DNA of 61,674 nucleotides from a virus. Within the stretch, counting starts at the first letter, position 1. Each line of letters starts with the position of its first letter. The notes beneath the pieces are model-generated. The model did no database searches. It was not told the DNA's origin and was given only the letters and a program-made list of their open reading frames with translations. Shown piece by piece: positions 1 to 61,674 of this stretch. The stretch lies in the IMG/VR virus record IMGVR_UViG_3300028549_000477; one strand, written 5' to 3'. The position numbers and the translations under genes are program-made.

Positions 1-255
1 ACGATCAGAAATCGCATCCTAGAGGCTATCACGAACCGCCTCAAGAATGTGGTGGACAACTCCTATATCCGCTTCGATGAGACCAATGAGCTGCTATGCC
101 GGGATGAAGTTCGCGTAACCGGCACCTACCCCACCACTGCTGAGCCCCGGTGCTTCCATTTCAAGGTCATAGGGGCTGCCCGGCTGAAGATGTGGGAGAC
201 CATCAAGGACGACGAAGTGATCGTCCCTGCCTCGGAGCTGGAGTTCGATGTGGTC
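1..255. repeat. Terminal overlap, copy 1 (identical to 61420-61674)
   Basis: By eye, nt 1-255 match nt 61420-61674 base for base. This implies a 61,419-bp circular, circularly permuted or terminally redundant unit. Confidence 0.9.
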
Positions 256-735
256 TCGGGGGTCCCAGCGGCCATTTCAGATACCGGAATGGAGCTCACC
301 CTAGAGTTCGATGCTCTCATTCTAGACGAACACTTTGAAGTGCGCTTCAACCGCTGTATCGACTCCCTCAGAGGAGCGTACCGCTGGGAGCGCATCTCGC
401 AGAACCTCATCAGTCCATCGATGGTCATCTTCCCCCAGAAGGAGCTCAAAGAGCATATTCCGGTTGGGCGGTATGAGTGCGAATTGAAAGTCGCACTGAC
501 CCTGTGGATCGATGCAGAACCCGAGGCGTTCAGCCGTTTCGAAGAAATCCTCGGGGATGTGGTCAACGAGCTTGGCAGAGATGTCAAGTTCGGAGACTGC
601 CTCAACTACGATAGCGCAGTCACCGAAATCGTAATTGAGGATGCAGACGGTGTAAGCGAACGCATCGGAGCCTACATTGAGTTGCTCGTCAAGTATCGAC
701 ATGATGCAAGGGATACTCGGATAGCCCGAAACTGA
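1..735 (+). CDS. Virion morphogenesis-region protein; the 5' part lies at 61396-61674 because the gene wraps the window junction
   Basis: Frame 1 is open from nt 1. The same frame starts at GTG 61396, with AAGGAG about 10 nt upstream. The gene sits between the connector genes and the major tail gene. No motif was recognised. Confidence 0.6.
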   Translation, partial: TIRNRILEAITNRLKNVVDNSYIRFDETNELLCRDEVRVTGTYPTTAEPRCFHFKVIGAARLKMWETIKDDEVIVPASELEFDVVSGVPAAISDTGMELTLEFDALILDEHFEVRFNRCIDSLRGAYRWERISQNLISPSMVIFPQKELKEHIPVGRYECELKVALTLWIDAEPEAFSRFEEILGDVVNELGRDVKFGDCLNYDSAVTEIVIEDADGVSERIGAYIELLVKYRHDARDTRIARN

Positions 736-752
736 ACCTTTGGAGGTTTACC

Positions 753-2201
753 ATGACTTGCGATGTCAAACTGTTCCGCAAGCGCCAAGTGCTTGCCGAG
801 TTGGAAGTTGGGTGCGCCCAGCCTGCCGCTCTAACTGCTGCCTCTGGCGGCATCGAAGTGTCCGTCTCCCCGGCTACCGAAGCCGAAGTCACGATGAACG
901 AGCGCGATGTCGCCCGTGTGTCGCTGACCAATCTCCGGTCCATTCCTGGGGAAATCAAGGGCTCGACCAAGTTCACCACCGAGTTCAAGGGTAGCGGTGC
1001 CGCCGCCACTCCGAACCCGTTGGGGCGCTACCTCGAAGCCTGCTCGATGGAAAAGCGCAACCTGCTCAAGATCACCATCGATCCCACTGCCCTTACCGGC
1101 GATGTTCCCTACGGAACCATCATCACCGTGTCTGGGGCTCCCACCAAGCGTGCGATGGTCGTCGTGCCGTTCTACCTCAACGACGGGGGCTCCACCCTCT
1201 TCTACGAGCTGGTCCCGAGCTATGTCGGTCTCGCCAATGCAGATGCTCTCACGCTGACCCCTCCGGTGGGTGCCGCCTTGGCCACCACCGCCGAGTCCGT
1301 GGAAGCGCCCGCCGGTGAAACCTACACCCCCATCAGCACCAACCAGAAGACCATCACGATCCGTACCGAGGAAGATGGCTACAAGAAGGAAATCTACGGT
1401 GCGATGGGGAGCTTCTCCCTCAGTGCCGAAAGCTCTGGCTTTGCCAAGCTGGAGATGACCTTCTCGGGCGTGATCTCCAAGGGCTTCGTGAAGAACGCTG
1501 CGATGACTACCTCGGTGGACCAGTTCGGTCTCATCAAGGGTGTCACTAGCGGCGCCGCGGCTCATCTGGTGCGCGCAGTCACCGCTCCCTTCACCGGGGA
1601 ACTCCACTATGTCTACATCGATGGCTCGCCCGTCTTTGCTGACGGTGAGAACCTCGTCGATGCCACTGGGACTGCCCTTGGCGCCATCTCTGCGGGTCCC
1701 AACCCCGAGTATGATGGTGGCTTCGGCGACCGCCCCATGACCACCGGCGTTACCTTCCCCAACACCGTGCCTCCCATCCTTCAGGATGCGAAGCTGATCC
1801 TCACCGAGTTGGATGGCAGTGCTTCCTACAAGCCTGTCTTTTCGACCGTGGGTGTCGATGCCGGCAACGAGGTGGTGGTGCGCAAGGATGGCAATTCCTT
1901 CAACGGCCTCAAGGCCGCTCGCATTACTGGGCGCAAGCCCACCGCCAGCGCGGACCCGGAGATGATGTCGCAGGCCGACTTCGACATCTTCAACAAGTGG
2001 TTCGACGGCGAGCCTGCTGCATTCCAGTTCCAAGTTGGGGCTGGTGGCGACTCCAACTCCCTGTTCTTCTACGCCCGCGAGGCCCAGTTCACGGGCAATT
2101 CGGACGGGGACCGGGATGGAGTGGCCATCGTCTCTTCGGAGATGATGTTGGCCGGTTTGGCATCGGGAGCTGACGACGAGTACAAGATCGTCTTCTTCTG
2201 A
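753..2201 (+). CDS. Putative major tail (tube) protein
   Basis: ATG is preceded by GGAGG and the product is 482 aa. The gene lies directly upstream of the G/GT chaperone pair and the tape measure, and is followed by a hairpin terminator. The call is positional only. Confidence 0.55.
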   Translation: MTCDVKLFRKRQVLAELEVGCAQPAALTAASGGIEVSVSPATEAEVTMNERDVARVSLTNLRSIPGEIKGSTKFTTEFKGSGAAATPNPLGRYLEACSMEKRNLLKITIDPTALTGDVPYGTIITVSGAPTKRAMVVVPFYLNDGGSTLFYELVPSYVGLANADALTLTPPVGAALATTAESVEAPAGETYTPISTNQKTITIRTEEDGYKKEIYGAMGSFSLSAESSGFAKLEMTFSGVISKGFVKNAAMTTSVDQFGLIKGVTSGAAAHLVRAVTAPFTGELHYVYIDGSPVFADGENLVDATGTALGAISAGPNPEYDGGFGDRPMTTGVTFPNTVPPILQDAKLILTELDGSASYKPVFSTVGVDAGNEVVVRKDGNSFNGLKAARITGRKPTASADPEMMSQADFDIFNKWFDGEPAAFQFQVGAGGDSNSLFFYAREAQFTGNSDGDRDGVAIVSSEMMLAGLASGADDEYKIVFF

Positions 2202-2262
2202 TGTAAATTTGAGGCATGAGCCCCGGCAGACGGCTTTGTGTGGGGTTGGCTGCTGGGGTTCT

Positions 2263-2287
2263 GGGGGGAGCAATCCCCCCTCTTTTC
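2263..2287 (+). terminator. Rho-independent terminator/attenuator after the major tail gene
   Basis: Stem GGGGGGA / TCCCCCC (7 bp), loop GCAA, followed by TCTTTTC. Confidence 0.6.
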
Positions 2288-2317
2288 ATCCACACACCAC
2301 ACGACCGGAGAGCAGAA

Positions 2318-2716
2318 ATGAAGGCAGTTGATCCCAAGTCGAGCTTCGATTACATCCCCGAGTGCGACCGCAATGCCCCCGCCACCGAGCAGACCGTCTT
2401 CGAGCTGAAGGCACTCACTCCCAGAGAAGACCGCCTGCTGGACAATATGCTGTCCATGTCCGATGGTTCGATGAACCTCAAGGTGGGCGACTCCGCGCAC
2501 TTGGCCCTCTGCATGGGGCTGGTCGGGGTCCGCAACTTCTTCGATGGCAGCGGCAACGAAGTCAAGGTGAAGTACACCGGGCGCAAGCTGCACGGGTTTG
2601 TGAACGAGCTGGATGAAGATTTCCTGTCGGTGATCCCGAAGGATGTGCGCTTGGAACTCTCGCGCATCATCCAGAACGGAGCCGATGTGACTGAGGACGA
2701 GGTAAAAAACTCATAG
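2318..2716 (+). CDS. Tail assembly chaperone (G-like)
   Basis: ATG follows GGAGAG and the product is 132 aa. The segment TVFELKALTPREDRLLDNM resembles phage tail assembly chaperones. The gene lies directly upstream of the tape measure, and a slippery heptamer sits 4 nt before its stop. Confidence 0.65.
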   Translation: MKAVDPKSSFDYIPECDRNAPATEQTVFELKALTPREDRLLDNMLSMSDGSMNLKVGDSAHLALCMGLVGVRNFFDGSGNEVKVKYTGRKLHGFVNELDEDFLSVIPKDVRLELSRIIQNGADVTEDEVKNS

Positions 2717-3159
2717 TCCTGTCTAGCCTCTTTGGTGGGTTCGTCAAGCATTCTTGCGCCACCTCCCCCCAGGTGAAGAAGCAATGGGGCTGCGACGAAC
2801 CTACCAAGATGGCTAGATGGGCTCTCCTCTGTTCAAGCTGCCTAGGAGAAGGGTATCATTCAGACGGAAGGGTTTGTACCGAATGCCAAGGAATGAAGGA
2901 AATCCCGCAAGCTCGCTGCCCGAACGCAATGGCCGCGCAGTCGCCCAAGTGGGTGCGAGAAGCCTTCGAGTCCTACACCACTTTCAAGAACCATCAGGTT
3001 CTTCCGGTGGATGGAGGTATTTTGGATCAGTCGGCCTACTTCGTCAATGTGCTCCACTTCTGCGGTAGTGTAGCCGCTGCTCTGGATCGTAGGCGAGATG
3101 AGAAGAACGAGTTGGTGAAGTCAATGGGTGCGAAAAAGCCGAAGACCGGAGGCAGGTGA
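2318..3159 (+). CDS. Tail assembly chaperone GT-like fusion, made by a -1 frameshift at 2704-2710
   Basis: The slip joins G to the frame holding ORF 2773..3159, giving a product of about 280 aa. The extension carries CSSCLGEG and CTECQGMK, which resemble DnaJ-type CxxCxGxG zinc-finger repeats. Confidence 0.55.
2704..2710 (+). promoter_or_regulatory. Candidate -1 programmed ribosomal frameshift site A_AAA_AAC
   Basis: The zero-frame codons GTA AAA AAC give an X_XXY_YYZ heptamer. The -1 frame is open from 2695 through 3159. Confidence 0.6.
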
Positions 3160-6100
3160 TGAAGGCCAGTGACGAAAAAGATAGAGTCATGCGGACATCG
3201 TATGTGATGACCTTCGAGGACATCGTTACTGGCCCTCAGAAAAAAGCCCTCGACAAACTAGCGAAGGATCAAGAGCAGTATCTCGCTCTTAGAGAGAAGC
3301 TCGATGAGAACTACAAGAAACACCAGCTTCGTGTAGGGAGCCATGCCCTAGTTATTTCTGAAGCTAGAGATCGGGCTGCTAAGCTCATTCAGCTCGAAAA
3401 AGCAGGCAAAGATGCAGTGCGTCGTATCGAGCAAAGCTATGCCAAGGGCAGCGAAGCTGAAGAAGCCGCTCGGGCAATGTCCAAAGAAAAAATTTCCGAA
3501 AGAATGGTCTCTATTGAGAGAGACCAAAGCAAGCGTATCGAGAACGAGAAGCTGAGACACAATGCTAAGATGAGAGAACTTGATCTTCAGCTCATGCAAG
3601 AACGAGCCAAGATAAAGAGTCTTGTTGACAACCAGCTCATCAGCGCGACTCAGGCCGCCCCTATGCGGTCTGACTTGACTGATAAGTTCAAGCAGATGAA
3701 GAAGGCCGAGGCTGTTCCTCACCAAGCGGCTCTCGATAAAATGAAAGCTGTTCAGACCAACGAAATTTCCATGCTCAAGCGGGTAATGGCTGAGAAAATC
3801 CAGATCGAAAAGGATTACGATGCTCGCAAAGCCGATGTGATGGGCCGCCGCGCTGCCCGCCAAGCCGCAAGAGATAAGGCTCTCATCGCTCAGATGAACG
3901 CAGCCATCAAAGATGCTGACCGCGTGCTCCGCTATGCCGAGTCCGTTGAGGCTCGCCACACACGCTTCTTGGAGGTACAGGCCCAGCGCCGTGCCAAGAA
4001 CGCAGAACGCTCTGCTAGGTTCCAAGTCGAGAACGAGCGTCGGCGTCTTGCGAACATCGAAAAGTCGATGAAGCGAGAGCAGCAACTAGAGGCCGCCCGC
4101 CAGAAGCAGAAGTTCTCGATGGATAAATTGATGGGGGCTTTGCGAGGCGGTGGTATTGGCGGTATCATCGGCGGCATCGCTGGAAATGTCATGGGTGGAA
4201 TGGGTGGTGGAGCAATGGGCGGAGCCCTTGGCCCTATCATTTCCAGTATGTCTAAGCTCGGGCTTACCGGGAAAGCGGTAGCCGTTGCCTTGAGCGGTGT
4301 TGCCTTGGCAACCATCGGAATGAAGAAAGCATTCACCGATGCCGTGAAGTACGGCACTGAGTTTGAGAAAGCCCTGTCCAATGTCCGTGCGGTTCTCCAG
4401 ACCGGCGACAAGGAACTGGACGCAGCCAATGTCGTGAAGCTGGAAGCCTATGCCCGCCAGCTCGGCAAGACCTCCGTGTTTACCGCCAAGGAAGCTGCCG
4501 ACGCATTCTCCGAGTTGGCTAAGATTGGTTACTCTACAAATGAAATCCTGGCATCTGGTAAGGATGTGTTGGACTTGGCTGCTGCTACTGGCGAGACCAT
4601 GCAGGAGTCAGCCCTCGTTACCTCCAGAACGATCAAGCAGTTCGGTCTTTCGGCCAGTGACACCAAGGATGTCGTGGACCAGATGACCCTTTCGTTCGCC
4701 CGCTCCGCTTTGGATATGAGAAAATTCTCCGAGTCGATGTCCTATGCCGGTCCCTTGGCCCGTGGCGCTGGGGCTTCGTTCACTGAGACAACTGCCTCTC
4801 TGGCCGTGATGGCCGACCGTGGTATCGACGCCTCCAAGGCCGGTACCGCGCTTCGTATGATGTTCGTGAAGCTCTCAGACTCCTCTTCGCTCGCATCGAA
4901 GATGGTGAAGAAGGTAGCCCCCGAGGCCAAGAGCTTCAGCGACAAGATGGCCGCACTGGCCACCTTGAACCTAAACCCCACCGGGGTGAAGAAGTTGTTT
5001 GGCCAGTACGCATCTGCCGGTGCGCAGGCACTCTTGGCCGCCAACGATGCCTACAAAGACTTCGTAAAGGACTTCGCTAAAAATTCCAAGGACTTCGCTA
5101 ATAACACTGCTCGGTTGCAAATGGATAACCTTGCAGGTGACTTGAAGATGCTCCAGTCGGCGTGGGAAGAGTTTTCCATTGCGCTAAACAAAGCATTCCA
5201 AGGCGGAATGCGTTCCGCCGTTCAAGATCTCGTTTCTGCCTTCAGAGAGTTGTCCAACTGGATGAAGGACCACTACGAGCCTCTCAGCAGCGGGGTAAGG
5301 GCCATCGCTACTGGGTTCAGTCTTGCAGTCGATGCGATGAAGCTCATCGTGAAACCGATTGGTGCGGCCATCGAAGCGTTGGACAAACTCTACCAAAAAG
5401 TTCAAGAGATTTCTGGGGACAAGGCTGGGTCCTTGCGTGGTCCGTCTGTCACCAGTATGAAAGTCGTGAATGATTTTGAAGCTCAGCGGAAGACCTATAA
5501 GGAAGAGCTTGAGAAAACCAAGTCTCTGCTGAATGCGGCCAAGATCGAAGAGTCCCTTTACGATGGGATGACAAGCGACAACGCGAACCGTGCTCGCCAA
5601 CAGGCCCGTCTAAAGATCGGCGAACTAACCGGACAAGTCAACAATTTGAACAAGGCGCTTTCTGATGGAGATGCCTTGTACAAGCGCCAGCAAGAGGCTT
5701 TCTCTGCCGTTGCTGAAAGTCGCATCACTGAGGCTGAAGAACGCTTGAAATTCGCACAAGCTGCCGTAGACGCTCAAGGCGGCAAAGCCAGCGCCAAGAC
5801 CCTTACCGAACTAGCAAACTCCATCAAGGCAAAGAAAGAGCTAATAGACCTCATCGCATATTACAAGTATGTGAAGCCTGCCGCCCTCCCTGGAATGCAG
5901 GCTCCTCCCGGCGATAACGAGCTTGAAGGGGAAAATGAGAAGAAAGGCGGCGGTCGCATTCCAGTAGACAAGACCCTTTACTGGTATGAGATGCTTCTCG
6001 GCCAAAAGAAGTGGTACTACGAACAAGCTGCGATGATCGACGAGCAAGGTTGGAAGACCGAGCGCAAAAAGGCTATCAACGCACTGGAAGACAAATTCGG

Positions 6101-7592
6101 TGAAGAGAAGACTGTCATTGCCAACCGGATCAAGGAAATCAAGGATCGCATCGCGGTAGACGCAGCCGAAATTGCCAAGGGCAACCGCACTCGGTCCGAA
6201 GAAGCGATGATCCAAGATGTCGTGGACTACGCCGAGCTCCAGCAACTCATTGTCCAAAGGGTGATGATGGAAGCTAGGGTTCGCGACGCCATCATCAGCA
6301 AGTTCAATGTCGAGTACGATCTTCAGACCAGACTCTTCGAACTGGAAACCAAGCGGGCCAAGTTGGCCATCTTCGGTAACTCTGTCTGGGCGAAAGAGAA
6401 CACTGTCCGGCAAGACCAAGCCGATGCTCTCTACGAGCTTGAGCAGAAGTACACTATCCGAAAGCAAGAGCTGTACGAACGGTTCTCCAAGGACATCGAG
6501 CAAGGCTACATCGAAGAATTGAAGCTGGATGAATGGAAGGACACTCAACGGATCAAGTTGGAGAAGGAGACCCAGCGGAAACTCCAAGAAATCCGATGGA
6601 CCGAAGAGGGGGGCCGCCGTGCCTCCCGGTTTGAGGCCACATCTGCCCGCCTTGGGGCCAGTTCCGGAAACCTGCCCTCCGCCCTCTCGATGGTAGATGC
6701 CGATACCGAGAACAAGAAGTACGAAATCTCGATGCGCTATGTCCGCGAGTTCGCAGACTTGCAGGACGAGAAGTTCGTAAATGCCCAACTCTACTCAGAG
6801 AAACTGACCGAGCTGGAGGCCCGCACCGCTGCCCAGATGCACCTCATCGATGTTGAGGCCGCAAACGCCAAGTATGAGCTGATGCGCCAAGAGATCGAGA
6901 AGTACAAGCAGGTCTTCGACACGGTTCGCGAGACCCAGCAAATCTATCACCAGATGGAGATGGATCGCATTGAGCAGCGGTACGAGAAAGAGATGAAGAA
7001 GGTGGAGAACCTTCGGAACGCTCGCGTCATCTCGGACCGCACCGCTCGTGTGATGGAACGCCAGGCTGAGCGCCGCAAGGAAGCTGCCCAGAAGCGTGCG
7101 ATGGAGAAAGAGAAGGCTTGGGCCAAGGCCGCTGCCATTATGAACTACGCTTCTGCGGTCATCGGTACTTGGGCCGGGTATGCCAAGTTCGGTCCGTTCG
7201 GTACCGCCGCTGCGGTTGCCCAGACTCTCGCATTGAGCGGCTTGCTGGCCGCTCAAATCCAGCAGATCGATGCGCAGAAGATGGCTACCGGAGGCTTCCC
7301 CACCGGCAAGAACGCGATGGTGCAGATGAACGAGCGCGGGCAGGAAGCGGTGCTAAACGCATCGGCAACCCGCCGCCTTGGGCGCCGCACCATCAATGAC
7401 CTAAATGCCGGCCGCGCCGTCGATGCTGCCCCGTCCAACAACACGACCGTGACCCAGACTTTCATCTACTCCCCCTCGCACAACTTCGAAACCTCCGCCC
7501 AAAAGGTCGATGTATTCCAAGCACTGCGCGAGGACAGGGAGCAGTTCGCTAATCTGGTGAGCGACTCCAGACGGAGAGGGTACAAGCTATGA
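3156..7592 (+). CDS. Tail tape measure protein
   Basis: 1478 aa. It has a TP901-type core (FTDAVKYGTEFEKALSNVRAV ... GTALRMMFVKL), a Gly-rich hydrophobic segment (GGGIGGIIGGIAGNVMGG) and long E/K/R/Q-rich coiled-coil-like tracts. Confidence 0.9.
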   Translation: MMKASDEKDRVMRTSYVMTFEDIVTGPQKKALDKLAKDQEQYLALREKLDENYKKHQLRVGSHALVISEARDRAAKLIQLEKAGKDAVRRIEQSYAKGSEAEEAARAMSKEKISERMVSIERDQSKRIENEKLRHNAKMRELDLQLMQERAKIKSLVDNQLISATQAAPMRSDLTDKFKQMKKAEAVPHQAALDKMKAVQTNEISMLKRVMAEKIQIEKDYDARKADVMGRRAARQAARDKALIAQMNAAIKDADRVLRYAESVEARHTRFLEVQAQRRAKNAERSARFQVENERRRLANIEKSMKREQQLEAARQKQKFSMDKLMGALRGGGIGGIIGGIAGNVMGGMGGGAMGGALGPIISSMSKLGLTGKAVAVALSGVALATIGMKKAFTDAVKYGTEFEKALSNVRAVLQTGDKELDAANVVKLEAYARQLGKTSVFTAKEAADAFSELAKIGYSTNEILASGKDVLDLAAATGETMQESALVTSRTIKQFGLSASDTKDVVDQMTLSFARSALDMRKFSESMSYAGPLARGAGASFTETTASLAVMADRGIDASKAGTALRMMFVKLSDSSSLASKMVKKVAPEAKSFSDKMAALATLNLNPTGVKKLFGQYASAGAQALLAANDAYKDFVKDFAKNSKDFANNTARLQMDNLAGDLKMLQSAWEEFSIALNKAFQGGMRSAVQDLVSAFRELSNWMKDHYEPLSSGVRAIATGFSLAVDAMKLIVKPIGAAIEALDKLYQKVQEISGDKAGSLRGPSVTSMKVVNDFEAQRKTYKEELEKTKSLLNAAKIEESLYDGMTSDNANRARQQARLKIGELTGQVNNLNKALSDGDALYKRQQEAFSAVAESRITEAEERLKFAQAAVDAQGGKASAKTLTELANSIKAKKELIDLIAYYKYVKPAALPGMQAPPGDNELEGENEKKGGGRIPVDKTLYWYEMLLGQKKWYYEQAAMIDEQGWKTERKKAINALEDKFGEEKTVIANRIKEIKDRIAVDAAEIAKGNRTRSEEAMIQDVVDYAELQQLIVQRVMMEARVRDAIISKFNVEYDLQTRLFELETKRAKLAIFGNSVWAKENTVRQDQADALYELEQKYTIRKQELYERFSKDIEQGYIEELKLDEWKDTQRIKLEKETQRKLQEIRWTEEGGRRASRFEATSARLGASSGNLPSALSMVDADTENKKYEISMRYVREFADLQDEKFVNAQLYSEKLTELEARTAAQMHLIDVEAANAKYELMRQEIEKYKQVFDTVRETQQIYHQMEMDRIEQRYEKEMKKVENLRNARVISDRTARVMERQAERRKEAAQKRAMEKEKAWAKAAAIMNYASAVIGTWAGYAKFGPFGTAAAVAQTLALSGLLAAQIQQIDAQKMATGGFPTGKNAMVQMNERGQEAVLNASATRRLGRRTINDLNAGRAVDAAPSNNTTVTQTFIYSPSHNFETSAQKVDVFQALREDREQFANLVSDSRRRGYKL

Positions 7593-8926
7593 GCTTCCCG
7601 AAGTTCTTCCTCTTCAGTCCGAATGCAGGGGGGCAAGGCACGGTGGTCTTGCTCACCTGCCAGAACTTCATGCCGATCTTCGAGAACGGCATTCTCCAGA
7701 CCTTCGACGATGCCTCCAAGCTGCATGGTACCGCGGCAAGCCGGGTGGACTCACTGGTGGGGTACGGAGCGCGCATTGCAGGGGCCGACTCCTATTTCGA
7801 TGATCCAAACTTCCTAGGTGGGGAGTCCCACTTTGGGCTCCATTTCTGGGTGAAGGCAGACCTCGATCTGATCCCGCTCACGCAGGACACGACGCTCTTC
7901 TTCAGAGGGACCGCAGGGGGTGGGGACATCCGGTTGATGCGCTACTCCACCAACCGGGCCGCCAACGCCGGAAGACTGGCCTTGGAGCTCAAGGTAATGG
8001 TAGCCGGGACCCCCAGAATGGTCACTGCAATCTTCAACGCCAAGTTACAGACCGGGAAGTGGACCGCCTTGGCCGTTTCTATGGCCTTTGGGCAGGCTTT
8101 AGACGGTCTGAGCTATCCTTACCCTAAATTGTACCTAGACGGCCTAGAAACAGACCGCTCGGCCTTGTACGGCCTCTCTATGACTGAGCTTGCCACGGCA
8201 ACGGCTATGGCAAGTGGCGGGGGCGAGTCGGTCTTCGGGGCCGCCTTGGATCAGCCGGGGGTGGTCGCCCATTATGAGTTCGCCGATGCAGTTGCTTTGA
8301 GGGGGGCTCCCCTCTCTGGGGGAAATGCTCAGCGCATTGCCAAACTGCCTACGATCCTATTCGATGGCACCGATGTCACCCCCGCCCGCTATGTGAACCA
8401 CGACTCGGCCTACTTCACCGTCCCCTACACCAAAGACAATGCGGTGGTGACGGTCAGCCAAGGCTGGGGGACTGGCAGCGGGATATTCGCCGGGGCCACC
8501 ATCCAAGGCGCCGGTGAAGGATCTTTCTTCCATCTCTGGCCCCAGGACGGCATCGAGGAGCTCGCGCTCAGCTGCAATGTGAATGTGGAGGTGCCGGTGG
8601 AGCACTTGGACGACTCGTTCCTCTACACCGTTCAAAACGACGACCGCACCTACTCCTCGGGCTCGTTCGTGGAGCAATCCACCATCTTCGCATCCTCGCT
8701 TGTGAAGATGAAGCTCACCGTTGACTCGACAAATGATGCAGGACTTCTCCAACGCTTCTTCTTGGAAAACCCTATCTTTTTCATCAAGACCGATCACCTT
8801 GATCTGTTCCTTGACGGGGCCGCCACCCCCAAGGCAAAGTGCAGGCTGATCTCCTATGAAAATGAAGGGCGAGACTCTCCTACAACTTGGAAAGCATCGC
8901 TCTCAATCCAGAGGCTCGAAAAATGA
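7589..8926 (+). CDS. Tail protein in the distal-tail slot, with a LamG/concanavalin-like segment
   Basis: ATGA overlap with the tape measure stop. HFGLHFWVKAD ... GKWTALAVSM ... LYLDGLE resembles a LamG lectin fold. The role is assigned by position. Confidence 0.5.
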   Translation: MSFPKFFLFSPNAGGQGTVVLLTCQNFMPIFENGILQTFDDASKLHGTAASRVDSLVGYGARIAGADSYFDDPNFLGGESHFGLHFWVKADLDLIPLTQDTTLFFRGTAGGGDIRLMRYSTNRAANAGRLALELKVMVAGTPRMVTAIFNAKLQTGKWTALAVSMAFGQALDGLSYPYPKLYLDGLETDRSALYGLSMTELATATAMASGGGESVFGAALDQPGVVAHYEFADAVALRGAPLSGGNAQRIAKLPTILFDGTDVTPARYVNHDSAYFTVPYTKDNAVVTVSQGWGTGSGIFAGATIQGAGEGSFFHLWPQDGIEELALSCNVNVEVPVEHLDDSFLYTVQNDDRTYSSGSFVEQSTIFASSLVKMKLTVDSTNDAGLLQRFFLENPIFFIKTDHLDLFLDGAATPKAKCRLISYENEGRDSPTTWKASLSIQRLEK

Positions 8927-11900
8927 TCTTCGACACCTACGGCTCTTCGAATTTCCCGGTGGACCTTCAAAGCATCTCCAACGGGGGCGATGCTACCGAA
9001 GAGTCCGTGGTGAAGCTGACCTACCTCAACGGGACCACAGACGACATCTTCTTCGGTACCCGGCGGCAGGTCTCGGGGTCGTGGCAGATCACCGAGATTT
9101 CCCAGCTAGAGTTCCCGACCATTTATCAATGGCTGCTTGAAACCCTAGGCCAAGAAATCGTCATCACTCAGAAAGCCGGGGAGTACCTGTTCGGGCCAGC
9201 GTTCGCCGAAGAGAAGCTGACCATCCAACTGAAGGAAGTCAAGCCGGTAGGCGAAGTGGCGTGGACCCCCGAGCGCGGGCTCAACAACATCGAGATCACT
9301 GCCATTCTTCTGAAGAATGGTGACGAGGAAATCAATATCGGTTCCGCCACCTCCTACAACTTCCTCGTCGAAGTCTCGGTGAACGCCATCTCGGTTGATT
9401 TGGGAGAATATACCCTGCTTTCAGATCTGGAGGCCATCGCTGCCGCCCCGGAAGAAGGGACCACCGCCGTCGTGCGCCAGTGGGTTCCGGGCGAACTCAG
9501 CCGGGCGCTGGTGATGTTCAAGGATGGTGCATGGGAGCGCATTCCGCACCTCAAGGAAAACGATGTCACCTTCTTCGATCCGTTCTTCTCCACAGAGCCG
9601 AAAGAAATCTCGGGCATCCGAAATGGGGACACTAGGACCCGCGAAGGGACATTCGACTACCAAGTCTTCAGCACCGAGTCAGCAGGACAAGGAGAGTGGG
9701 TCAACACGGATTACCCATTCATCGGGCGCTATGTCCCTGTCGTGGCCAATGTCGCTGAGTTGAACCTGCGAGGGGGACTGTTCTATTACGCCTCATTCTC
9801 GGACACCTCCGTAGCTGGCTGGCAGCCGATCAACAACACTCCAGCCTCCTACAAGGCTGGAATTATCGCGAAGAATGGTGTGGGGTTCCCCAGCTTCGAC
9901 ACCTCCATCGAGAACGGCCCTTGCGTCGAAAAGCTGACCGGGTTCTCGGTACGGCTGGACAACTCCAATCGCTTCCATTGGAAGACGATGGGGTTCAACT
10001 TCTTCGGGGCTCGGGTGAAGCTCTACATTCTGGACAACACGAGCGGCACCCCTCAGAAAGTCTTGATCCGTAGCGGCATCAACAAGACCAACTCGCTCGA
10101 CTTCTCCAACTACTCCTTCGATGTGGAGCCCGAACTCTACTACCGAGCAACCGAAACCATTCCTGTTACCTTAGTCGCGGGCAGCGACACGATTGGTTTG
10201 CATGACGACGAAAATTCCAATGTCAAGGTCCCCTTGACCTATGGGATGCACCCTAACGCCAAGCTGATCCCCACGGTCGCCAACCAGTCCTACTTGAGCG
10301 TGACGACTGTTGAAGGGCGTGATGAACCCATCGACACCTTCAATGTTGGTAGGATCAAAGACCTTGCCGACATCGAAGGCTTGGCCGTGGTCAGAATGGC
10401 GCTGATAAATGACGCGCAATCTGGGCCTGGCTCATTTTGCTTGTACCAAGAAGAAGGGATGAGCAAACAGACTTCCTTCGTGCGCAAGCTCTACCACGAG
10501 GGGGTGGACTGGTTCGTCAAGTTCAATGGGTATTCCGAGCTAGTTCCTGTGCTTTCGGAAGAACCCGATGACTTGCGGGTCGAGGGATCAAGACCGACCG
10601 ACTGGGACAACTCTGCCGAGTATCCGCTGGCCGTAATGGTAGACAAGCTGCCTGCCACCCCAGAAGAGCTTCTGGGGGTAGGGTGCCGCATCGTCCAAAT
10701 CAGCGTAGAGTTCGTAATCGATGATCGCGTGTGCCAAGGGTTCGGCCCCAATGAGAACTCCCCCCAAGTCTCTATTTGGCTCGACGACTTCGAAGAGTTC
10801 CAACCTCTTCCCAGAGGAATGTTCGTTCCCCTTGAGTGGAGAAACGGCATCAAGCTCAGAGTCGATCCTGCTTACTGTGAGATGGACGATTTCAACTCGC
10901 TCATTGTCTACAGTCGCTATGAGACCGGGTTCGTTGAAGGTACGGCCTACACCGGCAAGACCGCGAACCAAAAGGTTGATCTAGCCCGCGACCTAATCGC
11001 AAGCTACATCGACAAGACCAAGCACATCGGAAGTTACCTGTCCTCGGACACAGTGCTCCATGTCCCAGTATTTTATGCTGGTGTAGTTCCTACTGATCCG
11101 GACGATCCCATCGTCTACAAGGAAGTCTACCCGGTGCAAAGTGCCAGCGAAGGATCGCTGGACACTCTCGCTGCTGCCAACGCCATCTCGCAGGACCAGA
11201 GGATGTGGTGGAGAAGGGCCAAGAATGCAAACAGCGTCGTGAACTACCAGAACGACACTGGTCCTCGTCCATTCTATCCCACCCTGTTCTGGTCTAGGTA
11301 TTTACTTAGCAACTGCGAGAAGTTGGTTCACAACGGGATCTACACTCCTTGGCAGTATGCCCAAATCGTCGATACCTCCACCGGGAAGATCGACCCGACC
11401 AAGCTCGCGAAGAAGGTGACGGGCGGGTGCGGCAGCTCCATCACTATTATGAATGCTGGGGCAGAAGTAGGGACAGAGAACCCGGTAGGGGCGCTTTACT
11501 TCCCCATCTCCTCAGAGATACACAACGCGATGAAGGGAGCATCCGAGGTCCGGGTCCTCGGCGGCTTCATGTTCCAATTGTTCTTCCGCCAAGAGCCCGC
11601 CTACAACTACGGGAAGGTTGCCAGCACTGATGATGGCTATCTGCAACTGTCCTACAACTTCCCGGTGACTGTAACTCTTACGCTGGTTCATAAATCTGAT
11701 CCTGCTTTGAATGTTACCTTCCACAAAAGCCTGCACGACATCGCTGCCGCGGCCTCTGCCGGAGATGCAGCTGCGTGGATCACCCCACATATCTTCAACA
11801 ACCTGCCCGGCTCTCTGAAGGGTGGAAATGACCGTTTCTATAACTTCGGTAACACCGTCAGCGGCGAAGGTGATGTCAATACTGCGATGCTTTGGAACGA

Positions 11901-13476
11901 TCTGACTGAGGATGGCATAGCTATTCCGTTCGGTGTTCCTAATAACGACTCGGTGGCTAACCGTTTGTACAAGAACAATAGCTATGATGTAGTTCATCTG
12001 TCCAACGGGTTCTTCCAGTGGGCGGGGGTTGACCTGTGGGACCCTATCCCAGACTACTTGTTCGATGAAGGACAAGGATACGAGTTCGCGAACTACCGTG
12101 GCTTGCAGATTACCATCATGCCGCGCAGAGACACGATGGCAAGCAATGGGTCAATGGCAGCCACCCCCGAGGCGATTGCCACGATTGGTTCGGACTGCAT
12201 CAACGGTGCCGTGGACTCCATCTTCTTCCAGAGAAAGACGGAGCTATCAATCACCGACACTGATTACTTCATCGAAGTAAAGGGCCGCAACGATCACCTC
12301 TATTACGAGAACACGAGTGCGGTGAACACCCCATACCAAACTCCTGTCTCCATTCTGAAGGATGCTGCTACTCAGATCGGCATCCGGAAGGTGAGCGGTG
12401 AAATCCAGAGCGTCGACAACTACAACACCAAGTTGCAGATTTCCGACGACACCACGATGGAAGAAGTCATTGATACCTGCGCTCGGCACGCTTGGGCCGT
12501 GGCGGCCATCAATGAGACTGACGGCGTGGTGCTGAAGTCCATCGACTACGAAGACTACGGGGAAGGGGACATCAAGTTCTCGTTCAACGAGTCGAATGTC
12601 ATCAAGGAAGAAAGCCTTGAGGTGAAGTACCGGAACTACGAGGAGATCACTCGCGACTTCACCTTCAAGTATCATTTCAACGAAGCTAACGGTGAGCTGA
12701 TGAAAGAGCTTACCGTGAAATTCGTTGATGGTCAAGTGGTAGTAGAGGGCCTCAAGATCGGGGACACGAACAACTACCTCTACAACTTGAAGGCATCTTT
12801 GAAGCACGCATTGGAGACGGACTACCAAGCCCTCTTTGCGCGCAGCAAGACCTACTACGACTCGGGCAAGGACAATGCCAGAACCGTAGAGTTCAAGATG
12901 GCTTCCGATTTCGATGCCCGCATCTTGGACACCACGGTCTACACCTCCTCCGAAGCGGCGTGGCGCGGCCAGCCCGTGACAACTCTCGTCTCTCTCATCA
13001 GAAAGGCACTCCAGTTCTACCTCTTCAACTCGTGGACCGTCTCGTTCAAGACCCACATGAAGTATTTCGTGGGTACCGAGACTAACAATGGAAGCCAGGG
13101 GCGCCTGCAAGTAGGGGATTACATCGAACTGACCACTTGGTTCCATGCCGACAACAACCCCATCCGTGGGTTCGTCAAGGCGCTCAGCCCGCAGCCCTAC
13201 GATGGCTTGGTAGAAGTCACCTTGTTCTGCCCGGTGCCTCCCGATGTCTATGCTGTCTTCTACGACCCGATTTGGGATGGTAAAATCATCACGGAGAGCT
13301 ATTCGACGGACGACTATCGCATCGATCCGTTGAACCGCTACCCCTTCAAGGGGGCCACAGCGGGGGCCGGGGAGTTCCCAGATGGTGAAGTGATCCTGCC
13401 CCCCTATGACGCTTCTGAAGCTACATTTAGTGACGGCTCCTATCCGGATGCCGAAGACCCCAATGAACCGTTCTGA
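8923..13476 (+). CDS. Large tail tip/hub protein (Tal or gpJ-like by position)
   Basis: ATG 8923 overlaps the upstream stop (ATGA). 1517 aa. No motif was recognised; the call is positional. Confidence 0.55.
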   Translation: MIFDTYGSSNFPVDLQSISNGGDATEESVVKLTYLNGTTDDIFFGTRRQVSGSWQITEISQLEFPTIYQWLLETLGQEIVITQKAGEYLFGPAFAEEKLTIQLKEVKPVGEVAWTPERGLNNIEITAILLKNGDEEINIGSATSYNFLVEVSVNAISVDLGEYTLLSDLEAIAAAPEEGTTAVVRQWVPGELSRALVMFKDGAWERIPHLKENDVTFFDPFFSTEPKEISGIRNGDTRTREGTFDYQVFSTESAGQGEWVNTDYPFIGRYVPVVANVAELNLRGGLFYYASFSDTSVAGWQPINNTPASYKAGIIAKNGVGFPSFDTSIENGPCVEKLTGFSVRLDNSNRFHWKTMGFNFFGARVKLYILDNTSGTPQKVLIRSGINKTNSLDFSNYSFDVEPELYYRATETIPVTLVAGSDTIGLHDDENSNVKVPLTYGMHPNAKLIPTVANQSYLSVTTVEGRDEPIDTFNVGRIKDLADIEGLAVVRMALINDAQSGPGSFCLYQEEGMSKQTSFVRKLYHEGVDWFVKFNGYSELVPVLSEEPDDLRVEGSRPTDWDNSAEYPLAVMVDKLPATPEELLGVGCRIVQISVEFVIDDRVCQGFGPNENSPQVSIWLDDFEEFQPLPRGMFVPLEWRNGIKLRVDPAYCEMDDFNSLIVYSRYETGFVEGTAYTGKTANQKVDLARDLIASYIDKTKHIGSYLSSDTVLHVPVFYAGVVPTDPDDPIVYKEVYPVQSASEGSLDTLAAANAISQDQRMWWRRAKNANSVVNYQNDTGPRPFYPTLFWSRYLLSNCEKLVHNGIYTPWQYAQIVDTSTGKIDPTKLAKKVTGGCGSSITIMNAGAEVGTENPVGALYFPISSEIHNAMKGASEVRVLGGFMFQLFFRQEPAYNYGKVASTDDGYLQLSYNFPVTVTLTLVHKSDPALNVTFHKSLHDIAAAASAGDAAAWITPHIFNNLPGSLKGGNDRFYNFGNTVSGEGDVNTAMLWNDLTEDGIAIPFGVPNNDSVANRLYKNNSYDVVHLSNGFFQWAGVDLWDPIPDYLFDEGQGYEFANYRGLQITIMPRRDTMASNGSMAATPEAIATIGSDCINGAVDSIFFQRKTELSITDTDYFIEVKGRNDHLYYENTSAVNTPYQTPVSILKDAATQIGIRKVSGEIQSVDNYNTKLQISDDTTMEEVIDTCARHAWAVAAINETDGVVLKSIDYEDYGEGDIKFSFNESNVIKEESLEVKYRNYEEITRDFTFKYHFNEANGELMKELTVKFVDGQVVVEGLKIGDTNNYLYNLKASLKHALETDYQALFARSKTYYDSGKDNARTVEFKMASDFDARILDTTVYTSSEAAWRGQPVTTLVSLIRKALQFYLFNSWTVSFKTHMKYFVGTETNNGSQGRLQVGDYIELTTWFHADNNPIRGFVKALSPQPYDGLVEVTLFCPVPPDVYAVFYDPIWDGKIITESYSTDDYRIDPLNRYPFKGATAGAGEFPDGEVILPPYDASEATFSDGSYPDAEDPNEPF

Positions 13477-13487
13477 GGGACCTAGAA

Positions 13488-16400
13488 ATGGCCAAAATCC
13501 TCGTAAAACTAGCCCAAGCAGCCACCCGCGCCCTTGCTTCCTCCAAGCTGGGCAACCGAATGACTGCCATCGTGGAAGAGAACGGTGGGTCCCTTCTGGT
13601 GAAGAGCGAGTCCTCTCAGCTCTACGACATCCCCTCGCTCCAATGGCTCGCGCAGCAAGCCAACAATGCAGCCGAGCAGGTCGGCGTGCAGTGGACCGGG
13701 CAGGCCGACACGGTTCGCGATGCTCTGAATGAGCTGAAGGGCGACATTACGACCATCGCAGGGTCCCAGAGCCTCAACCCCAGAGGCCCGTGGGTCGCCG
13801 GGACGGACTATGCCCGTAACGACCTTGTGGAGTATGGTGGCGACGCCTATGTGTGCTACACGGCCTTGGAGGACTCCCAGACACCCCCCGACGCCGATGG
13901 GTCCCACTTCTACCTCTTCCTTGAGGGTGGAGTGGGCGCTGACTCGGTTGTGCTCATCGAGACCGAGGCCGAGGCCCTGGCCTTCTTGGCTTCCGCAGGC
14001 GTGCAGGCAGGCATGATTATCGGAGATGTCACCGTGAACATTCCGGTGGTGTCTATGGTTCCTGACCAGCTTGATCTCGCCGGGACCAAGGTGATCTACG
14101 GCGGGCGGCTGAAGTTCAACATCTTGAACCCATCTGTTACTGCTCGCTGGCGGTGGTCCCTTGCGGCCGGGACCAGTCTTACCTTCAGAAATGCTGGGGT
14201 ACAGACCAACTTCAGCTACTTGGAGGTTTACTCCGCGTCCCCCAGTGGTTGCTCGGTGTTCATCGAAAATCTGATGTACCAGACCCTTACCCTCAACTCC
14301 CTGTCGAATGCCGGCAGTGCGAATGTTGTGGTGAAGTACGGGCGCTTCATTGCCACATCAAACTCTGCCGCTACTCCTTGGTCTGGGCCAGACGCTTCCT
14401 TCGTGCATGACGATGGCGGCATCTTCGACCCTACCAAGAATAAGTTGCTGCGGGTCGATCCGGCCAGCCTCAAGCGAAGCAACCTCATCTCGAACCACTT
14501 TGAGTTGATTTCATTCTTGTATGAGTCCGACCCAAACCAGTTCGACTCTGCTGAAAAAGCGGTCGAAGGGTTCGTAGAACCCGGATGCTCTACCTGCCTG
14601 CTTGGTTACAAGGATGGAACCAACGCTTATGTCTACATGAAGAACCAAGGTAGCTCCAAGCGGATCATTGGAGACACCCTTCGGTTCCAGATTGAGACTG
14701 GTGGCGATGGCACTGTTCGCCCACTCAAGATTTCTGGAACAGAGCTTGAGTTCAAATGCGCGGTCGCCGTACAGGGTAATTCTGGAGTCGGTGTACCACC
14801 TACCATCATCATCGCCGACAACTCGGTTCGTCGGTTCGACAGGGTTATTGGCGCATCCTCAGTAACCAATTCCATCCAGAGGCACACCCTTCCTCTATCG
14901 TTCACCATACTGGACGGCGGTACAGTCGTCTACTCAGCAATTCTGAATGGCGAAGGGCCTTCCGGTTCCGATGTTTCTCCGAATGGGAACATCGTTCAGC
15001 CTGCCCTCACTTCTGGCTTGGCTCTTCGCATGAGCAAGGATGGTGGTCAAGCCGTCCAAACTCGGTTTGTGTGCGAAACAGCATTCGAATTCATCCAAGC
15101 TCTTGCAGCTCCTCTCGAAAAAAAGCTGATCGTCGTCTCGAAGAACGGAATGACAGTCTTCAGCGCCGATGTTGGTTTAGGCGAGGGGGTTTCGTGGTCT
15201 GCGGCGGTTTATGGCAACACCACCATCTTAGGTAGTGTGTTCATTGGATCGTACCCCGGCCAGACTATGACCTACGCAAAGGCTGTAGGAGCACCTTACG
15301 CCGGCATGGACTTCACGATGGACCCTACTGGCCTGTCTCTCACCACCCAACTGACATTGGATGGCGTGCAAATCAAGTGCCGTCGTCTTTCTCCCGCAGG
15401 TGTGGTGGCACTTAGCCTAGTGAATAGCGGCCAGCTCATTTACCAGTCGTTGTTCGCTGGCGGATCGGCCCCTGTCGGTGCTACGCAGCAATGGTGGTAC
15501 GACGCCCCCGGTGGTGGCGGCAGCGCCGACTTGAAGAATGCCATCTTCGTGAACGACCGGGCAACCTTGGAGGCCGCTCTTCAGCTCTCCACCCCAGCCA
15601 GCAAGTTGATTATCGCCACCGACTCTATCACCCTTCAGCTCAATGTCGCGAACATCGTAGGCAACAATGACATCATCGCTACCTACGGGCTCGCGATGGC
15701 TCCCAACATTTCGTTGACTAGCCCTTCTGTATCCACCATCAGGGTGTTCGGCGAGCTGAGACCGGAGAATGGGTTCTCGACAACCAATATCTCCATCTTC
15801 TCAGAGAAGTTGACTCCTGGCGGCCTTGGTGGCGTTTCTGTGAGTGCAACAAATGGTGTTGTGAAATACGAAGCCAATGATGCACCGACTAAGGCCATAA
15901 CAGGTGCAACCCAAGAATACTGGAATAACACGGCTGCCCCCTTCCTTCCTCCCGCTACATTCCGCGTAGTGGACTCCGATGCATCTTTCCGTGCTGCGAT
16001 GCTCGATCCTCTGGTAGAGAGCTGTTTCGTCAGCAAGAGCTTTACCAGTTCCGGCACCATCACGCAGGGTGGGCAGCACAAGCACTTCCTCGGCGAGAAT
16101 GTGAACTTCTCCGGTCCCATCGTACTGAACTACACCGCCAGCGGGCTCGGTACCCTTTCGTTCCATTCCGTCGTCAACTTCGGCGGATCGAACACCTTCA
16201 CGCTGGAGAATGGCGCGAACCTCAACTCGTTCCTGTTGCAGATCAGCAAGGTCTATGGAACCAACACGACGACCTTCGTTGGCGACACCACGGTCGGTGA
16301 AGAAAGCCTCTTGAATGTAGAGTGGGAGACCAACTACCCCGGCACGAACCCCACGCTCGTAGCAGGCACGCAGGCAGCCATTACCAAGAAATTCTGGGAC

Positions 16401-19400
16401 GATGCCAGCGGCGACTACCGTGTGGCTGCTGATGGCGCTGACGCCTCCCCCAGCACGCTTGTGGACAAAATCTGTGATGCCGCCGATCAACCGTTCCCCG
16501 TCGCAGTGGTCGGCGGTGTGCGCAAGGTGAAGGTCACAGGCTCCAACTGGGAGACGAAGACTCTTGATGGAGAGGCAACCGTCTTCCATCAGAAAGTCAA
16601 CCACAAGACCACATTCATCGGTGCCGATGGCGATTACGATACCGAAGACTCTGGTAAGCTGGTGGTTGCCCCTAACCCGACTGGGCTTGACGACATCACA
16701 GTTTCGGGCTCGCAGAGTGCCGAAGCCGATGGGGTCTATGTCTTCGGCGGCTATGATACCGTTGGTGGTGTGCAGTACCCCTACTGGTACAACGCTGCCA
16801 AGGGTACTTACATCACCCATTCCAGTGTCAGCACCGCTCCGTGGTACTGCATCTACACCAGCCGCGTGCCGGTGTACTTCAATGCTTGGTACACGAACTA
16901 TGCCGATGAGCAGCAGCCGGTAGGGACTTTCACTGGCAACAACACTCGCGCATTCTTCTTCCCCACTGCGGTGCAGGAAGGAGTATCAAGTGGTCGGTCG
17001 ATCCGTGGGTTTGGCCTGTCGGTGTTCGACTCCATTCAAGCCCTGTACAAGATGCTCGTAAAGCAGATCATTCCAGAGGGTGTGACCGACGCAGAAGAGG
17101 CGGCTCTTCCGTGGATTGAAGGGGCCAAGCACTACAACGCCGAGTCACATACATGGGTTACTGATGGTCTTGAAGATGGCTCGTCCAACAAGGACGGGCA
17201 AGAGCTTTGGTGCATTGCAATCAACGGCGATACCTTTGCTCACACGGACGGCATGGTCGTCTATATGTCTGGTTGGCAGGGCGACAAGCCCATTGTCAAG
17301 AAGGCCACTAACACTGCACTTGAGCAGGTGGATGCCGTACTTGGTATGTGTACAAACCACATGGTTGTTGCAGGCGGCCTCGGTCAGTACACCCGCCAAG
17401 GCGAAGTGAATAGCATCAACACAACAGGGCTTGCCAACCACCTCCCTGTCTACCTTGCTACTGGCACTCCGAACTGGACCACAACCAAGCCTGCATCGAA
17501 CTCGTCTAATTATATCCGGGCAATCGGGATGATCGCCAAGGGTAACTCGGCGAATGGTTCCATCGCGTTCTGCCCCAAGGCGTCCTATCGCATCTCTGAT
17601 ATGGACGACTACACCGAAGCCGTGATGGAGGCCGTCGGAACAGAGACCAAGGACCCTACCGGGTTCGACGACTCAGAGTTCCCGCTTACGATGCAGGAAG
17701 TGGTCGACATGGACTTCAATGTCGGCACATCTACCTTCACCATCACACCGAAGATCGCTGTTCCGGCATATCACTACTGGAACCGTGGGCAGAAGGTAGA
17801 GGTATCTGTCGCAAAAACTATCCTATGCCCCTTCGCAACAAGCCGCTTCTGGTGGATCGTCTGGGATGGAGCTACCGGGAACCTAAAGGCGTTCAACTCG
17901 TTGCCCGATGGGGTTTATACCATCATCAGAGACAACGCCTTCGTGGCCGAGCTGGTTTGGGACATGGCTGGCACTCGTCTCATCAAGGCCAGCTTTGAGG
18001 CCCACGGCTCTAGCTTGAGCTGGATGGAGCATCTTCGCGTTCATACTGTGGACAACACCCAGTATGAAAGCGGCGGCTTAGTGACTGCCGTAAACAACAC
18101 GAAGGAACTTGGAATTGAGTCTGTCACCATCTGGGATGATGATCTCAAGTGGGTGACGGCTTCGATCACGCAGGCAGCTACCAACTCCATCAGCACCATC
18201 TGGCGCTCTGGTCCTACAAGCTGGGATGGCAACAAGTCCATCAGCGGTGTCGCTGTAGGACCCAATGGTCGTCCCCTCCGCAACTACAATGCAGGTGGAG
18301 GAAACTGGGCTACTTCGGAAATCGACGCGAACCAATGGGTGAATGTCCATGTGTTCGCTTCTCCCGACTTCCTCGACAATGAAATCTTCACTGTCATGGG
18401 GCAAGAGTTCTATACCTCCATCTCCACGGCTCGTGAAGGCATCGAGACTGAGATGCTTCAGTTGGCGACCTCGGGGTTGCCTTGGCCCGAGTACAAGGCT
18501 CTTGCGAGCCTATGTGTGGATGCTGACGCATTTAGCTGGCACTTCACCCCTGTCAACCTCGCTGGAGCGATGATTATCGACTGGCGCGACACGGCTGCCG
18601 GGCGTGCGGTAACTGCTACGGTGACTGACCACGGGGCGTTGACTGGCCTTGCTGATGATGACCATACCCAATACCTTCTAGCTGATGGTACCCGCAATGC
18701 CCCCAATGGGCTCTCAATGCACGGATTTAGGCCTGGCCGACAGGTTATCACCGCCGCCGCCTACACCATTAGCAAAGAGAAAGATTGCGTGGTGATGGCT
18801 GGTGGATCGGTAGCCCAAACATTTACGCTACCCCTCGCACTGGAAACCGATATAACCTATAATTCGTTCTTTATCATCACTAACCTAAACGCCAACGGGC
18901 TCACTATCCAAAGGAGTGGGGCCGATGGCATTAGGCACAATAGTGCTAGCACCTCTACCCTGGTAGTGCCCAACTATGCCACGGTGATGCTCTACGGCGA
19001 TGGGGTGGCCACCTGGAGAATGGCCCAGCTCAGTGACCTTTACAACAAACTAGCGGCTAAGACCAGTTTCGTGGCCGCTGATATGTTCATGTTGGAAGAC
19101 TCGGCCAACTCCAACATCAAGAAGCAAATCACTGGGCAGAACTTAGCGAACAATGTTGCAAGTGTAATGTCTGCTAATACGCTAGCACTAAGTAAGCTAG
19201 TCAATACAGCAGCAGCAGGACTTTCAGTTCTTGGCAAGTCGGCAGCGGGAGCTGGCGCACGCGCAGACATCCTTGCTTCTGCCACAACGCAGATGGGCGG
19301 TCCGCTGATGTTGCGGCAACCGGGAGGGACTAATACAGTCAAGTTCGCCGACGACTTCTTCGTGGTCAGCACATCGGCTGAGTTCCTTGCAGCTTGCTTG

Positions 19401-20294
19401 ACTACGGTGACTGGGTGCGACATCTTCGTAGCCCAACAGTTCACCCTGTCTACCTCGATTACACCTATCGTCGCTAACAAGCGCATTCGTGTGTTCGGTC
19501 AGCCGATCATCATCGGAGACAATGCGTGGAACTGGAATGGAACGACAACTCTAGGCATCATCTTCTTCTACAATCCGGTCTTGATGACTCTGACTGCTGA
19601 CAGGGCTATCGGCCTGTCGCTGCTGAATGTCTACTTCAAGTGGTTGACCATTAGTGGTGCGTTCACGCTCAGCTTCAACACCAGCAATGGTTCGTTGGTC
19701 TACTACGAGAAGCTGACCTCCACGAACCCGCTTGGCGGCACTGCCGTGAATGCGAAGGAGTATTGGGATAACACGCTAGGGCAAGCGAACTCCATCGACG
19801 GGACCATGATCGCTCTCTCCTCAGAAGTGGCCGGTGATGTGATGTACTTCAACGGCACCGACTGGGTGAGACTGGCCAAGGGAACAGCAGGGCAGGTGCT
19901 CACGATGAACACCGGTGCCACCGCTCCTGAATGGAAAACTCCTTCTAGCGGTGGAAGCGGCGGCATCCTATACCAAGCGTTCCGTGACGGCGCTGCATCT
20001 GCTAACAATGAAATCGGCGCGAACCAAGCAGGAACGAGCGCAGCACCCATTCGCATCCACAAAGCAGGAACCATCTCAGAGATGTCCTGGGGCATGGATA
20101 GCGGTGCTGGCTCGCACAACTTCCAGTATCAGATCAATGGCGGCACTTGGACTACAGCAGCCGCCATCTCCGGTGGAAGTCAGACAAGCGGGCTTATTAC
20201 TGGACTTAGTGTGAGTGTGGCCGCAGGCGACACGATCAAGTTCTGCTTCTCGGATTGGTACAACGGAGGCTACGCGGCAGCGTATGTCTCATAA
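13488..20294 (+). CDS. Giant tail fibre / host-recognition protein
   Basis: 2268 aa with RBS GAGGGA. Fibre-type motifs are DDDHTQYLLADGTR and GDVMYFNGTDWVRLAKGTAGQVLT. The protein contains several paralogous modules. Confidence 0.7.
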   Translation: MAKILVKLAQAATRALASSKLGNRMTAIVEENGGSLLVKSESSQLYDIPSLQWLAQQANNAAEQVGVQWTGQADTVRDALNELKGDITTIAGSQSLNPRGPWVAGTDYARNDLVEYGGDAYVCYTALEDSQTPPDADGSHFYLFLEGGVGADSVVLIETEAEALAFLASAGVQAGMIIGDVTVNIPVVSMVPDQLDLAGTKVIYGGRLKFNILNPSVTARWRWSLAAGTSLTFRNAGVQTNFSYLEVYSASPSGCSVFIENLMYQTLTLNSLSNAGSANVVVKYGRFIATSNSAATPWSGPDASFVHDDGGIFDPTKNKLLRVDPASLKRSNLISNHFELISFLYESDPNQFDSAEKAVEGFVEPGCSTCLLGYKDGTNAYVYMKNQGSSKRIIGDTLRFQIETGGDGTVRPLKISGTELEFKCAVAVQGNSGVGVPPTIIIADNSVRRFDRVIGASSVTNSIQRHTLPLSFTILDGGTVVYSAILNGEGPSGSDVSPNGNIVQPALTSGLALRMSKDGGQAVQTRFVCETAFEFIQALAAPLEKKLIVVSKNGMTVFSADVGLGEGVSWSAAVYGNTTILGSVFIGSYPGQTMTYAKAVGAPYAGMDFTMDPTGLSLTTQLTLDGVQIKCRRLSPAGVVALSLVNSGQLIYQSLFAGGSAPVGATQQWWYDAPGGGGSADLKNAIFVNDRATLEAALQLSTPASKLIIATDSITLQLNVANIVGNNDIIATYGLAMAPNISLTSPSVSTIRVFGELRPENGFSTTNISIFSEKLTPGGLGGVSVSATNGVVKYEANDAPTKAITGATQEYWNNTAAPFLPPATFRVVDSDASFRAAMLDPLVESCFVSKSFTSSGTITQGGQHKHFLGENVNFSGPIVLNYTASGLGTLSFHSVVNFGGSNTFTLENGANLNSFLLQISKVYGTNTTTFVGDTTVGEESLLNVEWETNYPGTNPTLVAGTQAAITKKFWDDASGDYRVAADGADASPSTLVDKICDAADQPFPVAVVGGVRKVKVTGSNWETKTLDGEATVFHQKVNHKTTFIGADGDYDTEDSGKLVVAPNPTGLDDITVSGSQSAEADGVYVFGGYDTVGGVQYPYWYNAAKGTYITHSSVSTAPWYCIYTSRVPVYFNAWYTNYADEQQPVGTFTGNNTRAFFFPTAVQEGVSSGRSIRGFGLSVFDSIQALYKMLVKQIIPEGVTDAEEAALPWIEGAKHYNAESHTWVTDGLEDGSSNKDGQELWCIAINGDTFAHTDGMVVYMSGWQGDKPIVKKATNTALEQVDAVLGMCTNHMVVAGGLGQYTRQGEVNSINTTGLANHLPVYLATGTPNWTTTKPASNSSNYIRAIGMIAKGNSANGSIAFCPKASYRISDMDDYTEAVMEAVGTETKDPTGFDDSEFPLTMQEVVDMDFNVGTSTFTITPKIAVPAYHYWNRGQKVEVSVAKTILCPFATSRFWWIVWDGATGNLKAFNSLPDGVYTIIRDNAFVAELVWDMAGTRLIKASFEAHGSSLSWMEHLRVHTVDNTQYESGGLVTAVNNTKELGIESVTIWDDDLKWVTASITQAATNSISTIWRSGPTSWDGNKSISGVAVGPNGRPLRNYNAGGGNWATSEIDANQWVNVHVFASPDFLDNEIFTVMGQEFYTSISTAREGIETEMLQLATSGLPWPEYKALASLCVDADAFSWHFTPVNLAGAMIIDWRDTAAGRAVTATVTDHGALTGLADDDHTQYLLADGTRNAPNGLSMHGFRPGRQVITAAAYTISKEKDCVVMAGGSVAQTFTLPLALETDITYNSFFIITNLNANGLTIQRSGADGIRHNSASTSTLVVPNYATVMLYGDGVATWRMAQLSDLYNKLAAKTSFVAADMFMLEDSANSNIKKQITGQNLANNVASVMSANTLALSKLVNTAAAGLSVLGKSAAGAGARADILASATTQMGGPLMLRQPGGTNTVKFADDFFVVSTSAEFLAACLTTVTGCDIFVAQQFTLSTSITPIVANKRIRVFGQPIIIGDNAWNWNGTTTLGIIFFYNPVLMTLTADRAIGLSLLNVYFKWLTISGAFTLSFNTSNGSLVYYEKLTSTNPLGGTAVNAKEYWDNTLGQANSIDGTMIALSSEVAGDVMYFNGTDWVRLAKGTAGQVLTMNTGATAPEWKTPSSGGSGGILYQAFRDGAASANNEIGANQAGTSAAPIRIHKAGTISEMSWGMDSGAGSHNFQYQINGGTWTTAAAISGGSQTSGLITGLSVSVAAGDTIKFCFSDWYNGGYAAAYVS

Positions 20295-20308
20295 CAAGAG
20301 GTGCTAAA

Positions 20309-20644
20309 ATGGCGTTCAACATGAACTTCGATGTCATCACGAAAACCCCGACCGCAGGAAAGGCGGTTGGGATGTTCGTCGGCTTTTACGCCGAACCTAC
20401 CAACCCATCTTCGATGATCGAAGGAGCAGGCAAGGTTGTAGTGCAAACGGTCGTCAAGAACCCGACAACCGGGGAGTATAACGAACCGTCCGACGAAAAT
20501 GAGCATATTATTGAATTGGATATGCTTCCCGCTGTAGGTCGAACCTACTGCGGAGGTACCATCACAGGAGCACAGGTCCTTCAGGCAATTAGTGAAATGT
20601 GCGAGCTTGGTTGGGATGGAACTCTACCACGGAAGGGCGCATGA
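20309..20644 (+). CDS. Hypothetical protein (possible fibre accessory protein, by position)
   Basis: ATG follows AAGAGGTG. 111 aa, with no transmembrane segment and no recognised motif. Confidence 0.5.
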   Translation: MAFNMNFDVITKTPTAGKAVGMFVGFYAEPTNPSSMIEGAGKVVVQTVVKNPTTGEYNEPSDENEHIIELDMLPAVGRTYCGGTITGAQVLQAISEMCELGWDGTLPRKGA

Positions 20645-21099
20645 TGGCTGCTGAGTTCAAGTGGGGCTCGAAGAGCGTGCTGGCTTTGAAGAATGTGCAT
20701 CCGAAGCTGCGGGAAGTCGCAGACGAGGCTCTGCGCATCTCCAAGGTGGACTTCCGTATCACTGAGGGACACAGGGGCAAAGACCTGCAAGACCTCTACT
20801 TCATCCAGAAAAAATCCAAGCTGCGGTTCCCGAAGGGTCGGCACAACATGACCACCGATCCAGCATTCGTCGGCAACCGCTTGGCGGTCAGTGATGCACT
20901 GGACTTTTGGCCGCTCGTGCCGGGCCACGAGAAGGCTCCGTTGAAGGACCATTGGAAAGCAGTCGCAGACGCATTCTTCGAAGCCGGACTGCGGCTGGGC
21001 GTGCGCCTGCGTTGGGGCGGAGACTTCCGCATGGACGGCGACAAAACCTTGGATGACTCCTGGGACTCCCCTCACATCGAACTTCTCTGGAAAAAGTAA
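20641..21099 (+). CDS. Peptidase M15-type endolysin (VanY / L-Ala-D-Glu endopeptidase-like)
   Basis: ATGA overlap with the upstream gene. ITEGHRG, GRHNMT ... SDALDF and WGGDF ... DSPHIEL fit the M15 zinc-peptidase pattern. Confidence 0.75.
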   Translation: MMAAEFKWGSKSVLALKNVHPKLREVADEALRISKVDFRITEGHRGKDLQDLYFIQKKSKLRFPKGRHNMTTDPAFVGNRLAVSDALDFWPLVPGHEKAPLKDHWKAVADAFFEAGLRLGVRLRWGGDFRMDGDKTLDDSWDSPHIELLWKK

Positions 21100-22055
21100 T
21101 GAGCTCTGCAACCGCTGAAGCCCTTTCTTCCGCCTCGTCAGTCTCTACGAATGTGGAGCTGATGACGGCTTTATTCTCTGGGGTAGATCCTTGGAGCGCA
21201 TTAGCCATTTGGGCGGTCAAGAACGGGCCTACAGCGGTGGGGGCGGTGATTATCCTCTTCCTAATCAATAAGAGCTACATCAAGCCCGCACGGGCTTGGG
21301 CGGCCAAGACTGCGGAGAGGGTGGATGTAGTTCTGACGGACATTGAGAAGTTCATAAGGGAGCAGCGCGAGTTCGTCGGGGAGCAGAAGTTGAACACCGC
21401 TTTTTTCGTAGAGGCTCATCATCGCTACGGCCCAGCGATAGAGGAGATCAAGAAGGGCATCGACGAGATGGACCGGCAGCTTGATGCGATCCTAGAGGTA
21501 GAGCGGCATGGCGCCAAGGAGCATTCCGAGTTGGCCACTGCCGTTGCCCAGATGAAGAACCTAGACCCGCACGGCAACATCACCGACTCGCAGCTACGGA
21601 ACCTGTTGATGGTCTACACCGGCAAGGTGATGGCCGAAACTTATGTCTGGTGGGTTGAACGGGTGGGGGCCAACGGCGTGCTATCCAACTCGGATGGGGT
21701 CAAAGAAGCCTACTCCAACCGACGCAGCAAGGTGATTGGGAAGTACATCTCGCAGATGGGGATGTGGCGCCATCGCGGCGTGAGCATGGACAACTGGGCG
21801 ACCCCCGGAATATCCGACCTGTTCGAAGACCTCTTCAGAGGGTTGTACCAGCGTCAGCTCGCACTAACATCTGGTAATGGCGGGAATGTAATCGACACCT
21901 ACTCGTGGATGCAACACCGGGTCTCCATCATTCAAGGGGCCGCGGATGCGTGGATAGCGGGCCTCACGAAGCTGGATGAGTACCTAGCGAACAGCCCCTT
22001 GGTAGAAGGGTCTAGTGACATCGAGTGGTTGAGTCAACCCAAGGACGGCGTATGA
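21099..22055 (+). CDS. Membrane-anchored protein, possibly lysis-associated
   Basis: The start overlaps the endolysin stop (TAATG). There is one N-terminal hydrophobic helix (WSALAIWAVKNGPTAVGAVIILFLI). 318 aa. Confidence 0.5.
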   Translation: MSSATAEALSSASSVSTNVELMTALFSGVDPWSALAIWAVKNGPTAVGAVIILFLINKSYIKPARAWAAKTAERVDVVLTDIEKFIREQREFVGEQKLNTAFFVEAHHRYGPAIEEIKKGIDEMDRQLDAILEVERHGAKEHSELATAVAQMKNLDPHGNITDSQLRNLLMVYTGKVMAETYVWWVERVGANGVLSNSDGVKEAYSNRRSKVIGKYISQMGMWRHRGVSMDNWATPGISDLFEDLFRGLYQRQLALTSGNGGNVIDTYSWMQHRVSIIQGAADAWIAGLTKLDEYLANSPLVEGSSDIEWLSQPKDGV

Positions 22056-22097
22056 GGCTCTAGGAGCCCCGCCAAGGCCAAACGATAGGAGGAAGTC

Positions 22098-22589
22098 ATG
22101 CAGGGCAAGGTACAGATAATAAGTGTCCCCAAAGTGCTCCCGTACAAGCAGGTGAGGACTGAGAAGATACCACGGTTCATGCTCTTCCCGTGGATATGGG
22201 AGGTCAAGACCAAGATATTTGAGATGGTGCTTCCTGCCGTGTATCAATGGCGCCGGCCGAACGGGCAGATGGTGACGATGGTGCTTGAGTCTGGGTTCCA
22301 GTGGGACGGCGCGAGCATCCCACCTTCGGCGTGGAAAATCATCGGAAAGCCTTGGGACAAGAAGTTCCTCAAGGCATCTGCACCACACGACGGAGGGTAT
22401 GACACCCAGATACTCCCCAAGGATGAGTTAGACGAAGTGTTCGGAGAAATTCTCATTCTCGAACACAATGACAAGATGAAGTCACAGGTGATGGAACTTG
22501 CCGTAGAGCTGGCAGGCGGCCCGGCGTGGAAATCGCAAGAGACTAAGGAGCTAAATTCAGCAAGCAAGGTGCGTGTTCGGATCACTTGA
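22098..22589 (+). CDS. DUF1353-like protein
   Basis: RBS AGGAGG. FQWDGASIPP and SAPHDGGY match the DGASIP ... HD signature I associate with DUF1353. Confidence 0.6.
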   Translation: MQGKVQIISVPKVLPYKQVRTEKIPRFMLFPWIWEVKTKIFEMVLPAVYQWRRPNGQMVTMVLESGFQWDGASIPPSAWKIIGKPWDKKFLKASAPHDGGYDTQILPKDELDEVFGEILILEHNDKMKSQVMELAVELAGGPAWKSQETKELNSASKVRVRIT

Positions 22590-22612
22590 CCAAACCCCTC
22601 CCCCTCACTTTC

Positions 22613-22646
22613 GGCACTTCACCTAGTTTGAAGTGCCGTTTTTATT
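22613..22646 (+). terminator. Rho-independent terminator ending the late/structural block
   Basis: Stem GGCACTTCA / TGAAGTGCC (9 bp), loop CCTAGTT, followed by GTTTTTATT. Confidence 0.8.
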
Positions 22647-22695
22647 GAAATTTGCCTTTTGCAGACTTTTATATATGTCCCTTTATATATGTTTT

Positions 22696-22727
22696 GTTAT
22701 AATCAATTTTGATTTTGATAATAAATA
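22696..22727 (+). repeat. AT-rich 32-nt element, copy A (30/32 identical to 49047-49078)
   Basis: GTTATAATCAATTTTGATTTTGATAATAAATA. It contains the extended -10 TGTTATAAT (22695-22703) and a TTATAATCAA-NN-TTGAT half-palindrome. Confidence 0.85.
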
Positions 22728-22802
22728 AATAGTCTTTATATATTTATTATGAAAAAGGGAAATTTTGCAAAATTCAAGGGTTCGCGTAAAAATTTATTTT
22801 GA

Positions 22803-22831
22803 TTGACTTTTCGGGCCGATTGTGCTATATT
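22803..22831 (+). promoter_or_regulatory. Sigma70-type promoter P1
   Basis: TTGACT, 17-nt spacer, TATATT. An AT-rich region lies upstream. Confidence 0.7.
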
Positions 22832-22883
22832 TAGTTCAAGGCCCCCACCTCGGGAGCGATTGCGACTAACAAGGATTTTGCGG

Positions 22884-24317
22884 ATGCCTCTTTACCTCAG
22901 AAAAACCTCTGAAGAAAAGACCGACCGGAGCAAGGAGCTTCGCCCGCTGATGCCACATCAAGAGAAGGCCGTCGCCTACTTGAACGAGAGAATGAACTTG
23001 CGCAAGGGCGGCAACCTGTTCATGGAGATGCGTTTAGGGAAAACCCTCTCATTTATTCGGTTTGCTAGGCAGAGAATGTTCAAGTTGAAAATCCTGGTCA
23101 TCTGCCCGCTGACGGTTTGCAAAACTTGGGAGAAGGAACTGGCCGCTGACGGCATTCTCTCCTCTCGCGTGGTAGGGGGCCTAGGCACCAAGAACATCAA
23201 GAAGGTCGTGGCCGACAAGGACGGGGTGCCGGTATCGTGGTGGACCATCACCAACTTTGAGTCGGTGACACCTTCCGACTTGCTGAGCTACAAGTTCGAT
23301 GTGATCGTGGTAGACGAGTCTGTTCGCATCTCCAATCCGAATGCGAAGACCACGAAGTACCTGTCTGACCGCCGGATCAACGAGACCCCATTCCGGTACT
23401 GCCTCTCGGGCAACCCTGCCCCCGAGGACACCCTGCAATATATTCCGCAGATCTTGTTCACTCAGGGTTCATTCGCAGGCAAGGATAATTTCTGGAGAGT
23501 GCGGAGCTCACTGTTTGAGCTGAATGGGTTCTCTTGGGTTCCGATGATCGGCACTGAGTTCGTGATGCATTCGGAGGTTCACTCCAAGTCGTTCATCCTT
23601 ACCCGCGACCAAGCAGGCATCGGCTCCAAGAAAATACATGAGAAGCGGTTCGTGAAGATGACGAAGGCTCAAGCGAAGGAGTATTACTCCATGCTGATGA
23701 ACTTCGAAGTTGAGAACTTGCAGACCGAGTATATCACGACTCAGATACTCTACCTAAATCGCATTGCCGGCGGGATGCTTCCTACCAAGGAAGAGGTTGA
23801 TCCCGACAATGAAACCTGGCTCAACTTAGCCAAGTTCGAGGAAGTGATAGAGCTTCTGAATGGTGAATTGCGCGGTGAGCAATGCTTGGTCTGGTGTCGG
23901 TTCCGTGCCGAAGCTCGGATGATGGAAAAGATGTTGCGCGAGAAGTGCAAGGACTTGAAGGGTTGTCGCATCGACGGCTCCGTGAAGAGCGCCGACAGAG
24001 AGCGGTTGCGCTTAGAGTTCTTGGACAAGCGGATTGATGTGTCCGTGATGACAATCTCCACTTCCAAGGTTGGAACGGACTGGTCTTCGGCAGACACCGA
24101 AATCTACATCTCCAACGAATACTCGGCCGATGCCCGCACTCAGTCGGAAGACCGTATCGTGCATCCGAAGAAGACGAAGCCCCTGTTGGTGATCGACATC
24201 ATCACCGAGAACTCGGTTGACGAGGAAGTCATCGACTCCCTCAGAGATAAACGGACTACTAGCAAGATGTTCCTTGGAAAGCTGCTGGATGCAGTAAAGA
24301 AGTTCCGTTATGCCTAA
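22884..24317 (+). CDS. SNF2/Rad54-like superfamily 2 helicase/ATPase
   Basis: First ATG downstream of P1. Motifs are MEMRLGKT, VVDESVRI, STSKVGTDW and QSEDRIVH. Confidence 0.8.
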   Translation: MPLYLRKTSEEKTDRSKELRPLMPHQEKAVAYLNERMNLRKGGNLFMEMRLGKTLSFIRFARQRMFKLKILVICPLTVCKTWEKELAADGILSSRVVGGLGTKNIKKVVADKDGVPVSWWTITNFESVTPSDLLSYKFDVIVVDESVRISNPNAKTTKYLSDRRINETPFRYCLSGNPAPEDTLQYIPQILFTQGSFAGKDNFWRVRSSLFELNGFSWVPMIGTEFVMHSEVHSKSFILTRDQAGIGSKKIHEKRFVKMTKAQAKEYYSMLMNFEVENLQTEYITTQILYLNRIAGGMLPTKEEVDPDNETWLNLAKFEEVIELLNGELRGEQCLVWCRFRAEARMMEKMLREKCKDLKGCRIDGSVKSADRERLRLEFLDKRIDVSVMTISTSKVGTDWSSADTEIYISNEYSADARTQSEDRIVHPKKTKPLLVIDIITENSVDEEVIDSLRDKRTTSKMFLGKLLDAVKKFRYA

Positions 24318-25020
24318 GTTCAATGCCAAAAGTGGAGAGCTGGCGCACCGCCTAAGTGGCCCATTCATCGGGACACGAGACCCTCAGACTCTCAGCACCA
24401 TGTACCATGTTCCTCAAACATGGCTGACTAGCGGAGTCCCTTTGTTGGTGAAACTGGTGAAGTACGCTGGATGGATATTGGACAAGGACAATGAGTATAT
24501 AGAATGCGTCATGTACAGCACAGTCCCAGGCATTCGTTTCGACATAGACGGAAGCAGGGACACCTTCGAGCTCTCTGTCGTGAAGTCCAACAATGCAGGT
24601 TTGAAGATTGCAATTGATCTCATCGTAGAGAAAGTCGAGAACGAAAACAGGGTTGATGAATATCTGGAGCTTGGAGACAGATTGCCTATCAACTCATTGT
24701 TCGGTACAGAGTTGGTGCTGATGTCCGCTATACGCCCGTGCTCTCTTATAGATGAACTTGCATTGGCGCTGAGTGTGAGGATGGTAGAGAACAACGCCCC
24801 TGCTCCTACCCTCATCGCCAATGTGGTCAGGAGTTGCGCACTGGAGATGTTGAACCGCCCAGATGACTACGGCGGAAAAGAAGAATGGGGGGGCCTAGCC
24901 CAGTATGCGAAGATTGTCGGATTGCAGTCGTCGGTCGAAGTGAAAAAGCGAGTGAGCTTTGAGCATTTGTCAGTAACAGAGCTGCTAAAGCTGATGAAGG
25001 AGAACAAACATGGCCACTAG
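24310..25020 (+). CDS. Hypothetical protein
   Basis: 236-aa ORF that overlaps the stop of the upstream gene. No motif was recognised. Confidence 0.6.
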   Translation: MPKFNAKSGELAHRLSGPFIGTRDPQTLSTMYHVPQTWLTSGVPLLVKLVKYAGWILDKDNEYIECVMYSTVPGIRFDIDGSRDTFELSVVKSNNAGLKIAIDLIVEKVENENRVDEYLELGDRLPINSLFGTELVLMSAIRPCSLIDELALALSVRMVENNAPAPTLIANVVRSCALEMLNRPDDYGGKEEWGGLAQYAKIVGLQSSVEVKKRVSFEHLSVTELLKLMKENKHGH

Positions 25021-25261
25021 GATCAATGTCGATGGGACAGTCGAAGAACTTGTCATCGACAAGAAGGATCGACTTGCATCGCTACAAGCCGCAGTGGGCG
25101 GCCTCATCGAAGAGGTGTGCGGCTACAAAGGCCGTATCGTCTTGGTTGATGAGGAAGGGTGCTTGAAGGACTACGACATCAACCGTGTAGCATCCGTGAT
25201 GCTAGGTAGACTGCTTGTAGGCCCAGTCCTGCTGGTCTCGTCTCCGGAGGAATACCGATGA
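25010..25261 (+). CDS. Small protein, DUF3846-like
   Basis: GRIVLVDEEGCLKDYDINRVASVMLGRLLVGPVLL resembles the DUF3846 pattern. This rests on weak recollection. Confidence 0.5.
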   Translation: MATRINVDGTVEELVIDKKDRLASLQAAVGGLIEEVCGYKGRIVLVDEEGCLKDYDINRVASVMLGRLLVGPVLLVSSPEEYR

Positions 25262-25431
25262 AGCGGCTCGAAGTTTCATTCGACACCTGTTGCGAATACT
25301 CGGTTCGTACCATCAACTATCACGGGAGCACGAGCCCTGTTGATGAGACCGCGTTGAAGCGGGCTATTTACCATCAGACAGGATTGGTCCCAAAAATCAT
25401 TTACTCAGTGAAGGAGTTGCCAAATGAATGA
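25258..25431 (+). CDS. Small hypothetical protein (57 aa)
   Basis: Hand-translated; it is below the length cutoff of the ORF track. ATGA overlaps at both ends indicate translational coupling. Confidence 0.4.
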   Translation: MKRLEVSFDTCCEYSVRTINYHGSTSPVDETALKRAIYHQTGLVPKIIYSVKELPNE

Positions 25432-25924
25432 GCACTACATGACGATTGATCCTGGCCTTGGTGGAACAGGCGTGGCCATCTGGGACGCAGAAGCATTCAA
25501 CAAGCGCGATGCGCTGCCGGTGTGGCACAAGGCGTTTAGGAAGAACGGTCTGGACAAGTACCTTCAAGAGTTCACCGAACTCATCGAGTGGTACGGGATC
25601 ACGAAGGTGTGGATCGAGAATGCGCACTACCACGGGACAGGCTCCGCCAAGGGGCAGATGGTCGCGCAGACCGGCGGACTAGTGAAGTTGGCCAAGTTCA
25701 TCGGAGCCCTGCAAGGGTTGTGCTACTCTCTGAAGGTGCAGATCAAGACGGTCGATGTTCCGGAATGGAAAGGGCAGTTGCCCAAGGATGTCGTCAATAT
25801 GCGCATCCTGCGTGTGTGGCCTGAATGCGATTGCACCACGCACGACTGGGATGCCGTAGGAATTGGCCTTTACTTGCAGGGTCGTATCAACCAACAGAAC
25901 CGGGAGATGAGCCATGAAAACTGA
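25424..25924 (+). CDS. RuvC-like Holliday junction resolvase
   Basis: MTIDPGLGGTGVAIWD and KVWIENAHY fit the RuvC/RNase H-fold acidic motifs. 166 aa. Confidence 0.75.
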   Translation: MNEHYMTIDPGLGGTGVAIWDAEAFNKRDALPVWHKAFRKNGLDKYLQEFTELIEWYGITKVWIENAHYHGTGSAKGQMVAQTGGLVKLAKFIGALQGLCYSLKVQIKTVDVPEWKGQLPKDVVNMRILRVWPECDCTTHDWDAVGIGLYLQGRINQQNREMSHEN

Positions 25925-26135
25925 AAACCGCACACAGGACATCATCGCGACTATCTGCATGGTCGCCCTACTCACCACCGATGTAGAGGGGTGGCGCCTA
26001 AACGCCCTTATCGGGTTGACCGTGGCCAACGGGCTTCTGTCCGCCTTGGACTTTCTAATTCAGAGAAAGAAGGAGCAGATCGACCCCATTCGTGAGAAGA
26101 TGGGGTGTGTCAAGGCTCCTTGGTGGTGCCGTTAG
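25914..26135 (+). CDS. Small hydrophobic protein
   Basis: 73 aa with RBS GGGAG. It has two hydrophobic stretches (IIATICMVALLT and LIGLTVANGLLSAL). Confidence 0.45.
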   Translation: MKTENRTQDIIATICMVALLTTDVEGWRLNALIGLTVANGLLSALDFLIQRKKEQIDPIREKMGCVKAPWWCR

Positions 26136-26153
26136 TATCAAAATTCTTTTTTA

Positions 26154-26182
26154 TTGACACTGAGGAAAAAGAATTATATTCT
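26154..26182 (+). promoter_or_regulatory. Candidate promoter P2
   Basis: TTGACA at 26154, then either TATATT at 26175 (15-nt spacer) or TATTCT at 26177 (17-nt spacer). T-rich upstream. Confidence 0.5.
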
Positions 26183-26209
26183 TACCTCACAGACCAAGCG
26201 AGGCCCCAA

Positions 26210-26731
26210 GTGAAACAAGTTCTAATTCTGCGAGAAGTGTTTACGGCGACTCAAACCATCGGGCGGCTTTTCGTCAATGGCGAGTTCGTCTGCTACACCT
26301 TAGAGGGCCAAGCGCGGCCCGATGGCGTTCGTATTGCCGAGAGCCCGATCTGCATTCCGGAAGGGGCCTACACGGCTTCTGCCAGTTACAGCACGATGCT
26401 TTCGCGCAAGCGGTCCGAGCGAACCACCATCATCAAGGTGCAGGATGTGCCTGGGTTCTCGCTGATCCGCATTTTTGGCGGAGCACCCGATCCGGAGCTC
26501 ACGAACTCCATTCGGGTCGGCAAGGGGTTCTACGCTGAGAAGGATGTAGTGTCTTTCTCATCCTCTTCTGAGGATGAACTGCTGAACATTCTCGGGAAAG
26601 AAACCAAGGAAAGCCACATCCTTTCCATCGTGAATACCAAGGAGCGGAAGCTGCTGCGCCCGCTCACTGAACTCGACGCATCTACCGGCTACCAGATGCT
26701 CGTGGAGCTTGGCTCCATCCAGAAGAAGTAG
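26210..26731 (+). CDS. DUF5675-like protein
   Basis: GTG start follows GCGAGG. GRLFVNGEFVCYTLEG, ICIPEGAYTAS and VQDVPGFSLIRIFGG resemble DUF5675. Confidence 0.55.
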   Translation: MKQVLILREVFTATQTIGRLFVNGEFVCYTLEGQARPDGVRIAESPICIPEGAYTASASYSTMLSRKRSERTTIIKVQDVPGFSLIRIFGGAPDPELTNSIRVGKGFYAEKDVVSFSSSSEDELLNILGKETKESHILSIVNTKERKLLRPLTELDASTGYQMLVELGSIQKK

Positions 26732-26756
26732 CTGACCACATCAAGAAGGACCACAC

Positions 26757-26996
26757 ATGAAAGCGACTAAACTTGTGAAGCCACCGGCTTTTGAGATGCC
26801 CGAGGACAAGTCCAAGGGAGCCAAGGTCAAGTTGGCCAAGGCCCCTGTGAAAGCCCCTGCAAAGGCCCCCGCCAAGGCCGTGAAGGGTCCCAAGACCTCC
26901 GAGATGAGCGACAAGGAAGCTATCACCCTTGCCCAAAAGCTCCGCAAGGATGCCTTGGCCAAGGCGGCGAAGCTCCGCAAGAGTGAGAAGGCGTAA
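26757..26996 (+). CDS. Lys/Ala/Pro-rich histone H1-like DNA-binding protein
   Basis: 79 aa. KVKLAKAPVKAPAKAPAKAVKGPK is a repeat of the kind seen in bacterial H1-like proteins (AlgP and Hc1 type). Confidence 0.6.
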   Translation: MKATKLVKPPAFEMPEDKSKGAKVKLAKAPVKAPAKAPAKAVKGPKTSEMSDKEAITLAQKLRKDALAKAAKLRKSEKA

Positions 26997-27000
26997 TCCG

Positions 27001-27177
27001 ATGGCCCGCGCCCACACCGTAGGCAAAAACATCTGGGTTGGGCCTTTTCGGTTGGTGAAGGTCTTGCGCGGCTGGAATGCGCAAGACCTTCGCTCCGGCC
27101 GATGGTTGCCTGAAAGTTGGAAAGAACTCTCCGACGCAAGAGCGGTTTTGTCGGGCCGCATAACGACGATGGCCTAG
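27001..27177 (+). CDS. Doubtful small basic ORF (58 aa)
   Basis: The ATG lies in a 200-nt gap and the RBS is weak. The ORF contains a 12-bp-stem hairpin, so it may be non-coding. Confidence 0.25.
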   Translation: MARAHTVGKNIWVGPFRLVKVLRGWNAQDLRSGRWLPESWKELSDARAVLSGRITTMA

Positions 27178-27194
27178 GGCCGAGGAAAAACATC

Positions 27195-28217
27195 ATGGAA
27201 ATTCAAAAGTACGATGTCTTCAAGCACGGTTTCACCCAGTCAATGCTGGTGGCCATGCGTACCTGTCCTGTCAAGTTCCGGATGATGACCAAGGGGTTAC
27301 GCATCTCGGGCGGTGACGGGTTCGCACTCATCTTTGGGAATGTGTACCACGGCTACCAAGAAGTAGTTCTGGGCTCTCTGAAAGGGAAGGGAAAGGGCGT
27401 CCCTGCCTCCCCGGAAGACATTCAGATGGCCAAGATGGAGAAGGCCGTTGAAGGTCTTCTTCAGGAAGACATGGATGGAGCATCTCCTGACGAGCAGCAG
27501 CACTTCGAGTCTGCGTTCGCTCAGAACAAGGTCCTCATCCCTCGCTACTTCAAGCACTGGCAGCATCTCTACTTCGGAAAGAATGCTGCCTACGAGGTGG
27601 TGTCTCTTGAGGAGGAGTTCTGCGTTGAGCTGGGCTTTGGTATTCCATTCCGCGGCAAGTTCGACGGCATTCTTCGGCACAAGAAGACCAAGAAGCTCTG
27701 GCTCTTGGAACACAAGACCAAGAGCACCATCAATCCCGAAGAGATTATGATGATGGTGCCGCAGGATGTGCAGACCATTCTCTACTCGATGGCAGTCAAT
27801 GCGATCTACGGAGAGTTCCCTGCCGGCATCCTCTACAATGTGACCCGCCGCCCCGCCCTGCGTCGCTCGGCCAAGGAAAGTCTCACCGAGTTCGTTGGCC
27901 GCATCGAAGCTGACATCGATGCTCGGCCCGATCACTACTTTATGATGTTCGAGATCATCAACTCTCCCGAGGATGTTCTCAAGCAGTTTGAGTGGCTCTC
28001 GCCCGATGTGAAGCGCCTACGGGCTATCGCGACCCAGGATGGGGCCAAGGACGCCCCCTACTCACACTCGTGCATCAACCCAAGCTATTCATGCCAGTAC
28101 CTTCGTTACTGCGCATCTGGTAGGACCGATACGGACTACCTAACTCAGACCGTCCTGTTCCCCGAACTGAAACAGGCGAACCAACCCCAAGATGAAAGAG
28201 AGGCCAAAAATGGCTAA
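27195..28217 (+). CDS. PD-(D/E)XK (RecB/Cas4-like) exonuclease
   Basis: GKFDGIL ... LWLLEHKTKS forms the nuclease core. The C-terminal Cys cluster is CINPSYSCQYLRYC. RBS GAGGAA. Confidence 0.75.
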   Translation: MEIQKYDVFKHGFTQSMLVAMRTCPVKFRMMTKGLRISGGDGFALIFGNVYHGYQEVVLGSLKGKGKGVPASPEDIQMAKMEKAVEGLLQEDMDGASPDEQQHFESAFAQNKVLIPRYFKHWQHLYFGKNAAYEVVSLEEEFCVELGFGIPFRGKFDGILRHKKTKKLWLLEHKTKSTINPEEIMMMVPQDVQTILYSMAVNAIYGEFPAGILYNVTRRPALRRSAKESLTEFVGRIEADIDARPDHYFMMFEIINSPEDVLKQFEWLSPDVKRLRAIATQDGAKDAPYSHSCINPSYSCQYLRYCASGRTDTDYLTQTVLFPELKQANQPQDEREAKNG

Positions 28218-28428
28218 GATTTCCGAAACCAAGTGGAAGAGCGAACTGATGAACACCGAAGACGGCCGCGTGGCAGTTGTCATCACCGGCAAGGTGACTG
28301 GCATCGTGAACGAAGTCGTGATGCAGTGCAAGCCTGCTAAGAAGGCCGAAAAGGCCATCGAAGCCGCTTCCCAGTTCGCCTTGGAGAATGGTATCTCCGT
28401 CAAGATGCCCAAGCTCCCCAAGGCTTAG
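28210..28428 (+). CDS. Small hypothetical protein
   Basis: ATG 28210 overlaps the end of the upstream gene. 72 aa. Confidence 0.5.
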   Translation: MAKISETKWKSELMNTEDGRVAVVITGKVTGIVNEVVMQCKPAKKAEKAIEAASQFALENGISVKMPKLPKA

Positions 28429-28439
28429 TTTCTAGGCCG

Positions 28440-28472
28440 AAATTTCCCCCTAGCAATAGGGGGAAATTTTTT
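28440..28472 (+). terminator. Rho-independent terminator
   Basis: Stem AATTTCCCCCTA / TAGGGGGAAATT (12 bp), loop GCAA, followed by a T run. Confidence 0.85.
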
Positions 28473-28484
28473 ACAAAAAAAGTG

Positions 28485-28513
28485 TTGTTGTCAAAAATTT
28501 ATTTGCTTATATT
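28485..28513 (+). promoter_or_regulatory. Promoter P3
   Basis: TTGTTG, 17-nt spacer, TATATT. Confidence 0.6.
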
Positions 28514-28572
28514 GTAAGAGAGCAAGGGGCAACCCGCCCCGATTGAGTCCACCAAAGAAGAAAGGTGTTACT

Positions 28573-28950
28573 ATGTCCCTCAAGGCCGAATTGAGCAAAG
28601 AGCTGATTTCCGTTGCACTGTCAGAGAAGGTCAAGTCGGTCTTGCTCATTTCAACGGAAGATGACTCTCCGGAAGTGACAGTCACATTGGCCGCTACTTC
28701 GGTTGGAGAATACGGCCATCTCCTGATGGGGGTTGCCAAGAGCATCAGCGGCCATGCCACTGAGCTCGCTACTGCCGAGGTCTACTCGGAAGATGCTGTA
28801 CGAGAACAGGCCAAGGTCCTTGCAGGTCTTCACGGCATCGTGGTGAATGCAGTAGCTATTTTTCTGGAAGATGAGACTCATCTGGCGGTGGTGAACAAGG
28901 CCCTTGAAGAGAAGTTCGGGGCTCGCATCGTTCGGGTGGAAAATGCCTAG
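28573..28950 (+). CDS. Hypothetical protein
   Basis: ATG follows AAGAAAGGTG. 125 aa. Confidence 0.55.
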   Translation: MSLKAELSKELISVALSEKVKSVLLISTEDDSPEVTVTLAATSVGEYGHLLMGVAKSISGHATELATAEVYSEDAVREQAKVLAGLHGIVVNAVAIFLEDETHLAVVNKALEEKFGARIVRVENA

Positions 28951-29308
28951 GGCGATTGAGCAGGTAGTAGATGCCGATACCCTGGCACACATCGCTACCG
29001 GAAACTGTTACCATTCAGCTTTCGTGACCCTTCGCTCCGAACAGGAACGGTTCAACGGATGGGTGCTTTGCCACGGAAGGCCGGTACTGACTGGCGGCCC
29101 ATTCGAAGGGTGCGAGTTCGGCCATGCTTGGATTGAGAGTCCGGACGGCCGCATCGTCTTTGACACCGAGAAATTCATGTTTGTTCCGGCTCATATTTAT
29201 TACATGGTGGGCCAGATCACTAAGCCAGTCATCAAGTTCTCTCTCAGAGAGGCGTGGATGAAGTCAATGCTCTTCGGTCACTACGGCCCTTGGGAGCAGG
29301 AGAACTAG
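28943..29308 (+). CDS. Hypothetical protein with a conserved-looking Cys/His pattern
   Basis: Overlaps the upstream stop. GNCYHSA ... CHGRP ... GHAWIE is reminiscent of a thiol hydrolase, but no family was assigned. Confidence 0.55.
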   Translation: MPRAIEQVVDADTLAHIATGNCYHSAFVTLRSEQERFNGWVLCHGRPVLTGGPFEGCEFGHAWIESPDGRIVFDTEKFMFVPAHIYYMVGQITKPVIKFSLREAWMKSMLFGHYGPWEQEN

Positions 29309-29309
29309 A

Positions 29310-29573
29310 ATGTGCCTTCCAAATCAGATCGACGCATTTTGCGACCACTGCAACGGCTACGGCTCTTCATTGAAGGACCCCGAGGGCGTGGATGCCTGTA
29401 CCAAGTGTCACGGCTCGGGCAAGGCCGACTGGCGGGACAAATACATCACGAAGCAGGGGAGCTACTGGGTCATTCGGGCCTACGGAGAAGTCGTATTCTC
29501 TGACACGGACATTCACAAAACAAGAGAGGCGGTGAAGTTGTATGGAACACACATCGAGCGACTCGCGCATTGA
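29310..29573 (+). CDS. DnaJ-type zinc-finger (CxxCxGxG x2) small protein
   Basis: Motifs CDHCNGYG and CTKCHGSG. 87 aa. Confidence 0.6.
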   Translation: MCLPNQIDAFCDHCNGYGSSLKDPEGVDACTKCHGSGKADWRDKYITKQGSYWVIRAYGEVVFSDTDIHKTREAVKLYGTHIERLAH

Positions 29574-29730
29574 CCTTTCGGACGGGAGCGGGGCCATCGG
29601 GTGTTTTCTGTTGTTCTTCGCTCTGATGTTGATTTTCCCTGCCGTACTTTGGTTGATGTTCAAACTGTTCACTTCTTTCAACGGCTCTGGACCTTCATCT
29701 GCAACGCTAAAAGACCCGTTGCACATCTGA
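29542..29730 (+). CDS. Small transmembrane protein
   Basis: 62 aa with the hydrophobic core GAIGCFLLFFALMLIFPAVLWLMFKLF. It overlaps the upstream gene by 32 nt. Confidence 0.4.
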   Translation: MEHTSSDSRIDLSDGSGAIGCFLLFFALMLIFPAVLWLMFKLFTSFNGSGPSSATLKDPLHI

Positions 29731-29739
29731 GGAGAGACT

Positions 29740-29988
29740 ATGTTCATTCAAGATGTTGACTCTGTTGATGTGACTCGCTGGTCCCACCTAGATCACGAAC
29801 AGGTGTCCGATGCTATCCCCGAGGAACTCACCCGAGAGTATAATATGCTCTTGGACGCGGTTCACTCGCGTGATCGCATTCTTCAGAGGATCAAGACCAT
29901 CAATCCGAAGCTGCTTGAGGATGTGATCGAACAGGAGAAGCAGTTCATTCTTCAGCAGGGGGTGGGGAATGAGTGCAGTATGCCCTAA
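29740..29988 (+). CDS. Hypothetical protein
   Basis: RBS GAGGAG. 82 aa. Confidence 0.5.
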   Translation: MFIQDVDSVDVTRWSHLDHEQVSDAIPEELTREYNMLLDAVHSRDRILQRIKTINPKLLEDVIEQEKQFILQQGVGNECSMP

Positions 29989-30268
29989 CTGCGGGATGGC
30001 TGTGGGAGCCATACGCGGAATAATCCCGCAATTCAAATGTGGCTCTAGTAGCTTCGTCCTAAATGGCCAGCGCGTTTTACAGAAAACCGAAGTATGCGCT
30101 GAGATCGCCGCCCTCCGCGCCCAGCTTGCCGAGCGCGATAAGCGGGTGGAGGAGCTGGAGGAGGGGATCTGCGACGCGCTCCACGCCTACGACAACGAGA
30201 AGGGCGACATCCTCCGGAAAGCCCTCGGCGGGGCGGGAGGTGAGGTATGTGCAAACATTTGCGTATAA
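29969..30268 (+). CDS. Zinc-ribbon/coiled-coil small protein
   Basis: CPNCG ... KCGSS at the N-terminus, then a heptad-like AALRAQLAERDKRVEELEE segment. Confidence 0.5.
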   Translation: MSAVCPNCGMAVGAIRGIIPQFKCGSSSFVLNGQRVLQKTEVCAEIAALRAQLAERDKRVEELEEGICDALHAYDNEKGDILRKALGGAGGEVCANICV

Positions 30269-30450
30269 GGCACGCTCCTTATGACGAGACTTTCAATACC
30301 GACTGCGGTCGCGAGTATGAAGCGTCGACGCATCCAGATGCTCGACCGCTCATTCACCTAGAGCGAAGCGGCCCGCGTCACTGTCCGTGGTGCGGCGGTA
30401 TCGTAGACATAGACATGAACGACGGGTTCATATCGCGTCAGCTGTGGTAA
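30247..30450 (+). CDS. Zinc-ribbon small protein
   Basis: RBS GGGAGGTGAGG. Motifs are C-x17-C and CPWCGG. Confidence 0.5.
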   Translation: MCKHLRIRHAPYDETFNTDCGREYEASTHPDARPLIHLERSGPRHCPWCGGIVDIDMNDGFISRQLW

Positions 30451-30466
30451 CAAGGAGGTACTGACA

Positions 30467-30712
30467 ATGAGCTATCACAACGCTGAGCCGGATGAGTTTT
30501 TTATCGGCAATGTACCAGACGAGAAGGTGCCAGAGAAGTTCAAGGAGCTTGACTTCCTGATGACTATCCGCACCGAATATGAGGCATTCGACATCGACGG
30601 AAAGGAGCTGCCGAACTACTGTGCTTTTTATGCAAACAAAAGCGAGCAGGCAGCATTCGACACTCGCATGAACTACGATCTCAGCTTGATAATGAAAGGG
30701 ATGAAGCGATGA
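30467..30712 (+). CDS. Hypothetical protein
   Basis: RBS AAGGAGG. 81 aa. Confidence 0.55.
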   Translation: MSYHNAEPDEFFIGNVPDEKVPEKFKELDFLMTIRTEYEAFDIDGKELPNYCAFYANKSEQAAFDTRMNYDLSLIMKGMKR

Positions 30713-30957
30713 ACTTACTCAAGCTATTAGATGAGTCCAAGACTTACGAAGCGGAAGAGGTGAGCACCGTCTTACACAAGGACATCGGAGGTCGGTGGTC
30801 GGTCGTAGATGTATTTCGCTTTGGGACTAGGTGGTTCTACAAAGCAGTCATAAGTGGGTACACCCCGCTTCAATTGCGAGATGCTTTGCCGTGCAAGACA
30901 ACTTGCCCTAGGTTACGGACAGAAATGTGCCAAGTCACTTTAGTACAGGAGGAATGA
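30709..30957 (+). CDS. Hypothetical protein
   Basis: ATGA overlap with the upstream gene. 82 aa. Confidence 0.5.
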   Translation: MNLLKLLDESKTYEAEEVSTVLHKDIGGRWSVVDVFRFGTRWFYKAVISGYTPLQLRDALPCKTTCPRLRTEMCQVTLVQEE

Positions 30958-31217
30958 TGGCTCGCAAGTCGGAAGTGGTTCGCTGCTACAAGGCGAAAGA
31001 TGGGCAAGTGTTCGACACATGGCGCGAGGCACAGGCCCATAACAAGACATTCGAGCGTGAGGCCGAGATCGCCCTGTTCGTGCATGGCCTTGCCGAAGGG
31101 AAGAATATGGCAATTCTCGGGAATTTCTTCCCGAAGGACATTCCAGATACCAAGGCTCTTTTGAGTGAAACCATCAAGGCTTGGGAGGAATACAAATGTA
31201 CTGGAGTTATCCTATAG
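30954..31217 (+). CDS. Hypothetical protein
   Basis: ATGATG start follows GGAGGA and overlaps the upstream stop. 87 aa. Confidence 0.5.
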   Translation: MMARKSEVVRCYKAKDGQVFDTWREAQAHNKTFEREAEIALFVHGLAEGKNMAILGNFFPKDIPDTKALLSETIKAWEEYKCTGVIL

Positions 31218-31345
31218 TGTGGGCCGTGTTCTATAATTCCTACTTCGGATGGAACTTCCACCCCCAGTCACCCGAGGAGCTCATCTGCGATGGCATATTC
31301 GTGCTGATGGCAGGGATGGTCTTCTATTCGTGGAGAAAGAAATGA
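31196..31345 (+). CDS. Small aromatic-rich membrane peptide (49 aa)
   Basis: Hand-translated: MYWSYPIVWAVFYNSYFGWNF ... VLMAGMVFYSWRKK. RBS GGGAGG. ATGA overlap with the next start. Confidence 0.4.
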   Translation: MYWSYPIVWAVFYNSYFGWNFHPQSPEELICDGIFVLMAGMVFYSWRKK

Positions 31346-31533
31346 TCGAGAAGCGAAACGCCCAACACATTCCTGGGACAGTCTCAAAGAAGGACCCGAC
31401 GGAATGTTATTCGTGCAAACGAAGAGAACCGGAAATTATCATCGTTGCACCTAGGCTCTGCAATCAATGCAGGAACGCAAAGGCCGCAGAACGGAAACGC
31501 AAGGCGCGGGAGAGAAAAAATGGCGAAGCGTAG
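31342..31533 (+). CDS. Small zinc-ribbon, basic-tail protein
   Basis: ATG 31342 is preferred over the upstream start at 31249 (RBS GGAGAAAG). Motifs CYSC ... CNQC, then KAAERKRKARERK. Confidence 0.45.
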   Translation: MIEKRNAQHIPGTVSKKDPTECYSCKRREPEIIIVAPRLCNQCRNAKAAERKRKARERKNGEA

Positions 31534-31795
31534 TTATGTGAAGACCGGAGATGTGGTGTGTTTCGTGCGGGGGACTAACCATGTGAAGAACAAGCATGGG
31601 GTATTACGCGAAGTCTACGGCATAGTCAAAGCATTGGTCGATAGTACCAACGGGCATCCAAACAGGGTGTGGGTGCAGCTCATTCACACCGATAGTTTGG
31701 CCTATTTTCCGGATGAAAAAGACTGCTGGATTGACAAGGACCGTATTCGCTCCATCGCGTTCAGAGCACCATCCGTCAGAAGGGCGAAGCTCTGA
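31520..31795 (+). CDS. Hypothetical protein
   Basis: ATG follows GGGAGAGAAAAA. 91 aa. Confidence 0.5.
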   Translation: MAKRSYVKTGDVVCFVRGTNHVKNKHGVLREVYGIVKALVDSTNGHPNRVWVQLIHTDSLAYFPDEKDCWIDKDRIRSIAFRAPSVRRAKL

Positions 31796-32184
31796 TGCCG
31801 CGGCACCCCGTCCTATGTCCTTATTGCGGGTCCCTAGCCAACAAGGAAAGGGGCTCAACGGTCTATCCATCTCAGAAAAATCTAAGGCACCGGATATTTT
31901 GGGTTTGCGACCCTTGCGACGCCCGTGTAGGGACGCATCTAGGCTCGGACAAGCCTATGGGGACCCTAGCGGGACCCGAACTGCGAAAAGCCCGCCAAGA
32001 GGCTCATAAAGCCTTTGACGCCATCTGGATTTTCGGGAAGGTGGGCCGCAGGGAGGCATACGCTTGGTTGGCCGAAAAGATGGGCATCGAAATTGATGAC
32101 TGCCACATCGGAGGCTTCGGCCTGGCCCAGTGCGCGCAGGTACTCACCATTTGCGAAGAGAGGAAGAAATGCAGGAAGGCGTGA
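31795..32184 (+). CDS. DUF3268-like zinc-finger protein
   Basis: CPYCG ... WVCDPCDARVGTH ... PMGTLAGPELRKARQEAHKAFD ... CHIGGF matches the phage zinc-finger family I recall as DUF3268. Confidence 0.65.
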   Translation: MPRHPVLCPYCGSLANKERGSTVYPSQKNLRHRIFWVCDPCDARVGTHLGSDKPMGTLAGPELRKARQEAHKAFDAIWIFGKVGRREAYAWLAEKMGIEIDDCHIGGFGLAQCAQVLTICEERKKCRKA

Positions 32185-32459
32185 AGCATGACCAAGGGAA
32201 GGCGCAGTGGTCGCTATTCCCATTCTCGGCCGCGGAGCCCATTGTGAGGGTCCTGATGTTCGGGGCCAAGAAGTATGCCGTCGATAATTGGAAGGTCGTG
32301 CCAGATGCCCGCAGGCGCTATCTGGACGCGGCTTTCCGCCACTTGGCGGCATTCTCTGATGGAGAAAAGGACGATCCGGAGAGTGGGCTCTCGCATCTGG
32401 CCCACGCGGGATGCTGCATCCTCTTCTTACTCTGGTTTTCCACTCAAACAGAAGAGTGA
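32169..32459 (+). CDS. dATP/dGTP diphosphohydrolase N-terminal-like domain protein (DUF5664-like)
   Basis: HDQGKAQWSLFP, FGAKKYAVDNW, AAFRHL and DPESGLSHLAHAGCC. Confidence 0.65.
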   Translation: MQEGVKHDQGKAQWSLFPFSAAEPIVRVLMFGAKKYAVDNWKVVPDARRRYLDAAFRHLAAFSDGEKDDPESGLSHLAHAGCCILFLLWFSTQTEE

Positions 32460-32481
32460 AAACTTTTTTAGAGAAAATCAC

Positions 32482-32510
32482 TTGTTTTTAGAAAAAAGAT
32501 AGGCTATATT
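32482..32510 (+). promoter_or_regulatory. Promoter P4
   Basis: TTGTTT, 17-nt spacer, TATATT. It is preceded by AATCACTTG, as is P5. Confidence 0.65.
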
Positions 32511-32568
32511 GATCCTATCAGCCCCACACAACCGCCCAACAGGGCAAAACAGAAAGAAAAGGCACTCT

Positions 32569-33444
32569 ATGGCCGTTCAACCTTTGAAAAGACCGGGATT
32601 TGTTCCAAAACCCAAAATGACATTGCCCACGACCAAAACATCGGCGCCGCAGGACATGAGCGGCTACACCAGCTTCATCTACGGGTCGCAGAAGATCGGT
32701 AAGACTTCGCTGACCGCTGCATTCCCCAACTCCCTGCACTTCTTCTTTGAGCCATCGGGAACCGACTACGAGCTCTTTGCAGTGGAGCCTACCTCTTGGG
32801 ATGAGTTCACGAGCTACATCGATGCCTTGGAGGCCGAGAAGGCCGAGGGCAAGGCACGGTTCAAGACCTTCACTATCGATGTGGTGGACTTGGCCTACGA
32901 GATGTGCCTCAAGGCGGTCTGCGGCAAGCAGGGCCTTGACTACCCACCGCAGAATGACTTCGGCAAGACTTGGAAAGAGATCAAGGATGAGTTCCGGCAG
33001 CAGATGATCCGGTTGGCTCGTCTGGGCGGCATCTTCGTTCTCTCCCATGTGAAGGAGACCAAGATTGAAACTCGCGATGGCGGCGAATACACCGTGTTCC
33101 AGCCATCTTGCGCCAAGGGGGCCGCAGAGGTGCTTAGCAAGTGGGCTGACCTGACTGCATTCTACCGAGTCGCAGATGATGGGAGCCGCGAGCTCTGCAT
33201 CACCCCGGACATTGCCTTTGAAGCGGGGAACCGGATGGAGAGCCGGTTCAAGTTCACTGATGGAACCCAGATCAGTGCAATCCCGATGGGAAGCTCTGCC
33301 AAGGAAGCGCACGCTAATTTCATGGCTGCATTCCACAACAAGATGGAGCGCAAGGCAGACGCTCAGCCGACCACACCAAAAACATCCGAAGGCGGAAATG
33401 GTAAGCCTGCAAAGAAGCTCGCCATCAAGCCCAAGGGAAGGTAG
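32569..33444 (+). CDS. Sak4-like (AAA_24) RecA-fold recombination ATPase
   Basis: First ATG after P4. Walker A is YGSQKIGKTS and Walker B-like is TFTIDVVD. Confidence 0.75.
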   Translation: MAVQPLKRPGFVPKPKMTLPTTKTSAPQDMSGYTSFIYGSQKIGKTSLTAAFPNSLHFFFEPSGTDYELFAVEPTSWDEFTSYIDALEAEKAEGKARFKTFTIDVVDLAYEMCLKAVCGKQGLDYPPQNDFGKTWKEIKDEFRQQMIRLARLGGIFVLSHVKETKIETRDGGEYTVFQPSCAKGAAEVLSKWADLTAFYRVADDGSRELCITPDIAFEAGNRMESRFKFTDGTQISAIPMGSSAKEAHANFMAAFHNKMERKADAQPTTPKTSEGGNGKPAKKLAIKPKGR

Positions 33445-33450
33445 ACCAAC

Positions 33451-34137
33451 ATGGCCAAGATTGACAAGAACGAAACCAAGTCGATGTTCAAATCCGCTCG
33501 CGAAGGCGCGAAGGATGGTTCAGGCGGCATCGAGATGCTCCCTCCCGGCAAGTACAATGCCAAGCTGACCACCTGCGAGTTCTACGAGTCGCAGAATGGC
33601 GCCCGGTACATCCGGCACTTCTGGACCATCTTGGAAGGCTCGCTGGAGGGCAAGAAGGCGCAGGACTACCGCAAGGTGGAGAACGAGAACGGCATCAAGT
33701 ACACTCTGATGGAGTGGAACAAGCTGGGCGCAGATGTCGAGTCCGTTGAGGACTACGACAGTCTCGCGAAGACGGCTGAATGGGTCCAGGCACAGGGCTT
33801 CATCTGCCGCATCCGCATCGCGCAGAACAAGAACAACCCCGACTTCCAAAACTTCTACATCGAAGAAGTCTTGGACCAAGATGGCGCCCCCGATGGCGGC
33901 TCTGAGTCCGAGGCCGACGCCGATACCGATCCGGAGGGCGGTGAGCCCGATGGGGAAGGTGAGGAGTCCGATGAGGGCGTGGAAGTCGGTGATGTTGTCG
34001 AGTTCAAGCACGACGGCAAGGTCATCCAGAAGGCGGTCATCTCCATTGACGAGGACAAGGGCCTCATCGTGGTCAAGGTGAACAAGACCAAGGTTGAACT
34101 CACCGTCGATGACATCATTCGCAAGGTGACGGAGTAG
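33451..34137 (+). CDS. Probable ssDNA-binding partner protein (DUF669-like) with an acidic tract and an extra C-terminal domain
   Basis: LPPGKYNAKLTTCEF at the N-terminus. Acidic tract DGGSESEADADTDPEGGEPDGEGEESDEG. This is the usual neighbour of a Sak4 gene. Confidence 0.55.
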   Translation: MAKIDKNETKSMFKSAREGAKDGSGGIEMLPPGKYNAKLTTCEFYESQNGARYIRHFWTILEGSLEGKKAQDYRKVENENGIKYTLMEWNKLGADVESVEDYDSLAKTAEWVQAQGFICRIRIAQNKNNPDFQNFYIEEVLDQDGAPDGGSESEADADTDPEGGEPDGEGEESDEGVEVGDVVEFKHDGKVIQKAVISIDEDKGLIVVKVNKTKVELTVDDIIRKVTE

Positions 34138-34189
34138 TGCGGCATCCTCGGGGACTATTCCTCCCCTGGTAGCATTCCCCGAGGCGAGC

Positions 34190-34216
34190 GCCCCCTGCGA
34201 TAGTGGGGGCATTTTT
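34190..34216 (+). terminator. Rho-independent terminator
   Basis: Stem GCCCCC / GGGGGC, 9-nt loop, followed by ATTTTT. Confidence 0.7.
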
Positions 34217-34303
34217 GCGAGGCCCATCCAGTTACTCAGAGTTGGTGATGGGAGGGGTTGGGGGTTCCCGGCCGATAATGTGGTTCAATTCCACATCCTC
34301 GCT
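34217..34303 (+). other. tRNA-like fragment (T-arm plus acceptor 3' strand); not a canonical tRNA
   Basis: TGTGG-TTCAATT-CCACA at 34279-34295, followed by TCCTCGC. A complementary GCGAGG lies at 34217. I could not fold a D-arm or an anticodon arm. Confidence 0.3.
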
Positions 34304-34338
34304 CTAAGCGTCATTCACTTTCAGAGAAAGGTACAGAA

Positions 34339-34557
34339 ATGGACAGAGATGCAGCGATGATCCGGAAAATTCAGCGTGAGGCGCAGAAGTCCGTGAAAAT
34401 CATTCCCACTGCTCGGGAAGAGCAGGGGCGGCCGGCATTCACGCTTTCGTCTGCTGACGAGGGCAGTCCAGTTCGCATTCAGAAGTTGATGAAGGCAGGT
34501 CAGCCGCGCAAAGAGCGTGATGAAGATGTGGACCTCTCTGGGATGATCCGGAGATAG
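34339..34557 (+). CDS. Hypothetical protein
   Basis: RBS GAAAGG. 72 aa, highly charged. Confidence 0.45.
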   Translation: MDRDAAMIRKIQREAQKSVKIIPTAREEQGRPAFTLSSADEGSPVRIQKLMKAGQPRKERDEDVDLSGMIRR

Positions 34558-34560
34558 GCC

Positions 34561-36492
34561 GTGGACCATTGGTATGAACCAATTACCACCGAGGGCGGCA
34601 TCGTCTCGGTGGACACGGAAACGACCGGCTTGAACCCACGGATGGGCGACCGCCCGTTCGCATTCACCTTTACGGATTATGAGGGAGACTCGGCATACCT
34701 GCAAGGTGTGGTCGACCCATTTACACGCAAAGTTTCTTACAGCAAGGATGTTCTGGCTGAACTTCGTCGCGTGATGGAAGATGCGAGCATCACCAAGGTG
34801 TTCCATAACGCCAAGTTTGACATCGCGATGTACGAGTCTATCGGCATCAAGGTCCGTGGGAAAATCTGGGACACCTTGATAATGGCCCACATTGACGACC
34901 CTGCTTCCGAGCTTGGGCTCAAGCCATTGTGCAAGAAGAAATTGGACATCGATGACGACGATCAGCGCGACCTCAAGGATGCAGTTCGCCGCGCCCGCGT
35001 CAAGGCCAAGAAAGATGGCTGGAAGCTCTCTGAGGCGGTAGAGGCCGATTATTGGATGGCCCCTATGGCTTTGGTGCGTCGCTATGCGCTCACCGACACG
35101 GAGCGCACGATGGCACTCTACTGGGGTTACGAGGAGCTGATGAAGAGCGACGAGGGCTACAAGAACCTCGTCGAGATGGAGCACAAGGTCCTGTGGGTGA
35201 CTAAGCGCATGGAGGACCGCGGCATCGCTATGTCGCGCAAGACCATCGACGAGCTATTCACCTACTACTCCGAGATCATCGAGACGCAGGACGCCATCAT
35301 CAAGAAGCTCGGCTATGCCGATCTGAATACGAACTCTCCGAAGCAGATGCAGAAGGTCTTCTACGACGACCTTGGTATGACGCACATCTACAAGGTGCGC
35401 AAGGGCAAGAACGGTCGTACCAAGACTCTTACCACTGACGCATCGGCTTTAGAGCGGTGGGCCAATGAGGGCAACGAGTTGGCCAAGGCCATCATCACCC
35501 GAGGAGAGGCCGAGCACCAAATCCAGGCTTTCATCGACACCTTCCGCGCAGAAGGGATGACCGAGACCTCCCTAGCAGGAGAGGACTTCATCCTGCATCC
35601 GAACTACCGCACCTGTGGCCCGATAACCGGGCGCATCAGCTGCACCAAGCCCAACCTGATGAATATCAGCAACACCGGAACCAAGAAGTCCGATGTGCAG
35701 TATCGCATCAGAGAAGTGTTCGTTCCTCGCAAGAACCGCATTCTCTACTTCGCAGACTATTCGCAGGTAGAAGTGTGGCTCGCGATGTTCTTGTCGCAGG
35801 ACCCTTACGGCATGGAGCAGCTTCTCAAGGGCGAGGATATGCACGGCAACATGGCCCGCAAGGTATGGGGCAACCGCTACGACTTCTCGAATGAGGCAGT
35901 CTTCAAGAAGTGGCGCAAGCGGGCAAAGTTCATTCTATTCGGCTTGATCTACGGTGCAGGGGTCCCAGCCATTCAGGCACAGGCTGGATGCGACGAAGCC
36001 GAAGCAATGCAGATCAGGGATATTTTCTGGAAGACATTCAAGGGCCTCTACGCATTCAGCAACAAGCTCAAGGTGCAAGCGGAGCGCCTCGGATATGTGG
36101 AGAACCCCTTTGGGCGCATCTACCCAGTTCCGGGCAATGAGTCCTACAAGGGGCTCAACTACTTGGTGCAAGGCACTGCCGCAGAGATTATGAAGAGGGC
36201 ATTGATAAATCTCGATGCAGTTTTTCAGCGCAGACTTTCCAAGTTCTCACCGGCCAAGCTACTATTGACCATCCACGACGAAGTGGCCGTGGAAGCCGAT
36301 GAGAGAGACACGGAGGTTCCTGGCATCATCCTAGCCTGTATGCAGGACGAGTTCCACAAAGTTCTTGGGATGCCGCACCCATTCAAAGCGGAAGTTTCAA
36401 TCGCTCGCGTCTCGTGGGCATTGAAAGAAGAGATGGACCCACAACCGCTTCCGGCAGACCTGTCCAGATGGTTGCCCGAGAGGAGAAAGTAA
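34561..36492 (+). CDS. Family A DNA polymerase with 3'-5' exonuclease domain
   Basis: Exonuclease motifs VSVDTETTGL and FHNAKFDI. Polymerase motif A DYSQVEVW, motif B RKRAKFILFGLIYG, motif C LTIHDEV. Confidence 0.9.
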   Translation: MDHWYEPITTEGGIVSVDTETTGLNPRMGDRPFAFTFTDYEGDSAYLQGVVDPFTRKVSYSKDVLAELRRVMEDASITKVFHNAKFDIAMYESIGIKVRGKIWDTLIMAHIDDPASELGLKPLCKKKLDIDDDDQRDLKDAVRRARVKAKKDGWKLSEAVEADYWMAPMALVRRYALTDTERTMALYWGYEELMKSDEGYKNLVEMEHKVLWVTKRMEDRGIAMSRKTIDELFTYYSEIIETQDAIIKKLGYADLNTNSPKQMQKVFYDDLGMTHIYKVRKGKNGRTKTLTTDASALERWANEGNELAKAIITRGEAEHQIQAFIDTFRAEGMTETSLAGEDFILHPNYRTCGPITGRISCTKPNLMNISNTGTKKSDVQYRIREVFVPRKNRILYFADYSQVEVWLAMFLSQDPYGMEQLLKGEDMHGNMARKVWGNRYDFSNEAVFKKWRKRAKFILFGLIYGAGVPAIQAQAGCDEAEAMQIRDIFWKTFKGLYAFSNKLKVQAERLGYVENPFGRIYPVPGNESYKGLNYLVQGTAAEIMKRALINLDAVFQRRLSKFSPAKLLLTIHDEVAVEADERDTEVPGIILACMQDEFHKVLGMPHPFKAEVSIARVSWALKEEMDPQPLPADLSRWLPERRK

Positions 36493-36749
36493 TGAGCATC
36501 AAGGCAACGGACCTAATCAACACCATCTGCGCGAAGATTGGCATTCCCCGAGAAAAGTCGCAACAGGACCAGTTTTTGAATAAGCAGGAGCTTTTGCAAA
36601 TTCTGGCCCACATCGACAAACAGGAAATCCACATCGGGTCTTTGAAGCGTGAGGTTGACGAGCATCGTACCAAACAGGCGCAAGTGGAAGCCTTTCTTTC
36701 CACGATGAACAACAGTCTCGCTGAAGGGGCAGAGAATGAGCGAAATTGA
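36492..36749 (+). CDS. Hypothetical protein
   Basis: The ATG overlaps the polymerase stop (TAATG). 85 aa. Confidence 0.5.
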   Translation: MSIKATDLINTICAKIGIPREKSQQDQFLNKQELLQILAHIDKQEIHIGSLKREVDEHRTKQAQVEAFLSTMNNSLAEGAENERN

Positions 36750-38799
36750 TAAGAGCTACCGCAGAGTCTTTGAAGCGCACGGCATCGAGTTCGTGAAGGA
36801 CTCGGGGGACGGCATCAATCTTATCGCAGACTGCCCATTCTCGGGCAAGGAAAAAAAGCTCTATGTGAACATCGAGACGGGGCAATGGGACAGCAAGGTC
36901 GCAGGGATTTCGGGCAACCACTACACATTCCTCAGAGAAATCTACAATTGGGCTTTGACCCAAACTGATGACTCGGACCTGTTGCAGATCGCCCAGCATC
37001 GCAAGCTGCCCATCTCTGCCTTCAAGGGCAAGATTGCGCGCAACCCATTGACGGGCAAGTACCTCATTCCTGAGTACAATGTTGACGGAAAGCTCACGGG
37101 TTTAGGTGCATGGTTTCCTGGGTCAAAGGGAGTGTTCCGCACCCCAAAGACCAATGTGCAGCTGAATGGAGCGCACAAGGTCCAAGAGGGCGACATCCTA
37201 TTTATCTGCGAAGGAGAATGGGATTGGTTCGCCCTTCAATGGACATTCGATGCTCTAGGGAAGACCAATTGCAAGGCATTGTGCGTTCCCGGTGCCGCGA
37301 CGCTGAAGGATGAGTGGCAGCCGATCTTCAAGGACCATTCTGTCCGGTGTTGCTACGACAACGATGATCCGGGCCGCAAGGGAGAGCTCAAGGCAAAGAA
37401 GTTGCTTGAGCCGGTCGCATACGATCTCAAGTTCGCGCATTGGAAGCAGGACCTTCCGGACGGCTACGACATTCGGGATTTGGTCACAGAAATTTGCAAC
37501 GGCAAGGATGCCGAGAGCTTGGCCAAGAAAGCCTACATGAAGCTCATGGCAATGTTTGACATTCGCACCAACCAAGAGTTTAGGGAAGGGCGCCCATCTG
37601 GGGGCGCAGAGAAAAAGGAAGAGGACCCAGGCCCCATTCCTAGCGCAAAGGAGCTAGAAGAGGGGTATTCGAAATGGTTGAAGTTGGCCTCTTACACGCC
37701 ATTAGATGTAATATTTGGGACCATTTTTGCGAACCGCATCGACGGTGATCCAGTCTGGACATTTATTATCGCACCACCATCGGGGTCAAAGACTGAGCTT
37801 TTGATGACTCTCAATGGGTCCCCGGAAATTGAGACTACCACAACATTGACGGCCCCGGCACTGATTTCGGGCATCAAGTTCCCCGAGGGCCAGGACCCAT
37901 CGTTGTTGGTCAAAGTGAACGGCAGGATGTTGGTCATCAAGGACTTCACCACCATTCTGACAATGAACACTGGCGCACGAGATGAGGTGTTCGGTGTTCT
38001 TCGTGATGTGTACGACGGCTATGTGGAAAAGTTCTTCGGTACCGGCATCAAGAAGAGCTACAAGTCCAAGTTCGGCATTCTAGCCGGTGTTACCCCGGCC
38101 ATCGACGCAGTGAGCGCCCAGCATTCAGCTTTAGGGGAACGGTTTTTGAAATTTAGGCTTGATCGGTACGAGACTGATGCAGGTGAAAAAGCCAAGATCA
38201 AGCGGGCTTTAGGGAATGTTGGCCAAGAGACGAAGATGCGCGCCGAATTGCAGGCTCTTGCCAAGCGAATGCTCAAGAAGCAGTTGCCCAAAGAGCTGCC
38301 TGCATTGCCCGAGGAGATGCTGGAGCGGGTCACAGCAATTGCGATGTTCACAGCCTACCTTCGGGGCGCCGTAATGAAGGACCCGTACTCCGGTGAAATG
38401 CTCTGCTTGCCTGTTCGTGAAGTTGGAACACGACTCGCTAAGCAGATGGTAAAGCTAGGAGTCGGCATCTCTGTTTTCAGAGATAAGCAGGTCATTGACG
38501 AAGAGACCCTGGCCATTTTGAAGTTGGTGGCATTGGACACGGCCCCGGATCGGGTGAATGCGTTGGTGAAATTTATTTGGGATAACACCAAACAGGACCC
38601 CAAGGCTTTCATCGGGACCAAGGAAATTGCATCGGTCGTCAAGATGTCAGACGCGACTATTTCTAGGGTCATGCAGGACTGCTTGGTCCTGGGCCTCATC
38701 CAACGATCAAAGAACGGCGATGGACCCTTCGGTGGGAACAAGTACCGGCTCTCTGCATCTCTGGAGGAATTGGTTCGCACTTCCGGCATTTATCCTTAG
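36736..38799 (+). CDS. Bifunctional primase / P-loop helicase
   Basis: N-terminal zinc-binding-like ADCPFSGKEKK. Toprim motifs FICEGEWD and CYDNDDPG. P-loop APPSGSKTE. 687 aa. Confidence 0.8.
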   Translation: MSEIDKSYRRVFEAHGIEFVKDSGDGINLIADCPFSGKEKKLYVNIETGQWDSKVAGISGNHYTFLREIYNWALTQTDDSDLLQIAQHRKLPISAFKGKIARNPLTGKYLIPEYNVDGKLTGLGAWFPGSKGVFRTPKTNVQLNGAHKVQEGDILFICEGEWDWFALQWTFDALGKTNCKALCVPGAATLKDEWQPIFKDHSVRCCYDNDDPGRKGELKAKKLLEPVAYDLKFAHWKQDLPDGYDIRDLVTEICNGKDAESLAKKAYMKLMAMFDIRTNQEFREGRPSGGAEKKEEDPGPIPSAKELEEGYSKWLKLASYTPLDVIFGTIFANRIDGDPVWTFIIAPPSGSKTELLMTLNGSPEIETTTTLTAPALISGIKFPEGQDPSLLVKVNGRMLVIKDFTTILTMNTGARDEVFGVLRDVYDGYVEKFFGTGIKKSYKSKFGILAGVTPAIDAVSAQHSALGERFLKFRLDRYETDAGEKAKIKRALGNVGQETKMRAELQALAKRMLKKQLPKELPALPEEMLERVTAIAMFTAYLRGAVMKDPYSGEMLCLPVREVGTRLAKQMVKLGVGISVFRDKQVIDEETLAILKLVALDTAPDRVNALVKFIWDNTKQDPKAFIGTKEIASVVKMSDATISRVMQDCLVLGLIQRSKNGDGPFGGNKYRLSASLEELVRTSGIYP

Positions 38800-38810
38800 T
38801 TCTCCCCCTG

Positions 38811-38850
38811 TTCTCCCCCCTCACACTATAAGAGGGGGGAGAATTTTTTT
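38811..38850 (+). terminator. Rho-independent terminator
   Basis: Stem TTCTCCCCCCTC / GAGGGGGGAGAA (12 bp), 9-nt loop, T7 run. Confidence 0.85.
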
Positions 38851-38861
38851 ATATAAATCAC

Positions 38862-38890
38862 TTGCTAGTCAAAATTATTTTTTATATATT
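38862..38890 (+). promoter_or_regulatory. Promoter P5
   Basis: TTGCTA, 17-nt spacer, TATATT. Preceded by AATCACTTG. Confidence 0.65.
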
Positions 38891-38943
38891 CAGTGTATCC
38901 CCCTTCCCTGTTGTTAGGGGGAGAACACAAAGAAGGTGAAAAA

Positions 38944-40704
38944 ATGGCAAGGTCTGCAATGAAGATTGATCTCAAGGGAAGCGGAATGTTGGAAAGTGGT
39001 GCTCCGGTACATCCCGGTGATGTTGGTGATCTCGGGGAAGGTAACGAGCTCACATCGCTCCGTGCCGAAGTCTTGAATGGTGTCGGCAAGTTGACCAAGG
39101 ATGAGTTTGCCGATTTTTGGTCGGAAGAAGGCCACGATGAGATCGGCAACATGGCCGAAGCCAAGGAGTTCCTTGATGGCGTGAAGAGCTTGCCTCTGAT
39201 GCGCGTCTTCAAGGAAGATCTTTCCGAGTTTGTGGAAACCATCAAGAACGATGCCGAAACCGAAGAAGGTGAAGGCGATGGTGACTCTGAGGGCGAAGAG
39301 AGCGATGAAGGCTCCGGTGAAGGTGAAGCCGACGATGGTGAGGGCGAGGGTGAAGGTGAAGATGGCGAAGGCGAAGGTGACGAAGAGGGTGATGAGGACG
39401 GCGAGGGTGAGGGCGACGATGAGGACGGAGAAGGGGAAGATGAGCCATCCGATGAGGAAGGCGAGGGCAACCCCGATGCAGACTCCGAAGAGGAGAACAA
39501 GGCGAATGGTGCCGACGACGATCTGCTCCATCGTGTACAGGAGCTAGAGCGGTGGCGCAAGGATGAGATCGACCCTCGCATGGAAGGCGATCTGCCCGAG
39601 CCCAAGGATGCAGCGCCCAAGGCCGAGGCCCCCAAGAACGATGTGAAGCCCGCTCCCAAGGATGCCCCTGACATGGGCTGGCTTCCCCCCGAGCAGTTGC
39701 TCAAGCTGATGAAGGGCGGCAAGAAGGCCGATGCCCCCAAGGCAGGGAGCGAAGAAATTCTGCCCGAATGGTTTGACAAGGCTATTCAGCTCATCAAGGG
39801 AGGCAAGCCATTGTTCCTTGCCGGTCCTGCCGGATGCGGCAAGACCCACACCTGCGCGATCATCGCTCGGTACCTCGGCTTGCCGTTCGGCGCGCATTCC
39901 TGCTCTGAGGGGATGCACTCGGGCGACCTCGCAGGGATGCTCCTGCCGGTGGAAGCGGGGGGCAACTTCGTCCATGTGCCTTCCCTGTTTATTTCCATGT
40001 GTGTCAAGCCTGGCATCTTCCTGTGGGACGAGCTTGACAATGCTGACGCGAACTTCTTGGTCGGCTTCAACATGATGGTGGCTCAGCGCGAGCTCTACAT
40101 TCCTAGTCGTCGGCTGAGCACTCTTCCCGAGTTTGAAGTTGCCGATGTGCTTGAGTATTGGAGCAAGCATTTCGGTGCCAAGGCTTGCGAGGAGCGCATC
40201 GGTCGCGAGACCATCAAGAACCTGCGCGATCTGCGCGAGATGCTCGGCAAGGACAACTATGCCAAGTTGGATGACTCATTCGGCAAGGTGACGCTCCACC
40301 CCGACTTCCACATCATTGCGGCCGCCAACACCTTCGGGCATGGTGCGAACGCAGTATATGCCGGTCGCAATCAGCTCGATGGTAGCACGCTTGACCGCTT
40401 CCGCATCGGTACGCTCAAGCTCACCTACTCCCCCAAGGTGGAGGCAGCATTGCTGAGCGAGGATGTGCGTCGCTGGGCTCATTACCTCAGAGAAGCTCTG
40501 GCTCATCTGAGAATGGACCGCAAGCTCGTCACCACTCGCTTCCTCAAGGACTGTTCCGACATGGAGCGCGAGTTCGGATGGTGCGAGAGCGATTTCGCGG
40601 AGCAGTTCTTTGCCGACTTCCCATCGGTGGACGCTGAAAAGGTCGCCAAGCGTATGCATGAAACCATCACGGCCGATCTGATGGCCGGAAAGAAGGTTGT
40701 ATAA
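38944..40704 (+). CDS. MoxR/CobS-like AAA+ ATPase with a hyper-acidic N-terminal tract
   Basis: Walker A LAGPAGCGKTH and Walker B IFLWDELD. HPDFHIIAAANT ... GRNQLDGSTLDRF. A GE/GD-rich tract is encoded at about 39250-39500, followed by a PK-rich linker. Confidence 0.8.
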   Translation: MARSAMKIDLKGSGMLESGAPVHPGDVGDLGEGNELTSLRAEVLNGVGKLTKDEFADFWSEEGHDEIGNMAEAKEFLDGVKSLPLMRVFKEDLSEFVETIKNDAETEEGEGDGDSEGEESDEGSGEGEADDGEGEGEGEDGEGEGDEEGDEDGEGEGDDEDGEGEDEPSDEEGEGNPDADSEEENKANGADDDLLHRVQELERWRKDEIDPRMEGDLPEPKDAAPKAEAPKNDVKPAPKDAPDMGWLPPEQLLKLMKGGKKADAPKAGSEEILPEWFDKAIQLIKGGKPLFLAGPAGCGKTHTCAIIARYLGLPFGAHSCSEGMHSGDLAGMLLPVEAGGNFVHVPSLFISMCVKPGIFLWDELDNADANFLVGFNMMVAQRELYIPSRRLSTLPEFEVADVLEYWSKHFGAKACEERIGRETIKNLRDLREMLGKDNYAKLDDSFGKVTLHPDFHIIAAANTFGHGANAVYAGRNQLDGSTLDRFRIGTLKLTYSPKVEAALLSEDVRRWAHYLREALAHLRMDRKLVTTRFLKDCSDMEREFGWCESDFAEQFFADFPSVDAEKVAKRMHETITADLMAGKKVV

Positions 40705-41663
40705 TGACTACGCTTGAAGACCTCAAGAACCCTGCACGCATCTCGCAGGACGAAGCGGAGAGCATCTATCAAGTGATGGCTGACGGCAAGACCGTCATCG
40801 CTTGGTTTGACAATCCGCAGGCTATGGTGGAGATGGGCGTCGCTGACAACGAGTATGCCCGCCACAATCTCAATCGGTTGTACAATGTGCTCCGTGGCGG
40901 CCATCACTGGATCGGCATGAATGATTGCGAGCGCGCAATCGAATGCTTGACCGTGGACGGGTGGGATGAAGGTGTGCAGAAGGGCCTGGACTCATTCGGC
41001 ACTCTTGATCCCATCAAGCTCCCCTCGGTTCGCAGGAAGCTCCGGCATGGGCCGGTCGGTCAGCGCCTTGACATTCACCGGGTCTACGCCGGGCGCATTG
41101 AAGAGGCGTGGGATGTTATGAAGCGGGAAGGGGATTTCAGCTCTTCTCTGAAGAAAACATCTACGACGATCCTAGTGGACATCGGCGCAAATGCCGGAAC
41201 TAGCGCCTCGGAAATGTTCTGGCGCGGGGCCTTGGCTAACACGATGGCCGACGCACTTTCGCAGAGCGGTCGTCCGGTGCGCATCATCGCCTATGCCGGT
41301 ACCACCGGATTGCGCAATGATTACGACTCGGACGGCAAGGGCGACTCCATTATCTCCGCTTGCGTGGTCAAGGACTTCCTGCATCCGGTGGAGTTGAACA
41401 ACCTGTATGCTCAGACGGCACTGGCCGCATCGTTCCGGTTGCTTCACTTCAAGGTCTTGCAGCTGATGCCCTACGGTGAGACTCGGGGCAACCTCGGCCA
41501 CCATTGGGATATTCCGCAAGAAGTGCTTGAGGACTACCTCGGAGATGGCCAGGACCTCGTTCTGAATATCTCTAACATCTGGAGCAAGCAGAGCGCCCTT
41601 GAGGCATTGGAAGCCTTCCGCAAGCGCATGGAAGACCCCTCTTCCTTCTCGGGAGGGGAATAA
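40704..41663 (+). CDS. Partner of the AAA+ ATPase, possible degenerate vWA (CobT-like) protein
   Basis: The start overlaps the ATPase stop. ILVDIGANAGTSASE could be a degenerate MIDAS motif. The call is weak and mostly positional. Confidence 0.45.
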   Translation: MTTLEDLKNPARISQDEAESIYQVMADGKTVIAWFDNPQAMVEMGVADNEYARHNLNRLYNVLRGGHHWIGMNDCERAIECLTVDGWDEGVQKGLDSFGTLDPIKLPSVRRKLRHGPVGQRLDIHRVYAGRIEEAWDVMKREGDFSSSLKKTSTTILVDIGANAGTSASEMFWRGALANTMADALSQSGRPVRIIAYAGTTGLRNDYDSDGKGDSIISACVVKDFLHPVELNNLYAQTALAASFRLLHFKVLQLMPYGETRGNLGHHWDIPQEVLEDYLGDGQDLVLNISNIWSKQSALEALEAFRKRMEDPSSFSGGE

Positions 41664-41665
41664 TC

Positions 41666-41842
41666 ATGCCGATACCGCGGGACATCAGCGAGGCCCTTCA
41701 CCATCTGGGTATCCGACAGGCGGTGAGCGGGTCCTTCATCAGAGACAACCGGAACCGGGAATGTTTTGACGCAAAGGATAAGGATGGAAACTCGGTCGTG
41801 CTATTGATGCGCGACGGCCACAGGTGGCGGAGGTGGAAATGA
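41666..41842 (+). CDS. Small hypothetical protein (58 aa)
   Basis: Hand-translated. ATGA overlap with the next start. Confidence 0.35.
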   Translation: MPIPRDISEALHHLGIRQAVSGSFIRDNRNRECFDAKDKDGNSVVLLMRDGHRWRRWK

Positions 41843-42369
41843 GCTGCTTATTCTACATCGTACAAAACGAGAGCACCGGCTCATTCAGCTTGCGGTTGCG
41901 TAACCCCGAGACAGGGCAGGACGCATTCGTGAGGGCCTTGCCCCAGCCATTAGATGAGGCTAAAAAAGAGGCCGAAAAATGGAGCATGGGTCTTGAGGTC
42001 CAGGTCCATCTTGACGGATGGAAAGAAGCCTCGCCCGAGGACATTGCCAAGGCCGAGCGCGAAAAGCAGGAGGCCATCGCGCAGAAGAAGAAATCTGCTG
42101 AGCGTGGAATGTTCAAGACGGCCCGAGAAATGGCCAAGTTTGACGAGGAAGCGGTGAAAGAACAGGAGCCATTCGGTGACACGGTTCCCGATGATTTCTT
42201 GGTTGGGTGGGGCAAGCATCGCGGGAAGAAGATGAGCGAGCTTCCGCAGAGTTACCTGCGATGGATGCTTAACGAGTGGATGGGCGGCGACGAACCTGTC
42301 AAGGAGTGGCAGAAGTTCCCCCTCAGATGGGCATACAGGAAGTTGTACGGCAGGGATTTGAGCATCTAA
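41839..42369 (+). CDS. Protein with a DUF3820-like C-terminal motif
   Basis: VGWGKHRGKKMSELPQSYLRWML fits the GKxxGxxxxELPxxYLxW pattern. ATG 41839 is preferred over the upstream start at 41824. Confidence 0.5.
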   Translation: MSCLFYIVQNESTGSFSLRLRNPETGQDAFVRALPQPLDEAKKEAEKWSMGLEVQVHLDGWKEASPEDIAKAEREKQEAIAQKKKSAERGMFKTAREMAKFDEEAVKEQEPFGDTVPDDFLVGWGKHRGKKMSELPQSYLRWMLNEWMGGDEPVKEWQKFPLRWAYRKLYGRDLSI

Positions 42370-42381
42370 CTAACAGGCCCT

Positions 42382-42810
42382 ATGGGCGAAAGAGAGCGCA
42401 AGATGTGCGACGAAAATAGCGAAGAGTGCAAGATGTGCGAGAAGCGGGACGACTGCAAGAAGGCGCATGAGTTTCCTAAGATGCAGGACAAGGACGAGCA
42501 GTTGATGATGCAGGCCAAGGCCAAGTCGGTCATCGACTCCAGCGACTTCTTCTTCCTCATCGCCTTTGATGAAGAAGGTCCGGAGGTAATGTCGTGCCTT
42601 CCGAGCAATTCTATTGTTTGGACTCCGCGCATCTCGGGCATGGTTCTTCATCACGCTCGGCAAGCGGTTTCGGAAGGTCTCAAGCAGTTCTTGCACTCGA
42701 TGGTAAAGGACGGAGTTCCGCCCGCCATCGCTGCGAAGGTGATGCACAAGGTCTTGGATCAAATCAAGCATGAAGCCGACAACCCTAGCACTGAACCGGA
42801 GGATAATTGA
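42382..42810 (+). CDS. Hypothetical protein
   Basis: 142 aa with an N-terminal Cys-rich stretch (CDENSEECKMCEKRDDC). Confidence 0.5.
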   Translation: MGERERKMCDENSEECKMCEKRDDCKKAHEFPKMQDKDEQLMMQAKAKSVIDSSDFFFLIAFDEEGPEVMSCLPSNSIVWTPRISGMVLHHARQAVSEGLKQFLHSMVKDGVPPAIAAKVMHKVLDQIKHEADNPSTEPEDN

Positions 42811-42984
42811 ATGGAAGGCCAGAACGCAGTCTTTGCCCGCATCGTAGCGGCCCTTGGCCAGATGGCCGTTTCCTCTGAGCAGAGCGATGCGCTTTGCGCG
42901 GCTCTCAAGATGGACTCCCGTGAACTCCTTGAATGGATCGAACGGGCCGAGCAGGTGGCGGAAGATGCCGAGAGGAGGTCGTAG
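42811..42984 (+). CDS. Small hypothetical protein (57 aa)
   Basis: Hand-translated. It fills the gap between two flanking genes. Confidence 0.35.
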   Translation: MEGQNAVFARIVAALGQMAVSSEQSDALCAALKMDSRELLEWIERAEQVAEDAERRS

Positions 42985-43256
42985 TGCATACGCTGGAGAT
43001 GAAGTGGCTTTGGCGCCTGGCATTCCTAGGTGCAGGACTGCTGATTGGGTACATCGTTGCAGTCTCCGAAATCGGATGGGCGATTGACCGATATAGCAAT
43101 GTCCAGACGAACGAGCGCATGGAGCCGGAGCGCCCGGATTTCATTGACTCAGAGTGGAGGTGCGCAGAGGTCTCCATTCCCGAGATTACCGAGGGCGTTG
43201 ACTCGGCCATTCTCTGTCAGAAAATGACCCGCAAGGGTCGGAAGGAGAAGAGATGA
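42984..43256 (+). CDS. Membrane-anchored small protein
   Basis: GTG follows GGAGG. Hydrophobic segment WLWRLAFLGAGLLIGYIVAV. Confidence 0.45.
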   Translation: MHTLEMKWLWRLAFLGAGLLIGYIVAVSEIGWAIDRYSNVQTNERMEPERPDFIDSEWRCAEVSIPEITEGVDSAILCQKMTRKGRKEKR

Positions 43257-43501
43257 AAATCGACATAGAGAAGTACGAGGACGCGTTCATTCTAGCTATG
43301 GTGGGAGCCGGGATGAAGCGATCAGAGGCGGTGAAAGCGACCAGTGCCATCAAGGAAGTAGTGGACACACATCTTCCTTGCGTGTCCTGTGGGAATGTGC
43401 TGCCGGACGACGCTTTCTTCCAACAGGCCGCGAATGCTAACCGTAGAGGGCGCGGAACGCATTGCAAGGCTTGCTTCCGAAAAGTGTATCCGGTTCGGTA
43501 A
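43253..43501 (+). CDS. Small zinc-ribbon protein
   Basis: ATGA overlap with the upstream gene. Motifs CVSCG and CKAC. Confidence 0.5.
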   Translation: MKIDIEKYEDAFILAMVGAGMKRSEAVKATSAIKEVVDTHLPCVSCGNVLPDDAFFQQAANANRRGRGTHCKACFRKVYPVR

Positions 43502-43513
43502 CTTGGCCATACG

Positions 43514-43544
43514 ATGAGGCATCTTTTTAGCGAAGATGCCTCAT
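43514..43544 (+). terminator. Hairpin terminator
   Basis: Stem ATGAGGCATCTT / AAGATGCCTCAT (12 bp), 7-nt loop. The T tract after it is weak (TGTCATATTATTG). Confidence 0.65.
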
Positions 43545-43569
43545 TGTCATATTATTGTCAAAATATTGT

Positions 43570-43598
43570 TTGATTTACTAGCTAGGATTGTTTATATT
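43570..43598 (+). promoter_or_regulatory. Promoter P6
   Basis: TTGATT, 17-nt spacer, TATATT. Confidence 0.65.
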
Positions 43599-43625
43599 AG
43601 TTAGGTACCTTCCCCTTTGTTGACT

Positions 43626-43650
43626 GATTAGAGCCCCTAGGGGCTCACAA
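43626..43650 (+). repeat. 25-nt leader repeat, copy 1, containing a 16-bp perfect palindrome
   Basis: GATTAGAGCCCCTAGGGGCTCACAA. The palindrome is GAGCCCCTAGGGGCTC. Confidence 0.9.
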
Positions 43651-43686
43651 GTTGACCGGAAAGGGGGGAAGGGTAGCACCTAGCTA

Positions 43687-43711
43687 GATTAGAGCCCCTA
43701 GGGGCTCACAA
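43687..43711 (+). repeat. 25-nt leader repeat, copy 2
   Basis: An identical 25-mer 61 nt downstream of copy 1, about 20 nt before the first start codon of the operon. Confidence 0.9.
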
Positions 43712-43730
43712 AGGGAAAGAAGGTGAAAGA

Positions 43731-43853
43731 ATGGCAACTCAACTAAAGCTCATCTCACAGGCAAATGGTGTGCAGGTTCTCTTGAATGTGGCCACGGGCG
43801 CCGTGACCATTCGCCCCATGAATGCTAAGACTGCCGAGCTCCTAAATGCGTAA
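43731..43853 (+). CDS. Small hypothetical protein (40 aa)
   Basis: Hand-translated. RBS GAAGGTGAAAG. Confidence 0.35.
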   Translation: MATQLKLISQANGVQVLLNVATGAVTIRPMNAKTAELLNA

Positions 43854-43860
43854 GGCGGCT

Positions 43861-44145
43861 ATGGTTTCCGGTTCGATCCGCATTCCTGTCCTGTTGGTTT
43901 CGGCCACGGAGAAGAATGCAGTTATCGCAAAGGTTCCGGTGAACGATGAGGGCCTGGTCCTGTGGCGCAAGCCGAATGCAGCGCAGGTGCTCCCCAAGCG
44001 GGCCAATGGCCGGTATTGGACGGATTGGAGCAAGGAATGCGGAGAGAGCACGACCGAGTGCTTTGGTTTTCATTTGCAGGTCGGGTATGGGCGCGAGGCC
44101 CTTATCTTTGGGAAGATCAACCAGATGAGAAAGGGAGGCAAGTAG
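43861..44145 (+). CDS. Hypothetical protein
   Basis: ATG 43861 follows AAGGCGG. An alternative start lies at 43846. Confidence 0.45.
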   Translation: MVSGSIRIPVLLVSATEKNAVIAKVPVNDEGLVLWRKPNAAQVLPKRANGRYWTDWSKECGESTTECFGFHLQVGYGREALIFGKINQMRKGGK

Positions 44146-44146
44146 A

Positions 44147-44407
44147 ATGGCAACTGCACAACAGGTATTGAGCATTCGCAAGGCGTTGGTAATGGAACAG
44201 CTTGAGCTGATTACTGAGGCAATGGTGGATCACTCCCCCTTCACAATGAAGCAGGTGGAAGATTGTGAGTGCAGTGTAATGCATTTCTGCCGAGCGGTTC
44301 CGGAAGAGAATGAGGACGACCACTGTGAATGGTCGGCAAGTGCGGCCTTGATCCTTGAAATGGCTCGGCGCACCTTGGATGCGCGCAAGAGCGGGGAGGG
44401 CAAGTAA
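44147..44407 (+). CDS. Hypothetical protein
   Basis: RBS GGGAGG. 86 aa. Confidence 0.5.
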   Translation: MATAQQVLSIRKALVMEQLELITEAMVDHSPFTMKQVEDCECSVMHFCRAVPEENEDDHCEWSASAALILEMARRTLDARKSGEGK

Positions 44408-44491
44408 ATGGAAATCTTCGGACTTTGCGTGGTGGCGATGAACCTGTTCGGTTGCGCCTTGTGCATTCAGGTATTGCGAATGAGCCGGTAG
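44408..44491 (+). CDS. Possible 27-aa hydrophobic Cys-rich peptide
   Basis: The ATG directly follows the upstream stop, with GGGGAGGG 7-8 nt upstream. Sequence MEIFGLCVVAMNLFGCALCIQVLRMSR. Confidence 0.3.
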   Translation: MEIFGLCVVAMNLFGCALCIQVLRMSR

Positions 44492-44606
44492 AAGGCGAAA
44501 CCTCGGCCATAGAATGAGCCGAGGTCTGCGGATAAATGGGCGTCCCGCACTGATGAGCCAGCCCGAACAATGAAAACCGAAAGCCCTCGGGGCAGGAGAA
44601 TGGAAA

Positions 44607-45203
44607 ATGGCAAGACTCTGGATGCGTTTGGGTGCCGAAATTGAATTGGACGATGTGACGATTGAGCGCATCAAGTCCTGTGATGTGAATACTGCCGCCT
44701 TGGTTGAAGGGGCGCTGAAAGATGGGAGAGTGCGGATTACGGGCGACTGCTACATTCCTGGTGATCTGCTTGGGGATGGCCAGGAGGACCACGGCTTTGA
44801 CATGAATGAAGTGGCAGTCACCGTGGCGACTCCGCAGAATGTGCAGGTCTACCTTGTGCGTGAGCCGATGGGCAAGCTCCGTGCCTATGCTCGGGTCATC
44901 TTGGGGCAGTTACAGCTAACCGGCCTTCGCATTTATGAAGGGACGCAAGGATTGTTTGTGTCCTACCCAAATGATCCGGCCTCTAAGGGGGAGGATTACC
45001 GGCAGATTTTCTATCCCATCACTCGCGAATTGCGCGACTCCATTGAAAAAGCAGTCCTTGCCGAGTACGAGTATATGATGGCACGGGACGAAGAAGAGAA
45101 GCGCATCGCAGTGATAAAGGAGTTCGTCCTTGAAGCGATGCCCGAGCTGAGCACCGAGGAAGCAGTGAACCTCATCAAGAAGTGGGAGGCCCGCAATGCG
45201 TAA
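44607..45203 (+). CDS. SpoVG-like domain protein with an extra N-terminal domain
   Basis: LRAYARVILGQLQLTGLRIYEGTQGLFVSYPNDPASKGEDYRQIFYPITRELRDSIEKAVLAEY resembles SpoVG. Confidence 0.65.
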   Translation: MARLWMRLGAEIELDDVTIERIKSCDVNTAALVEGALKDGRVRITGDCYIPGDLLGDGQEDHGFDMNEVAVTVATPQNVQVYLVREPMGKLRAYARVILGQLQLTGLRIYEGTQGLFVSYPNDPASKGEDYRQIFYPITRELRDSIEKAVLAEYEYMMARDEEEKRIAVIKEFVLEAMPELSTEEAVNLIKKWEARNA

Positions 45204-45735
45204 TCCCGAGACAGGGCTCATCGCCTCCTTCATCTCAGAGAACGGCATGGAAGTCGTTGACCTGTTGACTTCCGTTCGGCACTACCTGGCCATTGAGGCA
45301 AAGGCTATCGGCAAGGATGTGCACGATTATGCCCAAGCCGAATGGGAACGCTCGGAGTTCTACTACGACGAGGATGTGGACAAAGAGCTTAGCACTTTCA
45401 TCTTCGTCTACAAGCCCGATGGCGCAGAGCGCAACGGTACCATCGAGTTTCGGGCAAAGGATGAGGAGGCGGCCTATGCCGAGTTTTGGCATTGGGCAGT
45501 GCCGCACATCGTTGCTGATCCGCAGGAAGACACGATCATTTCTGTGGAGCTGAAAGAGGCACCGGGAATGGAAGTGATTGTGGTGAAGTGCGATGAGACC
45601 GGCCTGTGGGACATCTACAACGAAGCCGGGCATTGCGTGGAAATGGATTTCCTTGGCCGACAGGCCGCAATCGATTACATCACAGACAACGGCCTTGTGC
45701 TCGTTGACGCATTCCACCTCAAGGAAGGGGCATAG
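45196..45735 (+). CDS. Hypothetical protein
   Basis: RBS GGGAGG. 179 aa. Confidence 0.55.
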   Translation: MRNPETGLIASFISENGMEVVDLLTSVRHYLAIEAKAIGKDVHDYAQAEWERSEFYYDEDVDKELSTFIFVYKPDGAERNGTIEFRAKDEEAAYAEFWHWAVPHIVADPQEDTIISVELKEAPGMEVIVVKCDETGLWDIYNEAGHCVEMDFLGRQAAIDYITDNGLVLVDAFHLKEGA

Positions 45736-45736
45736 A

Positions 45737-45886
45737 ATGAACCGAGACGACTTGAAACTCATCGGAGCAGTCGTTCTGCTCTTGGTGGTCATCGTCGCAG
45801 GGTCGTGGGGCGACCCGGATGCCGCGAAGCGCAACGCAGACACCTTCATCCAGACCTTCACAATCTCAACCATCTTAGCCAAGTAG
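45737..45886 (+). CDS. Small transmembrane protein (49 aa)
   Basis: LIGAVVLLLVVIVAGSW. The gene is flanked by identical 14-mers, GGGGCATAGAATGA. Confidence 0.45.
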   Translation: MNRDDLKLIGAVVLLLVVIVAGSWGDPDAAKRNADTFIQTFTISTILAK

Positions 45887-45896
45887 GGGGCATAGA

Positions 45897-46553
45897 ATGA
45901 TTTACGGAAAAGTAGAAGATGTGAGCAAGCGGTTCGCAGCGATGCCCGACCAAGAGGTAGTCGCGTACCAAGCATGGTTCGCACAGGATGTGATTGCACT
46001 TTCTGACGGCAAGCTCACCGAGGCACAGGCCGCCGATGTGCTCTACCACTTTGCGCGCATGGCCAACGAGGGCGCCGGAATGGACAGGGGCGCACTCCTG
46101 GCCGCCATTGAAGAGTGCTTCCCCGAGGGCAATGATCGCAAGTACCAAGCCTTTTGGCCGTTCATCAGCGCAGAGGACGAGGACTTCATTCAGTGGCTTC
46201 CGGCCCCGATGGATGAGTTCGGTAATAGCGCACTCTCTGTAAATGGGCTGGTCACGGACGAAGCATGGTCCGAGGAACAGGCCCGAGGATGGCTGACCTA
46301 CGAGGTTCACGCATGGAATTGCGACCTAGGGGGCGCACGGATTTTGCGCATGGAAGCTCCCACCTTGCACGATGCCGCGGTTATGGCGCAGTTGATGACC
46401 AGCTGGTCCAAGGACGGCAGCGCATTCCACGCCCTAGGGGTGGCGATGGTCAAGGTAGAGGGAGGGCATGATTTTCTTGCGGGGGCCGAGCTGAATGAGG
46501 TCAGTGGCTCGTTCACGCGAGATCCCATCGTCGTGCAGGATGAGCAGGACTAG
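45897..46553 (+). CDS. Hypothetical protein
   Basis: 218 aa. The start lies inside the second copy of the 14-mer. Confidence 0.55.
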   Translation: MIYGKVEDVSKRFAAMPDQEVVAYQAWFAQDVIALSDGKLTEAQAADVLYHFARMANEGAGMDRGALLAAIEECFPEGNDRKYQAFWPFISAEDEDFIQWLPAPMDEFGNSALSVNGLVTDEAWSEEQARGWLTYEVHAWNCDLGGARILRMEAPTLHDAAVMAQLMTSWSKDGSAFHALGVAMVKVEGGHDFLAGAELNEVSGSFTRDPIVVQDEQD

Positions 46554-46570
46554 CAGTGATTTCCGAATGT

Positions 46571-46625
46571 GCGCACGGAAATTTTGCGCACGAAAAATCG
46601 CGCATGAAAAAGAGGGCATGAAATG
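46571..46625 (+). repeat. Tandem 14-16-nt GCGCA(C/T)G-A-tract repeats
   Basis: Units are GCGCACGGAAATTTT, GCGCACGAAAAATC, GCGCATGAAAAAGAGG and GCATGAAATG. The last unit includes the start codon of the next gene. Confidence 0.6.
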
Positions 46626-46970
46626 TTCAAGACCGTTCTGTGGATTGATGCTGAGCCGTGGACCGAGCAACAGGTAGAATGGGCTGACCGGCTGAAAGGG
46701 GTGCTACGGATGCCCGCTGACACGCCCGATGCCGATCTGTTGGGTGGCGTGGTGCGGGGGAACTACCATTGGGCCGAGGTGCTAGGGCGAATGTGCAGGG
46801 AGAACAATGCACAGGCCGTCGTGGTACGGGCCGATGACTTGACTCCCCGCTTCTGTACTTGGATGTTTGCCCGGACCAAGAAGTTCTATGATGGCCAGCT
46901 TGGAATGGCTGCCGAGGTTTGGGTGGATGTGGGCCAGGGTGCCGGTTACGAGGTGGTCGGTCATCTCTGA
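46623..46970 (+). CDS. Hypothetical protein
   Basis: RBS AGAGGG. 115 aa. Confidence 0.5.
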   Translation: MFKTVLWIDAEPWTEQQVEWADRLKGVLRMPADTPDADLLGGVVRGNYHWAEVLGRMCRENNAQAVVVRADDLTPRFCTWMFARTKKFYDGQLGMAAEVWVDVGQGAGYEVVGHL

Positions 46971-47000
46971 GGAGTAGAGGGGTAGAGGTTGGTGATGAGC

Positions 47001-47026
47001 GGGCTCTCCTTCGGGGGAGCCCTTTT
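47001..47026 (+). terminator. Rho-independent terminator
   Basis: Stem GGGCTCTCC / GGGGAGCCC (9 bp, one G-U pair), loop TTCG, followed by TTTT. Confidence 0.75.
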
Positions 47027-47039
47027 CCATTCAGAGAGT

Positions 47040-47560
47040 TCGGATGGGTGGGGATGGGGTGGGTTTTAGAGCGGGTGCGGGTGATGGGGTTTTAGGGTGC
47101 GCGGGTGATGGGGCCAGGTTTGGCGGGGCCGATTGGGTGATGGGTGGTGGTGCGTGGGTTGGGGTGGTGATGCGTCGTGGGGGGTTTGAAGAATGCCCGG
47201 TGGGGTGGGGGTGGGCTGGCCATACGATGAGCGGCGGTGGTGGGGGAATGGGCGGGGTGGTGGGGTGGGGGTGGCTGAATGGTGGAAGGGTGGGGTGGGA
47301 AGGGTCATTGAATGAGGGTGAAGGGGGGAGAGGAAAAATGCCCCATAAGCCGGTTTTAGGCGCTCATACGATGGCTTGGTTTTGGCGCCTGAATGGGCCA
47401 GGGGGAGGGGGCCTGGGGATGCCCTGGCCGGTGGGCGATGGGGGAAAATCCAATGATGCCCCATTCCCCACTGAACCTGTGAACTATGGGGGGGGGGAGT
47501 GCTCTAATGGTAGGGAAGTGGCCCCCTTATATAGTGGGGGGAGTGGGGGACATTGTAAAC
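47040..47560 (+). other. G-rich, C-poor non-coding island with multiple G-quadruplex motifs
   Basis: Hand counts give 34 G and 4 C in 47041-47100, and 34 G and 7 C in 47101-47160. Four-run G4 motifs lie at 47046-47063, 47242-47271 and 47288-47304. A G10 run lies at 47488-47497. Confidence 0.85.
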
Positions 47561-47590
47561 TTCTTTTTACACAACTAATCAAAAAAAAGT

Positions 47591-47619
47591 TTGACCGATA
47601 CCGCTTTGAATGATAGATT
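47591..47619 (+). promoter_or_regulatory. Promoter P7
   Basis: TTGACC, 17-nt spacer, TAGATT. An A8 tract lies upstream. Confidence 0.6.
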
Positions 47620-47627
47620 GTGGTTGT

Positions 47628-47670
47628 GAGAGGTTAATAGTCGGCACCTCTCCACTACTCCAAGCCGACT
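47628..47670 (+). other. Possible H-type pseudoknot or alternative hairpins at the 5' end of the P7 transcript
   Basis: S1 is GAGAGGT (47628-34) with ACCTCTC (47646-52). S2 is AGTCGGC (47639-45) with GCCGACT (47664-70). The two stems are interleaved. Confidence 0.35.
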
Positions 47671-47694
47671 GAACCTAGAGTACGAGGTATCAAA

Positions 47695-48468
47695 ATGGCA
47701 AAGAACACCAAGACTGTGAACGCTAGCGAAGTTGAAGCGATTGTAGCCGCCCACGCCAAAGCGGTTGAGGCGAAGGTGGCCGAAGGGGGAGCGGTTGTTC
47801 TAGTGTCCGACTACAACCGTCCGGCTATCACTCCGGAGATTGTAGCGGAAGTGGAAAAGCTAGCTACTAGCTATGATGCGGAATTGGCCAAAGCAAAAGC
47901 CATTATTGCCAAAGCGGGTGAAGATTTCTTTGCCACTTTGGAAGCACACAAGACAAAGAACGAAGGGGGCAAGGCACTTGCCCAAAAGTTTGAACGAGCT
48001 AAGGTAATGCGGGACGGAAAAGAGGGGGAAGTAGCTTTGCCTTGCGCTTTGGAAGAGGTGGAGGTGGATGGGCTCTACTTTGGTTGTGTGGCCGTGGCCC
48101 CCCAAAATTGGGAAGTGGCCGTTGGTACTCGCTTCGCAGGGGGCGCACTCAAGGCGAAGGGGGGACAGGGAGTGCAAGCAATTGCCCAAGTGCTTTGGGA
48201 AGTGGCACGCAACAGCGATAAGGGAGCAATTGAAGTGTTGGGACACTTTGCGGCCCCCTCTAGCCGTGGGAGTGGTGCAAGTGCCGAAAAGGTCACCTTG
48301 ACAGCTAAGGTAGCCAAAGCAGAAGCCAAAGCCAACGAGCTAGAAGCACTCGGTGCTGAATTGGGTAATCTCGCTTTGGAACTGGCCACGGCCAAGGGGG
48401 AGAGGAAACAGGCTATCAAGGACCGGATTGTAACTATTCAGGCTCTCTTTGCTAAGGGTTCTAACTAG
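47695..48468 (+). CDS. Ala/Lys/Glu-rich hypothetical protein in a stand-alone transcription unit
   Basis: 257 aa with RBS GAGG. It has its own promoter (P7) and terminator. The C-terminus looks like a coiled coil (KAEAKANELEALGAELGNLALELATAKGERKQ). Confidence 0.65.
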   Translation: MAKNTKTVNASEVEAIVAAHAKAVEAKVAEGGAVVLVSDYNRPAITPEIVAEVEKLATSYDAELAKAKAIIAKAGEDFFATLEAHKTKNEGGKALAQKFERAKVMRDGKEGEVALPCALEEVEVDGLYFGCVAVAPQNWEVAVGTRFAGGALKAKGGQGVQAIAQVLWEVARNSDKGAIEVLGHFAAPSSRGSGASAEKVTLTAKVAKAEAKANELEALGAELGNLALELATAKGERKQAIKDRIVTIQALFAKGSN

Positions 48469-48479
48469 CTAGGATAGAG

Positions 48480-48514
48480 GGAGGGGGACCGATTGGTTCC
48501 CCTCCTTTCTTTCT
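48480..48514 (+). terminator. Rho-independent terminator
   Basis: Stem GGAGGGGGACC / GGTTCCCCTCC (11 bp, one G-U pair), loop GATT, followed by TTTCTTTCT. Confidence 0.65.
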
Positions 48515-48532
48515 GAAAAGGTCGGTTTGAAT

Positions 48533-48616
48533 ATGCTACTGCTCTGTTATTTGATCCTGCTAGTTGGTGCTCTCGGTCTCTGTCTTGTTCCCGGTAAAGC
48601 CCACGGAGGATTCTAA
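48533..48616 (+). CDS. Possible 27-aa hydrophobic peptide
   Basis: Hand-translated: MLLLCYLILLVGALGLCLVPGKAHGGF. The RBS is weak. It lies between terminators. Confidence 0.25.
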   Translation: MLLLCYLILLVGALGLCLVPGKAHGGF

Positions 48617-48617
48617 A

Positions 48618-48713
48618 ATGGTAAGAGGATTGTTTTTGATTTCCCTGTTCGGTGCTCCGGTTTATTGCGTACTACAATGGGGGATGATGCACGGTTTACG
48701 GCCTGTTTTCTAG
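48618..48713 (+). CDS. Possible 31-aa hydrophobic peptide
   Basis: Hand-translated: MVRGLFLISLFGAPVYCVLQWGMMHGLRPVF. GGAGG lies 8 nt upstream. Confidence 0.25.
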   Translation: MVRGLFLISLFGAPVYCVLQWGMMHGLRPVF

Positions 48714-48733
48714 TTGGTTGGTTGGTTGCGTGT

Positions 48734-48766
48734 TCCCCCTTCCCTAGTTGGGAAGGGGGATTTTTC
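48734..48766 (+). terminator. Rho-independent terminator
   Basis: Stem TCCCCCTTCCC / GGGAAGGGGGA (11 bp), loop TAGTT, followed by TTTTT. Confidence 0.75.
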
Positions 48767-48783
48767 ATTTTTGGAAAAGGGGG

Positions 48784-48808
48784 AAGGTACATTAGATGTA
48801 CCTTTTTT
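48784..48808 (+). terminator. Second, tandem terminator
   Basis: Stem AAGGTACAT / ATGTACCTT (9 bp), loop TAG, followed by TTTTTT. Confidence 0.7.
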
Positions 48809-48920
48809 GGGTTTTTTGATGGGTGAAAAAGGGTGAAAACAGGGAAGGGGGAATTTGGGTAGGTAAAAGTAATTTTACTTTTGATGGGTATAAGTCGTTG
48901 TAATATAAGGACTTACATCA

Positions 48921-48942
48921 TTATAATCAAAATTGATTATAA
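48921..48942. repeat. 22-bp palindrome TTATAATCAA-AA-TTGATTATAA
   Basis: Perfect 10-bp inverted arms. The same TTATAATCAA arm occurs in the 32-nt elements at 22696 and 49047. A TATAAT reads outward on both strands. Confidence 0.9.
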
Positions 48943-49046
48943 CAGGGAAAAAGGGGGAAAAGGGGGGAAATTATCGTCAAAGAAGTCATTAATGCCCAAA
49001 TTGGTGAATTTATCGTTTTCAAACTTCTATATACTAGATCGATGTT

Positions 49047-49078
49047 GTTATAATCAATTTTGATGTTGATAAGAAATA
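49047..49078 (+). repeat. AT-rich 32-nt element, copy C (30/32 identical to 22696-22727)
   Basis: GTTATAATCAATTTTGATGTTGATAAGAAATA. The extended -10 TGTTATAAT lies at 49046-49054. Confidence 0.85.
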
Positions 49079-49133
49079 GACTATACCTATTATAAAAGTC
49101 TGAAAACCAAGAAGCTAAATCGTTTGCGTGCAA

Positions 49134-49159
49134 TAGGTCGGACGACCTAATTATTTTTT
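49134..49159 (+). terminator. Weak hairpin plus T run (possible terminator)
   Basis: Stem TAGGTC / GACCTA (6 bp), loop GGAC, followed by ATTATTTTTT. Confidence 0.35.
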
Positions 49160-49229
49160 GTTGTTTACCTACTAACCAATTTCCCTACCCCCTCCAAAAA
49201 TCTTTTTTTGTTTGCACTACTAACCAATT
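49154..49229 (+). repeat. Direct repeat pair T6-7 GTT..CTACTAACCAATT
   Basis: CTACTAACCAATT occurs at 49169-49181 and 49217-49229. Each copy is preceded by a T-run-GTT(G)TTT stretch. Confidence 0.85.
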
Positions 49230-49256
49230 CTCAAAGGTGCCAAAAATCCCCATTCG

Positions 49257-49296
49257 TCCCCCTCTCCCCCTGTTGCCCCCTGTTTCCCCCTGTTCT
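49257..49296 (+). repeat. Helically phased C5 tandem repeats (CCCCCTGTTN x3, plus CCCCCTCT)
   Basis: CCCCCTGTT occurs at 49266, 49276 and 49286 (10-bp period). Another C5 run lies at 49258. Confidence 0.9.
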
Positions 49297-49548
49297 GTGC
49301 TAGGATAGCAGGGGAAGGGGCCTATTAGCCGATTAGAGGCCCCTAGAAGCTGTTTTTAGGGGGTAGGATTACACCGAGTGCTACAAAGGGGGGAAATCGT
49401 CTTGTAGGTACCTTAGAACCGATAATAGAGGGGGTGAATTTTCATCTTTTTACCCCTTGACAAATTGAAAAAAGAATGTAGTGGGGGGAGTGCGGAATGT
49501 AGCATTCCTCGGATTTTGGGCTGGGATAGTAGGGGCCACCTCCTCCAA

Positions 49549-49603
49549 ATTCAACGCATTTCTGAAAATCTTGAGGGGCCATTCAACGCATTTTTTGAAA
49601 TCT
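49549..49603 (+). repeat. Direct repeat pair ATTCAACGCATTT(C/TT)TGAAA(A)TCT
   Basis: Copies lie at 49549-49571 and 49581-49603, 32 bp apart. Confidence 0.85.
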
Positions 49604-49655
49604 CGACCCACTCATACGATGAACCATAAAAAATTCCACGAAAAATCCAGAAATC

Positions 49656-49735
49656 TGTCATAAAATGTGACATTCCTGGCAAAATGTGTCACTTTTTGTG
49701 ACGGTTTCATACATTATGTTACCTAGAATTAGGTA
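49656..49735. promoter_or_regulatory. Operator-like cluster upstream of the XRE-type gene
   Basis: TGTCA-N7-TGACA at 49656-49672. AAAATGTG occurs twice. GTGAC/GTCAC half-sites lie at 49667, 49688 and 49698. The palindrome TACCTA-GAAT-TAGGTA lies at 49720-49735. Confidence 0.45.
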
Positions 49736-49764
49736 GCTAGACTACATCCCGGCGTAAAAAACCC

Positions 49765-50631
49765 TTGGAGAAATGGCGAAAAAAGCGTACCTTGCCTCCA
49801 GCCCCCACCTCACCCCTTCACGGCCATCAAATGATCCTGAACGAACCCGAAAAGCGTAGACCTGGCCGTCCCCGGCGGGACACGACCATTCGAATTGACC
49901 CAAAAACGGGCCTAAAGCCCACTAGCACGCTGCATCAGCGGTGGATCAAGAACCGCCCATCCACCTTCGAACCATCTCCCGGCTCCCTCCCTTCACCATC
50001 CGCCTCCGCCGCCTCCCCCTCTTCTCAGAGAATGACCGCCAGCGGTCAATTGGGCAACTCGAACAAGATTTTCACGAGTCACGAGGCGCTCATTCCGAAG
50101 TACATCACCAACGCCCAAGAGGCGGTAAAGCTGCTAGAGCTCGTGCGGCATAAGATGGAGGTGTTCGGGATCACCCAGAGCGAGCTCAGCCGGTTCACCG
50201 GGGCTACCATCACGACCGTCGGGCGATGGCTTTCCGCCCGGGCGACCCCGAGTAGGGTGTACTGCGACCTGCTGCGCCGTTTTCTGGAAACGCCCATCTT
50301 GGATCGGAGCGATGTGGTAAGGGTGAGCTTTAGGTTGGTGGCCGAAATGCCCGAGGCCGGCACTCCCGAGTTCGAGGCGGCCATGCAGGATCTATTCCAT
50401 CGGAGCAGGACCGAGGCAGAGATGGAGCAGCTGCGCCGGGGGGCTCCCGCCCTGTTCTCTCAGCCGGTAGCAACTCGGAAGCGCCGCGCCCCCAAGGCAG
50501 ATGCCGGTCCCACCCCCATCGAGGACGATCTGGACGCCGAGCCATCGCTGGTGATCCGCTCGGCCGACAGCATTCCCGCGGATTTCAACGACGACTGGGA
50601 CCCCGAGCCCGGCGAGGAGACCTTCGAATGA
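49765..50631 (+). CDS. XRE/Cro-CI-type HTH DNA-binding protein with an AT-hook-like N-terminus
   Basis: HTH segment GITQSELSRFTGATITTVGRWLS and AT-hook-like RRPGRPRRD. The start is uncertain: TTG 49765 or ATG 49828. Confidence 0.6.
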   Translation: MEKWRKKRTLPPAPTSPLHGHQMILNEPEKRRPGRPRRDTTIRIDPKTGLKPTSTLHQRWIKNRPSTFEPSPGSLPSPSASAASPSSQRMTASGQLGNSNKIFTSHEALIPKYITNAQEAVKLLELVRHKMEVFGITQSELSRFTGATITTVGRWLSARATPSRVYCDLLRRFLETPILDRSDVVRVSFRLVAEMPEAGTPEFEAAMQDLFHRSRTEAEMEQLRRGAPALFSQPVATRKRRAPKADAGPTPIEDDLDAEPSLVIRSADSIPADFNDDWDPEPGEETFE

Positions 50632-50789
50632 GCATTTACCATAACTACCCCCGGCCTGCCCCCTCCCCCTCCCCCACCCCCTCCAAGACGGCCAAGGCAC
50701 TCATCACCACCGCCGTAGCCGCTGCGCTCGGTCCCATCGTGGGGATCGTGTTTCTACTAGTCGCCCTTCTCATTCAGGGGGTCCTGTGA
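50628..50789 (+). CDS. Small Pro-rich, C-terminally membrane-anchored protein (53 aa)
   Basis: Hand-translated. ATGA overlap with the upstream gene. PRPAPSPSPTPSK is followed by ALITTAVAAALGPIVGIVFLLVALLI. Confidence 0.4.
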   Translation: MSIYHNYPRPAPSPSPTPSKTAKALITTAVAAALGPIVGIVFLLVALLIQGVL

Positions 50790-50917
50790 TCCTCTCCATC
50801 GACACCCTGCGCGGAACGGCTATCCGCATCTGGCTGCCCCGCTGGGCCAACGAGTTTATGCCGTGTTTCTGGAACCCTTCTTCTGGGAGAACATTCGATG
50901 TCTATGTCGGGTACTGA
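50786..50917 (+). CDS. Doubtful 43-aa ORF
   Basis: GTG start in a GTGA overlap. It fills a 108-nt gap. No motif was recognised. Confidence 0.25.
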   Translation: MILSIDTLRGTAIRIWLPRWANEFMPCFWNPSSGRTFDVYVGY

Positions 50918-51170
50918 TCTGCCAACTGCCGAATGCCCCTTCTGCGGCGCCCCCCACATTCGGCTTGAGTTTCAATATTGCTACGAGGGGGATGAGAAAG
51001 AGGCCAGCGAGGGGTATGTGCGCTGCATGACTTGTGAGGCCAGCGGTCCCATCGTGCAGGCCCCCTTCAACGAGGACATCGTTTCGATGGCCTACGCGAA
51101 ATGGAACGCCCGCTCTCCCGCCAGCCCCCTCCTTCGCGCTGCCCACGGTCTTCTGGAGAATGGTCTATGA
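50898..51170 (+). CDS. Lar-family restriction-alleviation-like zinc-ribbon protein
   Basis: CPFCGAPH ... VRCMTCEASGP ... AYAKWNARS follows the Lar-type pattern CPFCG ... C..C ... WN.R. Confidence 0.6.
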   Translation: MSMSGTDLPTAECPFCGAPHIRLEFQYCYEGDEKEASEGYVRCMTCEASGPIVQAPFNEDIVSMAYAKWNARSPASPLLRAAHGLLENGL

Positions 51171-51748
51171 AAATCACAGTACGCCAACTGGTCGGATGGC
51201 CAGAAGCTCTCTCGGCTGCCCGCGTCACCGTCTGGAAGGGCCGCCTCCCTGATGGGAAAGAGCCCAGCACCAAGTTCCGCCACGACACCGTGGTCTCCGA
51301 ACACTCTCATCTCAGAGAAGTCACATTCGTGGTCGAGATCGAGGGGATCAAGAGCTGGATCGTCACTCATTTCGTGCGCCACCACATCGGGATCGAGAAG
51401 TATGTGGCCACCCAGCGCGACGACCGGCACGCCTCCACCGTTCCCCGCGACGAGCTCCCGCAGGGGGCGCTGGTCAATGTGCGCTTCACGCTGAATGCCC
51501 AGGCATTTCTCTCGATCAGCCATCGGCGCCTCTGTCACGCTGCGCATCCGGAAACCCGGATGGTCTGGCAGCGGATCATCGCCAAGCTCACCGCCATCGA
51601 CCCTGCGCTGGCCAAGGCGTGCGTCCCGGCGTGCGTCTACCGGGGCTTCTGTCCCGAGCCATGCCCCCAACGCGACACCTGCCAACTGAAATGGAAGGGA
51701 TGGCGCCGTAGTTACGAAAATTTCATGCTCGGAGGAGCAAATGGGTAA
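51167..51748 (+). CDS. ThyX-fold (flavin-dependent thymidylate synthase-like) protein with a non-canonical signature
   Basis: SEHSHLREVTFVVEIEGIKSWIVTHFVRHH and NAQAFLSISHRRLCHAAHPETR align to ThyX blocks. The canonical RHRxxS ... SxRY signature reads RHHIGI ... ATQRD here. 193 aa. Confidence 0.6.
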   Translation: MKITVRQLVGWPEALSAARVTVWKGRLPDGKEPSTKFRHDTVVSEHSHLREVTFVVEIEGIKSWIVTHFVRHHIGIEKYVATQRDDRHASTVPRDELPQGALVNVRFTLNAQAFLSISHRRLCHAAHPETRMVWQRIIAKLTAIDPALAKACVPACVYRGFCPEPCPQRDTCQLKWKGWRRSYENFMLGGANG

Positions 51749-53108
51749 TCCAGCAAGGTTCAAGAAGCCGAAGATCAAGCCGTTTGAGATGGAGCGGGGC
51801 GAAGTCACCACTTCCACGGGCAAGACCTTCACCATCAAGTACCTCTCCCCCGACTCGCTCATTCCCTACGAGCGGAACACCAAAATCCACGACCAAGCTC
51901 AGATCGCGAAGCTCAAAGCCTCCATCAAGGAGTACGACTTCGATCAGCCCATCGTCGTAGACGACGAGATGGTCATCATCAAGGGCCACGGCCGGCATCT
52001 GGCTGCGATGTCGCTTGGAATGCAGAAGGTGCCGGTGATCGTGCGCACCGACCTCACCCCCCAGCAGGTGAAGGCGGCCCGTATCGCCGACAATAAGATC
52101 TCCATCTCTACCGGGATGGACGACGAGATGCTAATGCTCGAAGTCGAAGACCTTCAGCAATTCGGTGACGACCTAGACGCATTTACGGAAGGCTTCACCG
52201 CCGAACTCATCGGCTTCGGCGAGAAGGAGCTGGCCGACCTGCAAGCTGAGATCGCCGCCCGCGATGCGATGGCCGCGGCTGAGCAGCAGGACGATGCCGA
52301 CGACAAAGTTCCGGAAGTTCCCAAGGATGCCATCACCAAGCCTGGGGATGTGATCCTCATGGGCAAGCACCGGCTGGTCTGCGGCAGCAGCACGGACCCT
52401 GACCATCTCCAGCTTCTTCTGGGAGATGAGACTGTCGATCAGCTCGTCACCGATCCGCCCTACGGCGTTGATTACAAGGACAAGCAGAAGTTCATGCGCC
52501 GCGCCCAAGAGAAGTATGAGCGTGAGGCCAAGGACATCAAGAACGATGCCATCGAAGACTATCACCAGTTCTTCACCGAGTTCCTCTCAATCATTCCCTT
52601 CAGTGAGAAGAACAACATTCACATCGCGATGGCCAGCACCCAGCTGCACCACCTCTGCAACGCGATGGAGGACTGCGGGATCGTCTTCAACGACATCCTC
52701 GTTTGGCTGAAGAATGCTCCGGTGCCGTGCCGTAAGGACCATAACTCTTCACACGAACTAGTTGTGTTCGGGTGGAAGGGGAGCCACGAGTTCTTCGGCG
52801 GCATGGACCAGACCACCATCTACAAGCACGACCGCCCCAAGAAGAACGACATCCACCCGACGATGAAGCCGATTGGGCTCTTCACCGAGTTCATCAAGGA
52901 AGGCTCCAAAGCCGGGGCCATCGTCTACGATGCGTTCGGCGGCAGCGGGACCACTCTGATCGCCTGCGAGCAGACCGGCAGGCAGGCTCGGTTGATGGAA
53001 CTCTCGCCCAACTACTGCGATGTGATCGTCTCGCGCTGGGAAACCTTGACCGGCAAGAAGTCAGAACGCCTGTCCTCTGAGGAATGGGAGGCCCGTCGTG
53101 GCGATTGA
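51741..53108 (+). CDS. ParB-like nuclease domain fused to a DNA methyltransferase (N6-adenine/N4-cytosine type)
   Basis: IIKGHGRHLAA (ParB-type GxxR). TDPPYG and AFGGSGTT are the methyltransferase catalytic and AdoMet motifs. Confidence 0.85.
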   Translation: MGNPARFKKPKIKPFEMERGEVTTSTGKTFTIKYLSPDSLIPYERNTKIHDQAQIAKLKASIKEYDFDQPIVVDDEMVIIKGHGRHLAAMSLGMQKVPVIVRTDLTPQQVKAARIADNKISISTGMDDEMLMLEVEDLQQFGDDLDAFTEGFTAELIGFGEKELADLQAEIAARDAMAAAEQQDDADDKVPEVPKDAITKPGDVILMGKHRLVCGSSTDPDHLQLLLGDETVDQLVTDPPYGVDYKDKQKFMRRAQEKYEREAKDIKNDAIEDYHQFFTEFLSIIPFSEKNNIHIAMASTQLHHLCNAMEDCGIVFNDILVWLKNAPVPCRKDHNSSHELVVFGWKGSHEFFGGMDQTTIYKHDRPKKNDIHPTMKPIGLFTEFIKEGSKAGAIVYDAFGGSGTTLIACEQTGRQARLMELSPNYCDVIVSRWETLTGKKSERLSSEEWEARRGD

Positions 53109-53808
53109 ACTGAAGCCTAAGAAGAACGCCAAGCCCAAGCCCGGCAAGCTCACGGACATGATGCTCCAAGAGCTTGATAATCTGTTCATCTACGGCTTCA
53201 CCCACCGTGGGAAGCAGATGCACATCTTCCCCTCTATGGCCGAGCTGCATGAGGAGCTGTGTCACCGCTGGGGTGCCGAGATGGTCCCCAGTCGTGCGGC
53301 TCTCTCATCCCTGGCCGAAGGAAGGACCCTGCCCCTCCGGCGGGCCGACTACCGGGAACAGCTCAAGCAGGCCGAGCGGGCAAAGCGCATTTCCGAAATG
53401 AGCGAGCGCGGGGCCAACTTCGACAATGAGTGCCTGAAGGTGGCCGAGATCGGGATCAACCACATCAAGGCCCACTTCGCCGCTTCCATTCAGAGAAAGC
53501 AGCCGGTCGAGATCGGGAACCTAGAAAGAATGTCGAAGGCGCTGCACAAGTTCCAGCTGGTCGGCCGCATGGCACTTGGGGACACATCCGACGATCTTCT
53601 AAACAAGCTGAACACATCTTCAGTGGACCTCGACAATCTCTCGAAGGACGAGCTGGCCGAACTCAACAAGATGATGACCAAGGCTACCAAGGAAGCCCAG
53701 AAGTTCATGTCTGGGATGGTGTCCTCTGAAGAGTCCTCTGAAGAAGAGAGCGACGAGGACAAGGTTGATGAGCTTGTTGAGCAACTGGAACAAGAGGACC
53801 AAGAATGA
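53098..53808 (+). CDS. Putative small terminase subunit (by position)
   Basis: GTG follows GGAGG. 236 aa with an acidic C-terminal tail. It lies directly upstream of, and overlaps, the large terminase gene. No motif was recognised. Confidence 0.4.
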   Translation: MAIELKPKKNAKPKPGKLTDMMLQELDNLFIYGFTHRGKQMHIFPSMAELHEELCHRWGAEMVPSRAALSSLAEGRTLPLRRADYREQLKQAERAKRISEMSERGANFDNECLKVAEIGINHIKAHFAASIQRKQPVEIGNLERMSKALHKFQLVGRMALGDTSDDLLNKLNTSSVDLDNLSKDELAELNKMMTKATKEAQKFMSGMVSSEESSEEESDEDKVDELVEQLEQEDQE

Positions 53809-55229
53809 GCAACTCCATCCAGCAACTACTTGACCCGGCAAAGGTCCAACAGGCCCTATGCCGAAAGGACCTTCTCACTTATGTGGAAGGTTCGTCCACA
53901 AACTACGATGCTGGGTGGGTCCACAAGGATATTTGCAACCGTCTGGAGAAATTCAGTCGGGATGTCTTGGCCAAGAAGTCGCCCCGGCTGATGCTCTTCA
54001 TCCCCCCTCGGCACGGCAAGTCGAAGATCGCTTCCGAAGGGTTCCCGGTGTGGCACATCGGCAACGAGCCCTCGCAGTCAATCATCACCGCCTCTTACTC
54101 GGCCGACCTCTCGACCTCATTCTCCAAGAAGGCGCTTGCGCTGGCCCAGGATGATTTTAGCCAAGCCGTGTTCCCCAAGATGACGCTCGACGAGAACTCG
54201 CAGCGCCAGAACGAATGGCAGACCACCAAAGGCGGCGGCTACAAGGCGGTAGGCGTGGGGGGCTCGCTCACAGGCCACGGGGCCAACATCCTCATCATCG
54301 ACGACCCGGTGAAGGACTGGGAAGAGGCCATCTCCCAGCGCCAGCGCGACAAGGTTTGGGACTGGTGGACCTCCACCGCCTACACCCGGTTGATGCCGGG
54401 CGGCGGGGTGATCGTCATTATGACCCGCTGGCACGAAGATGATTTGGCCGGCCGGCTCATCAAGTTGATGGAAGAGAATGCTCACGACCCACATTCGGAC
54501 AAGTGGGAGATCGTGGAGTACCCGGCCATCGCCGAAAGGGATGAAGAACACCGGAAGAAGGGGGAGCCCCTGCATCCCTCCCGGTTCCCGCTCAGCAAGC
54601 TGAAGAACATTCAGTCTGCCGTGGGTGATCGCGTCTGGACATCACTCTATCAACAGAAGCCCCGCCCCGACTCGGGCCGCTACATGAGCCGCGCTTGGTT
54701 CAAGAGGATGCACCCATCCCAGTTGCCCGCCGGGCTCAAGTGGGTGCGGGCATGGGACTTGGCCGTGCAGGCCACCACCAGCGCCGACTACACCGCCAGC
54801 GCGAGGGTGGCCATCGGGGAACTCGGAGACATCTTCATCTCAGGAATGGTGCGGTACAAGAAACTTTGGGGGGCCTCCAAGCAGTTCATCGTGCAGACCG
54901 CTATTCGCGAGCGGGTCCCGCTGGGCGTCGAAGCGGTCGGCGCGATGGCGATTGCTGCGGAAGAAATCCGCTCCGCCTTGCGCGGGGAGTGCATCGTGAA
55001 AGACATCAAGACCACCAAGGACAAGCTGACGCGGGCATTGCGGTGGATCGACAAGGCCGAAGCAGGCAAGGTTTATCTGGTAGAAGATGGCGACTGGATC
55101 GAAGGATTTTTGGATGAGTGCGAAGCCTTCGACCCCATTGCCGACTCGCACAAGGACGACCAAGTTGACGCCGTTTCGCTCGGGGTTGAGATGGTCCACG
55201 CCAGAAGAACACCAAGAATTATCACCTAA
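53805..55229 (+). CDS. terL: Terminase large subunit
   Basis: Walker A PPRHGKSK, Walker B ILIIDDP and MTRWHEDD. The C-terminal region looks like a nuclease domain (DQVDAVS). Confidence 0.9.
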   Translation: MSNSIQQLLDPAKVQQALCRKDLLTYVEGSSTNYDAGWVHKDICNRLEKFSRDVLAKKSPRLMLFIPPRHGKSKIASEGFPVWHIGNEPSQSIITASYSADLSTSFSKKALALAQDDFSQAVFPKMTLDENSQRQNEWQTTKGGGYKAVGVGGSLTGHGANILIIDDPVKDWEEAISQRQRDKVWDWWTSTAYTRLMPGGGVIVIMTRWHEDDLAGRLIKLMEENAHDPHSDKWEIVEYPAIAERDEEHRKKGEPLHPSRFPLSKLKNIQSAVGDRVWTSLYQQKPRPDSGRYMSRAWFKRMHPSQLPAGLKWVRAWDLAVQATTSADYTASARVAIGELGDIFISGMVRYKKLWGASKQFIVQTAIRERVPLGVEAVGAMAIAAEEIRSALRGECIVKDIKTTKDKLTRALRWIDKAEAGKVYLVEDGDWIEGFLDECEAFDPIADSHKDDQVDAVSLGVEMVHARRTPRIIT

Positions 55230-55284
55230 CCCGAACTTTCTTCTAGATTTGGGTGTATAATAACTGCATTGAGCAGGAGCGCAG

Positions 55285-57474
55285 ATGGGTCTCTTCAACA
55301 TCTTCTCCGGAAAACGCAAGAGCTACGATGCTCCCGCACAACCTGTCGAAAATATTTGGCAGGTTGCACGCCTAGGGGCCGTGGGCAGCGTGCAGTACGC
55401 CTTCATCGAGAATATCTGGACCCACGCTGCCATCAAGGCCATCTCGACGAACATTGCGAGCGTGCCGTTCAAGCTGCGGCGTGCCAAGGCCAACGGGATG
55501 CCGGGCCGCGACATCTTCGATCCGATGAACCCGTGGGTGCGTCTCTTTGACAACCCCAACCCTTCCTTCGACAATGCCCAGCTCTGGAAAGCCACATCCA
55601 CCTACTATGAGGCTGAAGGGCAGGCGTTCTGGGTGCTGCGCAATGCAGGGGGCGCCCTCATCTCCTCCAGAGAAGAAGTGCCTTCGATCATCGAAGTGGT
55701 CGGACCGCGGCAAGTTCAGCCCGTGATGAACGGGCTCTCGCGGTACCCCGTTGGTTGGAACTACACGGACGGCGTGCAGACCGAGGCGCTCGAAGACTTC
55801 CAGATGCTCCGCTTCTATGAGTTCAACCCCCTGCGCCCCGAGCGCGGGGTCTCCCCTGCTTTGGTGGCCAGCCTCTCCATTGGCATCGACCAGAAGGCCC
55901 ACACCTACAACGACAAGTTCTTCAAGAATGGCGGGCAAATTCCCGGCTACCTTCTGGACGAGAACAAGGACTCCGAGCTTAGCGATGAACAAGGCAAAGG
56001 CATTATCCGCAGCTGGATGGCCCAGTTCGCCGGCCTTGGAAATGCCCACCGGACTCCCCTGCTCACCAACGGGGTGAAGTTCGTCCCCACCGGCACCAAC
56101 CAAAAGGACATGGACTTCCAGAACCTCGTGCTGACTTTGCGCGACGAAATTCTGGCTGCATTCAATGTCCCTAAGAACCAAGTCGGCGTGTTCGACGGCA
56201 TGAACTACGCCAACTCGAAGGTGGCCGACCGCCAGTTCTACACCAACAACCTCATCCCCAAGATGCGCTACTTCGCCTCCGTGGTGAACTCCAAGCTCCT
56301 CTACGGGAAGGGGTACGAAGTCTACTTCGACCTCGAAAGCATCGACAGTCTCAAGGATGCCCGCGACCAGCGCGCACGCAGCGCCAAGTCGCTCTTCGAC
56401 ATGGGCTTCCCCTTGAACAACATCAACGATGTGCTCGAACTCGGAATGGACCGGATCAAGGACCCTTGGGCCAACGAAGCCATCGACCTTCGCGAAGAGC
56501 AGATGGAGAAGGAAGAGAGCAACCCGGACGGGCAGCCCGACGAAGCCGAGAACGGAGACGGCAAGGACCCCTCTAATGGGGACGAACACCCCCCGGCTGA
56601 CAAGAACCCCAATCCCAAGGCGGCGCAAGATGCAGGGATTTTCGGCAGAGCATTCGACGGCATTGCTGATCTCGTGTTCCGAACTGGCGAGAATGCAGCT
56701 GCTCCTAGTGCGGCCCCCGCAGCGCCAGCCGCTCCCCTTCAGGAAATTGATGGGGCTACCAGTGCAGAAGCCTTTGATGCCGAGGTCTCCAGCCCTGTTG
56801 CGCGGAAGCTGCGCCCGAAGATCGTCTCCACCTTGACCAAGATGCGCAACGACCAGCTCGCCCGCCTCGAAAAAGTTCGCCCCACATCGGTCGATCAGAT
56901 CGAGGAATGCCTGTTCGACCAAAAGGCTTGGGCCGACTACCACATTGCCATCTGCCAAACTTTCGGGAGTGAGGCCGCCGGGCTCGCCACCGACTTCACC
57001 GCCAAGGAGCTTGACTCTCTGGGGATGGAGCTGGAGCTTGGCGACGACGAAGCCGACTGCATCGAAACCGCGAGCGAGGCCGCTGCCAGTGTTGACTTGA
57101 TGGTGGCCCCCCTCCGCCTCCGTCTGCTGAATGTGCTCACAGACGGTATCTCCTCGGGCAAGCCCTTGACCGAGTTGAAGGAGCTGGTGCGCGGCGAGTT
57201 CAAGGCCGCCCTGTCCGTTTCCGCCACGATGGCCCACACCGAAGTGATGCGCTGCGCCCAAGCTGCGCGCATGGAAGTGATGCGAATGGCTGGGTGCGAG
57301 AAGGTCTGGAAGACCGGCTGCCAGACCTCCCGCCACGAGAAATTTGGCCAGACGGGCCAGCATGAACTAGATTTTGTGTACAAGGATGGCCTTTCGCATC
57401 CCTGCGACTCTCGGGCCAACTACTCTGAGATCGTCGGTTGCAAGTGCCACATCATCCCAGCGAGGAAGAAATGA
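55285..57474 (+). CDS. Portal protein fused to a Mu F / SPP1 gp7-like head morphogenesis domain
   Basis: The N-terminal 400 aa or so look portal-like (HK97 type). An acidic and Pro/Ala-rich linker follows. The C-terminus ends in VGCKCHIIP, which resembles the Mu F-family PxCRC motif. Confidence 0.8.
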   Translation: MGLFNIFSGKRKSYDAPAQPVENIWQVARLGAVGSVQYAFIENIWTHAAIKAISTNIASVPFKLRRAKANGMPGRDIFDPMNPWVRLFDNPNPSFDNAQLWKATSTYYEAEGQAFWVLRNAGGALISSREEVPSIIEVVGPRQVQPVMNGLSRYPVGWNYTDGVQTEALEDFQMLRFYEFNPLRPERGVSPALVASLSIGIDQKAHTYNDKFFKNGGQIPGYLLDENKDSELSDEQGKGIIRSWMAQFAGLGNAHRTPLLTNGVKFVPTGTNQKDMDFQNLVLTLRDEILAAFNVPKNQVGVFDGMNYANSKVADRQFYTNNLIPKMRYFASVVNSKLLYGKGYEVYFDLESIDSLKDARDQRARSAKSLFDMGFPLNNINDVLELGMDRIKDPWANEAIDLREEQMEKEESNPDGQPDEAENGDGKDPSNGDEHPPADKNPNPKAAQDAGIFGRAFDGIADLVFRTGENAAAPSAAPAAPAAPLQEIDGATSAEAFDAEVSSPVARKLRPKIVSTLTKMRNDQLARLEKVRPTSVDQIEECLFDQKAWADYHIAICQTFGSEAAGLATDFTAKELDSLGMELELGDDEADCIETASEAAASVDLMVAPLRLRLLNVLTDGISSGKPLTELKELVRGEFKAALSVSATMAHTEVMRCAQAARMEVMRMAGCEKVWKTGCQTSRHEKFGQTGQHELDFVYKDGLSHPCDSRANYSEIVGCKCHIIPARKK

Positions 57475-58457
57475 AGGGACTGCTGAAGAGTATCGGTGTC
57501 GACCGTACCGAGGGCGTCGTCCAGAATGAGGACGGCACCGAGACTGTCGAGAAAATCTTCGGGGCAGCCGCAGTCAAGGACTTCGCGCTTTCCGATGATG
57601 AGTACAAGTTGCTCTGCGAACAGAACGGGTATGCCCCCGAGCCCGCCGCTGGCGAAAAGGCCGAGGCAACCACTGGCGACAAGCCGGTGCTGATGCGCAG
57701 CCGCATCCACACCTTCCGCGGCTCCGATGAGACCAAGGACGGTATGGGCGACATCATCCGTGTCGAAGGATGGCGCCTGGAGCGGTTTATGAAGAACCCC
57801 GTCTTCCTCGCCCAGCATGAAAGCTGGGATATGCCCGTGGGCCGCGCTCTCCGCGTCTGGAAAGAGACTGCTGATGCTGGAGCGCCCGGGGGCAAGAGCC
57901 TGATGTTCCGGATCTATTTCCCCGCCGGGGTCAGCGAGAAGGTCGATGCGATGCACGAGCTCTACAAGAGCGGCATCCTCTCCGCCGTCTCGGTGGGCTT
58001 CATCGGGCTGAAGGCCAACTATCCCAAGGACGAAGCCGAACGCCAAGCCCTCGGCTTGGGCAAGTATGGCGTGGAGTTCCTTGAACAAGAATTGCTTGAG
58101 CTCTCTGGAGTGACCATTCCGGCCAACTCCAATGCCGTGAAGGTCAAGAGCCTTCACGAGAAAGAGCTTTGTGCGAAGATCGGTGTCCCTGCCGAAGTCG
58201 ATGCTGGCGCTGTGACTGAGCCCGGTATCATTGAACGAATGGATGCGCTTGAAAAGGCGTTTGTAGCGATGACCGAGAACATCGGCAAGCTACTCCTGCT
58301 CTCAGAGAGCATCCAGAAGTCGGTCCACACAGTAGGTCACGACGGCGGTACGGAGGGCAATGCCCAGCATTCCGAACCAGAAGCCGCTCCCGCTGCCGAT
58401 GTGTTTGAACTGGCGAAAGCATTTGCCACTTCCATTCATCCTCAGAAGAAGGAGTGA
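57471..58457 (+). CDS. HK97-family prohead protease (S78)
   Basis: ATGA overlap with the portal gene. Motifs are AQHESWDMPVGR, SVGF and ELSGVTIPANSNAV. Confidence 0.85.
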   Translation: MKGLLKSIGVDRTEGVVQNEDGTETVEKIFGAAAVKDFALSDDEYKLLCEQNGYAPEPAAGEKAEATTGDKPVLMRSRIHTFRGSDETKDGMGDIIRVEGWRLERFMKNPVFLAQHESWDMPVGRALRVWKETADAGAPGGKSLMFRIYFPAGVSEKVDAMHELYKSGILSAVSVGFIGLKANYPKDEAERQALGLGKYGVEFLEQELLELSGVTIPANSNAVKVKSLHEKELCAKIGVPAEVDAGAVTEPGIIERMDALEKAFVAMTENIGKLLLLSESIQKSVHTVGHDGGTEGNAQHSEPEAAPAADVFELAKAFATSIHPQKKE

Positions 58458-58460
58458 GTT

Positions 58461-59690
58461 ATGAAACTCTCCGCCGAAGAACAAGCCAAGTTGGACGAAG
58501 TACGCATTGCCCTTGAGCCCTCGATCAAGGCTATGGTCGAAGCTGGTCATCTCAAGGCTGAAGAAGCCACCAAGCGTCTTGATGAAGCCGTCACGGCTCT
58601 CGTCAACGATGTGAAGTCCCTCAAGGACAAGCACTCCGTCAAGGACCCGCAGGGTCTTGACATCGAGACCGCCAAGAAGTTCTCGTTCGCCAAGGCCGCC
58701 TATGCGCTGGCCACGAAGAACTGGGGCAAGGCCGGGTTCGAGCATGAAATCCTTGAGCAGACCGCCAAGGCTCAGACCATCGACCCCAGCACCGCTGGTG
58801 GCGTGATGGTTCCCACGATGGTCGCCCAGGACATCATCGAGCGCCTCCAGGCTCGCGCAGTCTTGCTCCAGATGGGTGCTTCCCGTCTGAACTTGACCGG
58901 CGTTGGCAAGATGGACTTCCCCCGCCAGACCGGCAGTGCTACTGCCCTGTGGTTGGGTGAACTCGGTGAAATCACCGAGTCCAGCTTGGTGTTCGACAAG
59001 ATCACCCTCGACCCCAAGAAGGTCGCTGCGATGGTCCGGATGTCCAAGGAGCTCATCGCCGATGCGAACCAGAGCGTCGAGCAGATCGTTCGCAACGATC
59101 TGGCCACCCAGCTCGCGCTGGCCATCGACCTCAAGGGTCTGTTGGGCGATGGTACTCTCGATACCCCGGTTGGTATCTTGAACACCGCCGGTATCAGCAC
59201 CTACACTGCTACCGATGGTACCCCCGCCACCTACCCCACCTTCGATGCGCTGATCGGGAAGCTCGAAGACGAGAACGCCCTCATGGGTCGCCTCGGCTTC
59301 GTCAGCCATCCCACTGTGTTCCGTGCTCTGCGTCAGCAGACCGTGGCGCAGTACAGCGGTCAGCCCGCAGCCGAAGGCCAGCCCATCTTCCTGCCCATCC
59401 TCTCGGATGCTCGCTTGCAGGAAGCTCTCGGGTACAACATCGGCAAGACCACCTTGCTGCCCACCAATGGCACCAAGGGCAATGGCACCAACCTCACCAA
59501 GCTCATCTTCGGCAACTTCGAAGACCTGCTGTTCGCGCAGTGGGGCGGCTTGGAGCTGGATGCTTCCGATGTGGCTGGCGACAACTTCGCCAAGTACAGC
59601 GTGCAGATGCGTGCCGTGGCTCGCGTTGACTGGGGCGTGCGTCGGCCCAAGTCGTTCGCCGTCGCGACCGACCAAGCCACTAGCCTGTAA
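58461..59690 (+). CDS. HK97-fold major capsid protein
   Basis: 409 aa. The N-terminus looks like a coiled-coil delta domain, followed by IDPSTAGGVMVPTMVAQDIIERL. The gene follows the protease gene. Confidence 0.9.
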   Translation: MKLSAEEQAKLDEVRIALEPSIKAMVEAGHLKAEEATKRLDEAVTALVNDVKSLKDKHSVKDPQGLDIETAKKFSFAKAAYALATKNWGKAGFEHEILEQTAKAQTIDPSTAGGVMVPTMVAQDIIERLQARAVLLQMGASRLNLTGVGKMDFPRQTGSATALWLGELGEITESSLVFDKITLDPKKVAAMVRMSKELIADANQSVEQIVRNDLATQLALAIDLKGLLGDGTLDTPVGILNTAGISTYTATDGTPATYPTFDALIGKLEDENALMGRLGFVSHPTVFRALRQQTVAQYSGQPAAEGQPIFLPILSDARLQEALGYNIGKTTLLPTNGTKGNGTNLTKLIFGNFEDLLFAQWGGLELDASDVAGDNFAKYSVQMRAVARVDWGVRRPKSFAVATDQATSL

Positions 59691-59705
59691 CCATCACCCC
59701 AATCT

Positions 59706-59741
59706 GGCCCTCTCCTCCGATGGGAGGGGAGGGCCTTTTTT
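59706..59741 (+). terminator. Rho-independent terminator/attenuator after the capsid gene
   Basis: Stem GGCCCTCTCCTCC / GGGAGGGGAGGGCC (13 bp, one G-U pair), loop GATG, T6 run. Confidence 0.8.
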
Positions 59742-59755
59742 CAAGGAGCCACACC

Positions 59756-60094
59756 ATGAAGTTCATCGTTCGCGAAGGCTACGCCTACTTCAAGAAAGGC
59801 CAGAAGGCCCCCATCCCTGCCGGCCAGACGGTCGAGCTGGACGACATTCACGAAGGCGACCAAGCATGGAAGCTGGAGCCTGTTGGCGACGAAGAAATTG
59901 TCGTGGCCCCCGGCGACAAGGTGGGCTTGGTCCACGAAGACGGCTCCGTGACCGATGCGGTGGTCACTGAGGACGGCGGGATCAAAGACCTTGGTACTGA
60001 GGTAGATTTGGGCAAAGAGGCCGTAGAGGCCCCCGTAGAGGCCAAGCAAGGCATTCAACTATTCGGCAAGAAGAACGGCAAGAAGGGGAAGTAA
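59756..60094 (+). CDS. Hypothetical head-associated protein
   Basis: ATG follows AAGGAG. 112 aa with a basic C-terminal tail (KKNGKKGK). Confidence 0.5.
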   Translation: MKFIVREGYAYFKKGQKAPIPAGQTVELDDIHEGDQAWKLEPVGDEEIVVAPGDKVGLVHEDGSVTDAVVTEDGGIKDLGTEVDLGKEAVEAPVEAKQGIQLFGKKNGKKGK

Positions 60095-60095
60095 G

Positions 60096-60764
60096 ATGGA
60101 CCTCACGACCGTGGAGAGAGTCTACAAGTTCGATAGCGCCCTTCCTGACACGAAGGACCGTGAAGTCATCCAAATGATTATCACCGGACTGTCGGCCCGC
60201 GTAGAGTCCTACCTCGGTCGGTTCATCAAGTTCCGCGACTACACCGAAGTCTTCGATGTGGCCCAGTTCTCGGAGAACCTCTTCTTGGTGAAGGGGTTCC
60301 CGATGAACTTGGCCGATCCGATTTTCCTTGCCCGTACCGCCACTGCCTACGATGTTTCAATCGGGCTGGCGGCTGCCGTGGGGGACCCCCTCGCTGACAC
60401 CCCCAACGGGTTCTATTTCAGAAATGCCGGGACTGACATCCCAATCGACGAGCTAAACATCAACGCCCCCCAGGGCGCCATCGCTCCTACGGTTGGGGCG
60501 CTGCGCGAGGGCGGGCTTGGCCAAGTGGAAATCCGCTATTGGGGCGGCATGGCCAAGGACACTGCCGAGTTCATCTCCAAGTACCCCGACCTTGAGTATG
60601 GGTTCCTGCTGCAAGTCATCTTCGACTACAAGCGGAAGAAGAACCTCTCGATGGTGAGCGTGGGTGCCGGTGGTAACTCCGCTGAGACCTACATCCCATT
60701 CCAGTTGCGTGATGAGTTCAAGCGTCAGCTGCGCACCTACCGCCGCGCCGGATATGTGAACTAG
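60096..60764 (+). CDS. Head-tail connector (gp6-like) protein
   Basis: The N-terminal TTVERVYKFDSALPDTKDREVIQMIITGLSARVESYLGRFI resembles the gp6-type connector family. Confidence 0.55.
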   Translation: MDLTTVERVYKFDSALPDTKDREVIQMIITGLSARVESYLGRFIKFRDYTEVFDVAQFSENLFLVKGFPMNLADPIFLARTATAYDVSIGLAAAVGDPLADTPNGFYFRNAGTDIPIDELNINAPQGAIAPTVGALREGGLGQVEIRYWGGMAKDTAEFISKYPDLEYGFLLQVIFDYKRKKNLSMVSVGAGGNSAETYIPFQLRDEFKRQLRTYRRAGYVN

Positions 60765-60772
60765 GAGACCCT

Positions 60773-61399
60773 ATGCCCCGCCCCGCCATCCGGTCCCACT
60801 TCCAAAAGGAAAACCCAGAGGTGGCCGACCTTCACGGGGCCATCCGGAAGAAGGCTCTTGGCTTCCTCAAAGCCAAGGGAGATGAACTGGTCCTAGATGT
60901 AATCTGGACCTACTTCTCTGGGAGAAAGGGCAAGATCGGTTTGGACCCCGGAAGCGGTAAGAGCCGCAACTCGTGGAAGTCCAAGGTCCGTCAAATCAGT
61001 AGCGGAGCGGGCGATGCCGGTGAACTCAACATCACCTCGGTGTTGCCCGCCGACTTCCAAGTCAAGCGCACCATCAAGCCTACCGGCGGCCGCAAGTATC
61101 TGGCCATTCCCCTCGCTCCCGTGTTGAAGCCTGATGGGTCGAGAAAGTTCGAAGGCCCTCGCAGCACCCGGGTCCCGAAAAACATCATGGTCTACAAGAC
61201 CAAGGGTGGGACCTTGTTCTTGGCCCCGGTGAAGGTGATGGGCAAGATGCGCAAGATGATTGGGGACCCGTGGTGGATATTGAAGAAGCAGGTCACTATC
61301 CCTGCATACACCAAGGGGCTCGATAGCTATATTCTGAAGAGAATGAACCAGATCGGCAGAGAGCTCTCTACATTCGTTGCGAAGGAGATGGGTAAGTGA
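60773..61399 (+). CDS. Hypothetical head-tail joining region protein
   Basis: RBS AGGAG. 208 aa. The call is positional only. Confidence 0.5.
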   Translation: MPRPAIRSHFQKENPEVADLHGAIRKKALGFLKAKGDELVLDVIWTYFSGRKGKIGLDPGSGKSRNSWKSKVRQISSGAGDAGELNITSVLPADFQVKRTIKPTGGRKYLAIPLAPVLKPDGSRKFEGPRSTRVPKNIMVYKTKGGTLFLAPVKVMGKMRKMIGDPWWILKKQVTIPAYTKGLDSYILKRMNQIGRELSTFVAKEMGK

Positions 61400-61674
61400 A
61401 CATTGACATTCCTCCCGTCACGATCAGAAATCGCATCCTAGAGGCTATCACGAACCGCCTCAAGAATGTGGTGGACAACTCCTATATCCGCTTCGATGAG
61501 ACCAATGAGCTGCTATGCCGGGATGAAGTTCGCGTAACCGGCACCTACCCCACCACTGCTGAGCCCCGGTGCTTCCATTTCAAGGTCATAGGGGCTGCCC
61601 GGCTGAAGATGTGGGAGACCATCAAGGACGACGAAGTGATCGTCCCTGCCTCGGAGCTGGAGTTCGATGTGGTC
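61396..61674 (+). CDS. 5' part of the wrapped gene that continues at nt 1-735 (3' truncated by the window end)
   Basis: The GTG overlaps the upstream stop (GTGA), with AAGGAG upstream. From 61420 onward the sequence is identical to nt 1-255. Confidence 0.6.
   Translation, partial: MNIDIPPVTIRNRILEAITNRLKNVVDNSYIRFDETNELLCRDEVRVTGTYPTTAEPRCFHFKVIGAARLKMWETIKDDEVIVPASELEFDVV
61420..61674. repeat. Terminal overlap, copy 2
   Basis: Identical to nt 1-255. Confidence 0.9.

Follow-up and report, generated by a model that had tools for sequence, protein, structure and literature searches.

What kind of element is an island of about 520 nucleotides that is rich in G, poor in C, and situated between two gene modules of a phage genome? 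The window analyzed here, i.e., the whole 61,674-nucleotide sequence of IMG/VR record IMGVR_UViG_3300028549_000477, holds the complete genome (ca. 61.4 kb) of an uncultivated siphovirus, and the island spans positions 47040 to 47560. The contig circularizes via a 255-bp overlap, and since this overlap falls inside an ORF, no fixed ends are seen in the assembly. A sequence-only reading had described the island as an extreme G/C asymmetry packed with G-quadruplex (G4) motifs and had suggested several roles for it, from a replication origin to a structured RNA; its sequence-level statements were all reproduced on recount. It had also taken the G-rich strand as the non-template strand for all transcription, which agrees with the gene map, where all genes are on the + strand. 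Given this co-orientation, any read-through into the tract would have G-rich-RNA polarity.

Composition of the island

The primary anomaly of the island is its strand-specific composition, with G far in excess of C, rather than its G4 motifs. Positions 47040 to 47560 comprise 256 G, 72 C, 82 A, and 111 T (49% G and 14% C), and the counts previously made by hand were exact (34 G and 4 C at 47041 to 47100; 34 G and 7 C at 47101 to 47160). The highest GC skew in the genome was that of segment 47001 to 47500 (0.536, versus 0.333 for the runner-up), and the mean G4Hunter score of the island was 1.11, compared with a genome mean of 0.045 and a standard deviation of 0.15 among 520-nt segments, i.e., ca. 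7 standard deviations out. This makes the island the strongest outlier of the genome for both parameters, in line with the asymmetry claimed for it. Runs of three or more G (G3+) numbered 40, versus six such runs of C. The tract as a whole extends over ca. 0.55 kb (47030 to 47590; 260 G and 78 C), with a G content of 46 to 64% per 100 nt across 47000 to 47300. The non-template strand of the window thus has the layout of an R-loop-forming sequence (G-cluster initiation zone plus G-rich elongation zone), with G-clusters and, after them, at least 100 nt of ca. 40% G or more.

Five of the six canonical G4 motifs (at least four G3+ runs, with loops of 1 to 7 nt) on the + strand of the genome were found inside the island; merged, they span 47046 to 47418 and include all three listed before. 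In comparison with mononucleotide shuffles, the island had more G3+ runs (40 versus 31; P = 0.003) and more G4 motifs (5 versus 1.8; P = 0.005). However, dinucleotide-preserving shuffles gave no excess of either G3+ runs (40 versus 36; P = 0.12 to 0.13) or G4 motifs (5 versus 3.1; P = 0.11), and the mean G4Hunter score was the same in island and shuffles (P = 0.51). The tracts of related phages (see below) did not exceed dinucleotide shuffles in G4 motifs either, the exception being runs of at least four and at least five G in the relative L055. Given this lack of excess, the motifs appear to be a consequence of the G and GG content: they are present, as described, but they do not define the island. 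Scores no higher than those of composition-matched shuffles, which had been named as an argument against the G4 idea, were largely what the dinucleotide shuffles gave.

The G-runs named in the sequence-only reading were found at 47488 to 47497 (ten G) and at 47536 and 47545 (six and five G), with no helical phasing of G-runs, and its internal repeats were placed at 47070/47094 and 47199/47259. The tract is a patchwork of degenerate short direct and tandem repeats, mostly in two copies. Motifs of the GGA/CsrA type were, by hand judgment only, no commoner than base composition predicts.

As had been proposed, the region is non-coding: codon log-odds were negative in all frames (best, −0.55), versus +0.10 to +0.41 in neighboring genes, and the island lacked three-base periodicity (P = 0.29). 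The only ORFs are a Gly/Trp frame on the + strand (47044 to 47613; 189 aa) and a Pro/His frame on the − strand. Within the former, an SD-ATG sub-frame (47338 to 47613; 91 aa) has a good SD (GGAGAGG) 5 nt ahead of the ATG at 47338; it was rejected as a gene (log-odds, −0.30; periodicity P = 0.82; no counterpart in L055). The idea of a structured G-rich noncoding RNA lost ground, with a fold z-score of +0.36 against shuffles and no Rfam match at gathering score, which also speaks against a known RNA family; the only Rfam match at an E value of ≤1 was a spurious archaeal snoRNA at 46944 to 47000. A tRNA was also rejected.

Neither a cluster of DnaA boxes nor KOPS was found in the tract. An iteron-type origin (at least three regular iterons of 17 to 22 bp) with an AT-rich unwinding element and an adjacent initiator gene was discarded because the repeats are degenerate, mostly two-copy, and unphased, the AT-rich core is 1.5 kb distant, and no initiator gene was found among the ORFs scanned. 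The suggested cluster of Chi-like sites found no support among known Chi sequences: those of Escherichia coli, Lactococcus lactis, and Staphylococcus aureus are absent from the tract, there are only three GNTGGTGG matches, and AGCGG is unremarkable, although the Chi of the phage's own host may differ. The island was rejected as a rut region since its sense RNA is opposite in composition (G, 49%; C, 14%); the C-rich, G-poor composition of such regions was found only in the antisense RNA of the island and in the right arm described below (49100 to 49300).

Organization of the control region

Between 47.0 and 49.8 kb, there is a 2.7-kb control region, for the most part non-coding, and the island forms its G-rich arm. 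To the left of this region is the replication/recombination operon; to its right are the HTH, ParB-methyltransferase, terminase, and structural genes. On the left, a transcription unit of ca. 24 kb for replication and recombination ends with a 115-aa gene (46623 to 46970, + strand), which had a coding signal of +0.10, three-base periodicity (P = 3e-4), a GC skew at 4-fold sites of +0.02, and no Pfam or PHROG match. Directly before the tract, there is an intrinsic terminator (47001 to 47026, + strand) with a 9-bp stem, a UUCG loop, and a T-tail; both this terminator and the promoter at 47591 to 47619, between which the island had been located, were confirmed. On the + strand, the core of the tract (47027 to 47330) reaches a skew of +0.5 to +0.78 per 100 nt and consists of degenerate short tandem repeats with periods of ca. 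11, 20, and 24, with a CCATTC motif at its start. The second part (47331 to 47549) is milder (+0.24 to +0.37) and contains GAATG-plus-G-run units, the G10 run, TAGTGGGGGGAGTG at 47532 to 47545, and the 20-nt repeat ATATAGTGGGGGGAGTGGGG, a second copy of which lies at 49476 to 49495 (90% identity).

Next comes an operator-like palindrome, TGTAAACTTCTTTTTACA (47554 to 47571), identical in L055 (positions 304 to 321), followed by the sigma-70-type promoter (47591 to 47619, + strand; TTGACC, 17-nt spacer, TAGATT, TG-extended), of which the −35 GTTTGAC is also kept in L055. This promoter serves a lineage-specific, Ala/Lys-rich 257-aa gene (47695 to 48468, + strand; coding signal, +0.19) that separates the G-rich arm from the remaining control region and whose sole homologue in 1.84 billion representative proteins is protein P0122 of L055. 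It was discarded as an ancestral neighbor common to L062 and L070, where the genes at the same position have no detectable similarity. Beyond it, a G-skewed non-coding continuation (48470 to 49100, + strand) carries the G-run arrays GGGTGAAAA and GGGAAAAGGGGGG and two terminator-like hairpins (48734 to 48760 and 48780 to 48808). An AT-rich core (49000 to 49100; 76% AT), ca. 1.5 kb from the tract, has a perfect 19-bp inverted repeat on either side (48926 to 48944 and 49046 to 49064). In the opposite arm (49100 to 49300, + strand), C exceeds G (skew of −0.3 to −0.5), CCCCCTGTTG occurs three times, and the C-run arrays repeat the left-hand G-run arrays, imperfectly and in inverted orientation (inverted repeats I2 and I8). 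The right boundary is a clade-conserved HTH-domain gene (49765 to 50631, + strand), with matches in L055 (tblastn) and to a protein of L069 (BLASTP; E = 1e-11). In a simple promoter scan, the surroundings of the AT-rich core yielded candidates on either strand, and no promoter inside the tract or reading into it was found.

The genome encodes a family-A DNA polymerase (34561 to 36492) and a primase (36736 to 38799), as well as an SNF2 helicase, a Sak4-like annealing protein, an exonuclease, and a RuvC-like resolvase. No initiator family was recognized among the ORFs scanned (several small ORFs of the module were left out), and no RNase H gene was identified. Given the family-A polymerase set and no recognized initiator among the scanned ORFs, transcription-primed or recombination-primed initiation would suit this phage. 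The cumulative GC skew of the whole genome has its minimum at ca. 19 to 20 kb and its maximum at ca. 49 kb. We discarded this curve for placing the origin or terminus since 4-fold sites, which are C-biased genome-wide and most strongly in structural genes, show that it mirrors codon usage and is thus uninformative on the origin. The idea of a packaging site was weakened by position: downstream of the tract, the presumed small terminase gene (53098) is reached only after 5.5 kb and TerL after 6.2 kb.

The tract in related phages

Four further lineages of the same uncultivated clade (TerL 51 to 79% identical) have, ahead of their late genes, an equivalently placed tract with G far in excess of C, as judged by synteny anchored on the SpoVG, HTH, ParB-methyltransferase, TerS, and TerL genes. 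Over the five lineages, locus GC ranges from 36 to 63%. The tracts are located at positions 1 to 335 of L055 (partial, as the contig begins inside it), 2596 to 3700 of L059 (skew up to +0.93, with C at 1 to 5% per 100 nt over 900 nt), 3330 to 4320 of L062 (T-rich), and 1 to 400 of L070 (75 G and 4 C in the first 200 nt). In L059, G reaches 40 to 43% per 100 nt at 2800 to 3100, and as this local value of ca. 40% compares with 20% for the locus, G is enriched besides C being depleted; in the L062 tract, G per 100 nt is only 24 to 34%. Wherever the left flank is assembled, i.e., in three lineages, an intrinsic terminator comes immediately before the tract (the window; L059, 2561 to 2594; L062, 3300 to 3323). 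C-rich arms equivalent to that at 49100 to 49300 were found in L055 (1400 to 2800) and L069 (100 to 1300; down to 2 G versus 15 C per 100 nt) and were weak or absent in L059, L062, and L070.

The conserved property is composition, i.e., G far in excess of C on the coding strand over 0.5 to 1.1 kb, and not sequence. Even with L055, the closest relative (TerL, 79%), the window is alignable only at the palindrome and the adjacent promoter −35. A search for motifs over the tracts of all lineages gave partial overlaps and no universal motif. GAATG was over-represented in three tracts (P = 0.058, 0.004, and 0.001 versus dinucleotide shuffles) and its complement CCATTC is at the 5′ edge of the tract in the window, L055, and L059; GGTGG was enriched in three tracts; and TAGTGGGGGG is common to L062 and the window (two intergenic copies and a third at 34201). 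The sequence-only reading had proposed that loss of position or G-skew in relatives would speak against a function, and the skew is kept in these relatives. The tract is missing in clade member L056 (TerL, 63%) and in more distant members.

In order to put the skew into perspective, we examined other phage loci. Among 53 of them (554 kb), no 300-nt segment had an absolute skew of 0.6 (maximum, 0.42), and in a further 742 kb, two loci reached this value (both 0.64). One of the two, L120, is a very distant phage with a weaker look-alike in a gene-poor stretch at a similar position, which hints that the element is possibly more widespread. In the flanking genes of all the lineages, GC skew at 4-fold sites ranged from −0.33 to +0.02. 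Since these sites show no G excess, a neutral mutation bias acting locally does not account for the tract, and its composition is therefore kept by selection or by a tract-specific process. The same lopsided composition at the same place in relatives points to a selected, strand-polar element with a putative role in control or replication.

Additional relatives were scarce. DNA searches of GenBank phages in near and distant modes found none, tblastn with portal and DNA polymerase found no cultured relative above ca. 26% identity, and the island-flanking genes had no relatives in IMG/VR, where the relatives' terminases, used as queries, retrieved nothing beyond identical contigs. A profile of the HTH protein had no match in metagenomes. 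The clade TerL profile, run against metagenomes and GTDB genomes, gave matches of ≤46% identity except for a 2-kb fragment (L123; 55%) and provided no usable new clade member and no host. The strain pairs at hand were 99.8 to 100% identical, which left no strain-level comparison of tract evolution. In independent assemblies, many partial contigs break off within the control region (L001, at 47234, and L055, L058, L069, L070, L071, and L072). The assemblies of the window and of L059/L060 are circular, and their junctions are outside the control region.

Possible roles of the tract

For each locus, we calculated ddG as the nearest-neighbor energy of the sense RNA:DNA hybrid minus that of the DNA duplex (parameters nominally those of Sugimoto 1995 and SantaLucia 1998). 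The genome-wide optimum of the window is the tract (z = −6.6; minimum at 47042). The L059 tract was also the optimum of its locus (z = −5.5), and those of L055 and L070 were in the top 1.4%, whereas the L062 tract was unfavorable for the hybrid (z = +1.2). The energetics thus fit four of the five lineages, and given L062, they are not universal; only the excess of G over C is. We are fairly confident of the R-loop/G4 propensity of the tract and, tentatively, read it as the R-loop/G4-prone arm of a phage inter-module control or origin region, the best of the readings considered. An R-loop- or G4-primed origin is also the best single hypothesis among those proposed earlier, although origin function is the weakest step of this explanation.

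The tract would act while single-stranded or under transcription. Polymerases passing the terminator would produce an untranslated, G-rich, C-starved transcript, too short of cytosines to fold back on them, which would be a poor substrate for Rho, as Rho requires C-rich, G-poor RNA. In most lineages, the hybrid of this transcript with its template would be more stable than the DNA duplex, and a persistent R-loop would be expected, its displaced strand carrying G-runs or G-quadruplexes. Together with the neighboring AT-rich core and its inverted repeats, such a zone might open or prime the DNA for the family-A polymerase and primase, in a transcription-assisted origin of the ColE1, mitochondrial CSB II, T7, or herpesvirus oriLyt type, and the same R-loop could halt early transcription before the next module. 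The surroundings are origin-like in their families of direct repeats, the AT-rich core with its perfect 19-bp inverted repeat, and the mirrored G-run and C-run arms. Against this reading stand the good terminator just upstream and the lack of a promoter found to read into the tract, the G4 motifs at the level of dinucleotide shuffles, the lack of a DnaA-box cluster, regular iterons, or helical phasing, and the absence of the tract from L056 and distant members.

Known systems offer partial parallels. At ColE1 (RNA II) and T7/T4 origins, a transcript of a few hundred nucleotides forms a persistent hybrid and is extended by a Pol I-type polymerase. The phage resembles them in its family-A polymerase, the lack of an initiator recognized among the scanned ORFs, and a nearby AT-rich segment, but those origins require particular promoters and a structured RNA, or else an AT-rich unwinding element immediately downstream, kilobase-scale GC skew defines none of them, and no RNase H gene was identified in the phage. 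In eukaryotes, R-loop zones include CpG-island promoters, G-rich terminator pause sites, and immunoglobulin switch regions, and positive GC skew of the non-template strand predicts co-transcriptional R-loops in genes whatever their sequence. The tract is likewise defined by composition, and its place just after a terminator recalls G-rich pause elements, although in a bacterial or phage setting Rho and coupled translation alter the rules. For rut regions, too, the defining feature is the C/G ratio of an untranslated RNA, over ca. 80 nt or more; here, a rut-like composition is found in the antisense RNA of the tract and in the sense RNA of the right arm, and the sense transcript of the island is its exact opposite.

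At the mitochondrial LSP/CSB II, G-rich RNA is described as being held on the DNA by a hybrid G-quadruplex/R-loop and becoming the replication primer (PMC3488243). The likeness lies in a G-rich non-template strand downstream of transcription, but CSB II consists of a single short block of G-runs that is conserved and has a defined promoter upstream, while the phage tract covers 0.5 to 1.1 kb, is not conserved in sequence, has a terminator before it, and has no mapped promoter. The nearest analogue in architecture is the oriLyt of EBV and KSHV, where AT-rich palindromes accompany transcribed G-rich repeats that reportedly form R-loops or G4-associated R-loops (PMC12203722; bioRxiv 10.64898/2026.08.31.748444). 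In its layout, it resembles the phage region with its G-rich arm, its AT-rich core, and its inverted repeats, but it belongs to eukaryotic viruses, has origin-binding proteins and mapped transcripts, and shows no homology to the phage region. We found no description of such a composition-defined element in phages in the literature searched.

Only slightly less plausible than the R-loop/origin reading is a role in Rho polarity or as a transcription insulator. The tract could possibly be a polarity-coded transcription boundary, with no part in replication, that insulates early from late transcription. The sense RNA of the G-rich arm would be immune to Rho and its antisense RNA, C-rich and G-poor, an ideal substrate, so that antisense transcription into the replication operon would be suppressed, while the C-rich right arm of several members would give the rightward transcripts of the late genes Rho-sensitive leaders and make late expression dependent on antitermination. 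Blockage by a G-rich or U-rich non-template strand may in addition be a factor-independent fail-safe behind the intrinsic terminator. The C/G ratio is what Rho reads at rut sites, and it is the sole universal property of the tracts, including that of L062, where the R-loop energetics fail. In the three lineages with an assembled left flank, the tract is always placed after a terminator and ahead of the next promoters; in the window, L055, and L069, the HTH and late genes have arms of opposite skew upstream of them; and the candidate promoters of the simple scan surround the AT-rich core on both strands. On the other hand, a Rho-proof tract terminates nothing itself, which leaves unclear why 0.5 to 1.1 kb should be kept, Rho normally clears untranslated antisense RNA with no need of a special tract, and the C-rich arm is weak or absent in three lineages.

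It is conceivable that both activities belong to an undescribed class of phage control element coded by composition, a kilobase-scale arm with G far above C and sometimes its C-rich mirror across an AT-rich core. Polarity alone would then steer transcripts or single strands, with R-loop/G4 capture one way and Rho access the other way, in a promoter- and initiator-independent origin that is also the early/late boundary. For most uncultivated phages, neither the origins nor the boundaries between modules are known, and sequence motifs are the usual means of seeking them. If such a class exists, with strongly GC-skewed tracts of divergent sequence being selected and functional, regulatory or replication elements would be recognizable, and perhaps engineerable, from composition alone, and bacterial viruses would have a counterpart to the mitochondrial and herpesvirus R-loop/G4 origins in a system that is simple to invert or replace. 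The tracts also appear to break short-read assemblies and may fragment the genomes of this clade in metagenomes.

The short direct repeats that make up each tract would also suit an array of binding sites or a single-stranded landing pad, used by some protein of the phage or the host, or a sponge RNA for such a factor. We consider this unlikely. The encoded recombination toolkit, the enrichment of GAATG and GGTGG in three tracts each, and the sharing of TAGTGGGGGG by the window and L062 speak for it, and possible ligands would be the Sak4-like annealing protein, an SSB-like protein, the SpoVG-domain protein, a RecA-type recombinase preferring GT-rich DNA, or a regulator recognizing GAATG/CCATTC or G-run motifs. 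However, no motif occurs in all the lineages, the tracts do not align even at 79% TerL identity, and there is neither phasing nor an RNA structure signal.

Protection of DNA ends, or a recombination hotspot, by a Chi-like cluster or a telomere-like polarity seems rather improbable. The mirrored arms run their G-rich strands 5′ to 3′ toward the AT-rich core from both sides, an orientation that would block RecBCD-type nucleases entering at genome ends within the core, and known Chi sequences are G-rich. Many partial contigs stop inside the control region, but such breaks are as likely to result from repeats and poorly sequenced extreme composition, and the circular assemblies close elsewhere. 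Moreover, none of the known Chi octamers is over-represented, the arms of L059, L062, and L070 are only weakly symmetric, and the terminase is of the T4 type, which is more often associated with headful packaging without fixed ends.

A functionless by-product, arising by slippage expansion of C-free short repeats or by strand-biased damage in a dispensable spacer, has little probability in our view. Fast sequence turnover, degenerate tandem repeats, and the loss of the tract in L056 and more distant relatives would be expected from it, but polarity and position are the same in five lineages from 36 to 63% GC, the adjoining 4-fold sites have no G excess, G is enriched as well as C depleted, such tracts are rare in 1.3 Mb of other phage loci, and compact phage genomes seldom keep 0.5 to 1.1 kb of junk.

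A Gly/Trp-rich protein made from the 189-aa ORF or from the 91-aa sub-frame is very improbable despite the open frames, the good SD, and an analogous SD-ATG frame in L055, since coding signal and periodicity fail in both frames, which have no Pfam match and traverse the promoter, and the window and L055 peptides are unrelated and differ in frame across the conserved palindrome. Equally improbable is a sequencing or assembly artefact (two-color poly-G or a chimera), even though contigs are prone to break here: the Logan assembly of run SRR21758068, possibly not an independent sample, matches the window from 47234 onward at 99.99% identity, which together with the complex, non-homopolymer sequence argues against poly-G, and the four other phage lineages with analogous tracts come from different samples and assemblers.

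Strand composition and coding status of the island

The stretch at 47040-47560 has 256 G but only 72 C, alongside 82 A and 111 T, and the GC skew at 47001-47500 (0.536) is the maximum of the whole window (61,674 nt) in 500-nt windows, the runner-up reaching only 0.333. A sequence-only reading had described this island as packed with G-quadruplex (G4) motifs and devoid of ORFs. Its two 60-nt counts (34 G and 4 C; 34 G and 7 C) were exact on recount, and the runs, repeats, terminator, and promoter that it named were all found at their positions. Against the genome, the island is indeed an outlier in G4 content, with a mean G4Hunter score of 1.11 versus 0.045 (about 7 standard deviations out; SD of 0.15 in 520-nt windows) and five of the six canonical G4 motifs on the + strand. 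As null models, we shuffled the island's own sequence, with or without preserving dinucleotides. G-runs and G4 motifs in the mononucleotide shuffles fell below those of the island (P = 0.003 to 0.01), but there was no excess over the dinucleotide-preserving shuffles in runs of three or more G (40 versus 36) or G4 motifs (5 versus 3.1), and the G4Hunter mean was identical. The tracts of the relatives described below likewise showed no G4 excess over such shuffles. Therefore, the motifs follow from the island's extreme richness in G and GG. What calls for explanation is the strand-specific composition and not the G4 motifs, so that the sequence-only reading saw the element correctly but gave the motifs too much weight.

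The absence of coding capacity, in turn, was borne out. For the 189-aa Gly/Trp ORF, codon log-odds were negative in every frame (best, -0.55, versus +0.10 to +0.41 in neighbors), there was no 3-base periodicity (P = 0.29; flanking genes, 3e-4 and 7e-17), and a Pfam search gave no match. A subframe following a good SD-ATG at 47338 also failed the coding tests. The closest relative, contig L055, has an analogous SD-ATG frame, but its peptide is unrelated, and the reading frames of the two genomes differ across their sole conserved DNA block. It is thus scarcely believable that the tract encodes a protein. Neither a tRNA nor an Rfam family was found in the island, and its RNA folding energy showed no excess (z = +0.36).

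The tract in related genomes

A clade of uncultivated siphoviruses was recruited by searching a large protein database with the large terminase (TerL; 49 to 79% identity) and fetching the contigs. Their synteny runs SpoVG, gap, HTH gene, ParB/methyltransferase, small terminase (TerS), TerL, portal, and capsid. In the window (genome GC, 55%), the tract spans 47030-47590 (260 G, 78 C). In L055 (TerL, 79%; locus GC, 63%), it covers 1-335 and is partial, since the contig begins within it. The tract of L062 (59%; GC, 44%) lies at 3330-4320 and is T-rich, with 5 to 11% C per 100 nt, while that of L059 (55%; GC, 36%) lies at 2596-3700, with a skew of +0.8 to +0.93, 1 to 5% C per 100 nt over 900 nt, and a G content of about 40%, versus about 20% across the locus. 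In L070 (51%; GC, 39%), at 1-400, the first 200 nt hold 75 G and 4 C. A strong intrinsic terminator directly precedes the tract in all three lineages with an assembled left flank, and in each locus, runs of four or more G have 6 to 14 times the density in the tract that they have elsewhere. No tract was found in L056 (63%), which has a different layout with a minus-strand gene cluster, or in the other members with 49 to 53% TerL identity. What L056 has at the tract position (1864-4722) is a set of six genes on the minus strand plus a spacer containing TTTTTAGGTCTG repeats, perhaps another kind of regulatory or lysogeny switch.

The comparison with relatives that the sequence-only reading had proposed showed that G-skew and position are kept but that the sequences cannot be aligned. 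Alignment of the window with L055 recovered only the palindrome TGTAAACTTCTTTTTACA plus, next to it, the -35 of the downstream gene's promoter. Three tracts are enriched in GAATG, whose complement CCATTC lies at the 5' edge, and three in GGTGG; TAGTGGGGGG is common to the window and L062, where it lies within the tract (3956) directly after TATAAT. Motif searches across the tracts of the lineages gave only partial overlaps. In this clade, composition, place, and polarity are conserved, and sequence is not. Seven partial contigs of separate assemblies (L001, L055, L058, L069, L070, L071, and L072) begin in the tract or control region, with L001, a second assembly near-identical to the window, starting at window position 47234; these starts may reflect either physical genome ends or assemblies that broke at repeats or extreme composition.

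In order to put these values into perspective, we examined 53 loci (554 kb) from phages with ca. 45% identical terminases, where the maximum absolute skew per 300-nt window was 0.42 and no window reached 0.6. Among another 80 loci (742 kb), two reached 0.6 (both 0.64) and a third reached 0.58. Ordinary A/G-rich genes account for two of the three. The remaining one is L120, a very distant phage locus (TerL, 34% identical; GC, 32%) with a gene-poor stretch of ca. 2 kb (2255-4200) whose positive GC skew reaches +0.93 per 100 nt, 6 to 7 kb upstream of TerL, possibly a weaker, distant look-alike outside the clade. Given this rarity, five co-located tracts in one clade are not due to chance. The tract is a real, non-coding, composition-defined element, and we give almost no credence to an artifact.

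Local strand-biased mutation was rejected as the source of the tract because adjacent synonymous sites show no such bias. GC skew at 4-fold degenerate sites was +0.02, -0.17, and +0.01 in the three genes nearest the island, -0.01 to -0.33 in genes flanking the L055, L059, L062, and L070 tracts, and at or below zero in almost all genes of the genome. This C bias was strongest in structural genes (major capsid, -0.47; tape measure, -0.40). The cumulative skew of the genome is V-shaped (minimum at ca. 19 to 20 kb, maximum at ca. 49 kb), but the 4-fold sites indicate that it tracks codon usage and expression class, not replication, and it was discarded as an origin locator.

Genomic setting and control region

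The ends of the window (nt 1-255 and 61420-61674) are identical and lie within an ORF, indicating a circular or permuted assembly and a complete genome of ca. 61.4 kb. No close cultured phage was found. All genes are on the + strand. The late module runs from 49.8 kb through the circular junction to ca. 22.6 kb and includes the HTH gene, ThyX, ParB-methyltransferase, small and large terminases, portal, major capsid, tape measure, very large tail proteins, and endolysin. The replication/recombination module (22.8-47.0 kb) encodes an SNF2 helicase, a RuvC-like resolvase, an exonuclease, a Sak4-like AAA_24 protein, DUF669, a family-A DNA polymerase, a primase, an AAA_5 ATPase, and a SpoVG-domain protein. 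This layout places the island exactly at the 3' end of a replication operon of ca. 24 kb, directly after its terminator. Within the operon, between an 86-aa ORF and the SpoVG-domain gene, we found a full-length type II hammerhead ribozyme (44493-44567, + strand; 39.5 bits versus a gathering score of 37) with intact CUGAUGA and GAAAC core; in eight related loci, no match to an Rfam family attained that family's gathering score. Ranked by G-skew, the stretch at 39112-39594 comes second in the genome, but it is coding: its GAAGGTGAAG-type tandem repeats give the AAA_5 ATPase an acidic Glu/Gly/Asp repeat in its N-terminal half.

The island forms one arm of a 2.7-kb control region. Next to it lies a lineage-specific gene (47695-48468, + strand) with a promoter of its own and terminator-like hairpins, encoding an Ala/Lys/Glu-rich protein of 257 aa. 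The only homologue among 1.84 billion representative proteins is P0122 of L055, whose Lys/Ala/Pro-rich N terminus resembles a histone H1 tail. Directly upstream of the -35 of this gene is the 18-nt palindrome TGTAAACTTCTTTTTACA (window 47554-47571; L055 304-321), probably an operator, given its identity in the closest relative amid diverged surroundings. Copies of a 20-nt direct repeat, AT(A/G)TAGTGGGGGGAGTG(G/C)GG (47529-47548 and 49476-49495, 1.95 kb apart), flank the gene on both sides. Beyond it, at 48.5 to 49.1 kb, the DNA is again G-skewed and non-coding, with G-run arrays, and closes with an AT-rich core (49000-49100, 76% AT) bounded by a perfect 19-bp inverted repeat (48926-48944/49046-49064). 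Promoter-like sites occur on both strands around this core (48870-49300), and the C-run arrays to its right (CCCCCTGTTG, three copies) are imperfect inverted copies of the left G-run arrays. The segment at 48870-49300 could be the genome's true origin or switch point. Arms with C in excess of G upstream of the conserved HTH gene are long in L055 and L069 and weak in L059, L062, and L070. The L069 spacer (1-1350) is non-coding and G-depleted over 1.35 kb, down to 2 G versus 15 C per 100 nt, with many ATTATTATTATTAATAATA-type repeat copies.

Possible functions of the tract

The universal property of the tracts is the large excess of G over C on the non-template strand. Cotranscriptional R-loop formation depends on the G/C ratio of that strand, as does G4 formation, in which cytosines compete with guanine tetrads, and Rho loading requires C-rich, G-poor RNA. 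We compared nearest-neighbor energies of the sense RNA:DNA hybrid and the duplex, with parameters after Sugimoto 1995 and SantaLucia 1998. With these values, hybrid-minus-duplex energy was at its locus-wide optimum in the tracts of the window (z = -6.6) and L059 (z = -5.5) and among the best 1.4% for the L055 and L070 tracts, and the hybrid was unfavorable in the T-rich L062 tract (z = +1.2).

We infer function from these data and the setting, and our tentative preference is for an R-loop/G4-prone zone of a transcription-assisted origin that would also block transcriptional read-through. This choice rests on the energetics, on surroundings that look like those of an origin, and on a replication module that yielded no recognizable initiator. 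The sequence-only reading had listed this possibility among several, the others finding no support in the data. The nearest analogues are the mitochondrial CSB II region, the transcription-primed origins of ColE1, T7, and T4, the G-rich R-loop regions of herpesvirus oriLyt, and the GC-skewed R-loop zones of eukaryotic genes, all similar in possible mode of action. The tract is a demonstrable member of none of these classes, since its origin role is a proposal and we found no promoter reading into it, neither iterons nor DnaA boxes, and no G4 excess over composition. No description of a conserved, composition-defined tract of this polarity in phages was found in the literature.

A purely transcriptional role is a lesser but serious possibility: the tract would be Rho-immune when read in sense and a Rho trap when read in antisense, with the right arm providing Rho-sensitive leaders. 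This fits the universal G excess at least as well as an origin does, L062 included, although it explains the length of the tract less well. A protein-binding or recombination pad is unlikely, end protection slightly more so, and a neutral by-product is the least probable of these three; the tract appears to be under selection.
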